From NCBI GenBank assembly GCA_905478995.1, contig CAJQKT010000028.1, forward strand, positions 11,152 through 75,151: 64,000 nt of DNA. The letters are read 5' to 3'. The translations under genes were made by a program, and so were the position numbers. Positions 1-64,000 of this stretch are shown piece after piece. The notes below the pieces were generated by a model, which was not told the DNA's origin, did not search any database, and saw only the letters and a program-made list of their open reading frames with translations. Source of the DNA: an uncultured Pseudomonadales bacterium (GTDB lineage Bacteria; Pseudomonadota; Gammaproteobacteria; Pseudomonadales; UBA7434). Numbering within the stretch: position 1 is the first letter of the stretch; every line of letters starts with the position of its first letter.

Positions 1-2
1 TT

Positions 3-275
3 ATGTTGTGGATTAAAGATTTGTCTGTAATGGACCCTTTATATATCTTGCCGCTACTTATGGGGGTAACCATGTGGTTCCAACAACGCATGAATCCTGC
101 ACCACCAGATCCTATGCAGGCTAAAGTTATGGCCTGGATGCCCGTGGTATTCACTTTCTTCTTCTTATGGTTCCCAGCCGGCCTAGTAATTTATTGGGTG
201 TCGAATAATATTTTGTCGATTTCTCAGCAATGGGTTATTACTCGACAAATTGAAAAAGCCGCTGAAGCATCTTAG
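3..275 (+). CDS. yidC: YidC membrane protein insertase, C-terminal fragment (gene starts upstream of window)
   Basis: ORF is open at the window edge. Hydrophobic C-terminal segments with '[21 protein letters not shown]' are typical of YidC/Oxa1. It sits directly upstream of mnmE, as in the conserved rnpA-yidC-mnmE block. Confidence 0.9.
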
Positions 276-298
276 CGCAGCGGCTTTAATTAAACGCC

Positions 299-1675
299 AT
301 GAATACTGAAACTATAGCCGCTATAGCTACCGCAGCGGGCAGTGGCGGAATAGGCGTCGTCCGCATCTCAGGTCCTAAAGCTCGTGCCATTGGCGAGACA
401 ATTACTCGCTGTACGTTGTCACCACGTCACGCGCTATTTTCCGACTTTAAAAATGCTGATAACAACGTCATCGATCAAGGCATTGCTATCTACTTCAATG
501 CCCCACATTCCTTTACCGGCGAAGATGTTGTCGAACTACAAGGGCACGGCAACCGCTTTGTCTTGGATGATATTTTACAAAGGACATTATCTCTTGGTGC
601 ACGTCTAGCAAAGCCAGGTGAGTTCTCTGAGCGCGCCTTTCTGAACAATAAAATAGACCTGGCTCAAGCTGAAGCCATCGCCGATATTATTGAAAGCACC
701 AATGCATCAGCAGCCCGCAATGCTGTTCAGTCATTGTCGGGTGAATTTTCAAATAAAATTCATGCGCTTCTTGAGGCTCTCACTCAGTTGCGAATTTATA
801 TAGAAGCAACCATCGATTTCCCTGAAGAAGAGATAGATTTACAAACAGATACCTACGTACAGTCTGCACTGTTACAAACTATTGATCGTTTACAGGCTGT
901 GTTACAACAAGCTAAACAGGGCAGTATTATTCGTGATGGCCTGTCGTTAATTATTGTTGGCGAACCTAATACCGGTAAATCGAGCTTACTAAACCAGCTT
1001 GCCGGTAATGATCTTGCTATTGTAAGTGAGCAGGCGGGAACTACTCGCGATATGCTTCGTGAAACCATCATGTTGGATGGGCTTCCTCTAAAGCTTATTG
1101 ATACTGCCGGGTTAAGAATATCTTCAGATCAGATAGAACAAGAAGGCATTCGTAGGGCAGGACAAGAAATTGAGCGTGCCGATATTATATTTTATCTACA
1201 AGACTGTAATGCTAATCCTATTGATTTGCAGCCTTCACGCCACTGCATTGCTGAGCAGCTTAGCCAATATAAAATCGCCCTACCTAAAAACACCCTTCTA
1301 GTGGTGGTTAATAATAAAATCGACTTAAAACAAAAAAGGCCTGAGGTGCTATCTGCAGCGGATTTGCACACTAATTATGCAGCAGTTGCTATCTCGGCTA
1401 AAGAGGCTCTTGGTTTAGACTTACTTGCAGAACAAATCAGACTGTTTTGTGGGTTGAGCAATCACACGGAAACAAATTTTACTGCGCGAAGACGACACCT
1501 TGATATTTTAGAACGTTGTCACCAACAATTATTAATAGCCTCAGAACAACCTGCTGCGGAGTTACTCGCAGAAGATTTACGCCTTACTCAGCATTTGTTA
1601 GGAGGGATAACGGGGGCTTTCAGCTCGGATGAGTTGCTAGGCGAGATATTTTCTAGTTTTTGCATAGGCAAGTGA
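299..1675 (+). CDS. mnmE: tRNA modification GTPase MnmE (TrmE)
   Basis: GTPase motifs 'GEPNTGKSSLLN' (G1), 'DTAGLR' (G3) and 'NKIDL' (G4), plus the diagnostic C-terminal 'CIGK'. 458 aa. Confidence 0.95.
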   Translation: MNTETIAAIATAAGSGGIGVVRISGPKARAIGETITRCTLSPRHALFSDFKNADNNVIDQGIAIYFNAPHSFTGEDVVELQGHGNRFVLDDILQRTLSLGARLAKPGEFSERAFLNNKIDLAQAEAIADIIESTNASAARNAVQSLSGEFSNKIHALLEALTQLRIYIEATIDFPEEEIDLQTDTYVQSALLQTIDRLQAVLQQAKQGSIIRDGLSLIIVGEPNTGKSSLLNQLAGNDLAIVSEQAGTTRDMLRETIMLDGLPLKLIDTAGLRISSDQIEQEGIRRAGQEIERADIIFYLQDCNANPIDLQPSRHCIAEQLSQYKIALPKNTLLVVVNNKIDLKQKRPEVLSAADLHTNYAAVAISAKEALGLDLLAEQIRLFCGLSNHTETNFTARRRHLDILERCHQQLLIASEQPAAELLAEDLRLTQHLLGGITGAFSSDELLGEIFSSFCIGK

Positions 1676-2365
1676 TATCGCGTTATTGCTATACCACGCC
1701 TCCCGCTATCGATACTTACCCTTCTATATATACTGGTTTTTTGTTAGTGCTAATACTTCGCCAATGCTACCAAACAATTAAACGGTAATTAAACGGCACT
1801 AGCACTACGCCAGCGTTTATTACGGTAGTCGCTTCGGCCTTGTAGCTGTCTGCTTTAAAGCTATTTTTAAGTTACCTACACGTTATACCGAAACACTCAC
1901 AGCTAATTCCCGCAATCCAACAATCATGTCATCTAAGCGGATAACCTGTGACAAGCTTCTGCACAACAATTTGATAACTTCACTTAATCAAACCTTTTAA
2001 ATCAGCCGGTTTTATCGAAGTGATATTTACCCACCGACCATCCACCTATAAAAACAGCTTTCCAATCGGTTTATACCGTTTTTATATATTAACTAAGCTT
2101 TTGATTAATATAGCTTAAAACAGTCTATGCACTGAATTACAGTTTACTAATAGTAATAACATTAAGACTAATACTACTTTCACGATATAAAGTTGAATTA
2201 ATAAAACAATAAGTTATTAACTATTTAAAACTCAACTTATTATCCTTTATGCTTTTTATATTCTTTGATCTTAGACTTATAGTTTAAGAAGATTCTCCAT
2301 GGTATAGTCCGCGCCCTCAGTTAATTGACCTAGCGCGTTAGGGGTAAACATTAGCACTAAACGGT

Positions 2366-4282
2366 ATGATGAATTTTCCTGAAAAATTTGATGTTATTGT
2401 TGTCGGTGGCGGCCATGCTGGTACCGAAGCTGCGCTAGCCGCGGCTCGGCGCGGTAGCCAAACATTGCTGCTGAGCCATAACATAGAAACATTAGGTCAA
2501 ATGTCGTGTAACCCGGCTATCGGTGGCATTGGCAAAAGTCATTTAGTTAGAGAAATTGACGCTCTTGGCGGCGTTATGGCGCACGCAGCAGACCGAGCAG
2601 GTATTCAGTTTCGAGTGCTTAATGCTCGCAAAGGCCCGGCTGTTAGGGCAACTCGTGCTCAAGCCGACCGTGTACTCTACCGTGCAGTGATCCGTGAAAC
2701 GCTAGAAAACCAAAAAAACCTCTTTATATTTCAGGCTGGCGTTGATGATTTAATCGTTGAAGACCAAGCTGGCAGCCAACAAATCACCGGTGTTCGCACG
2801 CAAATTGGATTATGCTTTTATGCTCCTGCCGTGGTGCTTGCTGCCGGTACTTTCTTAGGTGGAAAAATCCATGTGGGTCTTGATAGCCATGCTGGCGGAC
2901 GTGCTGGTGATCCGCCCTCAATCGCGCTTGCCGAGCGGTTAAGGGATCTGCCCTTCAATGTTTCACGCTTAAAAACTGGAACACCTCCGCGCATTGATGC
3001 TAAGACGATTGATTTTTCGCAACTTGAAGAACAGCCAGGCGATACACCTTTGCCGGTTATGTCATTTTTAGGAAAAACCACTGACCACCCTAAACAAGTC
3101 AGTTGTTATATTGCGCAAACTAATAGCGAAACTCACGCCATTATTCGCGAAGGTCTTGATAGATCGCCGATGTATACCGGAGTTATCGAGGGAATAGGTC
3201 CGCGATATTGCCCTTCAATTGAAGATAAAATCCACCGCTTTGCCGATAAAAATTCCCATCAAATCTTTGTTGAACCTGAAGGGTTAACTACCCATGAGAT
3301 TTACCCTAACGGTATATCAACAAGCTTGCCTTTTGATATTCAAATGCGGTTTGTACGGTCGATTAAAGGGTTTGAGCAAGCGCATTTAACCCGTGCAGGC
3401 TATGCAATAGAGTATGACTTTTTTGACCCGCGAGATTTAAAACCGACGCTTGAAACGCGGTTTATTAAGGGCTTGTATTTTTGTGGCCAAATTAACGGAA
3501 CAACAGGCTACGAAGAGGCAGCCGCGCAAGGGTTGTTGGCGGGTGCGAATGCATCGCTTCAAGTGAGCGGTGAGGCTAGTTGGGTGCTTCGGCGCGATGA
3601 ATCCTATATTGGAGTCATGGTTGATGACCTTATCACGCTAGGAACCAAAGAGCCTTATCGGATGTTTACTAGCCGTGCTGAGTATCGCTTAACATTGCGT
3701 GAAGATAATGCCGATTTAAGGCTTACTGAGCGAGGACGCGATATAGGGTTAGTAGATGATCATCGTTGGACGTTTTTTGATCAGAAACGTGAGGCGCTCG
3801 CTCAAGAGCAGCAGCGTTTTAAAACAACGTGTATTCAGCCCACCTCTAGCGCAGCTGAGGTATTAGGCGCAAAGCTTGGAAAACCGTTGAATCGAGAATA
3901 TAGTCTGGCCGATTTAATCAAGCGTCCCGAACTATCATTAAGCGATTTGTATGCTGCAACTGGTGATCTTCCAGTCGACATACAGGTTGGAGAGCAGCTC
4001 GAAATAGCAGCTAAATATTCGGGTTATATCGATCGACAAAAAGAAGATATCAATAAATTACGCGACAACGAAGAAACTGCGTTACCTGAAGGCTTTGATT
4101 TTTCGAGGGTTAACGGTCTCTCAAATGAGGTTAAAGAAAAGCTCCAAAGGGCTAGCCCAGAAACATTGGGAAGAGCGGCGCGCGTACCAGGTGTCACCCC
4201 AGCTGCCATCTCCCTTTTATTAATTTATCTTAAAAAAACCGGCCTGTTAACTCGCTCTTCAGCTAAAGTTGCTGCTCAATAA
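2366..4282 (+). CDS. mnmG: tRNA uridine 5-carboxymethylaminomethyl modification enzyme MnmG (GidA)
   Basis: N-terminal FAD fold '[15 protein letters not shown]'. 638 aa, collinear with GidA. Followed by rsmG (gidB). Confidence 0.95.
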
Positions 4283-4359
4283 TTATGCCTACCGACGACC
4301 TTCGAATTCAGCAAAGCAGCGGGTTTGTTGACGGCACAGACCTTCATAGTAATTAGTCA

Positions 4360-4995
4360 ATGGCTGATGGCGCACCTAAAAAAGTTTTGTTATCAGGGTG
4401 TGAAAAACTCAGTTTAAAATTATCGTTAAAGGATAGTGATCGCTTACTTCAGTATTTGAATTTAATGCAGAAATGGAATCGGACGCATAACCTTACGGCA
4501 TTGCCTAGCATTGATGAGATGGTTGTTAAGCATTTGCTTGATAGTTTGAGTATTGAATCATTTCTGCCCAGCGGTACCGTCTTAGATATTGGCAGTGGCG
4601 CAGGCTTACCAGGAATCCCTCTAGCCGTTGTCCGGCCTAATCAACAATTCACCTTAGTTGACGCAAGCTTTAAACGGGTAGCTTTTTTGCGCGAGGTTAA
4701 GCGTCGCTTAAAACTAACCAATATTGACGTTATTCATGCTCGAGTAGAGCAGCTGCCTAGCCAAGCATTTGAGGCAATTACAAGCCGAGCGTTTTCGTCA
4801 TTGCCTGAAATGTTAGATGTAACTAAGCACCTACTTTCAGACAAAGGTATTTGGATGGCAATGAAAGGCCACAATCCAGTTTCAGAGTTGTCGAACGTGC
4901 AGGACGACTTTTTAGTTGAGGCTGTTGATGTGCTGTATGTTCCTGGCTTAGACGCCGAGCGACATTTGGTGCGAATTAGTAAATGTTCCATATAA
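4360..4995 (+). CDS. rsmG: 16S rRNA m7G527 methyltransferase RsmG (GidB)
   Basis: SAM-binding 'DIGSGAGLPGIPLA' and an 'KWNRTHNLTA' N-terminal motif. Conserved position after mnmG. Confidence 0.9.
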   Translation: MADGAPKKVLLSGCEKLSLKLSLKDSDRLLQYLNLMQKWNRTHNLTALPSIDEMVVKHLLDSLSIESFLPSGTVLDIGSGAGLPGIPLAVVRPNQQFTLVDASFKRVAFLREVKRRLKLTNIDVIHARVEQLPSQAFEAITSRAFSSLPEMLDVTKHLLSDKGIWMAMKGHNPVSELSNVQDDFLVEAVDVLYVPGLDAERHLVRISKCSI

Positions 4996-5291
4996 AAATT
5001 AATCCATTGGTACAAATGCCTGCATTGTTATTGTGGCTCTAGCATCGGTCAAAAGCCTCCTTAAGATTATATTGGCTGGAAGATGTCATCTAACTGGAAT
5101 TCAGGTTATGGGCGAACTTTACATAGCAGTGTATGATGCTGGCGCGACAGACATCATGGCATGAGTAAATGATGAGCAAGGTTTTGAGAGGCTTGCTCTT
5201 AGTTTGCGCCCCTGTTATTCCTTTGGAGTATCTTTTTACTCAGCAACACCTTTAACCGCCAACTTAAGGCAATCGAATCAGGCTTGTTATT

Positions 5292-6116
5292 TTGTCCCGA
5301 ATATTTGCAATTACGAATCAAAAAGGCGGTGTAGGTAAAACGACTACATCGGTGAATTTGGCAGCCTCACTGGCCGCTACTAAGCGCCGCGTGCTTTTAG
5401 TCGATCTCGACCCTCAAGGTAATGCCACCATGGGAAGCGGGGTGAACAAACACACCTGCGAGATTAATCTCTACGAAGTTTTGATGTCAAAAGCCTCAGC
5501 CAGAGAGGCGTTGCAGCGCAATACCTGTGGCGGCTTTGACTTATTACCCTCTAATAGCAACCTCACTGCAGCTGAAGTCGAACTGCTCTCGGTAGATAAT
5601 AAAGAGCGCGTGCTAACGCGCTCGCTCGATCCGTTGCGCTTAGATTACGACTTTATTTTGATTGATTGCCCGCCCTCTCTCAATATGCTTACGCTCAATG
5701 CGCTAGTTGCTGCTGATGGCGTGATTATTCCTATTCAGTGTGAGTACTATGCGCTTGAAGGACTATCGGCGCTCATGAATACCATTGCTAAAGTTGCTGA
5801 AAGCATTAACCCAGATATTAAAATAGAGGGCTTGCTGCGCACTATGTATGACCCTCGCAACAGCCTGACTAACGATGTTTCTGACCAGCTTCTCCAACAC
5901 TTTGGTGAGCGGGTGTATCGAACCGTGATTCCTCGCAATGTGCGTTTAGCAGAAGCACCCAGTCACGGTGAACCAGCGTTGATTTATGATGGGCAGTCTA
6001 AAGGGGCTCAGGCTTATCTTGCTTTGGCAGGCGAATTGTTGCGCAAAGAAGAGGCTAAAAGGCCTGCTGCTGGAAGAAAACCCCAGCAGGTAAAGCAATC
6101 GTCATGGGCTGATTAG
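5292..6116 (+). CDS. parA: Chromosome partitioning ATPase ParA (Soj)
   Basis: Deviant Walker A 'NQKGGVGKTTT'. TTG start gives the canonical N-terminus 'MSRIFAITNQKGG'. Adjacent to parB. Confidence 0.92.
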   Translation: MSRIFAITNQKGGVGKTTTSVNLAASLAATKRRVLLVDLDPQGNATMGSGVNKHTCEINLYEVLMSKASAREALQRNTCGGFDLLPSNSNLTAAEVELLSVDNKERVLTRSLDPLRLDYDFILIDCPPSLNMLTLNALVAADGVIIPIQCEYYALEGLSALMNTIAKVAESINPDIKIEGLLRTMYDPRNSLTNDVSDQLLQHFGERVYRTVIPRNVRLAEAPSHGEPALIYDGQSKGAQAYLALAGELLRKEEAKRPAAGRKPQQVKQSSWAD

Positions 6117-6193
6117 TTAGTAAGCGACGAGCAATTATTGCGGCTGCTTAGCAGCCTTTTCCTTCGGTTATTCATTGGTTTTACGGAAAGTTT

Positions 6194-7189
6194 ATGGCAG
6201 GCAAAAAAAAGGGTTTGGGTAAGGGGTTAGATGCCTTGTTAGGCGGTATTAATACACAGATGAATGATGCCGCAGAGAGCCCTATCTCGACCGACAAGTT
6301 TGCAACCGATGCTGGCAATGCTCCTGGTCCAGACGCGGTTCAAATAACACAGCAAGTTACCCCGAATAGTGCCGCACCCCAGGCTGATGCAAGCCGAGTG
6401 GTGCAGGTGCCGGTAGAGCACTGTCAGCGTGGCAAATACCAGCCTCGCCGTGCTATTGATAATGATGCTCTAGAAGAGCTGGCCAATTCAATTGTAAGTC
6501 AGGGTGTAATGCAGCCCATTATTTTGCGGGAGCTGGCAACGGTACCGCCAAGCGGCGCTAAGTATGAGATTGTGGCTGGCGAGCGCCGTTGGCGCGCTTC
6601 CCAGCTTGCTGGACTCCAAGCAGTGCCAGCTATTGTAAGAGATTTGGATGATGAAGCTGCCAGCGCCATGGCGTTGATTGAAAACTTGCAGCGTGAGGAT
6701 CTTAATCCAATGGACCAAGCACACGCTCTTGCGCGGCTCCAAGAACAATTTGAATTTACTCACCAGCAAATAGCCGACTTAGTCGGCAAGTCCCGCGCGG
6801 CTGTCTCTAATTTTTTACGCCTGCTTGGGCTACAGGTTAAGGTACAGCAATTACTTGAAAACGGTGATTTAGAGATGGGCCATGCACGAGCGTTGCTGGC
6901 TTTAGACCAAGATAACCAACAAAGGCTTGCAAGAGAGGTGGTCAACCAGAGTTTGACAGTGCGACAGACCGAGGCCTTGGTTAAAAAACAGCTCAATCCC
7001 AAGAGGTTGCCTGCCGTCAATGCAGCGCCTGATGGCGCTGATGCAAATATTGACCGCCTTCAAAACGACCTATCTGAAAAGCTGGGCGTCCCGGTTATGG
7101 TCAAGCACACCAGCAGCGGCCGAGGCCAGTTGATATTGAAGTACCATAATCTTGATGAATTAGATGGTATTTTGGAACATATTAAGTAG
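6194..7189 (+). CDS. parB: Chromosome partitioning protein ParB (Spo0J), with ~70 aa low-complexity N-terminal extension
   Basis: ParB box 'GERRWRA', followed by an HTH region 'QQIADLVGKSRAAVSNFLRLL'. Downstream of parA. Confidence 0.92.
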   Translation: MAGKKKGLGKGLDALLGGINTQMNDAAESPISTDKFATDAGNAPGPDAVQITQQVTPNSAAPQADASRVVQVPVEHCQRGKYQPRRAIDNDALEELANSIVSQGVMQPIILRELATVPPSGAKYEIVAGERRWRASQLAGLQAVPAIVRDLDDEAASAMALIENLQREDLNPMDQAHALARLQEQFEFTHQQIADLVGKSRAAVSNFLRLLGLQVKVQQLLENGDLEMGHARALLALDQDNQQRLAREVVNQSLTVRQTEALVKKQLNPKRLPAVNAAPDGADANIDRLQNDLSEKLGVPVMVKHTSSGRGQLILKYHNLDELDGILEHIK

Positions 7190-7311
7190 GTTAGTTACCA
7201 AGATTAAACCGGCCGACGTCGCTTTGCGTAAAAATTCCGGTGTGGTGTGATTTGTTGGTTTATATTCAATGGCTGAAAAACGTTAAAAGGCACATTCGCC
7301 GCCGACTAACC

Positions 7312-7340
7312 TTGCACCTAAATCTTCCATTCCTTATAAT
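7312..7340 (+). promoter_or_regulatory. Putative sigma70 promoter of the atp operon
   Basis: TTGCAC (7312-7317), 17-nt spacer, TATAAT (7335-7340). Lies ~55 nt upstream of the first ATG of atpI, in the parB-atpI intergenic region. Confidence 0.55.
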
Positions 7341-7393
7341 TCGCGCCGCCTCTTACAGGGTGTTTGTATTTTTACACTCTGGCGCCAGTCAAA

Positions 7394-7819
7394 ATGAGAC
7401 TAGAAGTCTTGAGTAAGCGTTCCCCGGTATTTTTTACCGTCGTTATCCAGCTATTGGGCATGGTGTGCTTATCTATCGTCGCTGGGTTTAGTACTGATAG
7501 GGCTTTTTTGTCGCTCGCCTCGGTTTGCGCTGGGGGCACGGTGGCCATTGTGGCGTTGATATTTGGTGTTTGGCGGGGTTTGTGGCGTCGCCACGACGAT
7601 TTGCTCGCCGAGCGAGTGCTGCTACAGCTTTATGCAGCCGAGTTGAGCAAGTTACTTTTGAGTTTGCTGCTACTGGGTTTAGTTTTTAAATACGCTAGCG
7701 CGCTTCACGCGGGCTGGGTTGTAGCGAGCTTCGCGTTAACCTCTTTGGTTGGTGCCATAGCGATAGCGGGTTTTGATTCGAGTGGGCAGGCAGCCGGCGA
7801 ACAGGCCGACAAAATTTAG
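7394..7819 (+). CDS. atpI: ATP synthase protein I (AtpI)
   Basis: Small polytopic hydrophobic protein immediately upstream of atpB. The track ORF starts at a TTG (7364) that would sit almost on the predicted TSS, so the ATG at 7394 is preferred. Confidence 0.6.
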   Translation: MRLEVLSKRSPVFFTVVIQLLGMVCLSIVAGFSTDRAFLSLASVCAGGTVAIVALIFGVWRGLWRRHDDLLAERVLLQLYAAELSKLLLSLLLLGLVFKYASALHAGWVVASFALTSLVGAIAIAGFDSSGQAAGEQADKI

Positions 7820-7903
7820 AGCATGGCTGCGTTAGCAGCATTATGCAGGGGCGCAAAACTTGGCGCCGTCCGATCAATAGTTAAATAGCAGAGAATGTCA
7901 TAG

Positions 7904-8773
<870 letters not shown>

Positions 8774-8834
8774 TGTTGCAATGAGAGAAAGCGTTTAATA
8801 TTTTAATTTTGTTTAGCGAACACTTTACCTTTAA

Positions 8835-9074
<240 letters not shown>

Positions 9075-9183
9075 TCTGGTTTTAGGTCAGCCAACGCGCC
9101 ATTGCGCGTGAAACCCGCCGGTGCACCTTAGTCTTGGTATGTCGGTCGGCAATCAGGCAAACATTTTAAAATAGGGTATTAAA

Positions 9184-9654
9184 GTGAATATAAATCTCAC
9201 CATCCTCGCGCAGCTGATCAGCTTCACGATCTTTGTGTGGTTTTGCAGAAAGTATGTTTGGCCGCCGCTGATAGGCGCCATGCAGGAGCGCGAACAGCAG
9301 ATCGCCGACGGGCTTAATGCAGCCGAAAAGGCCGGTCAAGATCTCGACCAGGCTAAGTTGGAAGTTGCTGAGCAGCTTGACCAAGCAAAACAGCAGGCTG
9401 CACAAATCATTGATCAAGCTAATAAGCGCGCTGCGCAGATTGTTGATGAAGCTAAAGAGCAGGCGATCACTGAAGGCAGTCGACTCAAAGAGGCTGCGCA
9501 ATCGGACATTGCTCAAGAAGTTAATCGAGCTAAAGAAGGTTTGCGCTCACAGGTTGCCTTGCTGGCTTTGGCTGGTGCCGAGAAGGTACTGCAAGCCTCT
9601 GTTGATGAAAACGCACATCGAGAGATTGTTGATAACCTTGCGGCCAATTTGTAG
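9184..9654 (+). CDS. atpF: F0F1 ATP synthase subunit b
   Basis: GTG start. Single N-terminal TM helix followed by a long charged coiled coil. In operon position. Confidence 0.9.
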   Translation: MNINLTILAQLISFTIFVWFCRKYVWPPLIGAMQEREQQIADGLNAAEKAGQDLDQAKLEVAEQLDQAKQQAAQIIDQANKRAAQIVDEAKEQAITEGSRLKEAAQSDIAQEVNRAKEGLRSQVALLALAGAEKVLQASVDENAHREIVDNLAANL

Positions 9655-9728
9655 CGAACGAGTTTGTGCGATCGATAACATGACGTTAATTGCGCTTGCA
9701 ATAAAGAACTAAATCGGAATAAGACACG

Positions 9729-10262
9729 ATGGCAGAATTACGCACCCTTGCGCGCCCTTACGCTAAAGCAGCTTTTGCTGTGGCCGACGAAGCGGGTGAG
9801 CTGCAGCAGTGGGCTACGCAGTTAAATTTGTTGAGCTCATTGGCGCAACAAAACAAGATTGCAGCGATGATTAGTTCGCCAGCTATTGCTTCGGCTCAGC
9901 AAGCGACGCAGTTAGCCGAAGTGGCTGGCGATCTTTCATCAGTAGTGAGTAACTTTTTACAAGTGCTTGCTGAACATAAACGTTTAGCTTTATTGCCGTC
10001 GGTGGCCAATTTATTTGCCGATTATAAGGCTGAGCGAGAGCGGCGCATTGGCGTTAGCATCACCTCTGCCTTTGAAGTCAATAGTGAAACCAGCGACCGC
10101 CTTAGTGATGCGCTGAAGAATAAGTTAGAACGTGATGTAGACGTTGAAGTTTCGGTTGATAAGGATCTTATTGGCGGCGTGATTGTTCGAGCTGGTGATA
10201 TCGTTATCGATGCTTCAATTCGAGGCCGTTTGGCAAAACTCGCTGAAGCGATGGCGGTTTAG
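9729..10262 (+). CDS. atpH: F0F1 ATP synthase subunit delta (OSCP)
   Basis: 177 aa. N-terminal 'LARPYAKAAF' and C-terminal 'LIGGVIVRAGDIVIDASIRGRL' are typical of delta/OSCP. Confidence 0.9.
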   Translation: MAELRTLARPYAKAAFAVADEAGELQQWATQLNLLSSLAQQNKIAAMISSPAIASAQQATQLAEVAGDLSSVVSNFLQVLAEHKRLALLPSVANLFADYKAERERRIGVSITSAFEVNSETSDRLSDALKNKLERDVDVEVSVDKDLIGGVIVRAGDIVIDASIRGRLAKLAEAMAV

Positions 10263-10413
10263 CGGGCAATAAAACAACACCCGAGTTTGTGGTCAGTTGC
10301 CGATTAACCATCGCATAGAGATGATTAGGCTCCACCCAATTCAAGATTTACCTGTAAAAGCTTTATAAACCGAATTACTGAACTGAATTAGTAGGATTGA
10401 GGAAACGACAGAA

Positions 10414-11958
10414 ATGCAACAGCTTAACCCCTCAGAAATTAGCGAAATCATTAAGCAGCGTATCGATAGTTTAGATATTTCTAGCGAAGCGCAAAACGAA
10501 GGCACGGTCGTGTCAGTTTCGGACGGTATTATTCGTATACATGGCCTTGCCGATGCGATGTACGGTGAAATGATTGAGTTTGAAGGCGGCCTTTATGGTC
10601 TGGCGCTCAACCTTGAGCGTGACTCAGTTGGAGCGGTAATCCTTGGCGATTATATGCCGATTAAAGAAGGACAGTCGTGCCGCTGTACGGGCCGCATCCT
10701 CGAAGTACCTATTGGGCCGGAATTGCAAGGTCGGGTTGTTGACGCACTGGGTACTCCCATTGATGGCAAAGGCCCTATTGATTGTCAATTAACTGATGCT
10801 GTAGAAAAGGTAGCGCCAGGCGTTATCGATCGAGTATCGGTTGATCAGCCGGTTCAAATTGGCTTAAAAGCTATTGATGCGATGGTGCCAATTGGTCGAG
10901 GTCAGCGTGAGCTTATCATTGGTGATCGCCAAGTTGGTAAAACGGCTATCGCAGTTGATGCCATCATCAACCAAAAAGGCACCGGTGTTAAATGTATTTA
11001 TGTAGCTATCGGTCAAAAAGCTGCTTCAGTTAACGCAGTGGTTCGCAAGCTTGAAGAGCACGGTGCAATGGAGCATACGATCGTTGTGGCTGCGACCGCC
11101 TCCGATCCGGCAGCTATGCAGTTTTTAGCGCCTTTTGCTGGTTGTACTATGGGTGAATATTATCGCGATCGCGGTGAAGATGCCTTGATCATTTATGATG
11201 ATCTTACTAAGCAGGCCTGGGCTTATCGTCAAATCTCGTTGCTGTTACGTCGACCGCCTGGTCGAGAAGCTTACCCCGGTGACGTTTTCTATTTGCACTC
11301 GCGCTTACTTGAGCGAGCAGCGCGCGTAAACACCAACTACGTAGAAACCTTCACCAAGGGCGCCGTTAAAGGTCAGACGGGTTCTTTAACCGCTTTGCCG
11401 GTTATTGAAACACAGGCAGGTGATGTATCGGCTTTTGTTCCTACTAATGTTATTTCGATTACTGATGGCCAGATATTCTTAGAGTCCGACTTGTTCAATG
11501 CGGGCGTTCGGCCTGCCATGAATGCCGGTATTTCGGTGTCTCGCGTAGGCGGTGCTGCACAAACTAAGGTTATGAAAAAGCTTTCTGGTGGTATTCGTAC
11601 CGCCCTAGCACAGTACCGCGAGCTGGCAGCGTTCTCGCAGTTTGCATCGGATCTCGATGATGCGACCAAAGCACAGCTTGATCATGGTGAGCGTGTTACT
11701 GAGTTAATGAAGCAAAAGCAGTATTCGCCACAAAGTATCGCAGAGATGGGTTTACTTATTTATGCAGCCGACAATGGTTATTTAGATGACATTCCAGTTG
11801 AAAAAATCGGCGACTTCGAAGGTTCATTATTGTCTTATGTCCATGCTGAGCATGCTGATTTAATGGCTAATATTGTTGCTACAGGCGATTGGAATAGTGA
11901 ATTGGAAACCGCTTTTAAAGGGTTGTTAGATAGCTTTAAAAGTACGCAAACTTGGTAG
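10414..11958 (+). CDS. atpA: F0F1 ATP synthase subunit alpha
   Basis: Walker A 'GDRQVGKTA'. 514 aa, collinear with F1 alpha. Confidence 0.97.
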
Positions 11959-12025
11959 TGCGCGCGCCGCACCTTTAATGATTAAGCGATCACCCGAGTA
12001 GAGAGCAAGCACTCAAGAGCAGATT

Positions 12026-12889
12026 ATGGCAAGCGGAAAAGAGATACGCACGCAGATTTCCAGCATTAAAAGCACGCAGAAGATTACCAGTGCTATGGAA
12101 ATGGTTGCGGCTAGCAAAATGCGCAGAGCTCAAGAGCGTATGCAGCGCGGTAAGCCCTATGCGAACAAAATCAAGTCCGTTATTGGGCATATTGCCAATG
12201 CAAACTCTGAATACCAGCACATGTTTATGGAGCAGCGTGAAGTAAAGCGCGTAGGTTTTATTATTGTTTCGACCGACCGCGGTTTATGTGGCGGTCTCAA
12301 TATAAACTTGTTTAAAAAAGCCATTGTCAGCATGAAGCAATGGCAAGATCAAAATATAGAAGTTGATCTTTGTTTGCTTGGCGCCAAAGGTGCCGGTTTC
12401 TTCAACAGCTTTGGCGGTAACGTCGTTGCTGCAGCGCGTGATCTCGGTGAAGAGCCTGTGCTGGTTGACTTAATTGGCGGCATCAAAACGATGTTAAGCG
12501 CCTATGAAGATCAGAAAATCGATCAATTATTTTTAGTTAGCAATGAATTTGTTAACACAATGACACAGCAGCCAGACGTTGAGCAGTTGTTGCCAATCAA
12601 GCCAGCAAGTCGAACCGACCAACAGCATCATTGGGACTATATTTATGAGCCCGATGCCAAGGCTTTATTAGAGGGGTTGTTTGTTCGTTATGTTGAGTCT
12701 TTAGTTTATCAAGCGGTTGTTGAAAATGGCGCCTGTGAACAGGCTGCTCGTATGATTGCTATGAAAAGCGCGACGGATAATGCAGGCGATCTTATTGATG
12801 ACTTGCAACTCGTTTACAACAAAGCACGGCAGTCAGCAATTACCCAAGAGCTTTCAGAGATTGTTAGTGGTGCCGCAGCTATTAGCTAG
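12026..12889 (+). CDS. atpG: F0F1 ATP synthase subunit gamma
   Basis: N-terminal '[30 protein letters not shown]' and C-terminal '[14 protein letters not shown]' are typical of gamma. Confidence 0.95.
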
Positions 12890-12988
12890 GTGTCATTATT
12901 AATTAATTTTTTACGGGCGGCTATTAAGCTTTATTGCTAACGGCGCAAAGAATTTATTCCGACTTCACAGAATATCTTACAGAATTAA

Positions 12989-14398
<1,410 letters not shown>

Positions 14399-14452
14399 GT
14401 CGTTAAATTTAGGTTTTTGCATCATCTATACAAGAGTAACGAGTAAGTATCT

Positions 14453-14872
14453 ATGCCTACTATGCAATGCGAAATAGTCAGCGCTGAGGAGCAGATCTTC
14501 AGCGGCGCCATTGAGACAGTGATCGCTACTGGTCTACTGGGTGACCTTGGTGTGTCGCACGGGCATGCACCTTTGCTAACAGGTTTAAAGCCTGGACCTG
14601 TTAGAGTCATCACCGAAGATGATGAAGCAATCTATTATGTATCGGGCGGCTTTCTTGAGGTGCAACCTGACGTCATTACTATTCTTGCTGATACTGCTAT
14701 TCGAGCTGATGATCTTGATGAGGCCGCAGCACTGGAAGCTCAAAAAGTAGCCGAACAGGCAGTTTCGAATCAAAATTCAGAACTTGACTACACCCGGGCA
14801 GCGGCGGACTTAGCTGCGGCAGTGGCGCAACTTCGTACGATCCAACAAATACGCTCAAAATTGGGTAAATAG
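14453..14872 (+). CDS. atpC: F0F1 ATP synthase subunit epsilon
   Basis: 139 aa. N-terminal beta-sandwich 'CEIVSAEEQIFSG' followed by a C-terminal helical hairpin. Last gene of the operon. Confidence 0.92.
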   Translation: MPTMQCEIVSAEEQIFSGAIETVIATGLLGDLGVSHGHAPLLTGLKPGPVRVITEDDEAIYYVSGGFLEVQPDVITILADTAIRADDLDEAAALEAQKVAEQAVSNQNSELDYTRAAADLAAAVAQLRTIQQIRSKLGK

Positions 14873-14904
14873 CTGTATTTAAGCGGGTTTATTGGTTTCA
14901 AAAA

Positions 14905-14928
14905 GGGTGGCATCTGCTACCCTTTTTT
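14905..14928 (+). terminator. Rho-independent terminator of the atp operon
   Basis: GGGTGGC / GCTACCC stem (one G-U pair), 4-nt loop, then a T6 run. Lies 33 nt after the atpC stop. Confidence 0.65.
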
Positions 14929-15016
14929 AATGGGCGCTATAAAGTGGTTAGGTTTCTACGCTGCGCTTAGCTGAATATCTTATACCCCGATCATACTGAG
15001 CCGCAGGTTATAAAAA

Positions 15017-16402
15017 ATGACAAGTTCTCCAAGCGATGTTGCTAAGATTGACGTGGTGGTGCTTGCCGCCGGCAAGGGCACTCGTATGTATTCAACTAAA
15101 CCTAAGGTGCTGCATACCATTGGCGGTAAGCCGATGGCCCAACACGTTATTGATGCGGCTAAACGGCTGGGTGACGTGGCACTGCATGTGGTGGTGGGCC
15201 ATCAGGCCGATTTAGTTAGCAGTTCACTTCAGTGCGCCGAGAGTTTTGTCGAGCAGCGCGAGCAGTTGGGCACCGGGCATGCGGTTGCACAAGTTTTGCC
15301 GATTCTGCGAGAGGATGCCATTACACTGATTCTCTATGGCGATGTGCCTCTGATTCAAACCCAAACACTGGAGCGCTTAGTTGCCGGTTGTACGGCGCAG
15401 AGCATGACCCTGCTAACCGTAACCCTCGATAATCCACAGGGCTATGGGCGTATTTGTCGCAATACCGACAATGAAGTGACTTCTATAGTCGAGCAAAAAG
15501 ATGCTGACCCCGAACAGCTACTCATCAACGAAGTCAATACAGGCATTATGTGCATCCAGCAATCGTGCTTAGCGGCTTGGCTGCCTTTACTTTCTAATAG
15601 CAACGCACAAAATGAATATTATCTTACCGACGTGGTAGCTATGGCAGTGGCTCAGGGTATTGGAGTGACAAGTGTTGATGCCCCTAGCCCTGAAGAGGTT
15701 GAAGGTGTGAACAATAAGCTTCAACTTGGCGCATTAGAGCGGTGTTATCAGCGCCGCCTGGCCGACGCCTTAATGCTGGCCGGTACCACTCTAGCTGATC
15801 CAGCACGTGTCGATATTCGCGGCGAACTCAGCGTTGGGCAGGACGTTTTCATTGACGTCAACACGGTGTTTTCAGGCAACGTTACGCTGGGCGACAATGT
15901 CAGTATTGGGTCAAATTGTGTGGTTAGCAATAGCAGCATTGGCGACAATACAGAACTGTTGGCTAATTGTGTTGTTGATCAAGCGACACTTGCTAATGAC
16001 TGTATTATTGGGCCGTTCGCTCGATTAAGACCTGGCTCAACGTTTGCACAAAAATCTAAGGTGGGAAATTTCGTAGAGGTTAAAAATTCTAGTTTTGGAG
16101 AGGGCAGTAAAGCAAATCATCTAGCGTATGTTGGCGATGCGCAAGTGGGTGCTGGCTCAAATATTGGCGCCGGCACCATCACATGTAATTATGATGGCGC
16201 CAACAAGCATAAAACTCGATTAGGAAAAAATGTTTTTATTGGTTCAAACAGCACATTAGTGGCACCGTTAGATATAGCGGATAACGGCTTTGTGGCAGCA
16301 GGCTCTACAATTGTTAAAACAGTTTTAGCTGATTCGTTAGCCGTGGCGCGTGGTCGGCAAAAAAATATAGAAGGCTGGACTCGGCCAAGTAAAAAAAGTT
16401 AG
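15017..16402 (+). CDS. glmU: Bifunctional GlcNAc-1-P uridyltransferase / GlcN-1-P acetyltransferase GlmU
   Basis: 'LAAGKGTRM' nucleotidyltransferase motif and C-terminal hexapeptide-repeat beta-helix. Followed by glmS. Confidence 0.95.
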   Translation: MTSSPSDVAKIDVVVLAAGKGTRMYSTKPKVLHTIGGKPMAQHVIDAAKRLGDVALHVVVGHQADLVSSSLQCAESFVEQREQLGTGHAVAQVLPILREDAITLILYGDVPLIQTQTLERLVAGCTAQSMTLLTVTLDNPQGYGRICRNTDNEVTSIVEQKDADPEQLLINEVNTGIMCIQQSCLAAWLPLLSNSNAQNEYYLTDVVAMAVAQGIGVTSVDAPSPEEVEGVNNKLQLGALERCYQRRLADALMLAGTTLADPARVDIRGELSVGQDVFIDVNTVFSGNVTLGDNVSIGSNCVVSNSSIGDNTELLANCVVDQATLANDCIIGPFARLRPGSTFAQKSKVGNFVEVKNSSFGEGSKANHLAYVGDAQVGAGSNIGAGTITCNYDGANKHKTRLGKNVFIGSNSTLVAPLDIADNGFVAAGSTIVKTVLADSLAVARGRQKNIEGWTRPSKKS

Positions 16403-16459
16403 ATATACGGCAAGCAATCTTTAGTAACTAATATTAATTGTTAAGGTATAGGATCATCT

Positions 16460-18292
16460 ATGTGCGGAATAGTAGGAGCGGTAGCTCAGCGTGATGTGGT
16501 TGAGATATTGGTAGAGGGCTTGAAGCGATTAGAGTATCGCGGCTATGATTCTGCCGGAGTATCGGTCACGGCAAGTGCCGGAAAAACCAGTCGTATTCGC
16601 TGTGTTGGTAAAGTTCAGTCGTTGATGGATGAGGTGGCTAAACAAGGTGTCCTAGGCGGCACTGGTATTGCACACACTCGCTGGGCTACCCATGGTGAAC
16701 CTAATCAAGAGAATGCTCACCCCCATACCTCGAATGACCGTATTACCATCGTTCATAACGGCATTATTGAAAATCACGTAGCGCTGCGTAAGGCGCTTAT
16801 TCAGCGCGGTTATACTTTCACCTCAGCCACCGACAGCGAGGTCATTTGCCACCTCGTGCACGAACAGTTAGCTCTCAACGATAGCTTATTGCAAGCAGTT
16901 CGCGCCGCGGTAGCTCAGCTCGACGGTGCTTACGGCACGGTCGTTATGGATAACCAAGATCCAGATCGGCTGATCGTGGCTCGCTCAGGTAGCCCGTTAG
17001 TGATTGGCTATGGTGTTGGCGAGCATTTTGTTGCATCAGATCAGCTAGCTTTATTGCCAGTAACCCGCCGATTTTCGTTTCTTGAAGAGGGTGATGTTGC
17101 AGAAATTACTCGCAAAGCCGTGCATGTTTATGATGTGCAGGGCAACAAGGTTGAGCGAGAAATTACTGAGTCACAGGTTACGCATGATGCCGGCGACAAA
17201 GGTAAGTTTCGACATTACATGCTTAAAGAGATATACGAGCAGCCGGTTGCTATACAAAATACGCTTGACGGTCGGATCGCTAATGGGAAAGTACTCGATG
17301 CGGCATTTGGTGAGAACGCAGCTAAACTTTTACCTAAAGTTGAGCACGTACAAATTATTGCCTGTGGTACCAGCTATCATGCCGGAATGGTCAGCCGCTA
17401 CTGGTTTGAAGAATTAGCGGACGTTTCATGTAACGTGGAGATTGCTTCAGAATACCGCTATAGAAAATCGTTTGTTAGGCCTAATAGCCTTCTAGTTACT
17501 ATCTCTCAATCAGGCGAAACAGCCGACACGCTGGCAGCTTTACGGCTGGCCAAAGAACAGGGCTATATGGCTAGCCTCACTATCTGTAATGTGCCTGGAA
17601 GTTCGTTGGTACGCGAATCAGAGATGGCTTATATGATGCAGGCTGGTGTTGAAATTGGCGTGGCTTCTACAAAAGCGTTTACAGTACAGTTAGCCGGTTT
17701 GTTAATGTTAGCCGCAGCGGTAGGCCATCATAAAGGTTTGAATTCGGTGAGTGAGGCGGCAATCGTTAGTGCTTTACAAAGCTTGCCCGCAAAAATCGAC
17801 CAAACGTTAGGTATGGATTCAGCGATTGAAACATTGGCCGAAGATTTTGCGGACAAACATCACAGCTTGTTTTTAGGGCGCGGCGATCAATACCCCATTG
17901 CTATGGAGGGAGCGCTGAAACTCAAAGAAATCTCGTATATTCACGCCGAGGCTTATGCAGCAGGGGAGCTTAAGCACGGGCCGTTGGCATTAATTGACGC
18001 CGATATGCCGGTCATTGTAGTGGCGCCTAATAATGAATTGGTTGAGAAGCTTAAATCTAATGTTGAGGAAGTCCGTGCGCGCGGCGGATTGATGTATGTG
18101 TTTGCCGACAAAGATGCGGCATTCGTTTCAGATACTGCAATGAAGGTGTTGCATGTGCCGGCTTGCGATCCGTTAATAGCGCCAATTATTTATACTGTTC
18201 CATTGCAGCTGCTTTCTTATCATGTGGCAATGATCAAAGGTACCGATGTTGATCAGCCGCGCAACTTGGCTAAGTCGGTTACTGTTGAGTAA
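16460..18292 (+). CDS. glmS: Glutamine-fructose-6-phosphate aminotransferase GlmS
   Basis: N-terminal 'MCGIVG' (catalytic Cys2), two SIS domains, C-terminal 'AKSVTVE'. Confidence 0.97.
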
Positions 18293-18322
18293 CACACAGC
18301 CGTGAGTTAAAAGGAGAATGTT

Positions 18323-18442
18323 ATGGAAGGTTTAGCGGTGGTGGGGTTTGTGTTTGGGTTGATAGCGTTTGTGAGGGTAGAGAAGCTTATTAAGACATTA
18401 AAAGAAAAAGAAATACTCGAAACGAACTACAAAAAAGAGTAA
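18323..18442 (+). CDS. Candidate small membrane protein (39 aa), not in the ORF track
   Basis: ATG preceded by AAGGAG at a 6-nt spacing. Translation is MEGLAVVGFVFGLIAFVRVEKLIKTLKEKEILETNYKKE: one hydrophobic helix plus a charged tail. No homolog recognised. Confidence 0.4.
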   Translation: MEGLAVVGFVFGLIAFVRVEKLIKTLKEKEILETNYKKE

Positions 18443-18593
18443 TGCAGAGCTGTAACTTTCTCAGTCATAGATACCTATAGCTCTAGGAGGGTATTTTAGA
18501 AAGTTTTTGAATTTATGAGTAGCTGGCTAAATCTGCAAATGCAATGAAAGGCTAGTGCCTAAATAGTCAGTGTATGGAGGGATAACCGCTCAA

Positions 18594-19967
18594 CTAAGCG
18601 AGCGCCAACTCATCCTCTTCTTCGGCCACTACCGTTCGCTTGCGTGTTTTTCCCGGTATACCAATATGTAGCAATGTGGTTATTTCAGCTCTAGGCAAGG
18701 CTTCACTAAGATAAAAACCCTGGATTGAATCGCAGCCTAGTTCTTGCAGTAGTTCAACATGTTCTACCTTCTCAACGCCCTCAGCAATAACGCGCATATC
18801 GAGCGCGTGTGCCACATCAATAATAGCTTTGGTAATGGCCACATCAACGCTGCTTCCTATTAGACCTTTAATAAACATTTGATCTATTTTTAAAATATCG
18901 ACGGGTAGATTTTTTAATAACTTGAAGGTTGAATAGCCCGTGCCAAAATCGTCAATAGCAATTTCAATACCCATAGCTCGCAAGCCGGCCAATGTGTCTG
19001 AGGTTTTGTCGAGCGTATCAATTAATAGCGATTCGGTCAGTTCAATCACTAGTTGTTGCGGAGGAAAACCGGTGCGCTTAAGAATACGCTTGATAACCAC
19101 CAACATATCGTTACGAATAAGCTGTTTAGCCGATAGGTTAACGGCTATCTTGGCGTTGGGCACGCCGTCTTCTATCCAGCGGGCACCATGACGACAGGCT
19201 GTCTCTAATACCATTTCGCCAATACTTGAAATTAAACCCGCACTCTCGGCAATAGGAATAAATTCTGCCGGCGGTATCATACCCAGCTCATCATGCTCCC
19301 AGCGAACCAACGCCTCGAGTGCATTGATTTGGCCGGTAGCTAAATCCATTTTCGGTTGGTAGTGAACAGTAAGGTCTTTACGGGCAATGGCATGTCGTAA
19401 TTCAATTTCTATATTGAGGCGGCGCAGTAATGCGCCATTAGAATGCCCGCGAGTAAAAAATTTAATACCGTCGCCGCCAATTTCTTTAGCACCATGTAAT
19501 GCAGTGAGTGCTTGGTGCAACAAAATTTGTTCGTTATCGGCCTTGCTGGGGTATACGCTAACCCCCATACTTGCGGTGGCGACTAACTCTTGGTCGTCGA
19601 TGTATGCTGGCTTGCGAATCACGTTGAGCAGCCGGTTGCCTAGTTGGCGCAGCTGAGATGAATTGCTAACATTTTCGGCGAGTACCGCAAACTCATCAGA
19701 GCCCACATGTACCAATACATGATCGCCATTCAGAGCATGTGCAAGGCGTTCATGAATAACGTCGACTAACTGCTGGCCGACTTCAGGGCCAAGTGTTGTG
19801 GTAATGGTGTTGAAGCGATCGAGGTCTATAAATAGCAGCGCCAGAGCTTGTTTGCGCAGCCTAGCTTTTGCAACTGCCAACTGTAAGCGCTGTCGAATAT
19901 CAACGCGGCCCGCTAGCAACGAGGCGTTTTCAAAGACTGAAGCGTTTATCAGGGATCTTGCACTCAA
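18594..19967 (-). CDS. Cytoplasmic degenerate-GGDEF / EAL protein (probable c-di-GMP phosphodiesterase)
   Basis: GGDEF-domain core with a degenerate 'GSDEF'. EAL domain has 'EALVRW', 'DDFGTGYS', 'KIDQMF' and 'EGVE'. No TM or sensor domain upstream. Confidence 0.85.
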   Translation of the reverse strand: MSARSLINASVFENASLLAGRVDIRQRLQLAVAKARLRKQALALLFIDLDRFNTITTTLGPEVGQQLVDVIHERLAHALNGDHVLVHVGSDEFAVLAENVSNSSQLRQLGNRLLNVIRKPAYIDDQELVATASMGVSVYPSKADNEQILLHQALTALHGAKEIGGDGIKFFTRGHSNGALLRRLNIEIELRHAIARKDLTVHYQPKMDLATGQINALEALVRWEHDELGMIPPAEFIPIAESAGLISSIGEMVLETACRHGARWIEDGVPNAKIAVNLSAKQLIRNDMLVVIKRILKRTGFPPQQLVIELTESLLIDTLDKTSDTLAGLRAMGIEIAIDDFGTGYSTFKLLKNLPVDILKIDQMFIKGLIGSSVDVAITKAIIDVAHALDMRVIAEGVEKVEHVELLQELGCDSIQGFYLSEALPRAEITTLLHIGIPGKTRKRTVVAEEEDELALA

Positions 19968-20320
19968 GCGGTGGCGCCTCTTTAATAATATTACTAGGCT
20001 GGTTGGTTTTTATTGGCTATTGTCTATGCTTTAGCCAAGGCTATAAGACGAGCTTGCATTAAACCCAAGGGAGGCATGCTTGCGCAAGGAAAAACTCCAA
20101 TAAAAACAACAATTACCAACATTCTCTTAAAAAAGTTTGCAAGTTCGCTGGTCGTTCATTAATCTATCTCATGTAGGTCGATTCAAGAAATATCACGCTC
20201 CGTACCCAAGCGTTGGTGGTTATACCAACCCTATCGAAATCGGCTTTAATCGATAAATACCGCTGGCCCCCGTGCTTTAGACCTTATTCATTAGCCCATA
20301 TATTTGCGAAAAGTTAATCA

Positions 20321-22474
20321 ATGGACGTATCAACTATATTAGATCCGCTCAATACCGCGCAGCGTGAAGCCGTTACCAACGACAGTCGAAGTTTGTTAGT
20401 ACTTGCTGGCGCGGGAAGCGGCAAGACAAGGGCATTAGTGCACCGTATAGCCTGGCTTTTACAGGTGCAAAATGTGCCCGCTTCGGGTGTTTTGGCAGTG
20501 ACGTTTACTAACAAAGCCGCCAAGGAAATGCGTGCACGGATAGGCGAATTACTACAGATGTCGCCTCAAGGGATGTGGGTGGGCACGTTTCATGGCATTG
20601 CTCATCGTCTGTTAAAAAGCCATTGGCAAGATGCAGGCCTACCCCAAAATTTTCAAATTATTGATAGCGACGACCAGCTGCGCATGGTGAAGCGTTTGCT
20701 CAAAGAACATCAGCTTGATGAAACTCGTTGGTCACCTAAGTCTATCCAGTGGTATATCAACGGACATAAAGATGAAGGACGGCGAGCAGCGCATGTTGAC
20801 CATCACAATGACCCTCATGAGAAAGTGCTGCAAAAAATGTACGCCGCTTATGAGCAGGCATGTGAGCGAGCCGGCCAGGTTGACTTTGGCGAGTTGCTTC
20901 TGCGCTCGCACGAATTATGGTTAAAGCATCCGGTGTTGTTGCAGCACTACCAGCAGCGCTTTGCTCATATTTTGGTCGACGAATTTCAGGATACTAACGC
21001 TATCCAATATGCATGGCTCCGAGTTTTAGCGGGTGATCATTGCGCTATTACCGCAGTGGGTGATGACGATCAATCAATCTATGGTTGGCGTGGTGCTCGC
21101 ATTGAAAATATTCAAAGCTTTGAAACCGATTTTGGTAATGCGCAAACGATTAAGCTCGAGCAAAACTATCGCTCGACCTCTACGATCCTTGATTCGGCCA
21201 ATGCGGTCATCGCCAATAACAGCGGTCGCCTCGGTAAAAGTCTGTGGACCGAAGGTGATGTTGGCGAGCCCTTATCACTTTATGCTGGATACAACGAACA
21301 AGACGAAGCGCGTTTTGTGGTAGAGCGTATTGAAGAGCACTATCGAGACAACACACTGTATGCCGAGCAGGCGATTTTGTACCGCTCCAATGCTCAGTCG
21401 AGGGTGCTTGAAGAAGAGCTTATTCGTGCAGGGATTCCTTACCGAATTTATGGGGGGCAACGATTTTATGACCGACTGGAAATTAAGAACGCCGTTGCCT
21501 ACATGCGACTTGCTCAGTATCGCCAAGATGATGCGGCTTTTGAGCGGGTCATTAACACACCAACTCGTGGCATTGGTGGCGTCACGGTTGAGACAGTCAG
21601 GAAGCGTGCCCGCCTCGACAACAGCGCTTTGTGGGATGCGGCATCCGCGCTTGTAAGTGATCAGTCACTTACCCAAAGGGCATCAAAATCACTGCAAAGA
21701 TTTATAGACTTAGTCGATGACCTCGGTGCGGCAGTCAGTACGATGGGGCTTGCCGACCTTGCAGACCTGGTGCTTGAAGCGACCGATTTGATGGCGTTTC
21801 ATGGCAAAGAGGCGGGCGAAAAAGGTCGTGCGCGCGTTGAAAACTTGCAGGAACTGATTAACGCTACACGCCAATTCGAACCTGAAGAGGAGGCCACGGC
21901 ACTGCGAGAATTTTTGGATACGGCGGCCCTAGATGCTGGTGATCAGCAAGCTGATGCGCATGCTGATGCAGTCCAGCTGATGACGCTACACTCCGCCAAA
22001 GGTCTTGAGTTTCCTACCGTGTTTTTGGTGGGCGTTGAAGAAAACTTGTTTCCTCATAAGATGTCGGCAGAAGACCCCGATCAACTGCAAGAAGAGCGTC
22101 GCCTGTGTTACGTAGGCATTACTCGAGCGATGAAAAAACTTTATTTGAGCTATGCCGAATCACGGCGCTGGTATGGCCAAGAAACGTTCAATGCCGTCTC
22201 GCGCTTTGTGCGAGAAATACCGACGCATTGTATTGAGGAGGTTCGCATCAATGCCAGTGTTAGTCGGCCGTTGAATATTTCTAATGGGTTACAATTGGGC
22301 CAAAATGATAGTGGCCTGCAGCTTGGGCAGCGAGTCATGCATTCTGTTTTTGGTGAAGGGGTTGTGCTCAATCTTGAGGGGCAGGGCTCTAATTCGCGGG
22401 TGCAAGTTAATTTTGATGATGAAGGTAGCAAGTGGTTGGTCGCTGCCTATGCAAACCTTGAAGCTATGGGCTGA
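20321..22474 (+). CDS. uvrD: DNA helicase II UvrD
   Basis: Collinear with E. coli UvrD from 'MDVS..LD.LN..QREAV' through 'KWLVAAYA.LE'. Walker A 'GAGSGKT'. 717 aa. Confidence 0.93.
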   Translation: MDVSTILDPLNTAQREAVTNDSRSLLVLAGAGSGKTRALVHRIAWLLQVQNVPASGVLAVTFTNKAAKEMRARIGELLQMSPQGMWVGTFHGIAHRLLKSHWQDAGLPQNFQIIDSDDQLRMVKRLLKEHQLDETRWSPKSIQWYINGHKDEGRRAAHVDHHNDPHEKVLQKMYAAYEQACERAGQVDFGELLLRSHELWLKHPVLLQHYQQRFAHILVDEFQDTNAIQYAWLRVLAGDHCAITAVGDDDQSIYGWRGARIENIQSFETDFGNAQTIKLEQNYRSTSTILDSANAVIANNSGRLGKSLWTEGDVGEPLSLYAGYNEQDEARFVVERIEEHYRDNTLYAEQAILYRSNAQSRVLEEELIRAGIPYRIYGGQRFYDRLEIKNAVAYMRLAQYRQDDAAFERVINTPTRGIGGVTVETVRKRARLDNSALWDAASALVSDQSLTQRASKSLQRFIDLVDDLGAAVSTMGLADLADLVLEATDLMAFHGKEAGEKGRARVENLQELINATRQFEPEEEATALREFLDTAALDAGDQQADAHADAVQLMTLHSAKGLEFPTVFLVGVEENLFPHKMSAEDPDQLQEERRLCYVGITRAMKKLYLSYAESRRWYGQETFNAVSRFVREIPTHCIEEVRINASVSRPLNISNGLQLGQNDSGLQLGQRVMHSVFGEGVVLNLEGQGSNSRVQVNFDDEGSKWLVAAYANLEAMG

Positions 22475-22539
22475 TCTTGGGAAAGGCACTTAGCATTTTA
22501 TTGGGCTGCTCTTGGCTTAATTCATTTAGCGGAAAAAAT

Positions 22540-23652
22540 ATGTTTACTGTAAAAAGACTTTCAATCATTTTGTTTGCTTCATTACTCTTGGCTTGCGGCG
22601 ATGATGGCGTCAGCGAGAGCGAGTCATCGATCGCGGTGACTAAAAAAGCCGTAGTTAATTGGAAGTTGGTGACCACTTGGCCAAAGAATTTTCCAGGTCT
22701 TGGTACCGCTCCTGAAAACTTTGCCAAGTTAGTAGATCGGATGAGCAATGGGCGCTTAAAAATAAAAGTCTACGGTGCCGGAGAAGTCGTGCCGGCTCTC
22801 GAGACTTTCAGTGCAGTGTCGAGCGGTACTGTACAAATGGGACATGGCGCCGCATATTATTGGAAGGGTAAGGCACCGGCTGCGGTATTTTTTACAGCGG
22901 TGCCCTTTGGCCTTAACGCGCAAGAAATGAATGGCTGGCTACATTATGGTGGCGGCCTTGAATTATGGCGTGAGGTTTACGCGCCTTTCAATCTACTGCC
23001 ATTTGCAGGAGGCAGCACGGGTGTACAAATGGCGGGTTGGTTTAATCGAGAGATCAACTCGCTGGATGATTTTAAAGGCCTGAAAATGCGTATTCCGGGT
23101 CTTGGCGGTGAAGTATTTACCCGCGCTGGGGGTACGTCAGTCAGCATGCCTGGAGGGGAAATTTTCACTTCATTACAAACGGGTGTCATTGATGCTGCTG
23201 AGTGGGTTGCACCCTATAACGATCTAGCTTTTGGCTTTCATAATGTTGTGAAGTACTATTATTATCCTGGCTGGCATGAGCCGGGCGCTATGTTGGAGTT
23301 TATTGTGAACCAACAGGCCTACAATGCTTTGCCTGATGATTTACAAGCTATTGTTGAGGGCGCAACGCGAGCCATTAATCAAGATATGCTCGATGAATAT
23401 ACCGCACGCAACAATGCAGCGCTGGTCGACTTACGCCAAAAAGGTGTGCAGATTAAGCCGTTGCCCGATGATGTAGTACAAGCACTACGGTCTATATCAG
23501 CTGAGGTTATTCAAGAAAACGTCGAGCGAGACGCTATGTTTAGCAAGGTGTTCGACTCTTTTGATAGTTTCCGCAAGAATGTTGTCGACTATCACAAAAT
23601 TAGCGAGGAAGCTTACTATAAAATTCGAGAGGGTGATTCGCTTATAGATTAA
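22540..23652 (+). CDS. TRAP transporter substrate-binding protein (DctP family), lipoprotein-type signal
   Basis: The internal ATG at 22540 gives the signal peptide 'MFTVKRLSIILFASLLLACG'. The body ('GHGAAYYWKG', 'MAGWFNREI') resembles the TRAP solute receptor family. The track ORF start at 22477 abuts the uvrD stop and is probably too long. Confidence 0.8.
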   Translation: MFTVKRLSIILFASLLLACGDDGVSESESSIAVTKKAVVNWKLVTTWPKNFPGLGTAPENFAKLVDRMSNGRLKIKVYGAGEVVPALETFSAVSSGTVQMGHGAAYYWKGKAPAAVFFTAVPFGLNAQEMNGWLHYGGGLELWREVYAPFNLLPFAGGSTGVQMAGWFNREINSLDDFKGLKMRIPGLGGEVFTRAGGTSVSMPGGEIFTSLQTGVIDAAEWVAPYNDLAFGFHNVVKYYYYPGWHEPGAMLEFIVNQQAYNALPDDLQAIVEGATRAINQDMLDEYTARNNAALVDLRQKGVQIKPLPDDVVQALRSISAEVIQENVERDAMFSKVFDSFDSFRKNVVDYHKISEEAYYKIREGDSLID

Positions 23653-23785
23653 CTCGCCAAATTGCTCCGCTGTTGTGCTTCAGCAGACGCTGTTCTTAGA
23701 CGTTGTATAGTTTTATATAATAATTAAAAAATGAGTTACGCTTGCGCCTATGCTAGGCCTTAATTAAGCAGTGATTAGTAAGGTA

Positions 23786-24178
23786 CTAGGCAATTTTGCG
23801 TGTGCGCCCACGCTCATCAATGGCAACAAAAGCAAAGACGCCTTCGGTAACCTTTTTTTGTTCGCCATGTAACATTGGCGAATCGATCCATACTTCAACA
23901 AACACTTCGATAGAGCTGCGCCCAATATTGACTACTTCGGTATAAAAGCTTACCAGTGCGCCTACTTTAACAGGCACCAAAAAGTTCATATTTCCCGCGG
24001 CTACCGTGGCCACCCGACCTTGAGCTACTTTGCGGGCGGTAACACCGCAGGCAAGATCCATCTGAGACATCAACCAGCCGGCATAAATGTCGCCTAGTGG
24101 ATTTGTATCAGTAATGTTTGCTAACACCTGTAAAATAAGTGCCCCAGTAGGCTGAGGGGTCTTATCGATTTCATTCAT
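23786..24178 (-). CDS. Hotdog-fold acyl-CoA thioesterase (YciA-like)
   Basis: 130 aa with an 'GDIYAGWLMSQMDLA...A' pattern and the length typical of YciA/Acot-type thioesterases. Lies downstream of dctQM on the same strand. Confidence 0.65.
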   Translation of the reverse strand: MNEIDKTPQPTGALILQVLANITDTNPLGDIYAGWLMSQMDLACGVTARKVAQGRVATVAAGNMNFLVPVKVGALVSFYTEVVNIGRSSIEVFVEVWIDSPMLHGEQKKVTEGVFAFVAIDERGRTRKIA

Positions 24179-24309
24179 TGCGCTGACCTAAAGGTGAAAG
24201 ATACTTAGTATATTCGGTTTTGGTTTATGTGACCGATTAAATTACGGTTTATTGGCAGTAACTGCTATCACGGCCAATTTATCGGAAACTCATTATGTAC
24301 ATGCAGCTC

Positions 24310-25680
24310 CTAGGGATAAACGATTCCTGGTAACCACGTTACCAAGGCAGGAAACAGGATGAGCAGGACGAGTAAAAATAGTTGGATGATAATAAAAGGA
24401 ATTACGCCACGATAAATCGTTGTGGTTTTGATGGAAGCGGGCGCGACCCCGCGTAAATAAAATAGTGCAAAACCAAAAGGGGGTGTTAAAAATGAAGTTT
24501 GTAAATTAACTGCAATCATAATGCCTAGCCAAATCGGATCAAAGCCCATCACAAGCAGTATTGGGGCGACGATTGGAACGACCACGAACGTTATTTCAAT
24601 AAAATCTAGAATAAAGCCCAGTAAAAAAATGACCAGCATTACAACCAGTAAAGCGCTGATTCTTCCGCCGGGTATGTTTTCAAAAAGAGCATGCACAAGC
24701 TCATCACCGCCGTAGGCGCGAAAAACCAGCGAAAAGACAGCTGCACCAATAAGAATCATAAAAACCATTGACGTAATTTTTAGTGTACTTCTAACGACTA
24801 CTGTAAGTTTTTCAAGACTGAGCTGCCGCTTCATTAAGGCAAGTAACATTGCGCCTAGTGCACCAACGCCGGCGGCTTCACTTGGTGTTGCTGCACCTAC
24901 TAAGATTGAACCCAGCACTAAGCAAATCAATGCAACAGGAGGCACTAATCCAGCAAGTATTTTCAGTGCGCCAACTTTGCGCTGACTCTGCGCAATCGCA
25001 GGCGCAGCTGAATGATTAAGGTGTGAGTAAATGATTAAAAACAATAGATACAGCAATACTAAAAGAATACCTGGCAGTAACGCGCCGACGAATAGATCTC
25101 CTACCGAAACAGTTTTTGGGCTAAATATACCTTGGCTCAGTTGCGCTTGCTGGTATGCACTAGAAAGAATATCGCCCAACAAAACCAGTGCAATAGACGG
25201 CGGAATAATTTGTCCTAGAGTGCCGGTGGCGCAAATGGTGCCTGTTGCCAATGCCGGGTCATAGTTTTGCTTAAGCATGGTTGGTAGTGACATAAGCCCC
25301 ATCGTCACAACCGTTGCACCAACAATTCCGGTACTAGCGGCTAATAACATGCCAACGATCACAACCGAGTAACCAAGCCCGCCTCGGATGCCGCCAAAGG
25401 CACTGGCCATGTTTTCTAATAATTCTTCAGCGATACGAGATTTTTCGAGCATCACGCCCATAAAAACAAACAGAGGCACCGCGATGAGTGTCGTGTTAGA
25501 CATTGTCCCGAAAATTCGGCTCGGTAATGCGCCTAATAACGCAGTATCAAAAATGCCGAAAAGCATACCCCCAAAAGCAAACATAAGTGCGGTGCCGGCG
25601 AGCGTGAAGGCAACCGGATAGCCTAGCAGTAAAACGAGGCATACCACGGCGAACATTATGAGCGGGATAAATTCAAGCAT
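24310..25680 (-). CDS. TRAP transporter large permease (DctM)
   Basis: Polytopic ~456 aa. Start moved to the internal ATG (MLEFIPLIMF...), 10 nt after the dctQ stop; the longer track ORF overlaps dctQ by 53 nt. Confidence 0.88.
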   Translation of the reverse strand: MLEFIPLIMFAVVCLVLLLGYPVAFTLAGTALMFAFGGMLFGIFDTALLGALPSRIFGTMSNTTLIAVPLFVFMGVMLEKSRIAEELLENMASAFGGIRGGLGYSVVIVGMLLAASTGIVGATVVTMGLMSLPTMLKQNYDPALATGTICATGTLGQIIPPSIALVLLGDILSSAYQQAQLSQGIFSPKTVSVGDLFVGALLPGILLVLLYLLFLIIYSHLNHSAAPAIAQSQRKVGALKILAGLVPPVALICLVLGSILVGAATPSEAAGVGALGAMLLALMKRQLSLEKLTVVVRSTLKITSMVFMILIGAAVFSLVFRAYGGDELVHALFENIPGGRISALLVVMLVIFLLGFILDFIEITFVVVPIVAPILLVMGFDPIWLGIMIAVNLQTSFLTPPFGFALFYLRGVAPASIKTTTIYRGVIPFIIIQLFLLVLLILFPALVTWLPGIVYP

Positions 25681-25690
25681 ATTAAAAGCG

Positions 25691-26251
25691 CTAAATGGCT
25701 GCAGTCGGATCATGATCATCCGAAGCGGGTAGTGGTTGGCCACTAAGAATTAAAAAGCTTCGCAGGGCCTCGGCAAATCCTTGAAGGATGAGCATGGATG
25801 CAAATACGGGGATCAGCGTTTTTAGAAGATAGACTTCGTGCAAGCCATCGGAGTTGGCGGATGACTCTTTAATTGACCAAGCTTGCATGACATAACTAAG
25901 GCTCTCCCAAATAATATAGCCACACATGGGTAATAAAAAACAGACAAAGCCTAATAAGTTTACCTTTGCTTTTTTTACAGGTGAAAAATCTCGATAAAAA
26001 ATATCAACTCTAACATGCTCATCACACTGCAGAGTATAAGCTGCCCCAAGCAAGAAAATAGCAGCATGTAGATAAGTGACGGATTCTTGCCATGCAATTG
26101 AGCCGCTATCAAATCCATAGCGAAAAACAACAACAAGGCTCTGAATAATAACCATAACCATTAATAGCCAGGCAACCCAATGACCGCTGAGAAGAGTGAA
26201 GCGGTCGATAATACCTACTAGTTGTGCGATACGAGCATGTTGGTTGCGCAT
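25691..26251 (-). CDS. TRAP transporter small permease (DctQ)
   Basis: 186 aa with four hydrophobic segments, immediately upstream of dctM. Confidence 0.8.
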   Translation of the reverse strand: MRNQHARIAQLVGIIDRFTLLSGHWVAWLLMVMVIIQSLVVVFRYGFDSGSIAWQESVTYLHAAIFLLGAAYTLQCDEHVRVDIFYRDFSPVKKAKVNLLGFVCFLLPMCGYIIWESLSYVMQAWSIKESSANSDGLHEVYLLKTLIPVFASMLILQGFAEALRSFLILSGQPLPASDDHDPTAAI

Positions 26252-26545
26252 GTGCCATCGTCTTGGTGAGGTGCAGCGTTAGCGGCCGGATCTACGGGGG
26301 CGCAGCGCTGACGGAGCGTTTTTATTGGAGCCTATATTGTAGCGCTTGCAGTTACATTTTGGGCAAACTCAAAGCTGTGATTAGTGCTAACATAATGCGA
26401 CTTTGGTGAGCAGACGCTTTAACGTCATTTTTTATGGGATCTGTTTATTGATAATAAACGACAACCGCTTTAATCTCACTTTTCGACGGTAATGGATTAC
26501 ATATTCGCGCAGAAGCCAGTTTTGCGCAGTTTTTTGAAGTAAGAG

Positions 26546-26773
26546 ATGGCTATGTATAAGAAAAGACTACTGAATTGCGCACTATTTTTTTTAGTCGGTA
26601 CAGGACTCACTGGGTGCGAGAAGGGTTTAGACATTAGCAATGCTGAGCTAGTTAAAAAGAGCTCGGAGTGTATGACTGATGAGACTAAAACACCGGGTAT
26701 GGCCGTAGTGTGTGGTAATTATCAAAAAGAATGCGCCCGACGCGGCAAAGCGACGGGCAATTACATTTGCTGA
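26546..26773 (+). CDS. Small Cys-rich lipoprotein, unknown function
   Basis: Lipobox 'LTGC' at residues 21-24. The mature ~51 aa carries four further Cys residues. Confidence 0.6.
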   Translation: MAMYKKRLLNCALFFLVGTGLTGCEKGLDISNAELVKKSSECMTDETKTPGMAVVCGNYQKECARRGKATGNYIC

Positions 26774-26797
26774 ATAATTACTCGATTTTAACTTAAG

Positions 26798-28102
26798 CTA
26801 ATTCGCTGGGCAGCTTACTTTCAGGGCTGCTAGCTTTCTTTGTATTTCTTGATTTTGACTACCTCCCGCACGGTAAGCCTGTTGGTAATAACCCATAGCT
26901 TGGCTGCAGCCAAAGCCTTTGCGTTCAGCGATCTCTCCTAACGTTGCGTAAGCTACTTGTGTTGGTGCGAGTTTTAGGCTGTCTTTCAGGTCGCGTTCTG
27001 CCCCACTAAAGGACTTGAGCTCATGCTTGAGCAGGCCGCGGCGTAATAACGGGCTGAAATAGTTAGGGTCGAGCGCTATGGACCTACTGTAAGCTTGCAG
27101 CGCATCTTGAGCTCTATTGAGCCGATTTAGTGCGATGCCCTTGAGTTCGAAAAAACGGCTTTCATTGGGCTCTATGGCGATGGCCTGCTGAGCATAGCCA
27201 AGCGCCGGCCGATAACTTTTATTGGCAATAGCTTTACCCGCTTTGTCAGCCTTTTCATAGGCGGGTTGGCGATCTATCAATTGCGCGATTTCTTGTTGGT
27301 AACGCTGTCGATTTAATAGCCCTCCTGCCGGGAGCTGGGCAGCACTGGCGCGATTGGCATCAACACGCGCCTGTGAGGGTGGGTGAGATGCGAACAGCGT
27401 GCTAAAGACACCGGCTTTATTACTGTTTGAGAGTCGTACAAAGGTTTCCTGCAGGCTAATCGCAGCGCGCGGATCGTAGCCCGCCTCTCGCATGTATTGC
27501 ATCCCATACTGGTCAGACTCGAGTTCTCGAGAACGGCTATACCGCGTTTGTCCGTACAGACTGGTAAGCGCAACCCCTTGCTGCAACGCCGTGTGGTTAT
27601 AGTCAGAATTAGCCAGTAAAACGGTCGCTAGAACCTGCCCCCCAGCAATGATAGTGCCTACCTCTTGACTCTGTGCGCTGTGGCGCGCGTCGGCATGAAC
27701 GATTTCATGAGCCAGTACAGCGGCGAGTTCGGCTTCGTTATCGAGCTCAATGAGTAAGCCGCGGTTAATGGCGATTTTGCCGCCAGGCAAAGCCCAGGCA
27801 TTAGGCGTCGAGTCGTTGAGTACAACGAAGTCGTAGGGTAGGTGTGCGCGCGCGCTAAACGGAATGAGTTTTTTCCCAACCGAGCGCACATAAAGTGTCA
27901 GGTCTGGGTCAATCGTATAATAACCACCGCCCGCTTGTTGTTGAAATCCATAGTAACGCTCGCCTGTTTGCAGCTCCCACGCCTCACTCATCCAAGATAA
28001 TTCTTTTTTGCCGGTAACGGGGTTAACCGCACATGCCTGTATCAATAGAAGGAGCGCCAGGAGACTGCCTGCGATGAAATGGCGCAAAATAAATTTTTTC
28101 AT
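26798..28102 (-). CDS. M48-family zinc metalloprotease with C-terminal TPR repeats (BepA/YfgC-like), lipoprotein-type signal
   Basis: 'HEIVHADARH' HExxH motif and C-terminal TPR-like repeats. The internal ATG at 28102 has a GGAG SD and gives the signal peptide 'MKKFILRHF...LLLIQAC'. Confidence 0.85.
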   Translation of the reverse strand: MKKFILRHFIAGSLLALLLLIQACAVNPVTGKKELSWMSEAWELQTGERYYGFQQQAGGGYYTIDPDLTLYVRSVGKKLIPFSARAHLPYDFVVLNDSTPNAWALPGGKIAINRGLLIELDNEAELAAVLAHEIVHADARHSAQSQEVGTIIAGGQVLATVLLANSDYNHTALQQGVALTSLYGQTRYSRSRELESDQYGMQYMREAGYDPRAAISLQETFVRLSNSNKAGVFSTLFASHPPSQARVDANRASAAQLPAGGLLNRQRYQQEIAQLIDRQPAYEKADKAGKAIANKSYRPALGYAQQAIAIEPNESRFFELKGIALNRLNRAQDALQAYSRSIALDPNYFSPLLRRGLLKHELKSFSGAERDLKDSLKLAPTQVAYATLGEIAERKGFGCSQAMGYYQQAYRAGGSQNQEIQRKLAALKVSCPAN

Positions 28103-28467
28103 ACTCGGACTCCGCAAGTCTTGGGCATAAGCTGATATTATTCTGACCATTAAAGCACTGCCAAGCATCACCTGTGGCCGAAGTGCAAAACCGCCAGATG
28201 CACTCGGGTTATTTGTTTGAGTTTTTCTATAGTGTAACGCATCTATTTAGAGGGCTACTAACGCAACAAGTTTCATGGTTACTTACCGTGCTGAAAGAGC
28301 GCACTTATTGAAATTATGTTTCGCCCATTGCTATTTGGTAGACTTTACCCGTGAACAAGCCACTATCTTGCCGCAGGCTATTATCTCAGTATGCTGGCCC
28401 ACAAGGCATATTTAATAGCTTGACCAGTAGCGCTAAAGTAAATTGATATGATTAGTAGGTTATGTGT

Positions 28468-29241
28468 ATGTTAATAGTTATTTCTCCGGCCAAAACACTC
28501 GACTTTGCTGCCCCTAGCAGTGTATCTAAGGCAACTAAGCCGGTGCTGCTCAATGAGTCTGCAGATCTGGTTGACGATTTGCGTGACTACAGCCCCGATG
28601 ATCTCGTTTCATTAATGGGCATTAGTCACAAATTAGGCGAGCTCAACAACCAACGTTATCTTAACTGGTCGATGCCTTTTACTAAAGATAATGCTAAGCA
28701 GGCGCTGTTAGCTTTTCGGGGTGATGTTTATACCGGGTTAGACGCCGATAGTTTTAGCCAACACGATTTTGATTTTGCCCAGCAGCACTTGCGAATATTG
28801 AGTGGTTTATATGGTGTTTTAAGGCCGCTTGATCTCATACAGCCCTATCGGCTTGAAATGGGCACTAGACTGAAGAATCAGCGTGGTGCAAACCTTTATG
28901 ATTTCTGGGGTGATAGGCTAACACACCTTATTAACAAGCAACTAAAAGCATTAGACTCGAGCTGTTTAGTCAATTTGGCATCTAACGAATACTTCAAATC
29001 GATTAACAGCAAGGCTGTTTCGACTCCAATCATTACCCCAGTGTTTAAAGATTATAAAAATGGCGATTATAAAATCATTAGTTTTTTTGCTAAAAAAGCG
29101 CGTGGGTTAATGAGCGCCTATATTATAAAAAATCAAATTACCGATCCGGCCCTTTTAAAGAAGTTTAGTGTTGGCGGATATAAATATGACAAAGCAGCAT
29201 CTACCCCCACTGAGTGGGTGTTCTTACGAAAGGCGGCTTAG
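28468..29241 (+). CDS. yaaA: Peroxide stress protein YaaA (DUF328)
   Basis: N-terminus 'MLIVISPAKTLDF' matches the YaaA signature. ~257 aa. The track start at 28462 adds two residues. Confidence 0.88.
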   Translation: MLIVISPAKTLDFAAPSSVSKATKPVLLNESADLVDDLRDYSPDDLVSLMGISHKLGELNNQRYLNWSMPFTKDNAKQALLAFRGDVYTGLDADSFSQHDFDFAQQHLRILSGLYGVLRPLDLIQPYRLEMGTRLKNQRGANLYDFWGDRLTHLINKQLKALDSSCLVNLASNEYFKSINSKAVSTPIITPVFKDYKNGDYKIISFFAKKARGLMSAYIIKNQITDPALLKKFSVGGYKYDKAASTPTEWVFLRKAA

Positions 29242-29260
29242 GGTTTTATGTTAGAGCAAT

Positions 29261-29977
29261 GTGCCAACAGATTTGATAATGCAAGCCAGCGCTAGCCTGC
29301 CTATTTCGTCGGCTTGTGAAAGAAATCGCGAGCCCATTTTGCAAGCCTTGTTATCTTATTTAATTGTGGATGAAACTCAGCCTCAACGACTAGAGCACAA
29401 TCGCTTGGTTTTGGAGATAAGCAGTGGTACGGGCCAGCATGCGGCTTATTTTACCCAGCACTTCTCCCAAGCTGTAAATTTTCCGTCGCTAAAATCGCTT
29501 CGCTGGCAGCCTAGTGATGTCCGTGAACAGCTTGCGGGTATTGATTTATGGCGAAAAAAGGCCAACAACGCAAATTTTTTATCGCCCATTGAGCTCAATT
29601 TAAAGTCTGCGCAATGGGCGCCAGACCGGTATGATTTTGCTTATACCGCTAATTCTTTGCACATTGTTTCTTGGCCGTTAGTACTGGAGTTTTGTCGCGG
29701 CGTAATAACGACCTTGCGCCCGGGTGGCTTGCTATTTATTTACGGCCCGTTTAATTACGATGGCCGATTTACCAGTTACAGTAATGAATTGTTCGACTCT
29801 AATCTTCGTCATCGAGATGAGCATAGTGGCCTTCGTGACTTTACAGCGCTGACGGAGGCGTTATGCAGTGCTGCCAGTAGGCAGGGTGCTACAATGGAAT
29901 TGCAAGCTGATATACCTATGCCGGCCAATAATCAGTTATTGGTATTTAAAAAGGCAAGCATCAAGAGTGCGTATTAA
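29261..29977 (+). CDS. DUF938-type SAM-dependent methyltransferase
   Basis: 'ACERNREPIL' N-terminal motif and 'LEISSGTGQHAAYF' SAM-binding loop. The start could be the ATG at 29279. Confidence 0.6.
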   Translation: MPTDLIMQASASLPISSACERNREPILQALLSYLIVDETQPQRLEHNRLVLEISSGTGQHAAYFTQHFSQAVNFPSLKSLRWQPSDVREQLAGIDLWRKKANNANFLSPIELNLKSAQWAPDRYDFAYTANSLHIVSWPLVLEFCRGVITTLRPGGLLFIYGPFNYDGRFTSYSNELFDSNLRHRDEHSGLRDFTALTEALCSAASRQGATMELQADIPMPANNQLLVFKKASIKSAY

Positions 29978-29980
29978 AAA

Positions 29981-30583
29981 ATGCCAACCATGATTCCATC
30001 AGTTAGTGATTCGTTACGCAATCAGTTTTTGATAGCGACACACTGTCTTGAGACGGGCATTTTTAAGTCGAGTGTCACTTATATTTGTGAACACAATGAA
30101 GATGGTGCCATGGGCATCATTATTAATAGGCCTTCCAGCTTGAGCTTGCAAGATATTCTCACTGATGTTTGCGAAAGCAATGCTGCTACGCCGAACCCAG
30201 TAGAGAATACTGCACCGGTAATGGTGGGTGGACCGGTTGGTTTAGAACGCGGTTTCGTACTCCATCAATTAACCGATGATGAAGATGCTTCTTGTTGGTC
30301 TTCTAGTCTGCATGTCACAAAGCGAATCGTTTTAACGGGCTCTAAAGATATTTTGCTTGCTATAAATGAAGGGCGCGGGCCGCATAATTACCTCGTGGTT
30401 TTAGGCTATGCAGGTTGGGAGGCCGGTCAGCTAGAGCAAGAGCTCGCCGATAATGCCTGGCTCAACACGCCTGCTAATCCAACTATATTGTTTGATACCC
30501 CTTTCCATCAGCGCGCCAATGCAGCCGCTAATTTGCTAGGCATTGATTTAGCATCGTTGGCTACCATGACTGGCAAGGCTTAG
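29981..30583 (+). CDS. yqgE: YqgE/AlgH family protein (UPF0301)
   Basis: 'HNEDGAMGIIINRPS' and 'GWEAGQLEQEL..N.WL' are signatures of UPF0301. Confidence 0.88.
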   Translation: MPTMIPSVSDSLRNQFLIATHCLETGIFKSSVTYICEHNEDGAMGIIINRPSSLSLQDILTDVCESNAATPNPVENTAPVMVGGPVGLERGFVLHQLTDDEDASCWSSSLHVTKRIVLTGSKDILLAINEGRGPHNYLVVLGYAGWEAGQLEQELADNAWLNTPANPTILFDTPFHQRANAAANLLGIDLASLATMTGKA

Positions 30584-30895
30584 CCGCTTAGATTACAGAT
30601 ATTGACTGCTTGTCCAATGATCGCTTAGCTTCGCCCCATTTCAGTGCGCCCCATTTATACTCGCTTAATATTTCCCAAGCCCTCTCATGAGTTTCTTTCT
30701 TGTTCGTTTTCGCCTATTTTCGGCGCACTTGTCATAACTGCCCTCTTTAAACTGTGATCCATGCACGTTGTTGCCATTTTTTTTAGAGATTGAAGGCACA
30801 AAGTCAAGAATTCTGAATAAACCCACTACACTTTACCCAGAGAGGCAATAAATGAATGCCTCCATTAACCAACGACCTAGTAGTCAGAGCACCTT

Positions 30896-31960
30896 ATGAA
30901 GCAAAATATTATTCCATCGCGGGGGCACGCTTTCGGTTGCACAGCGGTGCTAGCAAGAATCTTTAGCACAGGCATTATCGCCATTGGAGCGAGTTTATTA
31001 TCGGTGCTAGCTGCCGCCGAGCGTCCTGTAGACTCGTCAACGAGTTGGATGACCGATAATACTCGTGTTGCTCTTGACATGGCGGCGCGCCAAATCCATC
31101 CAGCTGGCGGCTCTGATCAAAACATATTTTTCGTTGGGCTCGACTATCACCGCGTGGTTACCGCTAATAATCGAGATTGGGCCACTATTGTTTTCCAGCC
31201 AACCTTTGCAAAACTCAACCATATCGCAAAGCCACCGCCCTATTTTTCAGACGGCAATGGTAAGGACCTCCAGTGGCGGTACGCTTATATTAACTATACT
31301 GGGCTATCTAAGGGTGCTTTCAATATAAAAGCCGGCCATATCGAAGTGCCCTTTGGCGCCGAAAGTAATGAGCGACTTAATGGCGGCGCGCTTCGGCAAT
31401 TGGTTTCCGATATACAAAAGAAATTAGACTGGGGCGGCAGCATTAACGGCGTCGTTGATTCCTTTGAATATGAAGTGGCTGTAACGCGTGGTAGTACTAA
31501 CGATTGGGATACGAAAAACCCAACCGAAATTTTTAGCGGTAGGCTTGGTTACTATGGCCAGCAAAAATATGATTTTGGCGTGTCCTTCATCTATGGTGAT
31601 TACCGCGTTGGTAAGGCAGTAGATGAAACGCTCAACCACCGCGTTGGCCTAGATTATCGATACTACTATCGGAACTATACCTGGCTTGCAGAGATTTCTA
31701 TTGGCGAAAATGGCGAGAGTCAAACGCAATATGGCATGACCGAGTTGTCATGGAAAACACCGTCTGAGGATTTATTTTTGTACGGCAGGGTTAGACATCA
31801 GCGTAAAACGCTAGTTTTCCCATCGGCTGAGTCTACTATGTTTGCGGGTCTGCGCTGGACACCATTAAGAAATGCCGACGTAGAGCTTCAGTACACAAAG
31901 GATCTTGATAGCGCTAAAGCGCAAGAAAAAGTTGAGGCACAATTAAGGTTTAGACTTTAG
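30896..31960 (+). CDS. Outer-membrane beta-barrel, porin O/P-like
   Basis: N-terminal signal-like hydrophobic stretch ending 'LAAAE'. Alternating amphipathic strands. 'YAYINYTG...IKAGHIEVPFGAE' resembles the phosphate-selective porin O/P family pattern. Aromatic-rich C-terminal strand 'AQLRFRL'. Confidence 0.6.
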   Translation: MKQNIIPSRGHAFGCTAVLARIFSTGIIAIGASLLSVLAAAERPVDSSTSWMTDNTRVALDMAARQIHPAGGSDQNIFFVGLDYHRVVTANNRDWATIVFQPTFAKLNHIAKPPPYFSDGNGKDLQWRYAYINYTGLSKGAFNIKAGHIEVPFGAESNERLNGGALRQLVSDIQKKLDWGGSINGVVDSFEYEVAVTRGSTNDWDTKNPTEIFSGRLGYYGQQKYDFGVSFIYGDYRVGKAVDETLNHRVGLDYRYYYRNYTWLAEISIGENGESQTQYGMTELSWKTPSEDLFLYGRVRHQRKTLVFPSAESTMFAGLRWTPLRNADVELQYTKDLDSAKAQEKVEAQLRFRL

Positions 31961-32011
31961 TGCCACAAGATAAACGGCACACTATTTTTATAGCATCCCG
32001 GAGTTTATAGC

Positions 32012-32614
32012 ATGCTAATGCTCAAAAAAAATCACATCAATCGAGGCTTAGCTATTGGTATTTTGCTGATGTCGGCACCTTTATTTGCACAGCCATTTTG
32101 CTCGCTGCGCGACCCCGTTTCTATCATTGATAAAATGGTACCGCAGAGCGACTCTTTTCGCTCTAGCGTTGTCAACATCAACAACAAAATGCGTAACGAG
32201 TTGATTGCCGAGACCGGCATCACGATGCATCGTCAAGAGCTTGGCTATCACACGCTATACCATGTTCATGATACAGGTGAAAGCGAAACTATTATTCACG
32301 TCCGGCCTGAAGCAACACGCTGGGGCATTACTGAAATTGCATGGTCTATCTCAAGCGACGGACAAATTATTGGCTATGAGTTTCAACGCTGTCGTGCACG
32401 TTCTTGTGACGATTTGAATAGCGCAAGCCTCTTCGCCAATGTGCCTGTCTTAGATGGCGCCTCATTGGCAAAATTGCTGGGCGATGATCATAAGCATCTA
32501 TCTCCCCAAGGCCTTGAGCAATTAACTTTTCCTGCCGGGAGTGACGCGCTGGTTGTTTCCGTTATTCGCTCCGGTATAAAAGCCGCTGCGCTGATTAAGC
32601 ATACCAACAGTTAA
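32012..32614 (+). CDS. Secreted (periplasmic) protein of unknown function, weakly FMN_bind-like
   Basis: Signal peptide 'GILLMSAPLFA|QP'. 200 aa with 3 Cys. 'WGITEIAWSISSDGQIIGYEF' and C-terminal 'GSDALVVSVIRSGIKAA' loosely recall FMN-binding domains. No confident family assignment. Confidence 0.55.
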   Translation: MLMLKKNHINRGLAIGILLMSAPLFAQPFCSLRDPVSIIDKMVPQSDSFRSSVVNINNKMRNELIAETGITMHRQELGYHTLYHVHDTGESETIIHVRPEATRWGITEIAWSISSDGQIIGYEFQRCRARSCDDLNSASLFANVPVLDGASLAKLLGDDHKHLSPQGLEQLTFPAGSDALVVSVIRSGIKAAALIKHTNS

Positions 32615-32630
32615 TCGGCCTAGACTCGCG

Positions 32631-34763
32631 ATGCGAATTTCTCATGTGCTTTTAGCGCCTATTTTTTTGGCTAGTATTGTTATCATGATCAGCTCATACG
32701 CTGTTTATTATGGCAATCAGACGGGCAAAAATTTAGAGTATCAATATCAAACCTTAAACGATAATGAATTGCGTTTTAATGCGCTGGCGGCCGAATATTC
32801 GACTATCCTAGTGTTTGCCGATCTAATTGTCGGCTCTGACCAAGGGTTTTTGATTGAGCGTTATCAAAATCAATCCAAAGTCTTACGAAAACAAATAAAA
32901 ATTGTTTTGCTGGCCGATAATTGGTGTTGTTCACACACAGATACCGTTAATTTACACTCTTCGTTAATCACAATGGAGGGCGTTATTGCTACGGCTGTTT
33001 CTTCCGATTTACAAACGAATCCTGCTTTGCAAACGGAATATTTAAATCGCTTAGATGATGCTGCCGTTGTTGGCTTGCAAAGCCTTGACAACATACAGGT
33101 CGAAGTCAAGGCGCTTATCGGCGCGCATAGTTTGTTGTTGGCAGAGAGTCGCACTGCCTACCGTTTTGGCCTGCTAGGCCTTGGTTTAATTGATTTGATT
33201 GCGATTATAGGCTCGTGGATATGGGTATCTACTCACGTTAGCCGTCCGGTTAAAACCTTAGTAAGCGCTTCGAATAAAGCATTTATAAGCGGTCATTTTC
33301 ATAACACTAATAATACCGGCCCGGTAGAATTAAAAACGCTTAGTAATGCTTTTGAGCGCTTGACTAACCATCTGGGTGATCAGCTTGAGGCTGAGCGAAA
33401 TAAGGTTAAGAAGCAGGAGTTGGAGGCGCGGAATGAGCTGTGGAAGTTGGCGCATACCGATGTACTCACACAAGGCCCAAATCGATCTCAGTTCAACCAG
33501 ACCTTTCAAGAGCTTATTGCCAAGTGCAATGCCAATAAAGAGACGTTTGACATTTTTATAGTTGATATTAATGAGTTTAAGTCGATTAATGACACGTTAG
33601 GGCACATGGCAGGTGATGAGCTATTAGTTGCAATCACTCAAGTGTTAGAGAAGGTTGTTGGCGATAACGGTCTGAGCGCTCGGCTAGGAGGTGATGAATT
33701 CGGTTTGTTAGTCACTCCGGCTATGCAAGAGCCAGCTTTAGAAGATTTTATCAAAAACATTATTGACGGTTGTAACGTGCTTACATTTTCTGATGGAATG
33801 CGGCATGGCGTAGACGTTAGTATAGGTGTCGCAACATTTCCTCACGACGCTAAAGATATAGGATCTTTATTAAAAGCTGCCGATACGGCGATGTACCGAG
33901 CTAAAAGAGATAGCGTAGCGGGCAGCTGTTGGTTGCATTACCTGCCTCAAATGGATACCGAGCGGCAGCGGCGGGCTTGGCTGCGCAACTTAGTAGCCGC
34001 CGGCATCGAGAACAAAGAATTTGAATTATATTGTCAGCCTATTATAGATGCATCGACCCGTAAGGTGGTCAGTGGTGAATGTTTGTTGCGATGGCCGAGT
34101 GGTCCAGAGCATGTGACCATACCTGAAATCATTAATATTGCGGAGACGAGCGGGCTAATTCTAGAGCTCACCGTTGAGATTTTGGAACAGGCTTGCTCGT
34201 TTATTGCAGCATTGGAGGCACATGGATTATCTACGAGCGTGGCTGTTAATATATCCGCCGTCCAATTTAAATATCAAAACATAGTTTCGATATTAAAGGC
34301 GGCGATTGAAAAATCGAATATAAGCGCTGATCGTCTTGTCATTGAAATCACAGAATCTGTTTTTGTTGGTAGTTTCGCACGAGTAAAACAAACGTTTAGT
34401 GAGCTTCAGGATTTGGGTATTGATATTGCAATTGATGATTTTGGCACTGGCTATTCAAGTCTTAATTATCTCAACGAGCTCAACGCTGACTGGCTCAAAA
34501 TAGACCAATCGTTCATTAACAACATCGATAAGCCTGATGGTGAAAGGTTTGTTTATGCGTTCACTGAGCTTAGCCGTGCCGTGGGTACGAAGATGGTCGC
34601 AGAGGGCGTAGAAACGTTAAAGCAGCTGCAGATTCTGCAAAAACTGAACGTTGAACGAATACAAGGCTACTATATTTCAAAACCCATTCCGAAAGCCGAA
34701 TTTATTAAGTTTGCTCTTAATTCTCAGCAAGTTCGAACGGGCAGTGTTACAAAGCTGCGCTAA
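32631..34763 (+). CDS. Inner-membrane sensor: TM / helical periplasmic domain / TM / HAMP / GGDEF / EAL
   Basis: Two hydrophobic segments (res ~5-25 and ~176-198) flank a ~150 aa helical domain. HAMP-like linker. Intact 'GGDEF' ('RLGGDEFGLL'). EAL domain with the variant 'ECLLRW', then 'DDFGTGYS', 'KIDQSF', 'EGVE' and 'QGYYISKP'. Confidence 0.88.
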   Translation: MRISHVLLAPIFLASIVIMISSYAVYYGNQTGKNLEYQYQTLNDNELRFNALAAEYSTILVFADLIVGSDQGFLIERYQNQSKVLRKQIKIVLLADNWCCSHTDTVNLHSSLITMEGVIATAVSSDLQTNPALQTEYLNRLDDAAVVGLQSLDNIQVEVKALIGAHSLLLAESRTAYRFGLLGLGLIDLIAIIGSWIWVSTHVSRPVKTLVSASNKAFISGHFHNTNNTGPVELKTLSNAFERLTNHLGDQLEAERNKVKKQELEARNELWKLAHTDVLTQGPNRSQFNQTFQELIAKCNANKETFDIFIVDINEFKSINDTLGHMAGDELLVAITQVLEKVVGDNGLSARLGGDEFGLLVTPAMQEPALEDFIKNIIDGCNVLTFSDGMRHGVDVSIGVATFPHDAKDIGSLLKAADTAMYRAKRDSVAGSCWLHYLPQMDTERQRRAWLRNLVAAGIENKEFELYCQPIIDASTRKVVSGECLLRWPSGPEHVTIPEIINIAETSGLILELTVEILEQACSFIAALEAHGLSTSVAVNISAVQFKYQNIVSILKAAIEKSNISADRLVIEITESVFVGSFARVKQTFSELQDLGIDIAIDDFGTGYSSLNYLNELNADWLKIDQSFINNIDKPDGERFVYAFTELSRAVGTKMVAEGVETLKQLQILQKLNVERIQGYYISKPIPKAEFIKFALNSQQVRTGSVTKLR

Positions 34764-34877
34764 CTGAACAGGCACCTCTGTAACTTGCAGTAAGATCCTA
34801 CGGTTATGCAGAGTTCTTTTCTTTTGGCATTTAATCTGCGCCTTTTAAGGATGTCTTTACCATGGGTATTAAAGCTG

Positions 34878-34905
34878 CTGACAGCTTTAAGCATAGGGTT
34901 ATAAT
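34878..34905 (+). promoter_or_regulatory. Possible sigma70 promoter for ruvX
   Basis: CTGACA (34878-34883), 16-nt spacer, TATAAT (34900-34905). Lies ~130 nt upstream of ruvX. Confidence 0.3.
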
Positions 34906-35036
34906 GTTTGCCAGCGATTTAATTGTAATCGAGCACTGCGACGTCATAACAGTAAAGAGTCTGTTGATGAAGATACGGCCTAGTCAATACCGGATCAGCG
35001 ACTGAAAAACAGACGACCCTCACGAGCAAGAATTGA

Positions 35037-35474
35037 ATGAGTAAAAGCGGCTTATTATTGGGTTTCGATTTCGGCTTACGTCAGATAGGTGTTTCGGTTG
35101 GGCAAACGCTAACGGCCTCGGCTAGACCCTTATGTATTCTGGATGCAAGGTCAGGTCAGCCTAACTGGCAGCAGGTGACTGCACTTATTGATGAATGGAT
35201 GCCCGATTACTTAGTGGTGGGCTTACCACTGCATATGGATGGTAGTGAGGGGACAAGTGCGCAGTTAGCACGTAAGTTTGCTGCACGCCTTCACGGGCGG
35301 TTGGGTTGCAGGGTTGAGTTACAGGACGAGCGACTGTCCTCAAGTGAGGCGCGTTCACAGTTAAAAGACATGCATACAACTAACGGACATAGCGCGAGAG
35401 TGGCACACAATAAAATTGATGCTGTGGCGGCTGCACTGATTTTGCAAAGTTGGTTAGACAGCGGCAACAGTTGA
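35037..35474 (+). CDS. ruvX: Holliday-junction-resolvase-like pre-16S rRNA nuclease RuvX (YqgF)
   Basis: N-terminal 'LLGFDFGLRQIGVSVGQ' and 'VVGLPLHMDGSEG' YqgF signatures. 145 aa. Confidence 0.9.
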   Translation: MSKSGLLLGFDFGLRQIGVSVGQTLTASARPLCILDARSGQPNWQQVTALIDEWMPDYLVVGLPLHMDGSEGTSAQLARKFAARLHGRLGCRVELQDERLSSSEARSQLKDMHTTNGHSARVAHNKIDAVAAALILQSWLDSGNS

Positions 35475-35539
35475 TAGTTTTTTGTGTCTAGTTTGCAACA
35501 CCGCTTTCGGGGGTTTTTTACATGGTTTCTATCGGCTTA

Positions 35540-36685
35540 CTATCTATAGATTTTTGATTGCTCAACGGGATCACTTTCCATTTGTAAGCCAGTTGCGGGT
35601 GCTGCGTTGGGCGCCCGCCCTTCATTTTTATCGAGCTTGATCATTAAACGTAAGTCGTTAGATGAGTCAGCGTGGGCAATAGCGTCTTCATAAGTAATTT
35701 CTCCACGCCCATAAAGCGTATGTAACGCTTGATCAAAGGTCTGCATGCCTTGCTCATTTGACCGCTTCATTAATTCTTTTAGTTTTTGAACTTCGCCTTT
35801 TCGTATTAAGTCAGAGGCAAGAGGAGTGTTGAGCAACACCTCTACCACTGCCCGCCTGCCACTGCCATCTGGGGTTGGCACGAGTTGCTGAGCAATCATG
35901 CCCCGCATATTTAACGATAAGTCCATCCACAATTGTGTATGACGCTCAGGTGGAAAGAAATGAATAATACGGTCGAGCGCTTGGTTGGCATTGTTAGCAT
36001 GTAGTGTACACAAGCAAAGATGGCCCGTTTCAGCAAAAGTAATGGCGTGTTCCATCGTCTCTTTGGTGCGCACCTCACCAATCATAATGACATCGGGAGC
36101 CTGGCGGAGCATGTTCTTAAGTGCCACCTCGAAACTAATAGTATCAATGCCGACTTCGCGCTGAGTAACCATGCAACCGGCATGCGGGTGTATAAATTCA
36201 ATAGGGTCCTCAACGCAGATGATATGGCCATGACTATTGTGGTTTCGGTGGCCAATCATTGATGCAAGCGAGGTAGATTTACCTGTACCCGTGGCACCAA
36301 CAAAGATCACTAAGCCGCGCTTGGTCATGGCTAGGTCTTTGACTACATCTGGTAGGCCTAGGTCATCGACCTTAGGAATAGAGGTTTCGATACGACGGAT
36401 AACCATACCAACTAGGTTGCGCTGGTAAAAGGCACTGGCTCTAAAACGACCGACACCGCGAGCGCTAATAGCAAAATTCAATTCTTTAGTGCTAACAAAT
36501 TCGTTGCGCTGATCTTCATTCATAATACTCAACACCAATTCACGTGTCATCTCTGGCGACAGCGTGGTGTTATTGAGTGGAATCATTTTGCCGTTTAGTT
36601 TCATGCTAGGCGGTAATCCCGCACTAATGAAAAGATCGGAAGCGCCTTTTTCAACAACAGTGATGAGTAGTGTTTGTATGTCCAT
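35540..36685 (-). CDS. pilU: Type IV pilus retraction ATPase PilU
   Basis: Collinear with P. aeruginosa PilU: 'FAISARGVGRFRASAFYQRNLVGMV', Walker A 'GATGTGKST', C-terminal 'DLRLMIKL'. Downstream of pilT. Confidence 0.92.
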   Translation of the reverse strand: MDIQTLLITVVEKGASDLFISAGLPPSMKLNGKMIPLNNTTLSPEMTRELVLSIMNEDQRNEFVSTKELNFAISARGVGRFRASAFYQRNLVGMVIRRIETSIPKVDDLGLPDVVKDLAMTKRGLVIFVGATGTGKSTSLASMIGHRNHNSHGHIICVEDPIEFIHPHAGCMVTQREVGIDTISFEVALKNMLRQAPDVIMIGEVRTKETMEHAITFAETGHLCLCTLHANNANQALDRIIHFFPPERHTQLWMDLSLNMRGMIAQQLVPTPDGSGRRAVVEVLLNTPLASDLIRKGEVQKLKELMKRSNEQGMQTFDQALHTLYGRGEITYEDAIAHADSSNDLRLMIKLDKNEGRAPNAAPATGLQMESDPVEQSKIYR

Positions 36686-36732
36686 AATCTATCTCGTTTG
36701 CGTAGCTCGCAGGGAAGTCAGTTTTCCGAGCG

Positions 36733-37767
36733 CTAGAAATTTTCTGGCATCTTTGCTTTTTCACGTGCAGCATCGCGCGAGATGCTCCTTCCTGATACTA
36801 AGTTAGCAAGGCATTGATCCATTGTTTGCATACCAGCATTACTGCCAGTTTGTATAGCCGAATACATTTGCGCAACTTTGTCTTCGCGAATCAGATTACG
36901 AATGGCCGGTGTGCCAATCATAATTTCATGGGCGGCGATGCGGCCGCCATTGGCGCGCTTAATAAGAGTTTGTGATATTACCGCCTGTAAGCTTTCAGAA
37001 AGCATGGAGCGGACCATCGATTTTTCAGCGGCCGGGAATACATCGATAATCCGGTCAATCGTTTTAGCTGCCGAGGTGGTGTGCAGCGTGCCAAACACCA
37101 AATGACCGGTTTCTGCTGCCGTTAATGCAAGCCTGATGGTCTCTAGATCCCGGAGCTCGCCTACTAAGATGATGTCGGGGTCTTCACGCAGGGCAGAGCG
37201 CAACGCTTCACTAAAGCCATGGGTGTCACGATGAACCTCTCGCTGGTTAACTAGGCATTTTTTACTTTCGTGAACGAATTCAATTGGGTCTTCAATGGTT
37301 AAAATATGGTCGTAACGATTTTCGTTTATGAAATCGATCATTGCCGCGAGCGTCGTTGACTTACCTGAACCGGTGGGTCCGGTAACCAGTACTAACCCCC
37401 GTGGCACCGCTGCAATATCGCGAAATGTTTGGCCTAAGCCCAAGTCTGACATCGTCAGAACTTTAGAGGGTATGGTACGAAAGACCGCGCCTGCGCCTCG
37501 ATTTTGATTAAATGCATTCACCCTAAAGCGGGCAACGCCAGGCACTTCAAATGAGAAATCGTGTTCTAGATGCTCCTCGAAATCGCGGCGCTGACTGTCA
37601 TTCATTATTTCGTAAATTAGGCCGTGAACATCTTTGTGCTCTAGCGGAGGGAGGTTGATACGTCGCACGTCGCCATCAACGCGTATCATTGGAGGCAAGC
37701 CCGCGGACAAATGCAAATCGGATGCATTTTGTTTGGCACTAAAGGCGAGCAGTTCTGTAATATCCAT
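36733..37767 (-). CDS. pilT: Type IV pilus retraction ATPase PilT
   Basis: Near-identical over long stretches to P. aeruginosa PilT: 'MDITELLAFSAKQ.ASDLHLSAGLPPMIRVDGDVRRINLPPLEHK', 'GPTGSGKST', C-terminal 'AREKAK.PENF'. Confidence 0.96.
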   Translation of the reverse strand: MDITELLAFSAKQNASDLHLSAGLPPMIRVDGDVRRINLPPLEHKDVHGLIYEIMNDSQRRDFEEHLEHDFSFEVPGVARFRVNAFNQNRGAGAVFRTIPSKVLTMSDLGLGQTFRDIAAVPRGLVLVTGPTGSGKSTTLAAMIDFINENRYDHILTIEDPIEFVHESKKCLVNQREVHRDTHGFSEALRSALREDPDIILVGELRDLETIRLALTAAETGHLVFGTLHTTSAAKTIDRIIDVFPAAEKSMVRSMLSESLQAVISQTLIKRANGGRIAAHEIMIGTPAIRNLIREDKVAQMYSAIQTGSNAGMQTMDQCLANLVSGRSISRDAAREKAKMPENF

Positions 37768-37884
37768 ACCGTATCTCTAAGCGTGTGGTTAATGAACAAA
37801 AGCCGTTAATAATGATAACCTGCGCCATGAAGTTATGACGATAAAATTGAGTTAGAACAATCCATTAAGGCCAACTGTTTAATA

Positions 37885-38589
37885 ATGATAGACATTGCAA
37901 CAAATATTGCTGCGTTGACGGCGAAAATACAGCAAGTGAGCGCTCAAAGTGCGACGTGGGACCGTGAAATAACACTAATAGCTGTGAGTAAAAAGCAACC
38001 GGCAGCAGCTATCACTCAAGCTCACGCAGCAGGCCAAAATCATTTTGGAGAAAACTATGTGCAAGAGGCCGTAGTGAAAATGGCCGAACTCACGCAAAAG
38101 TCGCTGATTTGGCATTTTTTAGGACCTATTCAATCTAACAAGACGAAGCTTATTGCCGAGTATTTTGACTGGGTTCACAGCGTTGATCGGTTGAAAGTCG
38201 CGCAAAGATTGAGCAGCCAGCGCTGCGCCTCATTGCCTCCGCTCAATATTTGTTTGCAGGTCAATATCGACCAAGATCCAGCAAAATCGGGTATGACAGC
38301 TGCCGATTGTATGAAGATCGGTCTAGAGGTGGCGCGTCTGCCCAATTTGCGGATACGGGGGCTGATGGTTCTACCATCACAGGGCCAGAGCGATGAGTCT
38401 TTGCGAGCGAGTTTTAGGCGGGGGGCTGGTCTATTTAAAGAGCTCGGCGACTATTTACGACAACATGCGGCGGGTGATGATTTTGATTGCTTGTCGATGG
38501 GCATGTCAGGCGATTTTGAATTAGCGATTGCTGAGGGTTCTAATATGGTTCGGGTAGGGACTGCTATTTTTGGTCCCCGCAGTTCATAA
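37885..38589 (+). CDS. yggS: PLP-binding protein YggS (COG0325)
   Basis: 234 aa alanine-racemase-N-fold-like protein with 'LIAVSKKQP' (PLP Lys) and 'HFLGPIQSNK'. Conserved yggS-proC-yggT order. Confidence 0.88.
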   Translation: MIDIATNIAALTAKIQQVSAQSATWDREITLIAVSKKQPAAAITQAHAAGQNHFGENYVQEAVVKMAELTQKSLIWHFLGPIQSNKTKLIAEYFDWVHSVDRLKVAQRLSSQRCASLPPLNICLQVNIDQDPAKSGMTAADCMKIGLEVARLPNLRIRGLMVLPSQGQSDESLRASFRRGAGLFKELGDYLRQHAAGDDFDCLSMGMSGDFELAIAEGSNMVRVGTAIFGPRSS

Positions 38590-38685
38590 TACGCCGCCAA
38601 CTAAGAACTAAGATCTTGGTGCTAAAGCTTCACCATAAAGGTTGCTTATTATTGCAGCCGCGCAACGTGTAAACAGGAGTATGTT

Positions 38686-39540
38686 TTGACGCAAGTAGAT
38701 TTGTCTTCGCAAGCAGCACAATCATCCAACGTTCGATTGGGTTTTATTGGCGCCGGCAACATGGCGCGTAGCCTGATCGGCGGTTTATTAAAACAAGGTT
38801 TTGATGCGCAGCATATTATTGCGAGTGACCCGTCAGCACAATGCCTGCAAATGGTACGTGATCTAGGCGCGCAAACGGCTGAGAATAATGCAGCACTCGT
38901 TGCCAGCGTTGACGTCGTTGTATTGGCCGTCAAGCCCCAAGTGATGGCTGATGTGCTACAACCATTAGCCCCTTTAATTTCTCAACATCAGGTTTTGTTG
39001 GTATCTATAGCGGCCGGCATTAATTGTGCGTCGCTGGCGGCTTGGTCGAGTCTTTCGGCGTCTATTGTTCGTTGCATGCCTAACACTCCAGCACTGTTGC
39101 AGTGCGGCGCTACCGGCCTGTATGCTAACGCTAGAGTGTCTTCACAACAACGAGATTTGGCGCAGTCAATATTAGAAGCCGTTGGTTTGGCAATATGGGT
39201 TGACAGCGAAGATCAGCTTGATGCTGTTACAGCATTATCCGGCAGTGGGCCCGCTTATTTCTTTTTACTTATGGAGCTGATGCAGGCTAATGGTGAGCAG
39301 TTAGGCTTGTCGGCGCCAATGGCTAGGGCGCTTACGTTGCAAACGGCATTGGGCGCCGCCAAAATGGCGTTAGATGCTGAGGTTGATACAGCCACACTGC
39401 GCGCACAAGTTACCTCACCCAATGGTACGACCGAGGCGGCGATTAAAAGCTTTCAAAGCAATGATTTTTCAAAACTCGTCGAGCAGGCATTAAATGCTGC
39501 GCATCAGCGCTCTATCGACTTGGCTAAAGAGTTGGGTTAA
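38686..39540 (+). CDS. proC: Pyrroline-5-carboxylate reductase
   Basis: 'LGFIGAGNMARSLIGGL' NAD(P) fold and 'VTSPNGTTEAAI' ProC signature. TTG start per track. Confidence 0.92.
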   Translation: MTQVDLSSQAAQSSNVRLGFIGAGNMARSLIGGLLKQGFDAQHIIASDPSAQCLQMVRDLGAQTAENNAALVASVDVVVLAVKPQVMADVLQPLAPLISQHQVLLVSIAAGINCASLAAWSSLSASIVRCMPNTPALLQCGATGLYANARVSSQQRDLAQSILEAVGLAIWVDSEDQLDAVTALSGSGPAYFFLLMELMQANGEQLGLSAPMARALTLQTALGAAKMALDAEVDTATLRAQVTSPNGTTEAAIKSFQSNDFSKLVEQALNAAHQRSIDLAKELG

Positions 39541-39610
39541 AGAACGAGCTGACCTTATTAACGTTTGTCATTAAAACTTCATTCACATTTTACATTGGAA
39601 TTAAATTCGT

Positions 39611-40177
39611 ATGATCCAAGACATTCTACATCTACTGGTATCTACCGTTACTGACATTTATACATTGCTCGTTGTATTACGATTTTTATTACAGGTAGCT
39701 AAAGCTGATTTTTATAACCCACTGTCACAGTTTATTGTGAAAGCTACCGACCCGCTGCTCAAACCGTTGCGACGATTTATTCCTGGCTTTTGGGGTATCG
39801 ATCTTTCTTCGCTGGTGTTGGCGTTGTTGGTGCAAATTGTGGGTGTGATTATAGTGTCCTTGTTAGCAGGCGCACTGGTGACTAACCCGTTTATCTATTT
39901 GTTGGTGGGTGTCTTTGGCGTACTTGAAGCGGCGTTAAACTTTTACTTTTTCGCCATTATTATTCTTATCATTATTAGTTGGATCGCCCCGCAAACCTAT
40001 AACCCTGCAGCGGCTTTATTAAGTCAATTAACAGACCCTGTGTTAACGCCTTTTCGGCGTTTGTTGCCGGCCATGGGTGGGTTGGATTTTTCACCGATGT
40101 TGGCGCTTTTTGTTATACATATCTTGCGTGCGATCATCCTTCCAGGGCTTATCGCTTCGCTAGGCAGTTTTCTTTAG
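39611..40177 (+). CDS. yggT: YggT family membrane protein
   Basis: 188 aa, tandem YGGT repeats of hydrophobic helices. Conserved position after proC. Confidence 0.85.
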   Translation: MIQDILHLLVSTVTDIYTLLVVLRFLLQVAKADFYNPLSQFIVKATDPLLKPLRRFIPGFWGIDLSSLVLALLVQIVGVIIVSLLAGALVTNPFIYLLVGVFGVLEAALNFYFFAIIILIIISWIAPQTYNPAAALLSQLTDPVLTPFRRLLPAMGGLDFSPMLALFVIHILRAIILPGLIASLGSFL

Positions 40178-40201
40178 CGGCTAGATAGCAGCATGTTAGG
40201 G

Positions 40202-40729
40202 TTAAGAGTTAAGAGCCTGCTCAATTGTTGCGAATGCTTGAATAACATCGGATGGCGCTTGCACTAGCTCCACGAGCACGCCCTCAGCGCTGATGGGGGT
40301 TTGCTCATTGCCTTTGGGGTGAATAAAAACCACCTCGTAGCCTGAAGCGCCGGGGCGAATTCCGCCGGGGGTGAAGCGCACACCTTGCGCGCCCAGCCAT
40401 TCGACAGCAGCTGGCAGATTATCCACCCAAAATCCAACATGATTGAGAGCGGGCGTGTCTACCCGCGGTTTTTTGTTGGGGTCGAGCGGTTGCATCAAAT
40501 CTACCTCAACCTTCAATAATCCCTCGCCAACCTCGCAAATATCTTCATCGACATTTTCGCTTTCGCTGGTATAACTATGTGAAAATTTTAGACCGAGCAG
40601 GTCGACCCAAAAGGCCTTAAGCTTTTTCTTGTTGGGTGCGCCAATGGCAATTTGTTGTAAGCCTAATACTTTAAATGGTCGGTCTGAGTGCAAAATGGAC
40701 TCCTTGTTGAGGCGGGGGGTGCTATTCAT
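40202..40729 (-). CDS. VOC-family protein, methylmalonyl/ethylmalonyl-CoA epimerase-like
   Basis: '[11 protein letters not shown]' and 'VVFIHPKG...GVLVELVQ' follow the paired beta-alpha-beta-beta-beta pattern of the epimerases. The internal ATG (MNSTPR...) is preferred over the track start at 40786. Confidence 0.5.
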
Positions 40730-40869
40730 CGCTACAGTGTTTAGATTGCCATGAGTTATGCTGCGAGGCAATGCCGGCATTTTCAAGAGTTGTTGGTTGT
40801 GCGCTATTGCTGGATAATATCGGTATCTTATCGTCTTTTAACCCACCGATACATTGAATAGCGAATTCT

Positions 40870-41613
40870 ATGACCACCACTACCGCTGCGTCCCTTTCTG
40901 ATAAAAATATCCCTGTTGATGAGCGCTTGATGTTTGCTCTTGATGTGCCCAGTAATGATGAAGCGATGCGGCTCGTCAGTGAATTGGGTGATGCGGTCAC
41001 TTTTTATAAAGTAGGCCTTGAGCTGTTCATGGCCGGTAATTATTTTGCGCTAGTCGAATGGCTCGTTGCACAAAATAAAAAAGTATTCGTTGATTTGAAG
41101 TTTTTTGATGTGCCTCAAACAGTCGCTTCAGCCGTCACTCAGCTGACCAAGTACGGGGCTTCCTTTGCTACCGTGCACGGCAACGACAGTATCCTAAAAG
41201 CGGCGGTGGCAGCGGCTGCGCAGAGTGAATTAAAAATATTGGCTGTGACTGCGCTGACGAGTCTTGATCAAGGTGATATCGATGATTTGGGCTTTAAAGC
41301 CGATGTTAAAGACATTGTGCTCAGCCGTGCGCGCCGTGCATTTGAGGCCGGCTGTGCCGGTGTTATTAGCTCTGGTCTTGAAGCGCCTGCGTTGCGCGGC
41401 AGTTTAGGCCAGCGAATAATGATCATTACACCGGGTATTCGCCCAGTGGCTAATACCGACGATCAAAAACGTACTGTTAATGTTGAGCAAGCCTTCGAAA
41501 ATGGTGCTGACTATATAGTAGTGGGGCGGCCGATTAAAAATCATGCTGGATATGATTCTCCGCGCGATGCGGCGCTAGATATTCAGCGACGCATTCGTGA
41601 GGTTTTTGCTTAG
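40870..41613 (+). CDS. pyrF: Orotidine 5'-phosphate decarboxylase
   Basis: 'FALDV', 'FYKVGLELF', 'DLKFFDVPQTV' and 'ADYIVVGRPI' catalytic signatures. Confidence 0.93.
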   Translation: MTTTTAASLSDKNIPVDERLMFALDVPSNDEAMRLVSELGDAVTFYKVGLELFMAGNYFALVEWLVAQNKKVFVDLKFFDVPQTVASAVTQLTKYGASFATVHGNDSILKAAVAAAAQSELKILAVTALTSLDQGDIDDLGFKADVKDIVLSRARRAFEAGCAGVISSGLEAPALRGSLGQRIMIITPGIRPVANTDDQKRTVNVEQAFENGADYIVVGRPIKNHAGYDSPRDAALDIQRRIREVFA

Positions 41614-41664
41614 TCAGTTGTAAAATATTGTCAGCAGCTACGTTGAGGATGTAAATCTACCACT

Positions 41665-42108
41665 ATGACCGATGATTTTTGTTATTTACTGCGTGTTCGC
41701 TATGCCGAATGTGATGCTCAAAAGGTGGTTTTTAACGGCCGCTATGTCGATTATGTGGACGTTGCCGTGACTGAATTTACGCGTGCTTTATGGGGCGATT
41801 ATGCGGAGCTATTAAAAAAGGGCATTGATAATCAGGTTGTGGCAATAAAAATTGATTGGCAGGCACCGGCTCATTTCGATGAGGTTTTAGCTATCCGTGT
41901 TTCAGTTTTGCGTATTGGGGTATCGTCTTACACGCTCAATGTGCAGTTTTTTCACCATGTGACTAATAAGCCGTTAGCTCAATGCGAAATCACTTACGTG
42001 GTGATTGATGCCGAGCGCTTCGAAAAAATGCCGATTCCTGAAGATCTGCGCGCATCACTTCAGCATGGTGCGATGGGTGTCACGGTCGATCATGCAGGCA
42101 TGGGTTAG
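41665..42108 (+). CDS. 4HBT/YbgC-type hotdog thioesterase
   Basis: 147 aa. 'LRVRYAECDAQKVVFNGRYVDY' N-terminal motif (catalytic Asp) is typical of the 4HBT class. Confidence 0.7.
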   Translation: MTDDFCYLLRVRYAECDAQKVVFNGRYVDYVDVAVTEFTRALWGDYAELLKKGIDNQVVAIKIDWQAPAHFDEVLAIRVSVLRIGVSSYTLNVQFFHHVTNKPLAQCEITYVVIDAERFEKMPIPEDLRASLQHGAMGVTVDHAGMG

Positions 42109-42117
42109 CCTCTACCT

Positions 42118-43116
42118 CTAAGTAGGCCAAGCCTTCGTGCTTGTACGCAAATGTTCTGCGCGCGCGTTGTAGCTGGCCAAGAGTTCGCCTAGGTCGTGTT
42201 GATTGTCTAGGTCCCGAGCAATAGCAGCAGCACCGCCTAGGCGCGCCACGCCACTCTTACCAAATTCTTCTTGCAGCTGGCGAATGGCCCACGCACCTTG
42301 CTGTGCAGTGCGCCCCGCCGTAAGTGACTGCATACTAACTAGATGAGCCCGGTGAGCCTCTAAGGCATTCACCAGCGCATCAATCCCTTGCCGATCACGT
42401 GCACTTAGAGTGCATACGGGAATTTTCCAGTCGGAGTCTTGCGTGCTGCGACGCATCACCTGGTGCAAATCGTTGGCCGCTTTAATTGCAGGCGCACCAA
42501 GATCAGCTTTGTTAACGACCATAATATCGGGCACTTCCATAATGCCCGACTTGATGAATTGAATGCTATCGCCGGATGCCGGTTGTACCACATAGGCCGT
42601 CGTATCAACCATGCTGGCCACGTCAACCTCCGACTGTCCAACACCAACCGTTTCTATAAGAACAATGTCGTAGCCAGCTAGCAGTATGCGACTCATTGGC
42701 CACACTTCAGCCGCGAGCCCGCCGAGTTGTTGACGACTAGCGAGCGAGCGAATAAATAAGTTTTTGTGTTGCCCTGCGCCGGTCATCCGTAGTCGGTCGC
42801 CTAAGAGCGCGCCGCCCGTTTTGGGGCTTGAGGGGTCAACGGCCAAAACGGCTACTTTTAAACCCTTGGCACACCAGTAATCAATTAAGGCTGATAAAAG
42901 AGAGGATTTCCCTGCACCAGGAGGACCCGTAATTCCAATAAGATGGCCATCGTTGGCGAGTCGCTCGGCTTCAAGTGCAGCGAGTAATTCAAGTGCTTTG
43001 GCGCGTGTGGCTGGCCGTTGGTCATCAATCAAATTAAGCGCTTCGGCCACCGCTTGTCGATCGGCCAAGCGTAATTTGGCGGCTAGCGTTTGTGGGTCAG
43101 ATACGGCTGTCTGCAT
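42118..43116 (-). CDS. meaB: MeaB/ArgK G-protein chaperone for B12-dependent acyl-CoA mutases
   Basis: 'GITGPPGAGKSSL' P-loop, 'ETVGVGQSE' and 'NKAD'. The start codon overlaps the mutase stop (TAATG). Confidence 0.88.
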   Translation of the reverse strand: MQTAVSDPQTLAAKLRLADRQAVAEALNLIDDQRPATRAKALELLAALEAERLANDGHLIGITGPPGAGKSSLLSALIDYWCAKGLKVAVLAVDPSSPKTGGALLGDRLRMTGAGQHKNLFIRSLASRQQLGGLAAEVWPMSRILLAGYDIVLIETVGVGQSEVDVASMVDTTAYVVQPASGDSIQFIKSGIMEVPDIMVVNKADLGAPAIKAANDLHQVMRRSTQDSDWKIPVCTLSARDRQGIDALVNALEAHRAHLVSMQSLTAGRTAQQGAWAIRQLQEEFGKSGVARLGGAAAIARDLDNQHDLGELLASYNARAEHLRTSTKAWPT

Positions 43117-45131
43117 TACAAAGGACCAAAAGCGTCCAGCTGATGGGCCAGCCGAGCTAGGTCGACCATTTCAGCCATGATTTTATTGAGATCAGAATCT
43201 TTAGGTGTGTAGATAGCGGCTATGCCGCGCTCCTTGAGGGCGACATGCTCATCTTCAGGGATGATGCCACCCATTGTCACGGGCAGCGCGCCCAAATCAA
43301 TAGCTCGCAGGCCATCAATTACCATCTCAGCCATCGCCGTATGGCTGCCGGATAGCACCGATAAGCCTACCAAGTGCACACCTTCTTCTTGTGCCGCGGC
43401 AACAATTTGCTGCGGGGTTAGACGAATACCTTCGTAAACCACTTCCATACCCAATTCGCGTGCTTTTACCGCAATCTGTTCAGCGCCGTTGCTGTGTCCG
43501 TCGAGGCCTGGCTTGGCCACAAGTAACTTAATCGGTCTCCCTAGCGAGCTGCCAGTGGCGGTTACCCGCTCGCGCAGAGCTGCTACCCGCTCAGGATCAC
43601 CGCCAATACTACTGCTAATATCAATGCCTGTCGGTGCGCGATATTCTCCAAAAACGTCACGTAGCGTCTGTGCCCACTCGCCCGTTGTAACCCCGGCATG
43701 GGCACATGCAATAGAGGCCGGCATAATATTGTCGTTAGACTTTGCAACATCACGCAAAGTATTCAGGGCACTATTAACTTTGTCTTGATCACGGTTGGCG
43801 CGGTGGGCTTGAATAGCTTCTATATGCTGTTGTTCGACGGCAGGATCGACTTTCATGATGCCGCCATCACCACTTTGTGTAAGGGGCGATTCAGCGGTTT
43901 CTTTGAATTTGTTAACTCCAACAATCGTCAGTTCACCCGTCTCAATGGCGCGCAACCGCTCGGCGTGACTTTTTACAAGTGCTTGCTTCATATAGCCGCT
44001 GTCAATTCCTGCCAATACGCCGCCTTGTTCGGCAACCCGCTGAATTTCGGCGTTGGCGCCTTCCATCAACTCTTGCATTTTTGCTTCGATGACAGGCGAG
44101 CCATTGAGTATGTCGCCGTACTCAAGTAAATCGGTTTCGAACGCCATGACTTGCTGAATTCGCAGCGACCATTGTTGGTCCCATGGGCGCGGCAACCCGA
44201 GGGCTTCGTTCCATGCGGGCAGTTGTACTGCTCGTGCTCGAGCATCTTTACTTAACACTACAGCCAGCATTTCAAGCACAATTCGTTGTACATTGTTTTC
44301 GGGTTGTGACTCGGTAAGTCCTAACGAGTTGACTTGCACGCCATAGCGAAAACGTCTTTGTTTGGCATCTTTAACGCCATAGCGCTCAAGAGTAATTTCA
44401 TCCCACATTTGGGTAAAAGCGCGCATTTTGCAGCATTCCTCGATAAAGCGAATACCAGCATTGACAAAAAAGCTAAGGCGGCTGACTACTTTAGGGAAAT
44501 CAGCCTCGGGGATTTGACCACTATCGCGCACAGCATCGAGCACCATTATTGCGGTTGATAGTGCATAGGCGAGCTCTTGTACCGGGGTCGCTCCAGCCTC
44601 TTGCAAGTGGTAGCTGCAAATATTTGTTGGATTCCATTTCGGCACGTTGGGCACAGAATAAGTAATCGTGTCGACAATTAAACGCAAGCTAGGTCCAGGC
44701 GGAAAAATATGCGTGCCGCGACTTAAATACTCTTTAACAATGTCGTTTTGCGTCGTGCCTTGAAGCTTTGCTGGGTCGATGCCCCGGCGTTCGGCTAATG
44801 CGATATAAAGCGCCAGCATCCATGGCGCTACGGCATTGATGGTCATTGAGGTATTCATTTGATCAAGCGGTAATTGATCAAATAAAACATCCATATCATC
44901 CAGGTGCGATATGGGCACGCCAACTTTTCCTACTTCACCACGCGCCAAAGGATGGTCAGGGTCATAACCGGTTTGTGTTGGCAAATCAAAAGCAACTGAC
45001 AAGCCCGTTTGCCCTTTAGCAAGATTCGATCGATAGAGTTCGTTAGAAGTTCGTGCGGAGCTGTGTCCCGAATAGGTACGCACTAGCCAGGGACGATCTT
45101 TAGATGTGCTCACATTAAGCTCCGGAGTCAA
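43116..45131 (-). CDS. ecm: B12-dependent acyl-CoA mutase, ethylmalonyl-CoA mutase (Ecm/MeaA) type, fused large and B12-binding domains
   Basis: N-terminal 'DRPWLVRTYSGHSSARTSNELYRSNLAKGQTGLSVAFDLPTQTGYDPDH' matches the Ecm-type pattern (…RTYAGHS…PTQTGYD) rather than the MCM type (…YAGFST…ATHRGYD). C-terminal B12 motif 'DGHSNG' (DxHxxG). 671 aa. TTG (or nearby GTG) start directly after the upstream stop. Confidence 0.7.
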   Translation of the reverse strand: MTPELNVSTSKDRPWLVRTYSGHSSARTSNELYRSNLAKGQTGLSVAFDLPTQTGYDPDHPLARGEVGKVGVPISHLDDMDVLFDQLPLDQMNTSMTINAVAPWMLALYIALAERRGIDPAKLQGTTQNDIVKEYLSRGTHIFPPGPSLRLIVDTITYSVPNVPKWNPTNICSYHLQEAGATPVQELAYALSTAIMVLDAVRDSGQIPEADFPKVVSRLSFFVNAGIRFIEECCKMRAFTQMWDEITLERYGVKDAKQRRFRYGVQVNSLGLTESQPENNVQRIVLEMLAVVLSKDARARAVQLPAWNEALGLPRPWDQQWSLRIQQVMAFETDLLEYGDILNGSPVIEAKMQELMEGANAEIQRVAEQGGVLAGIDSGYMKQALVKSHAERLRAIETGELTIVGVNKFKETAESPLTQSGDGGIMKVDPAVEQQHIEAIQAHRANRDQDKVNSALNTLRDVAKSNDNIMPASIACAHAGVTTGEWAQTLRDVFGEYRAPTGIDISSSIGGDPERVAALRERVTATGSSLGRPIKLLVAKPGLDGHSNGAEQIAVKARELGMEVVYEGIRLTPQQIVAAAQEEGVHLVGLSVLSGSHTAMAEMVIDGLRAIDLGALPVTMGGIIPEDEHVALKERGIAAIYTPKDSDLNKIMAEMVDLARLAHQLDAFGPL

Positions 45132-46304
45132 TTATGCAGGGCGTTTTTTGATAAGTAGTTGACGCTCAATTTCAAATATTTTGTCGGCTATTTTTTCTTT
45201 ACCTAATTTACGCTTGCTGCCTTCTTTAATAAAAAGATCTGAGCCGTGTTTTTCTAATGCATGTGCTGCGGTGATATTTTTTACACCTATAAATTGCACG
45301 GTCACAATACCTGCAGCCAGCTGGGTCGGTGCCTCGCGCGTATCGAGCACCCGGCTAAGCGCTGCTACTGTATCGTTGCGAAACGCCGGCTGCGTATGAT
45401 AACCCTCAGTAAAGCCTAGTTCCCATAAACAGTTCTCGGTAAGGTCGCGGCTTGCCATGCCGTCGAGCCACGCAAATACTAAGCCTCCATAAACAATAGG
45501 TTCACCGCTCATAGCGCCCGATTGCGCGGTAGAGTACAGGCGGTCGTTATGCAGAGGGTGAGTATTACCAACCCCGTACGTCCAGTTTACATGTTCGTCG
45601 GTAATGGTGCGGCCATTGGCATGCACAATAATATCGCCGGCGCAAAAGTTCTCGAAATAGGTGTTGCTACCGGTCAAGCTCGAAGGATACTTTTCTGGTG
45701 CGCTGGGCAGTACTACTTGAGGCGCATCGAGCCACGGAAAATCTGTATCGGTATTACTAGCGGGAATCGTAGGCGGGCGCTCACCTCGAAAGGCGACCAT
45801 TATTTTTCGCTTGTACTGTAATACAGCTTGCTCGTGCTGGTTGAGCCCCATCGTCAGTACGGTCACTATGCCGGGTTTATCAGCGCCGCGCTCTTGTCGA
45901 TCAACAACTTTGGTGAGGCTGCGCAGCGTATCACCTGGGTATACCGGCCGCAAAAATTGCGCATTGTAATAGCCAAGGTTAGCGATGGCCTTTTCCGAAT
46001 CATTTTGTACGCCAAGGCTCAATACGAGATTGAAGACCATTTGCGGGCATAGCGGCGTGCCGCTAAAACCATGCTGTCGTGCAAAATCTTCGTTCAAATA
46101 AAGCGGGTTACCTTGCATGAAGGTTGTGGCGAATGCCTTAGCCATACCTCGATCGATGGTAATGCCTCGAGGATGCTGAAACACTTGGCCGGGTACAAAT
46201 TCTTCGAGATAGCGTCCGTAGTGAGGGTGGCGAACTTTGTTTAACACCACATCGGTTTGGGGTGCTAACTCTGTTTGTTCTGGCGCGGTGAATTCAATAG
46301 ACAT
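45132..46304 (-). CDS. MaoC-type double-hotdog enoyl-CoA hydratase (mesaconyl-CoA hydratase-like)
   Basis: 390 aa with two hotdog halves. 'IANLGYYNAQFLRPVYPGDTL' parallels the Mch/itaconyl-CoA hydratase family. Placed between the Mcd-like and Ecm-like genes. Confidence 0.6.
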   Translation of the reverse strand: MSIEFTAPEQTELAPQTDVVLNKVRHPHYGRYLEEFVPGQVFQHPRGITIDRGMAKAFATTFMQGNPLYLNEDFARQHGFSGTPLCPQMVFNLVLSLGVQNDSEKAIANLGYYNAQFLRPVYPGDTLRSLTKVVDRQERGADKPGIVTVLTMGLNQHEQAVLQYKRKIMVAFRGERPPTIPASNTDTDFPWLDAPQVVLPSAPEKYPSSLTGSNTYFENFCAGDIIVHANGRTITDEHVNWTYGVGNTHPLHNDRLYSTAQSGAMSGEPIVYGGLVFAWLDGMASRDLTENCLWELGFTEGYHTQPAFRNDTVAALSRVLDTREAPTQLAAGIVTVQFIGVKNITAAHALEKHGSDLFIKEGSKRKLGKEKIADKIFEIERQLLIKKRPA

Positions 46305-46389
46305 GCCATGATCTCTGCGTGAAGCGCTATTGTGGATTGCGCCTTAAGAGCCTATTCGGACGCTGTTATTACTAATAGTTGTCATTAAA

Positions 46390-48078
46390 TTAATCACCCG
46401 CATTTTCAATGAGGCTGCGTGCAATAACTTTTAGCGCCAACGTTTCTTCCGCGCCTTCAAAAATAGACAGCACCCGTGCGTCGACAAAATATCGGCTGAC
46501 GGCCGTCTCTTCAGCGTAGCCCATACCGCCATGAATTTGCATTGCCTCGCGCGTGACCCACTCGGCCACATTGCATGCTAACACTTTCACTAAGCTTGCT
46601 TCCATTTGCCCTTCGCCCTTGTCGAGCAGGCGCCCTACGCCGTAGGTGAACTGACGGCATACCTGCAGCAGCATTCCCATGCGTGCAAGCTTGACCCGTG
46701 TGAGTTGATAATCGCCAACAGGTTGGCCAAACACTTTGCGGTCAGTTGCGTAGCTTAGTGATTTTTCAAAAGCGGCCTGCATGATGCCTAAGGCGCGAGC
46801 GGCCGTTTGAATCCGACCACCAGCAAATCCTTTCATTACCGAGTAAAAGCCTTTATTTAAACCGTCTTCACCGCCTAGTAAGTTCGCATCGGGAACGAAA
46901 TAATTTTCAAAATAAACCTCAAAGCTATGCATGCCACGATAGCCCATGGTAGGAATTGCTTTGCCCCGGATCATGCCACCATTTTCTTGATGGTGCTCGA
47001 ATTCGTGACCAGCAAAGACAGGCTTTTCTGCTAAAAATACTGATAAGCCTCTATGCCCAGCCGACGGGTCAGGATTGGTTCGAGCCAAAACGAGTAAGAC
47101 GTTGGCTTTGCCACAAAAAGTACACCAGGTTTTGGCGCCGTTGAGTAACCAGCCGCCTTCAGTTTTTATGGCTGGGAGCTTCATGTTGGCAACGTCAGAG
47201 CCATAGTCGGGCTCTGTGACAGCAATGGCATTGAGGATTTCACCTTGTGCTAGCCGCGGTAGCCAAGTTTTCTTTTGTTCTTCTGTACCGCCGGCCAAAA
47301 GTGCTTTGGCAAGAATTTCGGGGCGGGTAATTAACGAGCCTGCTGCGCCAACCGATCCTCGCGATAGCGCTTCAGTTACCACGATCATCCCCATGTTGTC
47401 TTCTCGATCATCTGGCTGCAGACCGCCAAACTGTTCGGGAATAGACAGACCAAATACGCCCATTTCTTTGAGTGGATTAAGAATGTCATCAGGAATATCG
47501 GCGTCTTTACGATGGATGTGCTCAGCTAGCGGGTGAACAACATCGAGAGCAAACCGGCTAAAGGTATCTGCCATAAACTCGTGCTCTTGATCTAGAACAC
47601 TTTTTCCAAGGTGACCGCTACTAGTGCGCATTTGGTCGCCCAGTGACACGATATTTTCTACGCAACTTTGCTCCGACGCCCATGCAACAAGCTCGGGCTG
47701 ATCGAGCAATGCATGAAACTGCATAGGCTCGATTTTAAAATCGGCTAATCTAGGCGCGATGCGTGCTCGTAAATTAGTAAACATTTCTGAGCAATAGGCC
47801 GCGGCAATTTGATTTTCAAGTAAATTGTCTTCAGCCGTGCTTTTTTCGCGTAAGCGTTCGGCATATTCCAGCATGTGTCGAGCGGCTGACACTTCTGCTG
47901 CTGAGCGAGCAAGGTCAAAGCTCACCCATTGGTGTTGGTCGAGCAAGGCACTACGGACTTTGCCGTCTTTGCTACAAGCTTGTCGTAGCTTAGTCAAGCT
48001 TTGGTCGATGATGGCTTGTGCATTGATGGTGAGCTGTTTTGCGGTATCGAGATTTACTAGAGTACTACTTGCTGACAT
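46390..48078 (-). CDS. Acyl-CoA dehydrogenase with ~165 aa N-terminal extension (methylsuccinyl-CoA dehydrogenase-like)
   Basis: ACAD core ('AVTEPDYGSD', 'KTWCT', 'GGMGY' near the C-terminus) preceded by a long helical extension, as described for Mcd. 562 aa. Confidence 0.6.
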   Translation of the reverse strand: MSASSTLVNLDTAKQLTINAQAIIDQSLTKLRQACSKDGKVRSALLDQHQWVSFDLARSAAEVSAARHMLEYAERLREKSTAEDNLLENQIAAAYCSEMFTNLRARIAPRLADFKIEPMQFHALLDQPELVAWASEQSCVENIVSLGDQMRTSSGHLGKSVLDQEHEFMADTFSRFALDVVHPLAEHIHRKDADIPDDILNPLKEMGVFGLSIPEQFGGLQPDDREDNMGMIVVTEALSRGSVGAAGSLITRPEILAKALLAGGTEEQKKTWLPRLAQGEILNAIAVTEPDYGSDVANMKLPAIKTEGGWLLNGAKTWCTFCGKANVLLVLARTNPDPSAGHRGLSVFLAEKPVFAGHEFEHHQENGGMIRGKAIPTMGYRGMHSFEVYFENYFVPDANLLGGEDGLNKGFYSVMKGFAGGRIQTAARALGIMQAAFEKSLSYATDRKVFGQPVGDYQLTRVKLARMGMLLQVCRQFTYGVGRLLDKGEGQMEASLVKVLACNVAEWVTREAMQIHGGMGYAEETAVSRYFVDARVLSIFEGAEETLALKVIARSLIENAGD

Positions 48079-48227
48079 TATCGAGTCTCACTGCTATTGA
48101 GTGTCCGTTGGTAAGCTTCGGTGGTTTCAAAATAATAACCCAATGCTTGAACGGCTAATTTAGAGCGCAATAGTTTAACGCAAGTTAAGGCATTGCACAT
48201 CACTGGTGCTATAATTCCGCTCCAATA

Positions 48228-48260
48228 TTTAACGGCTGTTCAAGCTGAACAGCCGTTAAA
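48228..48260. promoter_or_regulatory. 33-bp perfect palindrome (15-bp arms, 3-nt centre) in the divergent promoter region
   Basis: TTTAACGGCTGTTCA-AGC-TGAACAGCCGTTAAA, verified base by base. Lies 12 nt after a TATAAT hexamer (48210-48215) and 61 nt before the ATG at 48322. Confidence 0.6.
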
Positions 48261-48321
48261 GGGGAGAAATTTATTGTGCACGACGTATTTTTACGTTCCC
48301 AAAGTTTTACAGGATCATCGA

Positions 48322-49212
48322 ATGAGCCAGCTTACCCATCCATTTCGCTCCATGCTGTATATGCCTGGATCCAATCTACGCGCGCTTGAAAAAGCCAAAA
48401 GTCTGCCGGTTGATGCACTTATTTTTGACTTGGAAGATTCAGTGGCTCCTGATCAAAAGCATCTTGCTCGTGAGCAGGTCGCCCAAGCAGCTATCGAAGC
48501 AAATTCAGGCACTTACGGAAAACGGCAGATTATCATTCGCAGTAACAGCCTTGATTCGGATTGGGGCGAGGACGATTTGCGCGCGGCCGCCGCGGCTAAA
48601 CCTGATGGCATTTTACTACCAAAAATAAACAGCGCTACGGATATCCATGCGGCTCAGCTTATTCTTGAAGAATCCGGCCTGTCCGATAAAACCCGTATTT
48701 GGGTGATGATGGAGACACCGTTATCTATTTTACATGCCGAAGAAATTGCTGGTGCTTCATCACGCTTAGCTGGTTTAGTCATGGGCACTTCAGACCTCGT
48801 TAAAGATATTCATGGCCAGCATACAGCTATGCGTCTGCCCGTTATTGCCAGCCTCAATCTATGTGTGTTAGCTGCGCGAGCGCACCGTTTAATTATTATG
48901 GATGGCGTGTATCTCGATTTAGGTAATACCGATGGTTTTACTCAGGCATGTGAGCAAGGGCTTGAGTTCGGTTTTGATGGAAAAACGTTAATACACCCCA
49001 AACAATTAGAGGGCGCCAATAGCGTTTTTGCGCCAAGCGATGCGGAGCTTGAATTTTCAAATCGTATTATTGCAGCTCACGCTGAAGCTGAAGCCCAGGG
49101 CCAAGGTGTGGTTTTAGTGGATGGAAAATTAATTGAAAATTTACACGTGCAAGATGCCCACCGTATTGTAGCTTTAAATCAAGCCATTGCTGCGCTCTCT
49201 GAAGACCCGTAA
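48322..49212 (+). CDS. HpcH/CitE-family acyl-CoA lyase or thioesterase (citrate lyase beta-like; Mcl2/citramalyl-CoA lyase-like)
   Basis: 'RSMLYMPGSNLRALEKA..LPVDALIFDLEDSVAP' is the CitE-like N-terminal signature. The ATG at 48322 has AGGA at -13. The longer track ORF (48193) runs through the promoter and palindrome. Confidence 0.75.
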   Translation: MSQLTHPFRSMLYMPGSNLRALEKAKSLPVDALIFDLEDSVAPDQKHLAREQVAQAAIEANSGTYGKRQIIIRSNSLDSDWGEDDLRAAAAAKPDGILLPKINSATDIHAAQLILEESGLSDKTRIWVMMETPLSILHAEEIAGASSRLAGLVMGTSDLVKDIHGQHTAMRLPVIASLNLCVLAARAHRLIIMDGVYLDLGNTDGFTQACEQGLEFGFDGKTLIHPKQLEGANSVFAPSDAELEFSNRIIAAHAEAEAQGQGVVLVDGKLIENLHVQDAHRIVALNQAIAALSEDP

Positions 49213-49312
49213 AACCCCAGTAACAATCCATTGGACTTTCTTCGCAGGTCAAAGAAACAGCAATTAAATCTTTAGACTGCACAAACACATAGGTTTAACC
49301 TCGAGAAAAATT

Positions 49313-50350
49313 ATGCAGAGTAAAACGCCCAGAAATTTTTTTAAACCCCTTGCCGTTGGCGCACCTGCACCGTACCGTGAATTGCCAACACGTCTTGAGC
49401 GGATGATTCACTTTTTTCCGCCACATGTTGAAAAAATGCGCGCAAAAGTTCCGGCAATCGCGAGTGAAGTAGATGTCATCTTAGGCAACCTTGAAGATGC
49501 GATTCCAGCTGATGCTAAAGAGCAGGCGCGAGCCGGTTTGATTGAAGCCGCGCAAGCTTGTGATTTTGGAAGTACTGGGCTTTGGGTGCGAATTAATTGC
49601 TTAAATTCTCCTTGGGGGCTCGACGATATTGTTGAGCTGATGAGCAGTATTGGTAACAAGCTGGACGTCATCATGCTGCCTAAAGTTGATGGCGCTTGGG
49701 ACATCCATTATCTCGATCAATTATTAGCGCAACTTGAAGCGAAGCACGGCATCACGAAGCCAGTGTTAATTCACGCCATATTAGAAACCGCCGAAGGTGT
49801 TAATAATATTGCCGATATTGCTGCAGCCAGTCCGCGCATGCACGGCATGAGCTTGGGCCCGGCCGACTTAGCAGCGTCACGCGGCATGAAAACGACACGA
49901 GTCGGTGGCGGCCATCCATTTTATGGCATGTTGGCCGATCCCGTGGAGGGCGCAGAGATTGATGTTGCTAGCCGTGCTTTTGTACAGCAAGATCCGTGGC
50001 ACTACACGCTGGTGAAAATGGTCGATGCCTGTATGGCTAATGGCATTAAGCCATTTTATGGACCGTTTGGCGATTTCTCAGATGATGAGGCTTGTCGAGC
50101 ACAATTTCGTAATGCATTTTTGTTGGGTTGTGTTGGGGCATGGTCATTGCACCCTAAACAAATCGCTATTGCTCGCGAGGTTTTTTCACCCGACCCCGAT
50201 GAGGTTGCCTTTGCAAAGCGTATTCTTGAGGCTATGCCCGATGGCACCGGAGCCGTTATGATTGATGGCAAGATGCAGGATGATGCAACGTGGAAGCAAG
50301 CTAAAGTTATTGTTGACTTAGCGATGCTGGTTGAGCAAAAAGGCGCATAG
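49313..50350 (+). CDS. HpcH/HpaI-family malyl-CoA / beta-methylmalyl-CoA lyase-like protein
   Basis: '[12 protein letters not shown]', '[23 protein letters not shown]', '[35 protein letters not shown]' and '[19 protein letters not shown]' match the Mcl-type lyases as I remember them. 345 aa. Confidence 0.7.
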
Positions 50351-50400
50351 CAATAGCATTGTGCTGTAAATACAGCTAGCCGATTTGATTACTATTCATT

Positions 50401-51678
50401 TTATGTTGCCGATTTAATTTCAGTTGTTTGCAATGGGCTGAACGGCAATTTTTGAGCCGCAAGATCCATATGCTGTTGGTTTTGTTGGCGCTCTTGATCT
50501 ATGTAATCATTGATCGCCTCACGAAACCCTGGGTGCGCAATCCAGTGGTTTGAGTAGGTATCAACGGGCCTAAAGCCTCGTTGTATTTTGTGCTCACCTT
50601 GAGCACCCGCGTCAAAGCGCTGCAGGTTTTTTTCAATACAGAACTCTATGCCTTGATAATAGCAAGCTTCAAAGTGCAAAAATTCTGCTTCTTCGGTACA
50701 GCCCCAATAGCGTCCATAGAGAGTGGTGGATGAAAAGAAATTTAGTGCTCCGGCAATAACTTCGTTATCTTTTTTGGCCACTACCAGCATCAGTTGATCT
50801 GCCATTGTTTGCCCGATTTTCTGAAAAAACTCCTCATTTAAGTAGCCGCCATGCCCAGATCGTTTGGCATAGGTGAGTTGGTAAAATTGATAAAATCGCT
50901 GCCATATTTCGGGCGTGATTGCGTCGCCGACAAGCCGCTCAATAGTAATCCCTTGTTGTACGACCTCTCGCCGTTCTTTAAGAATGACCTTTCGTTTGCG
51001 TGATTTTAAGTGGGCGCAAAAATGTTCAAAATCGTTAAACATCGTTTCTTGCCGGAGGTTTCCTGATTGATTAAGCGCTCCCTGCTCGCCATTGGTACTG
51101 TTAAACCAATGGTATTGATAAGAGTGACGTGCAGTAACACCGTGCGCGGCAAGGCTTCTACATACATCGCCCTCGGGATAGAGTAAATGAAAGGATGAAG
51201 CGCCAATTGAGGTGCAATGTTCTTGCATTGCCCCAGCTAACCATTTCATTAAGTCTTGAGAGTCAAATGTGACTTTAGCGTTGATTGCTGGATCGATGGC
51301 AATCCGCGGACCGGTTACAGGTGAGTATGGAATGGCTGCGAGCAGCTTAGGATAATAATCTAAGCCGTTGCGTTGGTAAGCTTCTGCCCAGGCCCAGTCA
51401 AAAATATATTCGCCATAAGAATGATATTTTAAATACAGTGGCATAACCGCTACCAGGCCATGTTCGTCGCTTACGAGTGCATGGTTGGGTTGCCAGCCAC
51501 TGCGCCGAGAACACGCGGCTTCGCTCTGTTGTTTTTTCAGGTTATTCGAGCGTGCAGTTTCAAGCGCATGCAAGAACTCATAGCGCATAAATGGATAGTC
51601 GCTCCCTGCAATACGCCGCCATGTATCCAAGCCGATATCTTCAATACTTTTTGCAAACTTCACTGAATAGTTAGGCAT
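50401..51678 (-). CDS. DUF482 / COG3146 FemAB-GNAT-like protein
   Basis: 'PLYLKYHSYGEYIFDWAWAEAY', 'YYPKL', 'LYGRYWGC', 'LHFEACYYQGIEF' and 'GAQGEHKIQRGF' are family signatures. Confidence 0.8.
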   Translation of the reverse strand: MPNYSVKFAKSIEDIGLDTWRRIAGSDYPFMRYEFLHALETARSNNLKKQQSEAACSRRSGWQPNHALVSDEHGLVAVMPLYLKYHSYGEYIFDWAWAEAYQRNGLDYYPKLLAAIPYSPVTGPRIAIDPAINAKVTFDSQDLMKWLAGAMQEHCTSIGASSFHLLYPEGDVCRSLAAHGVTARHSYQYHWFNSTNGEQGALNQSGNLRQETMFNDFEHFCAHLKSRKRKVILKERREVVQQGITIERLVGDAITPEIWQRFYQFYQLTYAKRSGHGGYLNEEFFQKIGQTMADQLMLVVAKKDNEVIAGALNFFSSTTLYGRYWGCTEEAEFLHFEACYYQGIEFCIEKNLQRFDAGAQGEHKIQRGFRPVDTYSNHWIAHPGFREAINDYIDQERQQNQQHMDLAAQKLPFSPLQTTEIKSAT

Positions 51679-51695
51679 GATCATTTATTCACATT

Positions 51696-52586
51696 CTATT
51701 CTGTAACGGTAAGTGGATTGAAGAGCGCATAGTCGCTCGCAATGCCAATAAAAATAACCATGCCCACATAATTGTTATTTAAAAACGCCCCAAAGCACGC
51801 ATCTCTACTACGATGGCTGGTCGATATTTGTTGGTAAATAAATAAAATGCCGGCTGCTAATAGCCCTACGAAGTAACCTATATGCCGCTGTGCGATGAGT
51901 CCGACAGCTATCATTAACGCAATAAAAAGTATTTGAAATAGCGCGATTAGCGTGCGGTCATGTCGGCCAAATAAAATGGCGGTCGATTTAACGCCAATCT
52001 TTAGGTCATCGTCGCGATCAACCATCGCATAAAAGGTATCGTAAGAGATGACCCATAGCACCACGGCGGTATAGAGCAGCCATGCAACGTAGGGCACATT
52101 ATCGTTTACAGCAGCGAAAGCCATGGGTACGGCGCAACTAAATGCCATGCCCAGAACTAGCTGTGGTAAATGGGTATGACGCTTCATAAACGGGTAAAGC
52201 GTGGTGATTACTGCGGCCAGCACCGCCAATGCCGCGGTACGGGTGTTGGTGAACAATAACAAGCAGGCGGCAAGTGCGCATAACAGGGCAAATAATGTGA
52301 GCGCTTCGCCAGCGTTAATTTCATTTAATGCCAGCGGCCTGTTTTTGGTTCGCTCCACATGCTGATCAATATTTCGATCAGCGTAGTCATTGATGACGCA
52401 GCCTGCTGAGCGCATCAAAAATGCACCTACCAAAAAGACTGCGAGCAATGTTAGTGGCGGAATGCCATCTGCGGCCAGCCAGAGCGACCATAGCGCCGGC
52501 CACGCGACCAGATAAGTGCCAACCGAGCGATCGACGCGCATGAGGCGCAGATAAGCGGGTAAATGGTCTTTGCTTAATAGCTTCAT
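51696..52586 (-). CDS. ubiA: 4-hydroxybenzoate polyprenyltransferase
   Basis: 'NDYADRNID' (NDxxDxxxD) and a second Asp-rich motif 'YAMVDRDDD'. Polytopic. Follows ubiC. Confidence 0.92.
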   Translation of the reverse strand: MKLLSKDHLPAYLRLMRVDRSVGTYLVAWPALWSLWLAADGIPPLTLLAVFLVGAFLMRSAGCVINDYADRNIDQHVERTKNRPLALNEINAGEALTLFALLCALAACLLLFTNTRTAALAVLAAVITTLYPFMKRHTHLPQLVLGMAFSCAVPMAFAAVNDNVPYVAWLLYTAVVLWVISYDTFYAMVDRDDDLKIGVKSTAILFGRHDRTLIALFQILFIALMIAVGLIAQRHIGYFVGLLAAGILFIYQQISTSHRSRDACFGAFLNNNYVGMVIFIGIASDYALFNPLTVTE

Positions 52587-52614
52587 GAAAATTTTCTAAT
52601 TTAAAATCAATTGG

Positions 52615-53199
52615 TTAGGGGCAAAAAGAGGGTAGAAAAATTTCGCTCACCATAAGGGGCTTATGATACAGGGTAAAGCGTGAGCGACGACCCCAAGCGG
52701 GCTCTGATTGCGTGTTGGGCTTGAGCTTGTCACGATCCATGAACCGTGCTGCGGGAGGCAGTTGTGCGGGCAAAATTCGAGCAATTTCAAAAGGGTTGCG
52801 TCGCATCCCGGGCGTATTGAATAAAAGTTGGCCCAAAGGCTGCGTGCCAAATTGCCGTAAGTGGCGCAATTTACCTACTAGCGACGTCACCGGAAGCACG
52901 CTGCGCGCATAAACCCATGGCTGTTCGTGGCATAGTAGCAGCACCTCACGAATTAAACAGCGCTGCCCTGGCATGATACCGAGTAAGCGATATTCATCGA
53001 GCCGGGCACTTTGCCAATGCTGCGACAGCACCTGCACGCGAAAATGATTATCGCTGGCACGCACTAGCCGAGCGCTCAGCGAGCCAGAATCGAGTAGCCA
53101 TGAACGATGCCAATAGGGCAGCTCAGCCTGCAGCAGGTGTTGATAATCTTTCCAGCGCGGCGATTCAGGCTGGAAACCAGAGTGGTAATGAACGTACAA
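52615..53199 (-). CDS. ubiC: Chorismate pyruvate-lyase
   Basis: ~190 aa with 'WLLDSGSLSARL', 'REVLL' and a 'VSEIFLP' C-terminal pattern. Directly upstream of ubiA. Confidence 0.8.
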   Translation of the reverse strand: MYVHYHSGFQPESPRWKDYQHLLQAELPYWHRSWLLDSGSLSARLVRASDNHFRVQVLSQHWQSARLDEYRLLGIMPGQRCLIREVLLLCHEQPWVYARSVLPVTSLVGKLRHLRQFGTQPLGQLLFNTPGMRRNPFEIARILPAQLPPAARFMDRDKLKPNTQSEPAWGRRSRFTLYHKPLMVSEIFLPSFCP

Positions 53200-53507
53200 T
53201 GCGCAACCCTTTTAGGCAAACATACAACTCGAATGTTAAAATTTTTGCCGGACCATAAAAGGCGTATCGATGGCAATACTTGCATGATACCTTATGCCAG
53301 TTACTGAGTAAGCGTCAGTGTGCAGGTGTTGTTATCTTACTCATGTGTAGGCCACTTAGGTAGCAGAAGTAGTAGTCAATTTTTGCCGGTAAGCTATTAT
53401 GGCCGCGCACAAGGGGCGTAATAGTTATCGGGTGATACAAGTAAGAATTGAACAGCACATATTTACCAACTGTACTACCAACCGTACTATCAACTGAGGA
53501 AAAATCC

Positions 53508-53780
53508 ATGACCAAAAATGAATTAGCAGCGATGGTTGCCGATAAAGCCGATATTTCAAAAGAAAAAGCTAATGAAGTCATCAATGCAATGACTGATGAG
53601 ATCACTGCAGCACTAGCTCGTGATGAGCCGGTTAGTCTGATTGGTTTTGGTACATTCACTCAGCGTCAACGCAGCGCGCGCAAGGGTAAAAACCCACAAA
53701 CGGGTGCTGAAATCGATATACCTGCCAGCAAGTCTGTTGGTTTTAAAGCAGGTAAGGCATTAAAAGCAAGCGTCAACTAG
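53508..53780 (+). CDS. hupB: Nucleoid protein HU
   Basis: The 90-aa form 'MTKNELAAMVA...GFGTF..R.R.AR.GKNPQTG..I.IPA.K...FKAGKALK..VN' matches HU. The ATG at 53508 has GAGGA at -12. The track start (53448) adds a non-HU leader. Confidence 0.92.
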   Translation: MTKNELAAMVADKADISKEKANEVINAMTDEITAALARDEPVSLIGFGTFTQRQRSARKGKNPQTGAEIDIPASKSVGFKAGKALKASVN

Positions 53781-53889
53781 CGTCGACGCGCCTTGGTTGC
53801 GAGCTGGGCCCGCCCTTAATTGTTATAGAGCAATAGGCGATAGCGGGCTTTGTCGCACCATACCTCATTAAACCGGCGAGCCAAATGCG

Positions 53890-55164
53890 ATGACGTTAAC
53901 CAACAAAATATTTATTGCTATGGCCGCAGGTATTGCTGTGGGTACGCTGGGCAACTTTTTACAGCCAGCATTACACGGTAGCCAATGGGTTAGCTTGTTA
54001 GAGACTTACTTTTTTTTTGGCGCGCTAGAAATCGTCGGAAAAGTTTTTATTGCTTCGCTCAAAGTTTTAGTTGTCCCACTGGTTTTTGTTTCGTTAGTTT
54101 GCGGCACCGCAAGTCTTGGCGGGCATAATAGACGTATGGGCGTCATGGCTGGAAAGACAATCGCTCTTTATTTACTGACCACGGCGATTGCTATTTCTAT
54201 TGCCCTGACCCTCGCCCTTATTATTGAGCCTGGTGCGGGCAATACCTATCAAAGCACTTCCGAATATCAGTCAGCTGAACCGCCTGCGTTGAAGCAAGTT
54301 CTGGTTAATATTTTTCCTAGTAATCCCGTAAAAGCCATGGCCGAAGGCAATATGCTTCAAGTGATTGTTTTCGCGATTTTATTCGGCGTTGCTATATCTC
54401 GCGCCCGTGAATACGGTGAGCGTATAGCAGGAGCATTTTCTGCGCTCAACGAAATAATTATGGAAATGGTTAAAATATTAATGCAGCTGGCGCCCTACGG
54501 AGTTTTTTGCTTGTTGGCCAAAATATTTTATGCAACGGGCTTTAGCTTGATCGCTCAGTTATTGCTATATTTTTTAACAGTGATGATGGCCTTGATTATC
54601 CATGCCACAATTATCTACACATCACTACTGGCTTTTATTGCTAAGTTGAACCCGCTAGTTTTTTTAAAACGCATTCGGCCTGTAATGATGTTTGGTTTTG
54701 CCACGGCATCAAGTAATGCCACTATGCCAGTAACACTTGAAGTTGCAGAAGAAAAATTAGGAGTGAAAAACTCCGTAGCATCTTTTACTATTCCTCTTGG
54801 CGCCACCATTAACATGGACGGCACAGCTATTATGCAAGGTGTGGCCACCGTTTTTATCGCTCAGGCCTATCAGGTTGATATTAGCTTGGCGGGCTATCTA
54901 ACTGTCATATTAACCGCCACACTAGCGTCTATTGGTGCGGCAGGCGTGCCTGGGGTCGGCTTGATTACGCTAGCTCTGGTTTTGCAGCAAGTAGGTCTGC
55001 CTGTTGAAGGGATTGCGCTTATTGTCGGTGTTGATCGCTTACTTGATATGATGAGAACCGCAGTCAATGTAACGGGTGATTCTGCGGTGTCTTGTCTTGT
55101 GGCTAAGAGCGAGGGAGCACTCGACGAAGAAATATTTTATGGCCGCACTCTCGAGCAAAAATAA
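53890..55164 (+). CDS. Dicarboxylate/amino acid:cation symporter (DAACS family)
   Basis: 424 aa, polytopic. 'ATASSNATMPVT', 'IPLGATINMDGTA' and 'VDRLLDMMRTAVNVTGD' are DAACS signatures. Confidence 0.88.
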   Translation: MTLTNKIFIAMAAGIAVGTLGNFLQPALHGSQWVSLLETYFFFGALEIVGKVFIASLKVLVVPLVFVSLVCGTASLGGHNRRMGVMAGKTIALYLLTTAIAISIALTLALIIEPGAGNTYQSTSEYQSAEPPALKQVLVNIFPSNPVKAMAEGNMLQVIVFAILFGVAISRAREYGERIAGAFSALNEIIMEMVKILMQLAPYGVFCLLAKIFYATGFSLIAQLLLYFLTVMMALIIHATIIYTSLLAFIAKLNPLVFLKRIRPVMMFGFATASSNATMPVTLEVAEEKLGVKNSVASFTIPLGATINMDGTAIMQGVATVFIAQAYQVDISLAGYLTVILTATLASIGAAGVPGVGLITLALVLQQVGLPVEGIALIVGVDRLLDMMRTAVNVTGDSAVSCLVAKSEGALDEEIFYGRTLEQK

Positions 55165-55201
55165 CCGCCATTACCCTGTTACATAAGCTAAAGAGCCTGC
55201 C

Positions 55202-55489
55202 GTGAAAAATAATGCTGATGCAATTAAAAGCCAGTTTCGACGCAGCGCGAGTCGCTTTTACTTAATTAATCTAGCGGTGTTGCTCTTTTTAGCAGCGATG
55301 CTTTATCTGGCCAGCGAATATAATTATTACGCGCAGGCATTTATTCCGATTACCACGCTGTTTTTAATTTGGCTGTTTAATGCTGGAAAATTACTGCGCT
55401 GTCCAGCTTGCCATCAAGTTGTTCGCTCTAAAGAGGGCTTAATTCGCATGCCAACCAAGTGCACTCATTGCGATACCTCACTGGTTTAG
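55202..55489 (+). CDS. Small membrane protein with C-terminal zinc-ribbon (CxxC...CxxC)
   Basis: Two hydrophobic helices followed by 'CPACHQ...CTHCDT'. GTG start. No family recognised. Confidence 0.4.
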   Translation: MKNNADAIKSQFRRSASRFYLINLAVLLFLAAMLYLASEYNYYAQAFIPITTLFLIWLFNAGKLLRCPACHQVVRSKEGLIRMPTKCTHCDTSLV

Positions 55490-55523
55490 TGGCGATTTTT
55501 TATATGCAGCCTCTTCGCCATAC

Positions 55524-56006
55524 TTAGACGAGCAGGGCTTCAATATCATGAGCCATATCTTGGGGCTTTGTGGTTGATCCATAGCGCTTAATGCTGTCAC
55601 CATTGGGGCCAACCAAAAACTTAGTGAAGTTCCATTTTATATTTTTGGATCCTAACAAGCCTTTAGCCTGCGTTTTTAAATCGGCAAACAAGGGGTGTGT
55701 GCCAGGCCCATTCACTTCGATTTTTTTGCCAATGATGAAGCTGACCCCATAGTTGAGCTGACAGAATTCCGTTATTTCAGCCATATTGCCAGGGTCCTGA
55801 TGGCCAAACTGATTGCAGGGAAAGCCTAAAATAACCAGACCTTTGTCGGCATATTTTTTATGTAGGTTTTCGAGCGCTTCAAACTGAGGTGTAAAGCCGC
55901 ACTTGCTTGCGGTGTTCACAATGAGCAAAGTATTGTTTTTATAATCGTTAAGAGTTCGCTGTGTGCCATCGGCAAGTGTAATGCTATGGTCGTATAAAGT
56001 GGTCAT
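55524..56006 (-). CDS. Glutathione peroxidase (Cys-type, BtuE-like)
   Basis: 'VNTASKCGFTPQF', 'LGFPCNQFGHQDPG' and 'WNFTKFLV' GPx signatures. Confidence 0.92.
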   Translation of the reverse strand: MTTLYDHSITLADGTQRTLNDYKNNTLLIVNTASKCGFTPQFEALENLHKKYADKGLVILGFPCNQFGHQDPGNMAEITEFCQLNYGVSFIIGKKIEVNGPGTHPLFADLKTQAKGLLGSKNIKWNFTKFLVGPNGDSIKRYGSTTKPQDMAHDIEALLV

Positions 56007-56135
56007 ATTTGTGAGCTCAGTAGGGCGGGTTAAACAGGCGGGTGACTAGGTACTTTAAGTTCAATAGTCTTTATTGTACGTGATAGCGTATGTAAATCGG
56101 TAATTAACCATTAGCAAAGTTCAGTGGTTATTCGT

Positions 56136-56909
56136 ATGGATCGTAATTTTGATGAATTGGCCGAGCGTTTTGAGCGCCGCGTGTACGGTGGGCTGAAGGG
56201 TGACGTGCGACTGTGTGTTTTATGGCGAGACTTATTACCGATTGTGCAGAGGCTAGAAGAGCAGGGTCAGCCTTTAAATATTTTGGATATTGGTGGTGGT
56301 CTTGCACAAATATCGATTGCGCTGGCCGAGCGGGGACACCGTATTCTTTATAATGATGTCTCTGGAGCCATGCTTGAGAAAGCTCGATTGGCGGTCAGTG
56401 AGGCCGGCGTCAGCCAACAATTTATTTGGCAGCAATGTGGCTACCTTGAGTTATTGGATTTTGATGAAAAGTACGATCTCGTATTATGTCATGCCTTGTT
56501 AGAATGGCTTGAACAACCGCAGCAGGTTTTTAGTTTTGTGGCCCGCAAGCTCGAAAGCTACGGGTTTTTATCGCTGTGCTTTTATAACCCGGCCGCTAAA
56601 ATATACCGTAACTTGATTCGAGGTAATTTTGATTGGCTAGAAAATCAAGACAATTATCGTTCTAATACTGGTAGCTTAACACCGAATAATCCTTGCGAGC
56701 TGGCACAGGTGCGAGCTTGGATACACGACCAAGATTTTAATATTTTCAGTGAGTCGGGTATTCGGGTTTTTCATGATTACGTGGTTGAGCAGCGCGGGGG
56801 CCATGGATCACCAGAGGCAGTGTTGGCTATGGAGCTAGCCTATAGTGATAAAGAACCGTTTAAATGGCTGGGTCGTTATCTCCATATTTTGTCATCAGCG
56901 GCAGTTTGA
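56136..56909 (+). CDS. cmoM: tRNA (cmo5U34) methyltransferase CmoM (SmtA)
   Basis: Collinear with E. coli SmtA/CmoM: 'DRNFD..AE.F.R..YG..KG..R..+LW.DL', 'HA+LEW+..P', 'G+RVFHDY', 'LGRY+H+'. Start at the ATG giving MDRNFD. Confidence 0.85.
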   Translation: MDRNFDELAERFERRVYGGLKGDVRLCVLWRDLLPIVQRLEEQGQPLNILDIGGGLAQISIALAERGHRILYNDVSGAMLEKARLAVSEAGVSQQFIWQQCGYLELLDFDEKYDLVLCHALLEWLEQPQQVFSFVARKLESYGFLSLCFYNPAAKIYRNLIRGNFDWLENQDNYRSNTGSLTPNNPCELAQVRAWIHDQDFNIFSESGIRVFHDYVVEQRGGHGSPEAVLAMELAYSDKEPFKWLGRYLHILSSAAV

Positions 56910-56983
56910 GGTCTGCTTGCCAATGAGGATTACTATATAGTTAGCGCAGGTAGCCCGTACCCATCGATTGCAGTGAGTAACCA

Positions 56984-57307
56984 GTGAAAACACTTGAAGA
57001 TATTCGTGAGTATTCAGCCCATTTTGCTAGTGAGCGCAATTGGGAGGAGTTCCAAACGCCCAAAAATATTGCTATGGCTTTAAGCGTTGAGGTTGCTGAA
57101 CTGTTAGAACACTTTCAATGGCTTACTGCTGAGCAGTCGCGAGCTCTTGATGCCGCAAGCTTGCAAGAAGTTGCTCATGAGATTGCCGATGTACAATTAT
57201 ATTTAGTGAGGATCGCTGATGAACTTAACATTGACATTCTTAAAGCGGTTGCCGACAAGGTGCGGCTCAACGAGAAAAAATATCCACTAGAAAAAATTGC
57301 ACCGTAG
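56984..57307 (+). CDS. MazG-like nucleotide pyrophosphohydrolase (small, single domain)
   Basis: 107 aa with 'RNWEEFQTPKN', 'EVAELLEHFQW' and 'EIADVQLYLVRIA' (the EExxE…D pattern of all-alpha NTP-PPases). Confidence 0.7.
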   Translation: MKTLEDIREYSAHFASERNWEEFQTPKNIAMALSVEVAELLEHFQWLTAEQSRALDAASLQEVAHEIADVQLYLVRIADELNIDILKAVADKVRLNEKKYPLEKIAP

Positions 57308-57401
57308 TAAAAAATCATACGGTGCACTAGTCAGAGATTGATGGCGCAAAGATTTAACGAAAATTTAATTGATTAAGAACCATGCAAAGAGAAGCGAAAA
57401 A

Positions 57402-57860
57402 ATGCATTTAGCCATTGTTATTTTAATGATACTGATTATCAGCGTACTTACCGTTTATGCCGGTTGGTTGATGTATCGGCTTTGGCGGCAGCGCCGTGTA
57501 ACACTTGCCCCGAGTGTGCAAGAGTACGTGCCACCTTCGCCTAGTTCACATAGCCTTGGTCATCGCGAAAGTATTGAGGTGTTGGCGCGTTGCGTCTTGC
57601 AAAAGCAGGTTAGTGCTACTGAGGCGGCCATTCGTATTACGGCGTTGTCACGAGCACTACCTGAAAGTGAAACCGATGATGAGTTTTACGCCGCGTTTGC
57701 GCAATTGGCGAGCGCTACTGCACATATTCCTATTTTAGAAGATTGGCAGGCGTTGGATAATGCTCAGCGCAAAGCTTTCGAAAAAGAGCGCCTAGATATT
57801 GAAAAAGCGCATCAGACCAACATTGTTTCCGCTGCAACGGCATTGCTAACAGTGCAATAA
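57402..57860 (+). CDS. DUF2489-like membrane-anchored protein
   Basis: N-terminal TM helix 'LAIVILMILIISVLTVYAGWLMY' followed by a helical domain. Start chosen at the ATG preceding the TM. Confidence 0.5.
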   Translation: MHLAIVILMILIISVLTVYAGWLMYRLWRQRRVTLAPSVQEYVPPSPSSHSLGHRESIEVLARCVLQKQVSATEAAIRITALSRALPESETDDEFYAAFAQLASATAHIPILEDWQALDNAQRKAFEKERLDIEKAHQTNIVSAATALLTVQ

Positions 57861-57868
57861 ATCTATTA

Positions 57869-58399
57869 ATGGATAACCGGTTTAATATGAAACAACCCAA
57901 TACTTTATCGTTAATTTATGCGCGATCAAAAAATCATTGCATTGGCGCTGATGGAAAAATACCGTGGCATTTGCCGGATGATTTTGCCCACTTTAAGCAT
58001 ACCACTATGGGCAAGCCAATCATTATGGGCCGTAAAACGTATGACGATCATAAGACCGCGCTGCCTGGCAGGCTTAATATTGTTGTGTCGTCGCAAAAAA
58101 ATTATCCTTTGGCTGATGGCATAGTGCAGGCTCATTCGCTGGACGAGGCACTTGCTATAGCCGGTGCCAATAACCCGTCGGTTTTTATTATCGGCGGAGT
58201 CAGTTTTTTTTCGGCAGCTTTATCTCACGCTGATGTGGTGTATGAAACGGTGGTCGATGTGGATGTTGAAGGTGATGCCGTGTTACCAGTATTTGATTTT
58301 ACCGGCTGGCATAGCCATTTACTGCATGACCACCCGATTGACGAACGACATAAACTTGCGTTTAAAATTTATAAACGCAGTCGCAACCCCGTTTCATAG
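57869..58399 (+). CDS. folA: Dihydrofolate reductase
   Basis: 'LSLIYARSKNHCIGADGKIPWHLPDDFAHFKHTTMGKPIIMGRKTYD' and 'FIIGG'. The true start may be the ATG at 57887. Confidence 0.92.
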   Translation: MDNRFNMKQPNTLSLIYARSKNHCIGADGKIPWHLPDDFAHFKHTTMGKPIIMGRKTYDDHKTALPGRLNIVVSSQKNYPLADGIVQAHSLDEALAIAGANNPSVFIIGGVSFFSAALSHADVVYETVVDVDVEGDAVLPVFDFTGWHSHLLHDHPIDERHKLAFKIYKRSRNPVS

Positions 58400-58438
58400 T
58401 TAGCATTTGACTTGGTGAAGGGGGTAGTTTAAACGCAG

Positions 58439-58672
58439 CTAAGTGTTTTTTTCAGATTTTTTGAGAAGGGCCTTGAGCTCTTCTAGGTCAGATTCTATTT
58501 TCTCGGCGCTTTTGTTTGCTTTATAAGCCATGACAATCAACTTGACTGAAACTAAAAAAACACCGGCCTCTAATAATAAGTCGTGCGTGAACCCCGTAGT
58601 AAATAACGCTAATGCGAAAAGAATAAAAGTAATGGCAATGACTGTGATGGAGCCTGCATCGAAATGTTTCAA
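58439..58672 (-). CDS. Small membrane protein (2 TM plus charged coiled-coil tail)
   Basis: 77 aa, with hydrophobic helices at residues ~9-30 and ~35-52. Same strand and tight spacing with the upstream NTF2-like gene. Confidence 0.5.
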   Translation of the reverse strand: MKHFDAGSITVIAITFILFALALFTTGFTHDLLLEAGVFLVSVKLIVMAYKANKSAEKIESDLEELKALLKKSEKNT

Positions 58673-58683
58673 TTTTTCCCCTT

Positions 58684-59214
58684 TTAGCCTTCGTTAAAAA
58701 ATGGATCGGGTAGCGATGGGTTTCTCAGCTTTGCAGCTGCGCCAGCGCCAACAACAGGTAGTCCTTTGGGGTCGAGTAGTCCCAGCTGAACAAGTACATT
58801 GGCTTGGTCCCACAGTATATGTTCATAGGCAACCTTGTCGTCTTCGATGCCTACAATAACCACAAAAACGGTTTCTACCCTCTTACCCGTTGGTTCAATA
58901 CCTGGAAGGATATGATCCATTTTTATCGTATGAGTGAATGAAATAATGAGCTGATCGACCAGCCGCTCCTCACTATAGGTACGCGAAATTGTTTCGAATG
59001 TGACGTCCGGCGGGTAAAATTGGCCTATGAGCCGTTTTGAATAAAATGTCCGAACCCCTTCGATACCTTGACCACCCACCATGGTGGGGATATTTAGCAA
59101 GTGTGGATTTGAGGTCATAGTCGCCACTGTCTCGTCGAGGTCACCGGCTAATTCTGCGTTCATATGCGCATCAAATATGGCATCTAGTTTTTCTTTTAAT
59201 GCTGAGTGAGACAT
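58684..59214 (-). CDS. NTF2/SnoaL-like fold protein
   Basis: The ATG at 59214 is preceded by AGGAGG. ~176 aa, with a pattern reminiscent of SnoaL-like proteins. Function unknown. Confidence 0.6.
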   Translation of the reverse strand: MSHSALKEKLDAIFDAHMNAELAGDLDETVATMTSNPHLLNIPTMVGGQGIEGVRTFYSKRLIGQFYPPDVTFETISRTYSEERLVDQLIISFTHTIKMDHILPGIEPTGKRVETVFVVIVGIEDDKVAYEHILWDQANVLVQLGLLDPKGLPVVGAGAAAKLRNPSLPDPFFNEG

Positions 59215-59252
59215 CTTTCCTCCTAGTTGTGTATTGCGTCGCCCAATGAGAT

Positions 59253-59531
59253 TTATTTGTGGCCCCATATTTTGGCAACTGCATTATTTGAGCCAAGCGC
59301 ACCTACAATTACGGCCACCAAGCCCACACAAAAAAATATAATGGCGGGGATCAGCGCGCCCATTGCATTATTAAAAAAAGCCGTTGCGGCAGAACCCAAA
59401 GACAAAAACAAAAATAAAGCGCCTACAATAATTAAAATGATTCGGTGCGATCGTTTGTAATGTTCAGCTTGCTCACCTGTTTCGAAGATACCGAGAATGG
59501 GGCTGAATAATTGCAGCAATAGCTTTTTCAT
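59253..59531 (-). CDS. Small membrane protein (2 TM)
   Basis: 92 aa with two long hydrophobic helices. No family recognised. Confidence 0.45.
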   Translation of the reverse strand: MKKLLLQLFSPILGIFETGEQAEHYKRSHRIILIIVGALFLFLSLGSAATAFFNNAMGALIPAIIFFCVGLVAVIVGALGSNNAVAKIWGHK

Positions 59532-59568
59532 AGGGCGGAGTTACCATGATTATAAAAATTATGAGAGT

Positions 59569-60036
59569 TTACTGGCGAAGTTTAACAAACTTTGCGTGAG
59601 TGAGTGTTTGTAAATCATCAGGGCTCAATTCTATTTCTAGGCCTCGTCGCCCGGCGCTAACGTAGATGGAATCGTAATTTTTAGCCGATAAATCAATAAA
59701 CGTATGCAAAGCTTTTTTCTGCCCCAAGGGGCTAACGCCGCCGAGTATATAACCCGTTGAGCGCTCAACATCGTCTTTGTCAGCCATGGCTGCTTTTTTT
59801 ACTTGGCAGGCTTTGGCAATGAGTTTCATGCTGAGCATGGATGAAACCGGAATGACACCAACCACTAATTCTTTGCTATCTAGGCACACCACTAACGTCT
59901 TAAAGACCTGCTCTTGCGGCACGGCCATATTTTTTGCGGCCTCAAGCCCATAAGCTTCACAAGATTCACTTTGGGTATACTCATGCACGATGTGTGGAAT
60001 ATTATGGTCTTTAGCGACGTTAATGGCAGGAGTCAT
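59569..60036 (-). CDS. ybaK: Cys-tRNA(Pro)/Cys-tRNA(Cys) deacylase YbaK/EbsC
   Basis: 'FKTLVV', 'GYILGGVSPLGQKK' and 'IYVSAGRRGLEIEL' YbaK signatures. The internal ATG (MTPAINV...) is preferred. Confidence 0.85.
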   Translation of the reverse strand: MTPAINVAKDHNIPHIVHEYTQSESCEAYGLEAAKNMAVPQEQVFKTLVVCLDSKELVVGVIPVSSMLSMKLIAKACQVKKAAMADKDDVERSTGYILGGVSPLGQKKALHTFIDLSAKNYDSIYVSAGRRGLEIELSPDDLQTLTHAKFVKLRQ

Positions 60037-60151
60037 TCTTTGCCCATAGAGATGGCTTGTGAATACGATGATTACCACTGAATTGAATTAAATGGTAGCG
60101 CTTTTTAAGCCAGTGATTTCCTCTTCACGGTATTATCGGCTAGCTAGAAAC

Positions 60152-60182
60152 AAAAAGGCACCCCGAAGGATGCCTTTTTGTT
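60152..60182 (-). terminator. Rho-independent terminator downstream of the outer-membrane protein gene
   Basis: On the minus strand: AAAAAGGCATCC-TTCG-GGGTGCCTTTTTG. GC-rich stem, tetraloop and T-run. Confidence 0.75.
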
Positions 60183-60259
60183 ACTGGCTGAGGTGGGGTA
60201 AAAATTGTTTATCTCGGTGCGTGGTAGGCGCTTATATTTAGAAAAATAAAGCAGCGGAA

Positions 60260-61033
60260 TTAAAGATGATAAAAGACGCCAATGAATGCTCCTTCAATTG
60301 TTAAATCGATAGCGACATCATCAATATCATCGAGCTCTAAATCTAAACTTCTAAAACCAAGCTCCACACCTGCGCCCAAAGAGCTTTCATAGCCAATGGT
60401 AGCTTGAAAGTCGACAAACATGTTGTCGCCATCGCCTAATGCATTGGCATGTATGCCGGCATAGGCGCCGGATAAGGGCAGATCGAAACGTGCTTTGGCA
60501 TAGAGAAGGGGCACGAGTGCATTAAAGTCCTCAGAGGCTGCGTTCCCATCAAGGTCGCTGGTGATGTTAATAAAGCCATCAAACAAGCGCAGTGTCACGC
60601 CTATATCGAGTGATAGCCAATTATCTAATACTTGGTAATACATGGTGACATCGGTATGACTTAAGTCGGCATCGGTCGTTATGGTGTCGCTCACGTCGAA
60701 GGTTTCACCGCCATAGTTAATGGTTTTACTTGGGTTGCCCGTAGCCACCGTTTCTATTTCAGTATTTTGTACCTTCACATTGGGTAAAACTGGCACGCCA
60801 TGCTCTAGCGCTATGTAAATGACGTTGCCTTTTTCTTCGTCGAGGCCAAGATCATTATTAAAATCGATTTCATCGCCGCCACCTGTGATATCTAGATCCT
60901 GAATAGTGCCGTCATAGCTTTGCTCCCACGAGCTGATACCGCCATACAAGCCCAACAGTGAGTCAGCTTGTGTCAGGTTCGCTAGTGGAAAGGTAGCCCA
61001 GGCAATGACCACCATAAATAATTGTTTGTTCAT
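60260..61033 (-). CDS. Outer-membrane beta-barrel protein (TIGR04219-like)
   Basis: Signal peptide 'MNKQLFMVVIAWATFPLANLTQA', alternating strand pattern, aromatic C-terminal 'FIGVFYHL'. Confidence 0.65.
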   Translation of the reverse strand: MNKQLFMVVIAWATFPLANLTQADSLLGLYGGISSWEQSYDGTIQDLDITGGGDEIDFNNDLGLDEEKGNVIYIALEHGVPVLPNVKVQNTEIETVATGNPSKTINYGGETFDVSDTITTDADLSHTDVTMYYQVLDNWLSLDIGVTLRLFDGFINITSDLDGNAASEDFNALVPLLYAKARFDLPLSGAYAGIHANALGDGDNMFVDFQATIGYESSLGAGVELGFRSLDLELDDIDDVAIDLTIEGAFIGVFYHL

Positions 61034-61182
61034 TCTGAATAGCTCCGGTGTAATAAACGCTAACCAAATTTTAGTGAAATCGCTGATAGGCGCTACAAGA
61101 AGGTATCCAAAGTGAGTGCTTTGTTCAAAAAAACAGCGGCAAATGTGAGCTGGCTAACAAAGTAGGTGACCAAGAGCCTTAC

Positions 61183-62202
61183 TTATGGCATGGCACTGGC
61201 TTCGGGCAAGGCGGGTACAAGACGAATTTGTTTAAAAATCAGCTCAGCGCTGGCCGTTAAGTGTGAAGTAAAGCACTGCAGCGCCGCAATACGCTTCATA
61301 TCCATTAAACGCCCCAGCGGCGCCTGTTCGACCTCGGCAAGCGGTATTACCAAAACATTTTGGCCCGGTGCAATTATAAATTGCCGGTTGAAGCGATCAT
61401 TTTGCCGATAATTGGTTTCATGCTGAATGTCGTGTATACGACAATTTAAGGGCAGGGTAGAGGCTGCCGGATTATGGAGTGTGATGACCAAGCCACTGTA
61501 GCCTGCCCACGTGCGCGGAAAAAATGTCCAATTGATTTTTGCAAAGCGCTGTGTATTAAAAAAAACATGTAGCCGGCCGCGCTCAAGGTGTGTTGTGATG
61601 TTGGCATCAAAGCGCGTTACTTCAAGTGGCGAGTTAAAATCGGCCAAGATAGGAAATTGTATTTTTGCTGTTAGCTCATCGGTCAACGCTAGTAGCAATG
61701 GGCCGCAGCTGATAACCGTGAAAAGATAAATTGCGCCAAGCAAGCCTCTGTCTATGGCGGCAACATCGCGCTTGCGATTAGCAGCCGGTGCCGCAGACCC
61801 TGCTGCTCCGGTGGCATCCCAGCGTTTTTTTAATTGGTAATAGATAGCGGCTCCCCATAGCCCGCCTGCAATATCTAACAGCCAATCTTGTATTGACGCC
61901 TCCCGTGATAGGCCTGTTTGCAGATACTCAATGGCCGCTCCAAGTATGGCCGAAATGATGAGGCTGGTTGCTATTAGGCGTATTAACGACCAGCGGCTAA
62001 TAATGGTACTAAAGAGCTGACATGTGACGATCGCGAAAACAAAAAAAAGTACAAGGTGACCAAAGTTCCATAATTCATGCATGCTGCGCTGGGCGGGCAG
62101 AACGGGCTGATTGATGAATAATAGAAAAATCGCGCTAAGCAGCAATACGACTAAAGCAGGTGGCCGTGTTGCGCGAGCTAGATTTTTTGAAGTTACCAAC
62201 AT
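61183..62202 (-). CDS. VanZ-like membrane domain fused to ~190 aa C-terminal extracytoplasmic domain
   Basis: N-terminal half has 4-5 hydrophobic helices with 'HLVLFFVFA' and 'EYLQ' VanZ-like motifs. The C-terminal half is a soluble, beta-rich sequence. Confidence 0.6.
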   Translation of the reverse strand: MLVTSKNLARATRPPALVVLLLSAIFLLFINQPVLPAQRSMHELWNFGHLVLFFVFAIVTCQLFSTIISRWSLIRLIATSLIISAILGAAIEYLQTGLSREASIQDWLLDIAGGLWGAAIYYQLKKRWDATGAAGSAAPAANRKRDVAAIDRGLLGAIYLFTVISCGPLLLALTDELTAKIQFPILADFNSPLEVTRFDANITTHLERGRLHVFFNTQRFAKINWTFFPRTWAGYSGLVITLHNPAASTLPLNCRIHDIQHETNYRQNDRFNRQFIIAPGQNVLVIPLAEVEQAPLGRLMDMKRIAALQCFTSHLTASAELIFKQIRLVPALPEASAMP

Positions 62203-62379
62203 AGCAGGGGATTGTTTTGGAACGCTTAAGCTAGTGTGAAGAGCCCACAGGAACGGGGTTGATTTTGACTACTATAGCATCATTATATGCCCGAGCTTTA
62301 GCTCTACGCCGCACTGCTTATTTTATGCCCGTAAACTCTTAGAAGGATTAGCCGGTGATAGTTGTTAGCTCGGCGTTGA

Positions 62380-62808
62380 TTAGTCGAAAATTCTCACTGC
62401 TAGAACATCGCACTTAGCCCCATGTAAAATTGCTGTAGCCGTGGAGCCTAATAAGAGCTGCAGCCCGTGTTTACCATGGCTGCCCACAATAATAAGGTCG
62501 ATGGCGTTCTCTTCACTGAACACATGAATGCACGTTGCTGCCTTACCAATTAAAATATGCCGGTTGGCTGGTGGAATCGCATGTTTTGTTGCGATCTCAT
62601 CGAGTTCACTTTTTGCAAATTCAACAGTTTTTTCCTGAAAATCGATCGCTGTGCCGCCCATATAATTTTCTGGGTAGTAAATGGGCTCAACTACATGCAC
62701 GACATGAAGCCATTCGGGGTCATCGGCGAGCTTCATCGCTTTCTTGATGACTTCTTGGTAGTCGTCGCAAACATCCACAGCGATTAAAATCTTTTTGTAA
62801 GCTGACAT
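62380..62808 (-). CDS. uspA: Universal stress protein (UspA family, single domain)
   Basis: 'KILIAVD' and 'LIIVGSHGKHGLQLLLGSTA' (the G-2x-G-9x-GS/T ATP-binding motif). Confidence 0.88.
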   Translation of the reverse strand: MSAYKKILIAVDVCDDYQEVIKKAMKLADDPEWLHVVHVVEPIYYPENYMGGTAIDFQEKTVEFAKSELDEIATKHAIPPANRHILIGKAATCIHVFSEENAIDLIIVGSHGKHGLQLLLGSTATAILHGAKCDVLAVRIFD

Positions 62809-63026
62809 ACCAAAACCTCACTCTATAAGGTTATTCTGTAGAATCATGGCGACCGTGGTGTCGTACGAAGCCTGGCCACGGCGCAGCCTAGTAAAGAAAG
62901 TACTATGAAATGCCGGCTTCAGCAAGATAAAAGCGCTGTATACCTTAGTACTTAGTTCGAGCGCTTTTTGTGATGCCACAATCAATTAACGCCTTGCGAA
63001 TATATCGTATTCATAATGCAGTGTCG

Positions 63027-63040
63027 TTGATCTACATCAA
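63027..63040. promoter_or_regulatory. FNR/Anr-type binding site
   Basis: TTGATCTACATCAA is a perfect TTGAT-N4-ATCAA. On the minus strand a TATATT hexamer (62999-63004) begins exactly 22 nt after the box, which places the box centre at -41.5 (class II geometry). Confidence 0.6.
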
Positions 63041-63175
63041 TAAAAACATCGCTGCTCTATGGCGTAAATAGAGGTAATATTAACTCGGTTGCTCAGAGTT
63101 CAAAAACGCAGCTATGCTTTTTAAATACTCTGCGGCCTGTATTGGGTCACTATTTAAAAAAGAGGAAAAATCTCG

Positions 63176-64000
63176 ATGTCCGAACATAACAATCAATTTA
63201 ACGGTAGTTTGCGTGCGGCCGATTCATTACCTAAACCTAGCCAGTTGTTGGTGATTGCCGAGCCAGGCGAGAGCCAAGTGCTTCTTTTTGATCGTATGCG
63301 TGCGCTAGTCGACCAGTTTTCTTGTAGTGTTGAGCTCGTTGCATTTCGAGGCGATGCGGATGCTCGCTCTAGTAACACGCAGCCTGATGAATCAATCGGT
63401 GATGATGAGCTATGTGCCCAATTACAAGCCGCTGCACAAGCCCATGTGTTGAATAGTAAAGATTTTACTTGTCAGGTGGTACGTGTAAAAGATTTATCAG
63501 CTTGGGTTATTGATCATTGCAACCAGAGTAAAGTCGACCTTGTATTAAAAGTAGGCCACCGCACTGAAAATATATTTTATCAGCCCACTGATTGGCAATT
63601 AATTCGAGGGCTGCCTTGTCCACTGTTATTGGCCTCACAAAACAAGTGGAGGGGTAAGCCTGTAGTTTTGGCCACTGTCGATGTTTCAAGTGATAGTCAG
63701 GCCCAACAAAGGATTAATTCTGATGTGTTGGCATGGACCTATCTATTAACCCATGACGAAAAATCAGAACCACAGGTCCTTTCTTGCATTGAGATTAATC
63801 GTGCATTAGTTGATTTGGATGTGGTTGCACCTCGTGAAGTTGAGCGTGAAAAAGAGCCTCTGGCTAAGCAAGCCATGCAAGAGTTACTCAACCAAGTTGG
63901 CTTTGGTACGGCGAAATTATGGTCGCCAGTAGGCGAGCCTGCTAAAAAAATACCTAGCGTGGCCAATCAGCAGAAAGCCGACTTAGTGGTGATGGGCAGC
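63176..64000 (+). CDS. Tandem-domain universal stress protein (UspE-like), 3' end beyond window; not in ORF track
   Basis: My own translation from the ATG at 63176 (SD AGAGGAAAA) stays open for 275 codons to the window edge. It contains 'LLVIAEPG', 'VDLVLKVGH', 'LLLA' and a second Usp domain 'VVLATVDVSS...ADLVVMGS'. Confidence 0.75.
   Translation, partial: MSEHNNQFNGSLRAADSLPKPSQLLVIAEPGESQVLLFDRMRALVDQFSCSVELVAFRGDADARSSNTQPDESIGDDELCAQLQAAAQAHVLNSKDFTCQVVRVKDLSAWVIDHCNQSKVDLVLKVGHRTENIFYQPTDWQLIRGLPCPLLLASQNKWRGKPVVLATVDVSSDSQAQQRINSDVLAWTYLLTHDEKSEPQVLSCIEINRALVDLDVVAPREVEREKEPLAKQAMQELLNQVGFGTAKLWSPVGEPAKKIPSVANQQKADLVVMGS

Follow-up and report, generated by a model that had tools for sequence, protein, structure and literature searches.

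A probable three-gene extracytoplasmic sensing cassette with exchangeable outputs between yqgE and ruvX of an uncultured Pseudomonadales bacterium

The insert that separates yqgE from ruvX in an uncultured Pseudomonadales bacterium very probably represents one copy of a conserved cassette for extracytoplasmic sensing, self-contained in its three genes and acting as one functional sensory unit. It lies in the window, the 64,000-nucleotide stretch of contig CAJQKT010000028.1 (assembly GCA_905478995.1) analyzed here, and encodes a predicted outer-membrane barrel (B), a 200-aa secreted protein (P) and an inner-membrane transducer (S), with gaps of 51 nt (B-P) and 16 nt (P-sensor). Across its relatives the cassette is an output-agnostic input module, partnered more commonly by histidine kinases than by the GGDEF-EAL type of enzyme found in the window. 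The features are as follows.

29981-30583, + strand: yqgE/algH, upstream flank outside the cassette (Pfam DUF179, 3.5e-47; NCBIfam YqgE/AlgH NF001266, 217.6 bits against a cut-off of 198)
30584-30895, + strand: leader, 312 bp; conserved block, 30733-30797; small hairpin, 30842-30862
30896-31960, + strand: B, 354 aa, signal peptide, predicted outer-membrane 16-strand porin-fold barrel (AlphaFold2, Foldseek)
32012-32614, + strand: P, 200 aa, predicted secreted periplasmic protein of NqrC/RnfG (FMN_bind) fold, lacking the flavinylation motif
32631-34763, + strand: S, 710 aa, predicted inner-membrane transducer ordered TM1, helical periplasmic domain, TM2, HAMP, GGDEF, EAL (Pfam, hydropathy, motifs)
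34764-35036, + strand: trailer, 273 bp, with a sigma-70-like promoter predicted by promoter scan at 34878-34905 (CTGACA-N16-TATAAT, 11/12 matches)
35037-35474, + strand: ruvX/yqgF, downstream flank outside the cassette (Pfam RuvX, 5.1e-40; TIGR00250, 127.8 bits)

The open reading frame coordinates, leader length and gaps given in the initial annotation are exact, and its statement that the yqgE-ruvX junction is a conserved one, here opened to 4.45 kb, is borne out by a survey of the junction. YqgE was found in 80 species, and both genes in 79 besides the window; in 78 of these the two lie between -4 and 132 bp apart, against 4,453 bp in the window. The only other species with an insert is a sister known from a MAG (L014; 94% YqgE identity), whose 4,458 bp likewise hold B, P and a sensor. 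The insert is absent from the next relative (L015; 64% YqgE identity) and present in all six inspected contigs of the window's own species. Among the 79 other species compared, the separation is limited to the window species and its sister.

The case for a unit rests on 80 metagenomic loci collected with a profile of P; these are non-independent, with distinct P sequences in about 53. In all 66 loci that could be assessed, the gene right after P encodes a sensor, a count that generic HAMP matches could inflate in part, as the sensor profile includes HAMP; blastp alignments of the sensors do reach through the periplasmic region. The B gene could be assessed in 73 loci and is adjacent in each; two gene orders are conserved, B-P-S in 61 and P-S-B in 12. 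Such near-obligate co-occurrence well beyond this genome agrees with the original proposal that the three genes belong together. That they are unrelated neighbors, inserted together with no functional link, has next to no probability and is effectively refuted by adjacency kept without exception, in two gene orders, in members of several phyla whose proteins are about 30% identical.

Cassettes from Pseudomonadales, Phycisphaerae and Myxococcota MAGs have homologous versions of B, P and the N-terminal sensor region, while the attached outputs differ: histidine kinase in 30, GGDEF plus EAL in 13 and GGDEF in 3. Homologous inputs joined to varying outputs are the hallmark of an input module common to all of them. 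The earlier label of a c-di-GMP module thus suits the window's copy but not the cassette in general, most copies of which carry histidine kinases. No transporter or enzyme is a recurring neighbor of the cassette; only further signaling proteins are, in 15 loci. No curated family or paper describing the cassette could be found, and relatives of its proteins are all labeled "hypothetical" in public sources.

P was first described as having no confident family; this holds for its sequence, since neither P nor the barrel matches Pfam or NCBIfam, but not for its fold. The AlphaFold2 model (pLDDT 84.8, pTM 0.81) has NqrC or RnfG as all of its top 15 PDB matches in Foldseek; the similarity is modest (E about 1e-3, TM 0.4-0.5), and Pfam FMN_bind is matched by 0 of 40 sequences. 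As modeled, P has the NqrC/RnfG (FMN_bind) fold, of carrier or binder type. It shares with NqrC/RnfG (PDB 8rb8_G, 4u9s) the overall fold and a predicted position facing the outside of the inner membrane. Those proteins, however, are membrane-anchored respiratory-complex subunits with FMN covalently attached at S/T-G-A-T, whereas P has a cleavable signal peptide, carries the [ST]GA[ST] motif in domain 1 in only 1 of 153 relatives, differs in its invariant Cys, His, Arg and Glu residues and always has a sensor gene as neighbor. In about 90% of relatives (F/Y)C is immediately preceded by a canonical small-x-small cleavage site, which supports a periplasmic location.

Among 153 relatives at about 30% identity, some 15 polar residues of P are invariant or nearly so. 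The invariant positions are C30, R33, P35, E76, H80, R98, E100, E108, W111, Q125, R126, R128 and K190, and conserved polar residues alternate on adjacent strands (H96/R98/E100; Q125/R126/C127/R128). So dense a polar set is what a binding site or cofactor pocket usually shows. One possibility, somewhat unlikely, is that P holds a redox-active group through its N-terminal Cys, His73, His80, His96 and Cys127, a metal ion or else a flavin, the latter attached via Cys or without a covalent bond, and would tell S of the periplasmic or extracellular redox state or of metal availability, with B providing access only. The fold, being that of flavin-carrying electron-transfer subunits, speaks for such a sensor, as do the full conservation of C30 and H80, the 90-94% conservation of H73, H96 and C127, and the exchange of S187 for Cys in 24% of relatives. 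C30, about two residues from the predicted mature N-terminus, is kept even in relatives that have lost C127, and is therefore likely to be more than half of a structural disulfide. On the other hand, the ApbE flavinylation motif is missing; the P sequence has no twin-arginine signal, making a cofactor pre-assembled in the cytoplasm unlikely; most partner sensors lack periplasmic Cys, so that thiol exchange with S would not be general; and an anionic ligand would account at least as well for the abundance of invariant Arg and Lys.

For B, the description as "porin O/P-like" holds, but weakly. The AlphaFold2 model (pLDDT 59.5) has 16 strands by parity and a helical loop at aa 159-176; its Foldseek matches are OmpC, VhChiP, OmpU, OprP and Omp32 (E 1e-10 to 1e-9, TM 0.55-0.6). 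The phosphate-selective porins OprP/OprO (PF07396; PDB 2o4v) share the 16-strand barrel, and OprP is Foldseek match number 9, but the general porins OmpC, OmpU and VhChiP fit the model equally well or better. Among relatives of B, sub-threshold Pfam matches are most often to Porin_O_P (7 of 45), suggesting a remote relationship; the window protein itself has no Pfam or NCBIfam match, Porin_O_P being absent even at E<=5, and a B profile search recovered no PDB porins by sequence. An invariant motif, GH(I/F)E(L/V)PFG(L/A)E (aa 147-156), is followed by an L3-type internal loop, with model confidence especially low at aa 105-164, a span that includes the proposed start of L3. The modeled periplasmic turns are just 2-5 residues long and would leave little periplasmic surface, and the most conserved segments are L3- and L4-type loops, away from the periplasmic side. 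The porin fold, the L3-type loop after PFG and the short turns make B look like a channel rather than a docking protein.

These properties bear on the likeness to YfiB-YfiR-YfiN (TpbB) of Pseudomonas aeruginosa and E. coli, in which a periplasmic protein is thought to control a cyclase (PMC3375315, PMC4887326). Both systems have three genes with one protein per envelope compartment: an outer-membrane protein, a small periplasmic protein and an inner-membrane TM/periplasmic/TM/HAMP/GGDEF enzyme. The initial annotation saw the same logic without homology, and no component proves homologous: YfiB is a Pal/OmpA-like lipoprotein, unlike the 16-strand porin-type B, which has no lipobox; P does not match the YfiR family; and S scores 151 bits against YfiN (cut-off 325), carries an extra EAL domain and belongs to a cassette that also pairs with histidine kinases. 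An envelope-stress relay built on this pattern is distinctly unlikely. P would constitutively inhibit or activate S, and B would sense the outer-membrane or cell-wall state and sequester P, for example with P plugging the barrel from the periplasm; the signal would be envelope state, not an imported ligand. The three-compartment layout, the strict linkage of B, P and S and the absence of ligand-related genes nearby favor it. Yet B, unlike the Pal/OmpA-like YfiB, has no periplasmic domain, its conservation peaks away from the periplasm, and the invariant polar site of P suits a small molecule or cofactor better than a pure protein interface.

S has hydrophobic segments at aa 1-27 and 179-201, and its domains are as follows.

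32712-33164, + strand: periplasmic sensor domain, aa 28-178, helical, unclassified, with invariant D64-L65
33165-33410, + strand: TM2 and HAMP linker, aa 179-260, whose profile matches the NarQ TM2-HAMP region (1.7e-5)
33450-33911, + strand: GGDEF domain, aa 274-427 (Pfam 1.4e-37), GGDEF motif intact at aa 353
33999-34685, + strand: EAL domain, aa 457-685 (Pfam 7.9e-59), variant "ECL" at aa 483

The periplasmic domain is homologous between GGDEF-EAL and histidine kinase cassettes; it falls in no Pfam family, and its PDB matches are generic helical bundles only. Vicinal Cys99-Cys100 (32925-32930) are clade-specific, with a CC motif in 4 of 53 distinct loci. Within TM2-HAMP, P206, G230-P231 and E233 are invariant, and Pfam HAMP is detected in 2 of 8 relatives. 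A motif scan agrees with the initial reading of the enzyme domains: the GGDEF motif is intact, the RxxD I-site is missing, with no RxxD throughout aa 251-440, and EAL is the ECL variant. DDFGTG (602), KID (623) and EGVE (658) are kept, from which the EAL domain is predicted to be catalytically competent. A LapD-like architecture (NCBIfam LapD covers aa 200-687 at 153 bits) might suggest signaling from the inside out, as in LapD-LapG, the cytoplasmic domains receiving c-di-GMP and the periplasmic domain controlling P, which would act on B or a surface substrate. This is very improbable: the score is far under the LapD cut-off of 1020, both catalytic motif sets are intact rather than degenerate, the histidine kinases in most cassettes are outputs and not nucleotide receptors, and P has no protease-like fold.

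The reading tentatively favored is a relay that runs from the porin through the periplasmic binder to the transducer. B would be a compact outer-membrane channel of the 16-strand porin type that lets in a small, hydrophilic and perhaps anionic solute. P would be exported via Sec and, once cleaved, carry its invariant Cys at about position 2. It would bind either the solute or a cofactor, in a site lined by Cys, His, Arg and Glu on its NqrC/RnfG-type fold, and, according to its state, dock on or leave the helical periplasmic domain of S. HAMP would pass the change to the cytoplasmic output; with a bifunctional GGDEF-EAL protein here, the signal would shift the balance between making and breaking c-di-GMP. 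The HAMP region and the intact GGDEF and EAL motifs of S count in favor, as do the strict linkage, the homologous inputs with varying outputs, the channel-like look of B, the fold, polar site and cleavage site of P, and the lack of recurring transporters or enzymes nearby. Against the relay stand the low-confidence model of B, the modest fold match of P with no sequence support, and the fact that a general porin already passes most small solutes, leaving the need for a dedicated channel unexplained.

Besides YfiBNR, NspS-MbaA and PahS/P/K follow a comparable logic, again with no homology to the cassette. The activities of MbaA and DcpA are switched by periplasmic partner proteins (PMC8967002, PMC11194511). 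NspS-MbaA of Vibrio cholerae (PMC8967002) and PruR-DcpA of Agrobacterium (PMC11194511) resemble the cassette in a TM/periplasmic/TM/GGDEF/EAL enzyme, both domains potentially active, and in having a ligand-binding periplasmic partner, encoded alongside, that is expected to tip the enzyme between synthesis and hydrolysis. NspS is a periplasmic binding protein (PMC8967002) and PruR a pterin-binding periplasmic protein (PMC11194511), whereas P has a predicted NqrC/RnfG fold and the periplasmic domain of S is unclassified; neither system has a dedicated outer-membrane component. A route from outer-membrane channel or receptor through periplasmic binder to inner-membrane sensor kinase, as in the proposed relay, is found in PahS-PahP-PahK/PahR of Cycloclasticus (PMC10570129), and the same logic in Vibrio chitoporin, chitooligosaccharide-binding protein and ChiS (PMC3558487, PMC10667598). 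PahS, however, is a 687-aa, 22-strand TonB-dependent receptor (PMC10570129), PahP belongs, like the chitooligosaccharide-binding protein, to the classic solute-binding proteins, and B and P have no homolog among these parts; the widely separated locus tags (pahS Q91_0827, pahR Q91_1137) indicate that the Pah genes form no single fixed cassette.

The noncoding flanks of the insert are also shared with the sister species. The leader is 77% identical overall, with near-perfect blocks; it gave no Rfam match at E<=1 and unremarkable fold z-scores. The trailer is 66% identical overall, yet its promoter block is perfectly conserved, and this predicted promoter presumably now drives ruvX.

Three genes lie between yqgE and ruvX, and we refer to them as B (outer-membrane barrel), P (200-aa secreted protein) and S (GGDEF-EAL sensor). 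The ORF list reproduces exactly the coordinates that the initial annotation gave for all five genes, and its 312-bp leader and intergenic gaps of 51 and 16 nt are correct:

29981-30583, forward strand: yqgE, YqgE/AlgH by Pfam and NCBIfam
30896-31960, forward strand: B, 354 aa
32012-32614, forward strand: P, 200 aa
32631-34763, forward strand: S, 710 aa
35037-35474, forward strand: ruvX, RuvX by Pfam and NCBIfam

Comparison across genomes bears out the proposal that these genes were inserted into an otherwise conserved junction. Scanning one genome per species with YqgE gave 80 loci, in which yqgE and ruvX were located by tblastn; both genes are present in 79 loci besides the window, and in 78 of these the yqgE-to-ruvX spacing is -4 to 132 bp. 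An insert with B, P and S is shared only by L014, a Pseudomonadales MAG of a sister species (YqgE identity 94%; insert 4,458 bp), and is absent from the next relative, L015 (YqgE identity 64%). The insert is present on every same-species contig inspected, and the window and L014 are collinear at 85% nucleotide identity. The insertion is thus real and lineage-specific. No terminal repeats, direct or inverted, turned up between 30400 and 35200, and the composition of the insert shows no anomaly relative to the host; nothing therefore points to a transposon or recent island. The locus offers a clean natural case of a sensory module landing within a conserved operon.

The sequences that flank the three genes carry several candidate regulatory elements:

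30733-30797: leader block of 65 nt, near-perfectly conserved
30842-30862: leader hairpin of 6 bp (GAGGCA...TGCCTC)
34878-34905: sigma-70-like promoter in the trailer, CTGACA-N16-TATAAT, 11/12 matches, perfectly conserved in L014

The trailer overall is only 66% identical to that of L014, yet this promoter is perfectly kept; it probably drives ruvX, restoring its expression after the yqgE-ruvX operon was split. Promoter or operator sites of the cassette may lie in the leader block and hairpin, and the hairpin and T-run that follow the sensor gene would make a weak terminator at best. With a cut-off of E<=1 for leader and trailer sequences, and gathering thresholds for the whole window, Rfam gave no match; no riboswitch is therefore proposed, c-di-GMP riboswitches included. 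Folding of leader and trailer segments yielded z-scores of -1.5 to +1.0, which are not significant, and we therefore claim no structured RNA element. A 15-codon upstream ORF (MNASINQRPSSQSTL) at 30853-30900 overlaps the start codon of B at its end (ATGA); because a 1-nt indel shifts its frame in L014, a role as a functional leader peptide is improbable.

Word-indexed protein searches made B and P look like near-orphans (3 and 11 clusters, respectively), an appearance that proved to be an artefact of sensitivity: for P, an exhaustive profile search recovered 349 representative clusters, of which 128 fall below 1e-30. Sampled P contexts have the order B-like, then P-like, then sensor, and all three components are mutually homologous across them. 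Another Pseudomonadales MAG (L001; L002, GCA_029282175.1) carries the trio elsewhere on its chromosome. At locus L007 a histidine kinase gene follows P instead of a GGDEF-EAL gene, and the N-terminal region of this kinase shows homology to that of the GGDEF-EAL proteins. Further sampled versions of the sensor are a hybrid kinase (in a Phycisphaerae MAG), a PAS-GGDEF-EAL protein and a plain kinase.

To quantify the linkage, metagenomes were scanned with a P profile built from 40 sequences. This returned 80 loci, not all independent (~53 distinct P sequences), that were scored with our own profiles for B, P and the sensor N-terminal region (SENS). The co-occurrence of the three genes, an expectation of the initial annotation, is strict: a sensor lies directly downstream of P in 66/66 assessable loci, and B adjoins in 73/73. 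The SENS profile includes the HAMP domain; pairwise alignments nonetheless span the periplasmic part. Two gene orders occur, B-P-S (61 loci) and P-S-B (12 loci: L104, L109, L121, L123, L128, L133, L148, L150, L152, L153, L172 and L179); the linkage has therefore outlived a rearrangement. When profiles drawn in part from other loci are applied, the window ORFs score 5e-148 (B), 1e-77 (P) and 6e-94 (SENS), and homologous B, P and sensor N-terminus stand side by side there, as the cassette is defined. Its distribution, in at least three phyla and mostly in uncultured marine bacteria, is well supported.

The reading of the module as a putative envelope-spanning relay is supported, and these loci correct one part of it: the system is not specific to c-di-GMP. 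Complete sensors carry histidine kinase (30), GGDEF+EAL (13) or GGDEF (3) outputs, with no recognised output in 2; the unit is an output-agnostic input cassette. We favour a relay from B through P to S, in which B would admit a solute; P would bind it, or carry a cofactor responsive to it, and would then modulate S via the periplasmic bundle and HAMP domain. In the window organism, the balance of c-di-GMP synthesis and hydrolysis would be shifted as a result. This relay is favoured because B has channel-like anatomy, P has pocket-like conservation and the input parts are conserved irrespective of output.

The anatomy of B comes from structure prediction. The protein matches no Pfam or NCBIfam family, the OmpA family included, and lacks a lipobox (its sole Cys is aa 15). 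The AF2 model is of moderate confidence (pLDDT 59.5, with a good C-terminal half) and shows an all-beta meander of exactly 16 predicted strands when counted back from the C-terminus, joined by modeled periplasmic turns of 2-5 residues. A helical loop (aa 159-176) is predicted between strands 5 and 6, and an invariant GH(I/F)E(L/V)PFG(L/A)E motif precedes this helix-containing loop. In position and character the loop corresponds to L3, the constriction loop of classical porins. In the modeled lumen (aa 105-164), where an arginine ladder like the one behind anion (phosphate) selectivity in OprO/OprP would be sought, pLDDT falls below 50. With only moderate confidence, B is accordingly modeled as a 16-strand barrel with an internal constriction loop; the best-conserved segments lie in its L3- and L4-type loops. 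Foldseek matches are the 16-strand porins OmpC, VhChiP, OmpU, OprP and Omp32 (E 1e-10 to 1e-9, TM 0.55-0.6), with 2o4v_A at E 9e-10 and TM 0.56.

Sequence comparison places B less readily. Window B has no match to Porin_O_P (PF07396) at E<=5 and so does not reach its gathering threshold; this family is the commonest sub-threshold match of B relatives (7/45), with best E-values of 1.6e-3 in a 45-member scan and 2.1e-4 in an 8-member scan. The B profile found no porin among PDB sequences, its only matches being 129-aa Bacteroides "putative periplasmic proteins", 4dsd and 4poi (E 0.007-1.3). These matches (E 0.007 for 4dsd, 0.13 for 4poi) cover B aa ~185-254 (window 31448-31657), the YEVALTRGSGNEW...GRIG segment, and the resemblance is probably due to chance.

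The initial annotation described P as a protein of no confident family. This stands insofar as neither P nor any of 39 relatives has a Pfam or NCBIfam match; the fold, by contrast, is recognisable. The AF2 model is confident (pLDDT 84.8, pTM 0.81), and NqrC and RnfG account for all of its top 15 Foldseek matches in the PDB (probability 0.57-1.0, TM up to 0.51; next match E>1), so that P is modeled with an FMN_bind fold. Across 153 relatives at roughly 30% identity, C30, L32, P35, E76, H80 and W111 are invariant, conservation reaches 96% or more at R33, G78, R98, E100, G105, E108, Q125, R126, R128 and K190, and it is 90-94% at H73, H96 and C127. In ~90% of relatives a small-x-small signal-peptidase site lies directly before (F/Y)-C, which makes the invariant Cys approximately residue 2 of the mature protein; window P has the rarer A-x-P variant of the cleavage site.

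An electron-carrier fold together with invariant Cys and His residues invites the rival explanation to which we give most weight, that P is a redox or metal sensor. A flavin-threonyl link or a thiol relay is opposed by the missing flavinylation motif and by the lack of Cys in most sensors. Pfam FMN_bind matches 0/40 P family members at E<=5, and the ApbE motif (D-x-x-)[S/T]-G-A-[S/T] occurs in domain 1 of 1/153 P sequences, at a non-homologous position; P instead has R-S/C-A/G-L-K-T as its helix-start motif. A bolder proposal, which we think improbable, is that P represents a new class of periplasmic co-sensor in which the NqrC/RnfG fold has been re-purposed, the invariant N-terminal Cys and the His cluster binding a metal or a flavin (attached through Cys or non-covalently) as its redox-active group. 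On this view the cassette would serve, across phyla, as a dedicated sensor of extracellular redox state or of flavin or metal availability and would feed two-component or c-di-GMP signalling. Our literature search found no NqrC/RnfG-fold, FMN_bind or RnfG-like protein described as a sensor partner. Identifying the signal of the cassette would give function to hundreds of "hypothetical" protein clusters, would reveal a periplasmic role for a flavin-carrier fold that lacks a flavinylation site, and might expose an environmental cue important to abundant marine heterotrophs.

Most of the distant P relatives (P0018, P0019, P0021 and ~90 others; for example, L094 8001-9032) are ~340 aa long. Their additional second domain arose as a copy of the first that has since degenerated (hhalign probability 87.6%), lacking the invariant polar residues and conserving a C-terminal Cys.

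In S, hydrophobic segments (aa 1-27 and 179-201) bound a helical periplasmic domain (aa 28-178) that matches no Pfam family and whose first helix carries an invariant D-L motif; NarQ is the match for TM2 and the HAMP domain. Pfam identifies GGDEF (1.4e-37) and EAL (7.9e-59). The motif calls made earlier hold: GGDEF is intact (aa 353), there is no RxxD in aa 251-440, and the EAL variant is "ECL" (aa 483). DDFGTG, KID and EGVE are all present as well, and with catalytic motifs in both domains S is predicted from its sequence to be bifunctional. The periplasmic domain contains one clade-specific feature:

32925-32930: vicinal Cys-Cys, S aa 99-100, periplasmic domain

This pair occurs in 4/53 distinct loci, all of one small clade, where it may be a redox or metal feature. 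A general P-S disulfide relay, with the Cys pair co-varying with P Cys132, was rejected on this count, as most sensors lack periplasmic Cys.

We read the cassette as an envelope-spanning sensor under accessory-protein control, a known type of system. Closest by logic are YfiBNR (PMC3375315, PMC4887326), NspS-MbaA (PMC8967002), PruR-DcpA (PMC11194511), PahS/PahP/PahK (PMC10570129) and the Vibrio chitoporin/binding protein/ChiS chain (PMC3558487, PMC10667598). Their input components are not homologous to those of the cassette. PahS/PahP, a TonB-dependent receptor and a solute-binding protein, were rejected as a match and are analogous only. A sequestration switch like that of YfiBNR ranks second by weight among the rivals to the relay, and the kinship is one of logic: as the initial annotation had surmised, all three components fall outside the YfiBNR families. 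YfiB is a Pal/OmpA-like lipoprotein, whereas B is a predicted 16-strand barrel with no OmpA-family match or lipobox; P lies outside the YfiR family and is NqrC/RnfG-like in fold; and S scores 151 bits against a DgcN/YfiN cut-off of 325 (NCBIfam NF007423), matching only over aa 198-425 (HAMP-GGDEF), and has an additional EAL domain. Inside-out signalling in the manner of LapD is unlikely and carries the least weight: LapD-type c-di-GMP receptors have degenerate GGDEF/EAL domains, S has intact catalytic motifs and reaches 153 bits where the LapD equivalog NF045673 requires 1020, and kinases predominate among cassette outputs. Sensors controlled by accessory proteins are a growing theme in bacterial signalling, and few are known with a dedicated, co-inherited gene for each of outer membrane, periplasm and inner membrane. 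The present cassette stands out for its strict three-part linkage, for plugging into histidine-kinase and c-di-GMP outputs alike, and for three input parts outside any curated family; relatives of its proteins are all publicly named "hypothetical protein".

Among neighboring genes, only further signalling proteins recur across diverse loci; non-signalling neighbors that might have pointed to the ligand were sought, and none recurs. In 15 loci, including L007 (3-2102), L105, L108 and L140, additional hybrid histidine kinases or GGDEF/EAL proteins are encoded beside the cassette, which suggests that it feeds larger phosphorelay or c-di-GMP circuits. The P-S-B order marks a sub-lineage with longer (~810-aa) kinase sensors. 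A 4HBT-family thioesterase gene directly follows the sensor gene in L001 and L002 (10819-11214 in each, reverse strand) and in L098 (8209-8607, forward strand); these represent two unrelated cassettes, and the gene is not recurrent in the wider set. In the window, a second EAL protein (18597-19967, reverse strand; 457 aa) with a strong EAL and a weak GGDEF-like domain is encoded 11 kb upstream of the cassette.

Follow-up and report, generated by a model that had tools for sequence, protein, structure and literature searches.

The compact gene cluster at positions 40202-50350 of the window (the whole 64-kb stretch of DNA analysed here) comprises the middle and lower steps of the ethylmalonyl-CoA (EMC) route of acetate assimilation and is built from unusual enzyme subtypes. 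On balance, the cluster is best read as the EMC segment that leads from ethylmalonyl-CoA to glyoxylate and propionyl-CoA, and on to malate, with the missing parts most likely located elsewhere in the genome. Every gene of the EMC-type set listed in a preliminary description of this DNA was found in its place, and the housekeeping flanks reported there (yggT, pyrF, and ubiA) were seen as well, together with yggS, proC, and ubiC. The cluster and its immediate neighbors are as follows, in window coordinates.

40202-40729, minus strand: VOC/Glyoxalase_4 protein, putative ethylmalonyl-CoA/methylmalonyl-CoA epimerase (PF13669)
40870-41613, plus strand: pyrF
41665-42108, plus strand, convergent with meaB: YbgC/FadM-family 4HBT acyl-CoA thioesterase (TIGR00051)
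42118-43116, minus strand: MeaB, G-protein chaperone for the mutase (TIGR00750, PF03308)
43116-45113, minus strand: Ecm/MeaA, predicted (2R)-ethylmalonyl-CoA mutase, large subunit and B12 domain fused (PF01642 and PF02310)
45132-46304, minus strand: MaoC double-hotdog hydratase, 390 aa, putative mesaconyl-C1-CoA hydratase (PF19315)
46390-48078, minus strand: Mcd, (2S)-methylsuccinyl-CoA dehydrogenase of the PmMcd type, 562 aa (matches to 8CIW and 6ES9)
48079-48321, no strand: divergent intergenic region between mcd and the Mcl2-like gene, from the gene coordinates
48322-49212, plus strand: Mcl2-like CitE protein, putative (3S)-malyl-CoA thioesterase, 296 aa (PF03328)
49313-50350, plus strand: Chloroflexus-type malyl-CoA/beta-methylmalyl-CoA lyase (Mcl), 345 aa (match to 4L7Z)

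The source is an uncultured, abundant marine gammaproteobacterium that carries the NCBI label 'Pseudomonadales bacterium'. On contigs of the same lineage, dnaA lies about 4 kb from the window start. Gene callers on near-identical contigs place the start of ecm at 45113 (665 aa; an alternative TTG start is at 45131) and that of the Mcl2-like gene at 48322, giving 296 aa and not 339. The region between mcd and the Mcl2-like gene presumably holds the promoters for both, and a consensus promoter scan of 48079-48321 returned sites no more often than chance. No Rfam match, cobalamin riboswitch included, was obtained anywhere in the 64-kb window.

The mutase, described earlier as an Ecm-type B12 enzyme, falls in the Ecm/MeaA clade and not with MCM or ICM. 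Its identity is 64-67% with MeaA from Streptomyces and from a Rhodospirillaceae MAG, each encoded beside ccr, and 64-87% with Ecm-clade proteins, against 34% for the MCM paralogue of a related locus (L082); its score with the MCM equivalog is 509 bits (cut-off 876). The Ecm-clade motifs RTYSGHS, CSYHLQEAG, and LDGHSNG are present (MCM counterparts RQYAGFS, SGYHIQEAG, and QDGHDRG), and the P. shermanii MCM residues Tyr89, Gln197, Arg207, Tyr243, and His244 are kept (five of five). Clade membership thus points to an ethylmalonyl-CoA mutase. The start of meaB overlaps the mutase stop codon, meaB directly follows ecm in every related locus, and the proposed chaperone identity is borne out by a TIGR00750 score of 249.7 bits (cut-off 240.75), with 257 bits against PF03308.

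The dehydrogenase has both the N-terminal extension expected of a methylsuccinyl-CoA dehydrogenase and the arginine triad. Along its entire length, this extension can be aligned with the two solved methylsuccinyl-CoA dehydrogenases, PmMcd (attributed to Pseudomonas migulae; PDB 8CIW; PMC10266731) at E 1e-179 and 602 bits over residues 11-560, and PdMcd (6ES9) at E 2e-93 and 317 bits; full-length identity to PmMcd is about 60%, an estimate from the printed alignment. Arg252, Arg376, Arg421, and the catalytic Glu535 (PdMcd numbering, PMC5798300) are all conserved. Ile stands at PdMcd Ala285 and Val at Phe287, a position that is Ile in PmMcd; the methyl-pocket position of PmMcd is Ile275 (PMC10266731), and the window Mcd shares the methyl-pocket Ile and the triad with that enzyme. 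The database proteins nearest to it are 96% identical and come from uncultured sources. The Ile that replaces Ala in the methyl pocket of the window Mcd has a counterpart in PmMcd, where it accompanies high succinyl-CoA activity. PmMcd was investigated in isolation, for use in synthetic CO2 fixation; its succinyl-CoA activity (5.2 U/mg, Km 78 uM) was described as a side activity (PMC10266731).

PmMcd-type dehydrogenases also occur in clusters without ecm that look clearly catabolic, for instance in Spongiibacter taiwanensis (L095), with an Htd2 hydratase, an HpcH lyase, and two family-III CoA transferases. The window cluster might likewise break down free C5-dicarboxylic acids (ethylmalonate, methylsuccinate, mesaconate) imported from seawater and not serve acetate assimilation, and the window has a TRAP dicarboxylate-type transporter (22477-26251) and an SDF symporter (53890-55164). 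However, these transporters are 3.5-14 kb off, behind unrelated housekeeping genes, the cluster contains no CoA transferase or acyl-CoA ligase for activation of the free acids, and both the gene of malyl-CoA thioesterase type and the association of the core with ccr in relatives point to assimilation, which makes a catabolic module unlikely.

The public gene names would also accommodate ordinary propionate or branched-chain catabolism by a methylmalonyl-CoA mutase, a generic acyl-CoA dehydrogenase, and citrate-lyase-like genes. NCBI uses 'methylmalonyl-CoA mutase family protein', 'acyl-CoA dehydrogenase family protein', and 'CoA ester lyase', and IMG calls the second CitE protein 'citrate lyase subunit beta' and the VOC protein 'lactoylglutathione lyase'. 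This explanation is contradicted by the mutase (34% to MCM against 64-87% to the Ecm clade; 509 bits, below 876), and a generic dehydrogenase by the Mcd-specific extension and arginine triad; the chance that it is correct is negligible.

The hydratase, claimed earlier as a double-hotdog MaoC protein, belongs to the mesaconyl-CoA-hydratase family (PF19315 MC_hydratase, 89 bits, cut-off 26.5) and falls under every NCBIfam equivalog cut-off. Matches to the Chloroflexus hydratases 4E3E and 8HGN reach only 118-121 bits, and the canonical Mch-like gene of Accumulibacter (359 aa) is 31% identical. Its gene always lies between mcd and ecm in related loci, and IMG names it 2-methylfumaryl-CoA hydratase. 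It appears to represent a clade specific to beta- and gammaproteobacteria with a putative mesaconyl-C1-CoA hydratase role.

The 345-aa lyase had been described as nearer to the Chloroflexus than to the Rhodobacter enzyme, and the scores agree: 560 bits and 70.0% identity over 340 residues with Chloroflexus MCL (4L7Z), against 240 bits with Rhodobacter Mcl1 (4L9Y). Glu60, Asp61, Arg92, Glu157, Asp184, and Asp318 are conserved, and all catalytic residues of MCLC, the tri-functional malyl-CoA lyase of the Chloroflexus aurantiacus 3-hydroxypropionate bi-cycle, are present; the IMG name is malyl-CoA/(S)-citramalyl-CoA lyase. The second CitE-family protein (PF03328, 147 bits) has malyl-CoA lyases as its nearest solved relatives (5UGR and 4L9Y, 125-140 bits). 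In the alignment, the Mg and substrate residues are kept, the MCL-specific insertion is missing, and Glu replaces the catalytic Asp of the lid (Asp318 of MCLC) in this protein as in its three orthologues. No other exception to this Asp occurs in the superfamily, and the exchange is the hallmark of the Mcl2 thioesterase subgroup (PMC3832036); the earlier suggestion of a malyl-CoA thioesterase-like protein is in line with this signature, and that activity is putatively assigned.

Partial bi-cycle gene sets are known from the gammaproteobacterial Kentron, Thiosymbion, and Competibacter, and Chloroflexus-type lyase genes from several gammaproteobacterial clades have been assigned a proposed role in organic substrate assimilation (PMC6593406). 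The window is thus a further gammaproteobacterial case of this lyase, and the cluster could be a partial bi-cycle-like shunt among glyoxylate, propionyl-CoA, acetyl-CoA, and C4 acids, in which Mcd would mainly convert succinyl-CoA to fumaryl-CoA en route to malyl-CoA and the mutase would be accessory. The strong succinyl-CoA activity of PmMcd and the shared Ile pocket residue fit such a shunt, but that activity was described as a side activity, and the genes for Ecm and MeaB show translational coupling within the operon and are kept in all its versions. Unlike the bi-cycle sets, the window joins the lyase to Ecm, Mcd, and Mcl2 and not to Mch, Mct, Meh, and Smt, lacks a malonyl-CoA reductase or propionyl-CoA synthase context, and, unlike the Accumulibacter locus L089, has no Mct, Meh, or Smt genes. 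We consider the shunt very unlikely.

Two further genes lie at the edge of the cluster. The VOC protein matches PF13669 (E 6e-31, 107 bits) and is under the TIGR03081 methylmalonyl-CoA epimerase cut-off (47.8 bits vs 115); among solved structures, human methylmalonyl-CoA epimerases come closest (E 3e-7). Between the VOC gene and the operon lie pyrF and the thioesterase gene, and its earlier inclusion in the cluster is supported by synteny: a VOC gene with 65% identity lies divergently upstream of mcd in a gammaproteobacterial MAG locus (L093), and another, also at 65%, about 2 kb from mcd in L114. The 4HBT thioesterase (TIGR00051, 74 bits, over the cut-off) is present beside pyrF as described, and its pathway role is supported by adjacency in two lineages only: a 59%-identical copy occurs near the cluster in L084/L085, and none does in L082, L090, or L093. 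Its membership in the module is uncertain.

The reported absence of ccr was confirmed for the 64-kb window (tblastn with Streptomyces Ccr, best match E 2.5) and extended on same-lineage contigs by 10 kb beyond each end (the dnaA-gyrB and asnB sides), where no MDR/Ccr gene was found, so that about 84 kb around the cluster are free of ccr. None lies within 10 kb of the cluster in four lineages with the mcl/mcl2 form. No Ccr could be assigned to the lineage among the best 120 Ccr::CBS relatives listed, and none of 120 Ccr-motif metagenome loci listed had a window-like tetranucleotide composition (best correlation 0.72; 0.96-0.98 for same-lineage loci partly overlapping the window, mean 0.84-0.93 for 3-10 kb window fragments); both are weak negatives. 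Unlinked ccr is common, as no Ccr is found within 10 kb in 16 of 60 loci centred on Ecm in species-representative genomes, and the ccr of this lineage is probably unlinked, elsewhere in the genome. A genome without Ccr could instead form ethylmalonyl-CoA by ATP-dependent carboxylation of butyryl-CoA with a promiscuous propionyl/acyl-CoA carboxylase, or by another route, before the module yields glyoxylate, propionyl-CoA, and malate. Propionyl-CoA carboxylase is well established to carboxylate butyryl-CoA as a side reaction. The L082 cluster has MCM, MeaB, an epimerase, and a large biotin carboxylase as neighbors, the propionyl-CoA branch, which also fits the EMC reading; in L090 the neighbors are an acyl-CoA ligase and an enoyl-reductase-like MDR of the PIG3 type, and FadB and a thiolase are close by. 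These settings and the missing ccr speak for such a variant. Against it, the window contains no carboxylase, sister operons with the same core have ccr::CBS, unlinked ccr is frequent, and to our knowledge Ccr is the sole dedicated ethylmalonyl-CoA source. A ccr-independent variant is therefore possible but doubtful.

Compared with the EMC pathway of Rhodobacter (Cereibacter) sphaeroides and Methylobacterium extorquens (Ccr, Epi, Ecm, Mcd, Mch, Mcl1, and Mcl2), the window has families for every step from ethylmalonyl-CoA to glyoxylate and propionyl-CoA, and to malate, but no ccr in or near the cluster. It also differs in the lyase (Chloroflexus and not Mcl1 subgroup), the hydratase (390 aa, separate clade), the epimerase candidate (below the curated threshold), and Mcd (Ile/Val for Ala285/Phe287; 35-37% identity to alphaproteobacterial-type Mcd genes in L003 and L011). 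The ccr-meaA-mclA-mch-mcd operon of Streptomyces is likewise compact, with an Ecm-clade mutase (64-65% identity) and lyase, hydratase, and dehydrogenase genes, but a classical 445-aa Ccr comes first, the dehydrogenase (about 400 aa) lacks the long extension, the hydratase appears short and single-domain in the ORF list, and the one CitE-like lyase is 32-34% identical to either window lyase.

A related arrangement is the operon (VOC or DUF6986)-mcd-hydratase-ecm-meaB-ccr::CBS of Rhodoferax, Ca. Accumulibacter, and gammaproteobacterial MAGs, in which the four-gene core is orthologous (59-74% identity) and in identical order, with the orthologous VOC gene in L093 and L114. Overall, the mcd-hydratase-ecm-meaB core occurs at 59-87% identity in at least 10 independent loci; the pathway was called mainly alphaproteobacterial and actinobacterial earlier but is not confined to these groups, with this core operon widespread among genomes and MAGs of beta- and gammaproteobacteria. 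Neither a description of the cluster in these bacteria nor a characterisation of the ccr::CBS operon was found in the literature. Most cluster genes are already named as pathway enzymes by public pipelines (IMG gives EMC names to four of the window's proteins), which, with the wide distribution of the core, lowers the novelty. In seven loci (L088, L089, L093, L094, L114, L186, and L002), Ccr::CBS directly follows meaB (L088 protein vs TIGR01751: 568 bits, cut-off 379), which ties the core to crotonyl-CoA carboxylation. These operons end in the Ccr-CBS fusion and lack mcl and mcl2, whereas the ccr-less versions (the window, L084/85, L082/83, and L090) have mcl and mcl2 instead, on the divergent strand in the window. 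Because mcl and mcl2 provide the very steps that the ccr-containing versions lack, each form looks like a partial cluster that complements the other within a single pathway.

In the favored EMC reading, the VOC protein would epimerise (2S)-ethylmalonyl-CoA, and Ecm, assigned by clade and loaded and protected by MeaB, would rearrange the product to (2S)-methylsuccinyl-CoA. Mcd would then form mesaconyl-C1-CoA, an activity shown for its homologue of an estimated 60% identity, and the 390-aa hydratase, judged by family and position, would give beta-methylmalyl-CoA. Mcl would cleave this to glyoxylate and propionyl-CoA, as shown for its 70%-identical homologue, and join glyoxylate with acetyl-CoA to malyl-CoA, which the Mcl2-like protein, given its Asp-to-Glu signature, may hydrolyse to malate. 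The genes for crotonyl-CoA formation, for Ccr, and for propionyl-CoA carboxylase with MCM most likely lie in other parts of the genome, as in many organisms. Points against this reading are the lack of ccr around the cluster, the scores of the VOC protein and the hydratase below the curated cut-offs, and the Ile in the methyl pocket of Mcd. Since a malyl-CoA thioesterase-type gene is present, the role of the cluster in this marine lineage would be assimilatory, with glyoxylate converted to malate.

All genes named in the preliminary description of the module at 40202-50350 were recovered in the ORF list and by family scans. The dehydrogenase (mcd), hydratase, mutase and meaB genes form a tight operon, with a gap of 0-18 nt between the hydratase stop and the mutase start, and with the start of meaB overlapping the stop of the mutase. 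A spacer of 243 nt separates the mcd operon from the divergent CitE-like and lyase genes. The genes of the module are as follows.

46390-48078, minus strand: mcd, encoding a putative methylsuccinyl-CoA dehydrogenase (Mcd)
45132-46304, minus strand: MaoC double-hotdog hydratase, 390 aa
43116-45113, minus strand: fused B12 mutase
42118-43116, minus strand: meaB
48322-49212, divergent from the mcd operon: CitE-like gene, 296 aa, with the start taken from the gene calls on near-identical contigs
49313-50350, divergent from the mcd operon: HpcH/CitE lyase, 345 aa
41665-42108, convergent with meaB: YbgC/FadM-type thioesterase
40202-40729, beyond the thioesterase and pyrF: VOC/Glyoxalase_4 gene

Housekeeping genes flank the module, namely yggS, proC and yggT at one end and, at the other end, a FemAB-like gene followed by ubiA and ubiC. 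The window starts ~4 kb downstream of dnaA, beside rpmH-rnpA-yidC-mnmE-gidAB-parAB-atp (window 1-20000 and comparison locus L091), so that the module is placed ~45 kb from dnaA and presumably also from the replication origin. Promoter and terminator scans gave results at chance level. The Rfam search of both strands over window 1-64000 returned no family at the gathering score, and no cobalamin riboswitch was found with the B12-dependent mutase operon. The G+C content was 0.53 at window 42001-44000 (meaB and the 3' half of the mutase gene) and 0.44-0.49 around it, which fits either a foreign origin or constraints that the proteins place on composition. Other genes in the window include a TRAP transporter 14 kb from the module (22477-26251; DctP, with DctQ and DctM encoded on the other strand), an SDF-family sodium:dicarboxylate symporter 3.5 kb from it (53890-55164), two GGDEF-EAL proteins (18594-19967, minus strand; 32631-34763, plus strand) and three ORFs without a Pfam match (30896-31960, 32012-32614 and 60260-61033).

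The mutase is 64-67% identical to MeaA proteins encoded beside ccr, the gene for crotonyl-CoA carboxylase/reductase (Ccr), in Streptomyces and in a Rhodospirillaceae MAG, and 34% identical to the methylmalonyl-CoA mutase (MCM) paralogue of a related locus, L082; the clustering with methylmalonyl- or isobutyryl-CoA mutases that would have contradicted the preliminary description was thus not seen. It scored 373 bits against Propionibacterium shermanii MCM, 298 bits against 2-hydroxyisobutyryl-type mutase (HCM) and 163 bits against IcmF, and reached 509 bits on the MCM equivalog model (cut-off 876). The motifs RTYSGHS, CSYHLQEAG and LDGHSNG are clade-specific and common to the mutase and all sequences of the ethylmalonyl-CoA mutase (Ecm) group. 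Because of the low identity and score to MCM, the high identity to MeaA and these common motifs, the mutase is placed in the Ecm clade and predicted to convert (2R)-ethylmalonyl-CoA to (2S)-methylsuccinyl-CoA. In the alignment to the P. shermanii MCM structure (1REQ_A), Tyr89, Gln197, Arg207, Tyr243 and His244 are kept, and the cobalamin motif DxHxxG reads DGHSNG; retention of the substrate-carboxylate residues together with this motif excludes an isobutyryl-CoA mutase (ICM) or HCM type. Assignment as MCM or ICM was rejected based on the 34% identity to a true MCM, the Ecm-clade motifs and the 1REQ_A residues.

The dehydrogenase has 562 aa, with Pfam acyl-CoA dehydrogenase (ACAD) domains from residue 164, which leaves an N-terminal extension of the length sought (~170 residues). 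It aligned to PmMcd (8CIW) with 602 bits over residues 11-560 and to PdMcd (6ES9) with 317 bits over residues 24-557, whereas ordinary ACADs matched its C-terminal 400 residues only. Assignment as a generic ACAD was rejected on this end-to-end alignment, which includes the extension. The arginine triad of PdMcd (Arg252, Arg376 and Arg421) and Glu535 are all kept in the 6ES9 alignment; the roles of the triad and of the catalytic Glu have been described (PMC5798300). At the C2-methyl pocket, formed in PdMcd by Ala285 and Phe287, the dehydrogenase has Ile/Val. PmMcd carries Ile275 at the Ala285 position, yet oxidises methylsuccinyl-CoA, with an unusually good succinyl-CoA side activity (PMC10266731). 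The Ile/Val pocket is therefore read as the mark of a subgroup of the PmMcd type and is compatible with membership in Mcd. The protein is a PmMcd-type Mcd.

The hydratase matched PF19315 (MC_hydratase) with 89 bits (cut-off 26.5) over residues 19-339 and was below all NCBIfam equivalog cut-offs (89 vs 560 and 125 vs 340). It gave just 118-121 bits against the Chloroflexus hydratases 4E3E and 8HGN and is ~30% identical to canonical mesaconyl-C1-CoA hydratase (Mch), with 31% to the Mch-like gene of a Candidatus Accumulibacter locus (L089). Its designation as a putative Mch rests on family membership and on the invariant position of the gene between mcd and ecm.

The 345-aa lyase is 70.0% identical over 340 residues to the tri-functional malyl-CoA lyase (MCL) of Chloroflexus (MCLC, 4L7Z), and Rhodobacter Mcl1 is far more distant, which bears out the preliminary description, in which the protein is nearer to the Chloroflexus type. 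The MCL-specific insertion is present, and Glu60, Asp61, Arg92, Glu157, Asp184 and Asp318 are kept; with this identity, the insertion and the lid residue Asp318, the lyase is assigned by sequence to the MCLC subgroup. Chloroflexus-type lyase genes in Gammaproteobacteria were reported previously (PMC6593406). For the 296-aa CitE-like protein, the nearest solved structures are malyl-CoA lyases at just 125-140 bits, and the MCL insertion is lacking. In an alignment with lyases, the catalytic lid Asp found in all lyases is replaced by Glu (DGKLIE) in this protein and in its three orthologues (L084, L082 and L090). This Asp-to-Glu change is the sole exception in the superfamily and occurs only in the malyl-CoA thioesterase (Mcl2) subgroup (Zarzycki and Kerfeld, PMC3832036). 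On the lid Glu, the missing insertion and this confinement to Mcl2, the 296-aa protein is read as Mcl2-like, a putative (3S)-malyl-CoA thioesterase. Annotation pipelines name it only 'citrate lyase subunit beta' (IMG) or 'CoA ester lyase'.

The VOC protein scored 47.8 bits on the curated epimerase model TIGR03081 (cut-off 114.95), and its best PDB matches were to human MCEE (E 3e-7). A gammaproteobacterial MAG (L093) has, divergent beside mcd, a VOC gene to which it is 65% identical, and locus L114 has a similar copy ~2 kb away from mcd, so that synteny ties the protein to the module. Only by inference, from the Glyoxalase_4 family (PF13669) and these operon-associated orthologues, is it considered a putative epimerase. 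On public contigs, its annotated 175-aa form was found on 2 and a 192-aa form on 142. The thioesterase is close to the cluster in the window lineage and its 87% relative only.

Proteins identical to those of the module were each found on 112-239 public contigs of up to 503 kb, at least some of them from marine metagenomes, e.g., the SOLA coastal station. Their NCBI occurrences are limited to MAGs labelled 'Pseudomonadales bacterium', and the clusters at 90% identity contain MAG proteins only ('Pseudomonadales bacterium' or 'bacterium'). Many beta- and gammaproteobacterial loci share the core mcd-hydratase-ecm-meaB (59-87% identity), which comes in two forms. Form A, seen in the window and in the relatives L084/85, L082/83 and L090, consists of the core, mcl and the Mcl2-like gene, with no ccr within 10 kb; in L082, it adjoins genes for MCM, MeaB, epimerase and biotin carboxylase. 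In form B (Rhodoferax L088, Accumulibacter L089, L093, L094, L114 and L186), a ccr fused to CBS domains (Ccr::CBS, ~590 aa) directly follows meaB, mcl and mcl2 are absent, and a VOC gene or a gene for a DUF6986 protein precedes. The two forms look complementary, each holding one half of a single pathway, and this complementarity is the main argument that the window module would work on ethylmalonyl-CoA derived from Ccr. The genes particular to form B are as follows.

L088:13419-15179, Ccr::CBS
L089:13058-14812, Ccr::CBS
L093:10001-11785, Ccr::CBS
L094:13057-14823, Ccr::CBS
L088:5647-7089, DUF6986 protein, 480 aa, 5' of mcd
L089:5611-7053, DUF6986 protein, 480 aa, 5' of mcd
L094:5660-7102, DUF6986 protein, 480 aa, 5' of mcd

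Ccr::CBS, also found in L002, L003, L114 and L186, consists of Ccr and a C-terminal CBS-domain pair (~585-600 aa). The L088 protein scored 568 bits on the Ccr model TIGR01751 (cut-off 379), and the family is just 37-38% identical to Streptomyces Ccr. It is a large family, which clustering at 90% identity divides into more than 120 groups. The DUF6986 protein has a faint HpcH/HpaI match and takes, in the ccr-containing operons, the position of the Mcl2-like gene in the gammaproteobacterial form; a distantly related CoA-ester lyase or thioesterase is a possible identity. In L089, a set resembling the 3-hydroxypropionate bi-cycle (L089:287-4925) lies immediately upstream of the pathway-type operon. 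It comprises an Mch-like hydratase of 359 aa, a Chloroflexus-type Mcl that shares 68% identity with the window lyase, a CoA transferase of family III and an Htd2-like hydratase, and it suggests a possible mesaconyl-CoA to citramalyl-CoA branch. Six metagenome contigs with G+C of 0.31-0.40 (L137, L145, L149, L168, L173 and L185) carry a third Ccr type beside ecm, mostly divergent from it. This protein has ~410 aa and shares 51-54% identity with the CBS type and ~40% with the Streptomyces type. Two of the contigs, L145 and L185, are taken to be marine.

Ccr was not found in the window using tblastn, nor in the 10 kb past each window end, reached by extension via edge proteins. No thiolase, acetoacetyl-CoA reductase, crotonase or propionyl-CoA carboxylase/MCM branch was found among the window ORFs. 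A PIG3-type MDR protein by the cluster in L090 was rejected as Ccr, with 102 bits on TIGR01751 (cut-off 379) and 492 on the PIG3 quinone oxidoreductase model. In the protein collection, the Rhodoferax Ccr-domain query gave no Ccr assignable to the window lineage among the best 120 of ~8000 matches; this is a weak negative because of that coverage and because the family members radiate from one another in a star-like manner, at 62-76% identity. An amino-acid composition screen of the Ccr matches did not discriminate. On metagenome contigs, a codon-biased DNA pattern (RYLWM...GSHFAN, with Phe fixed as TTT) recovered at least 120 Ccr loci, and none of those listed had window-like tetranucleotide composition in a comparison for which same-lineage loci and fragments of the window served as calibration. 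Among the matches listed, these negatives for a lineage Ccr outside the surroundings of the window are weak evidence. The reference for Ecm/ccr linkage was a mutase scan of genome contigs, in which the matches listed were mostly actinobacterial MeaA loci. Ccr was missing within 10 kb at 16 of the 60 Ecm-centred loci listed from species-representative genomes, and an unlinked ccr is thus ordinary.

We lean, with modest confidence, towards the module being a pathway segment whose ccr is elsewhere in the genome, in line with the complementary operon forms and the frequency of unlinked ccr. A version of the module that truly lacks ccr is considered unlikely. A fuller proposal of this kind, slightly more doubtful still, is that the coastal marine gammaproteobacterial lineage and its Halieaceae-like relatives use a Ccr-free route, in which ethylmalonyl-CoA would come from another source (e.g., biotin-dependent butyryl-CoA carboxylation) and then pass through a mosaic of the beta/gamma-type Ecm-Mcd-hydratase core, the Chloroflexus-type lyase and the Mcl2-type thioesterase. 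The rest of the probability is given to catabolic or shunt roles. Against a catabolic role are the absence of a CoA transferase or ligase from the cluster, the presence of a thioesterase-type Mcl2 and the contrast with a cluster in Spongiibacter taiwanensis (L095), which has no ecm and in which CoA transferases accompany a PmMcd-type dehydrogenase. In that cultured marine gammaproteobacterium (CP098455, 3014574-3036256), the dehydrogenase is 69% identical to PmMcd, and its neighbours encode an Htd2 hydratase, an HpcH lyase, two CoA transferases of family III, crotonases and a thiolase; the cluster looks like one for methylsuccinate/mesaconate-type catabolism.

The ethylmalonyl-CoA pathway is usually regarded as alphaproteobacterial and actinobacterial, and ccr is the marker used in surveys. 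The enzyme families of the module are all known, and four of the proteins already carry pathway-enzyme names in IMG. The searchable literature yielded no description of the operon or of Ccr::CBS, nor any of the pathway for these marine lineages. Among the best-ranked papers, none was found on ethylmalonyl-CoA with OM60/NOR5/SAR92/Halieaceae, and the pathway goes unmentioned in two genomic papers on marine Gammaproteobacteria, one on Halieaceae and one on those of North Sea blooms. The module is rated as the known pathway, apparently put together from a core specific to beta/gamma lineages, a lyase of the Chloroflexus type and a thioesterase of the Mcl2 type; its ccr is either unlinked or missing.

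For synthetic CO2-fixation designs, in which PmMcd is already used, the Ile-pocket PmMcd-like dehydrogenase, the 390-aa hydratase and the Ccr::CBS of relatives are relevant subtypes. The data show a distinct beta/gammaproteobacterial version of the pathway core in an abundant coastal marine lineage; of its two complementary operon forms, one lacks a linked ccr. Should the lineage truly lack ccr, the pathway would be entered in a new way. Should the gene lie elsewhere in the genome, the module would simply be an overlooked C2 assimilation route in marine heterotrophs, which marker-gene surveys relying on synteny or classical Ccr models could miss.
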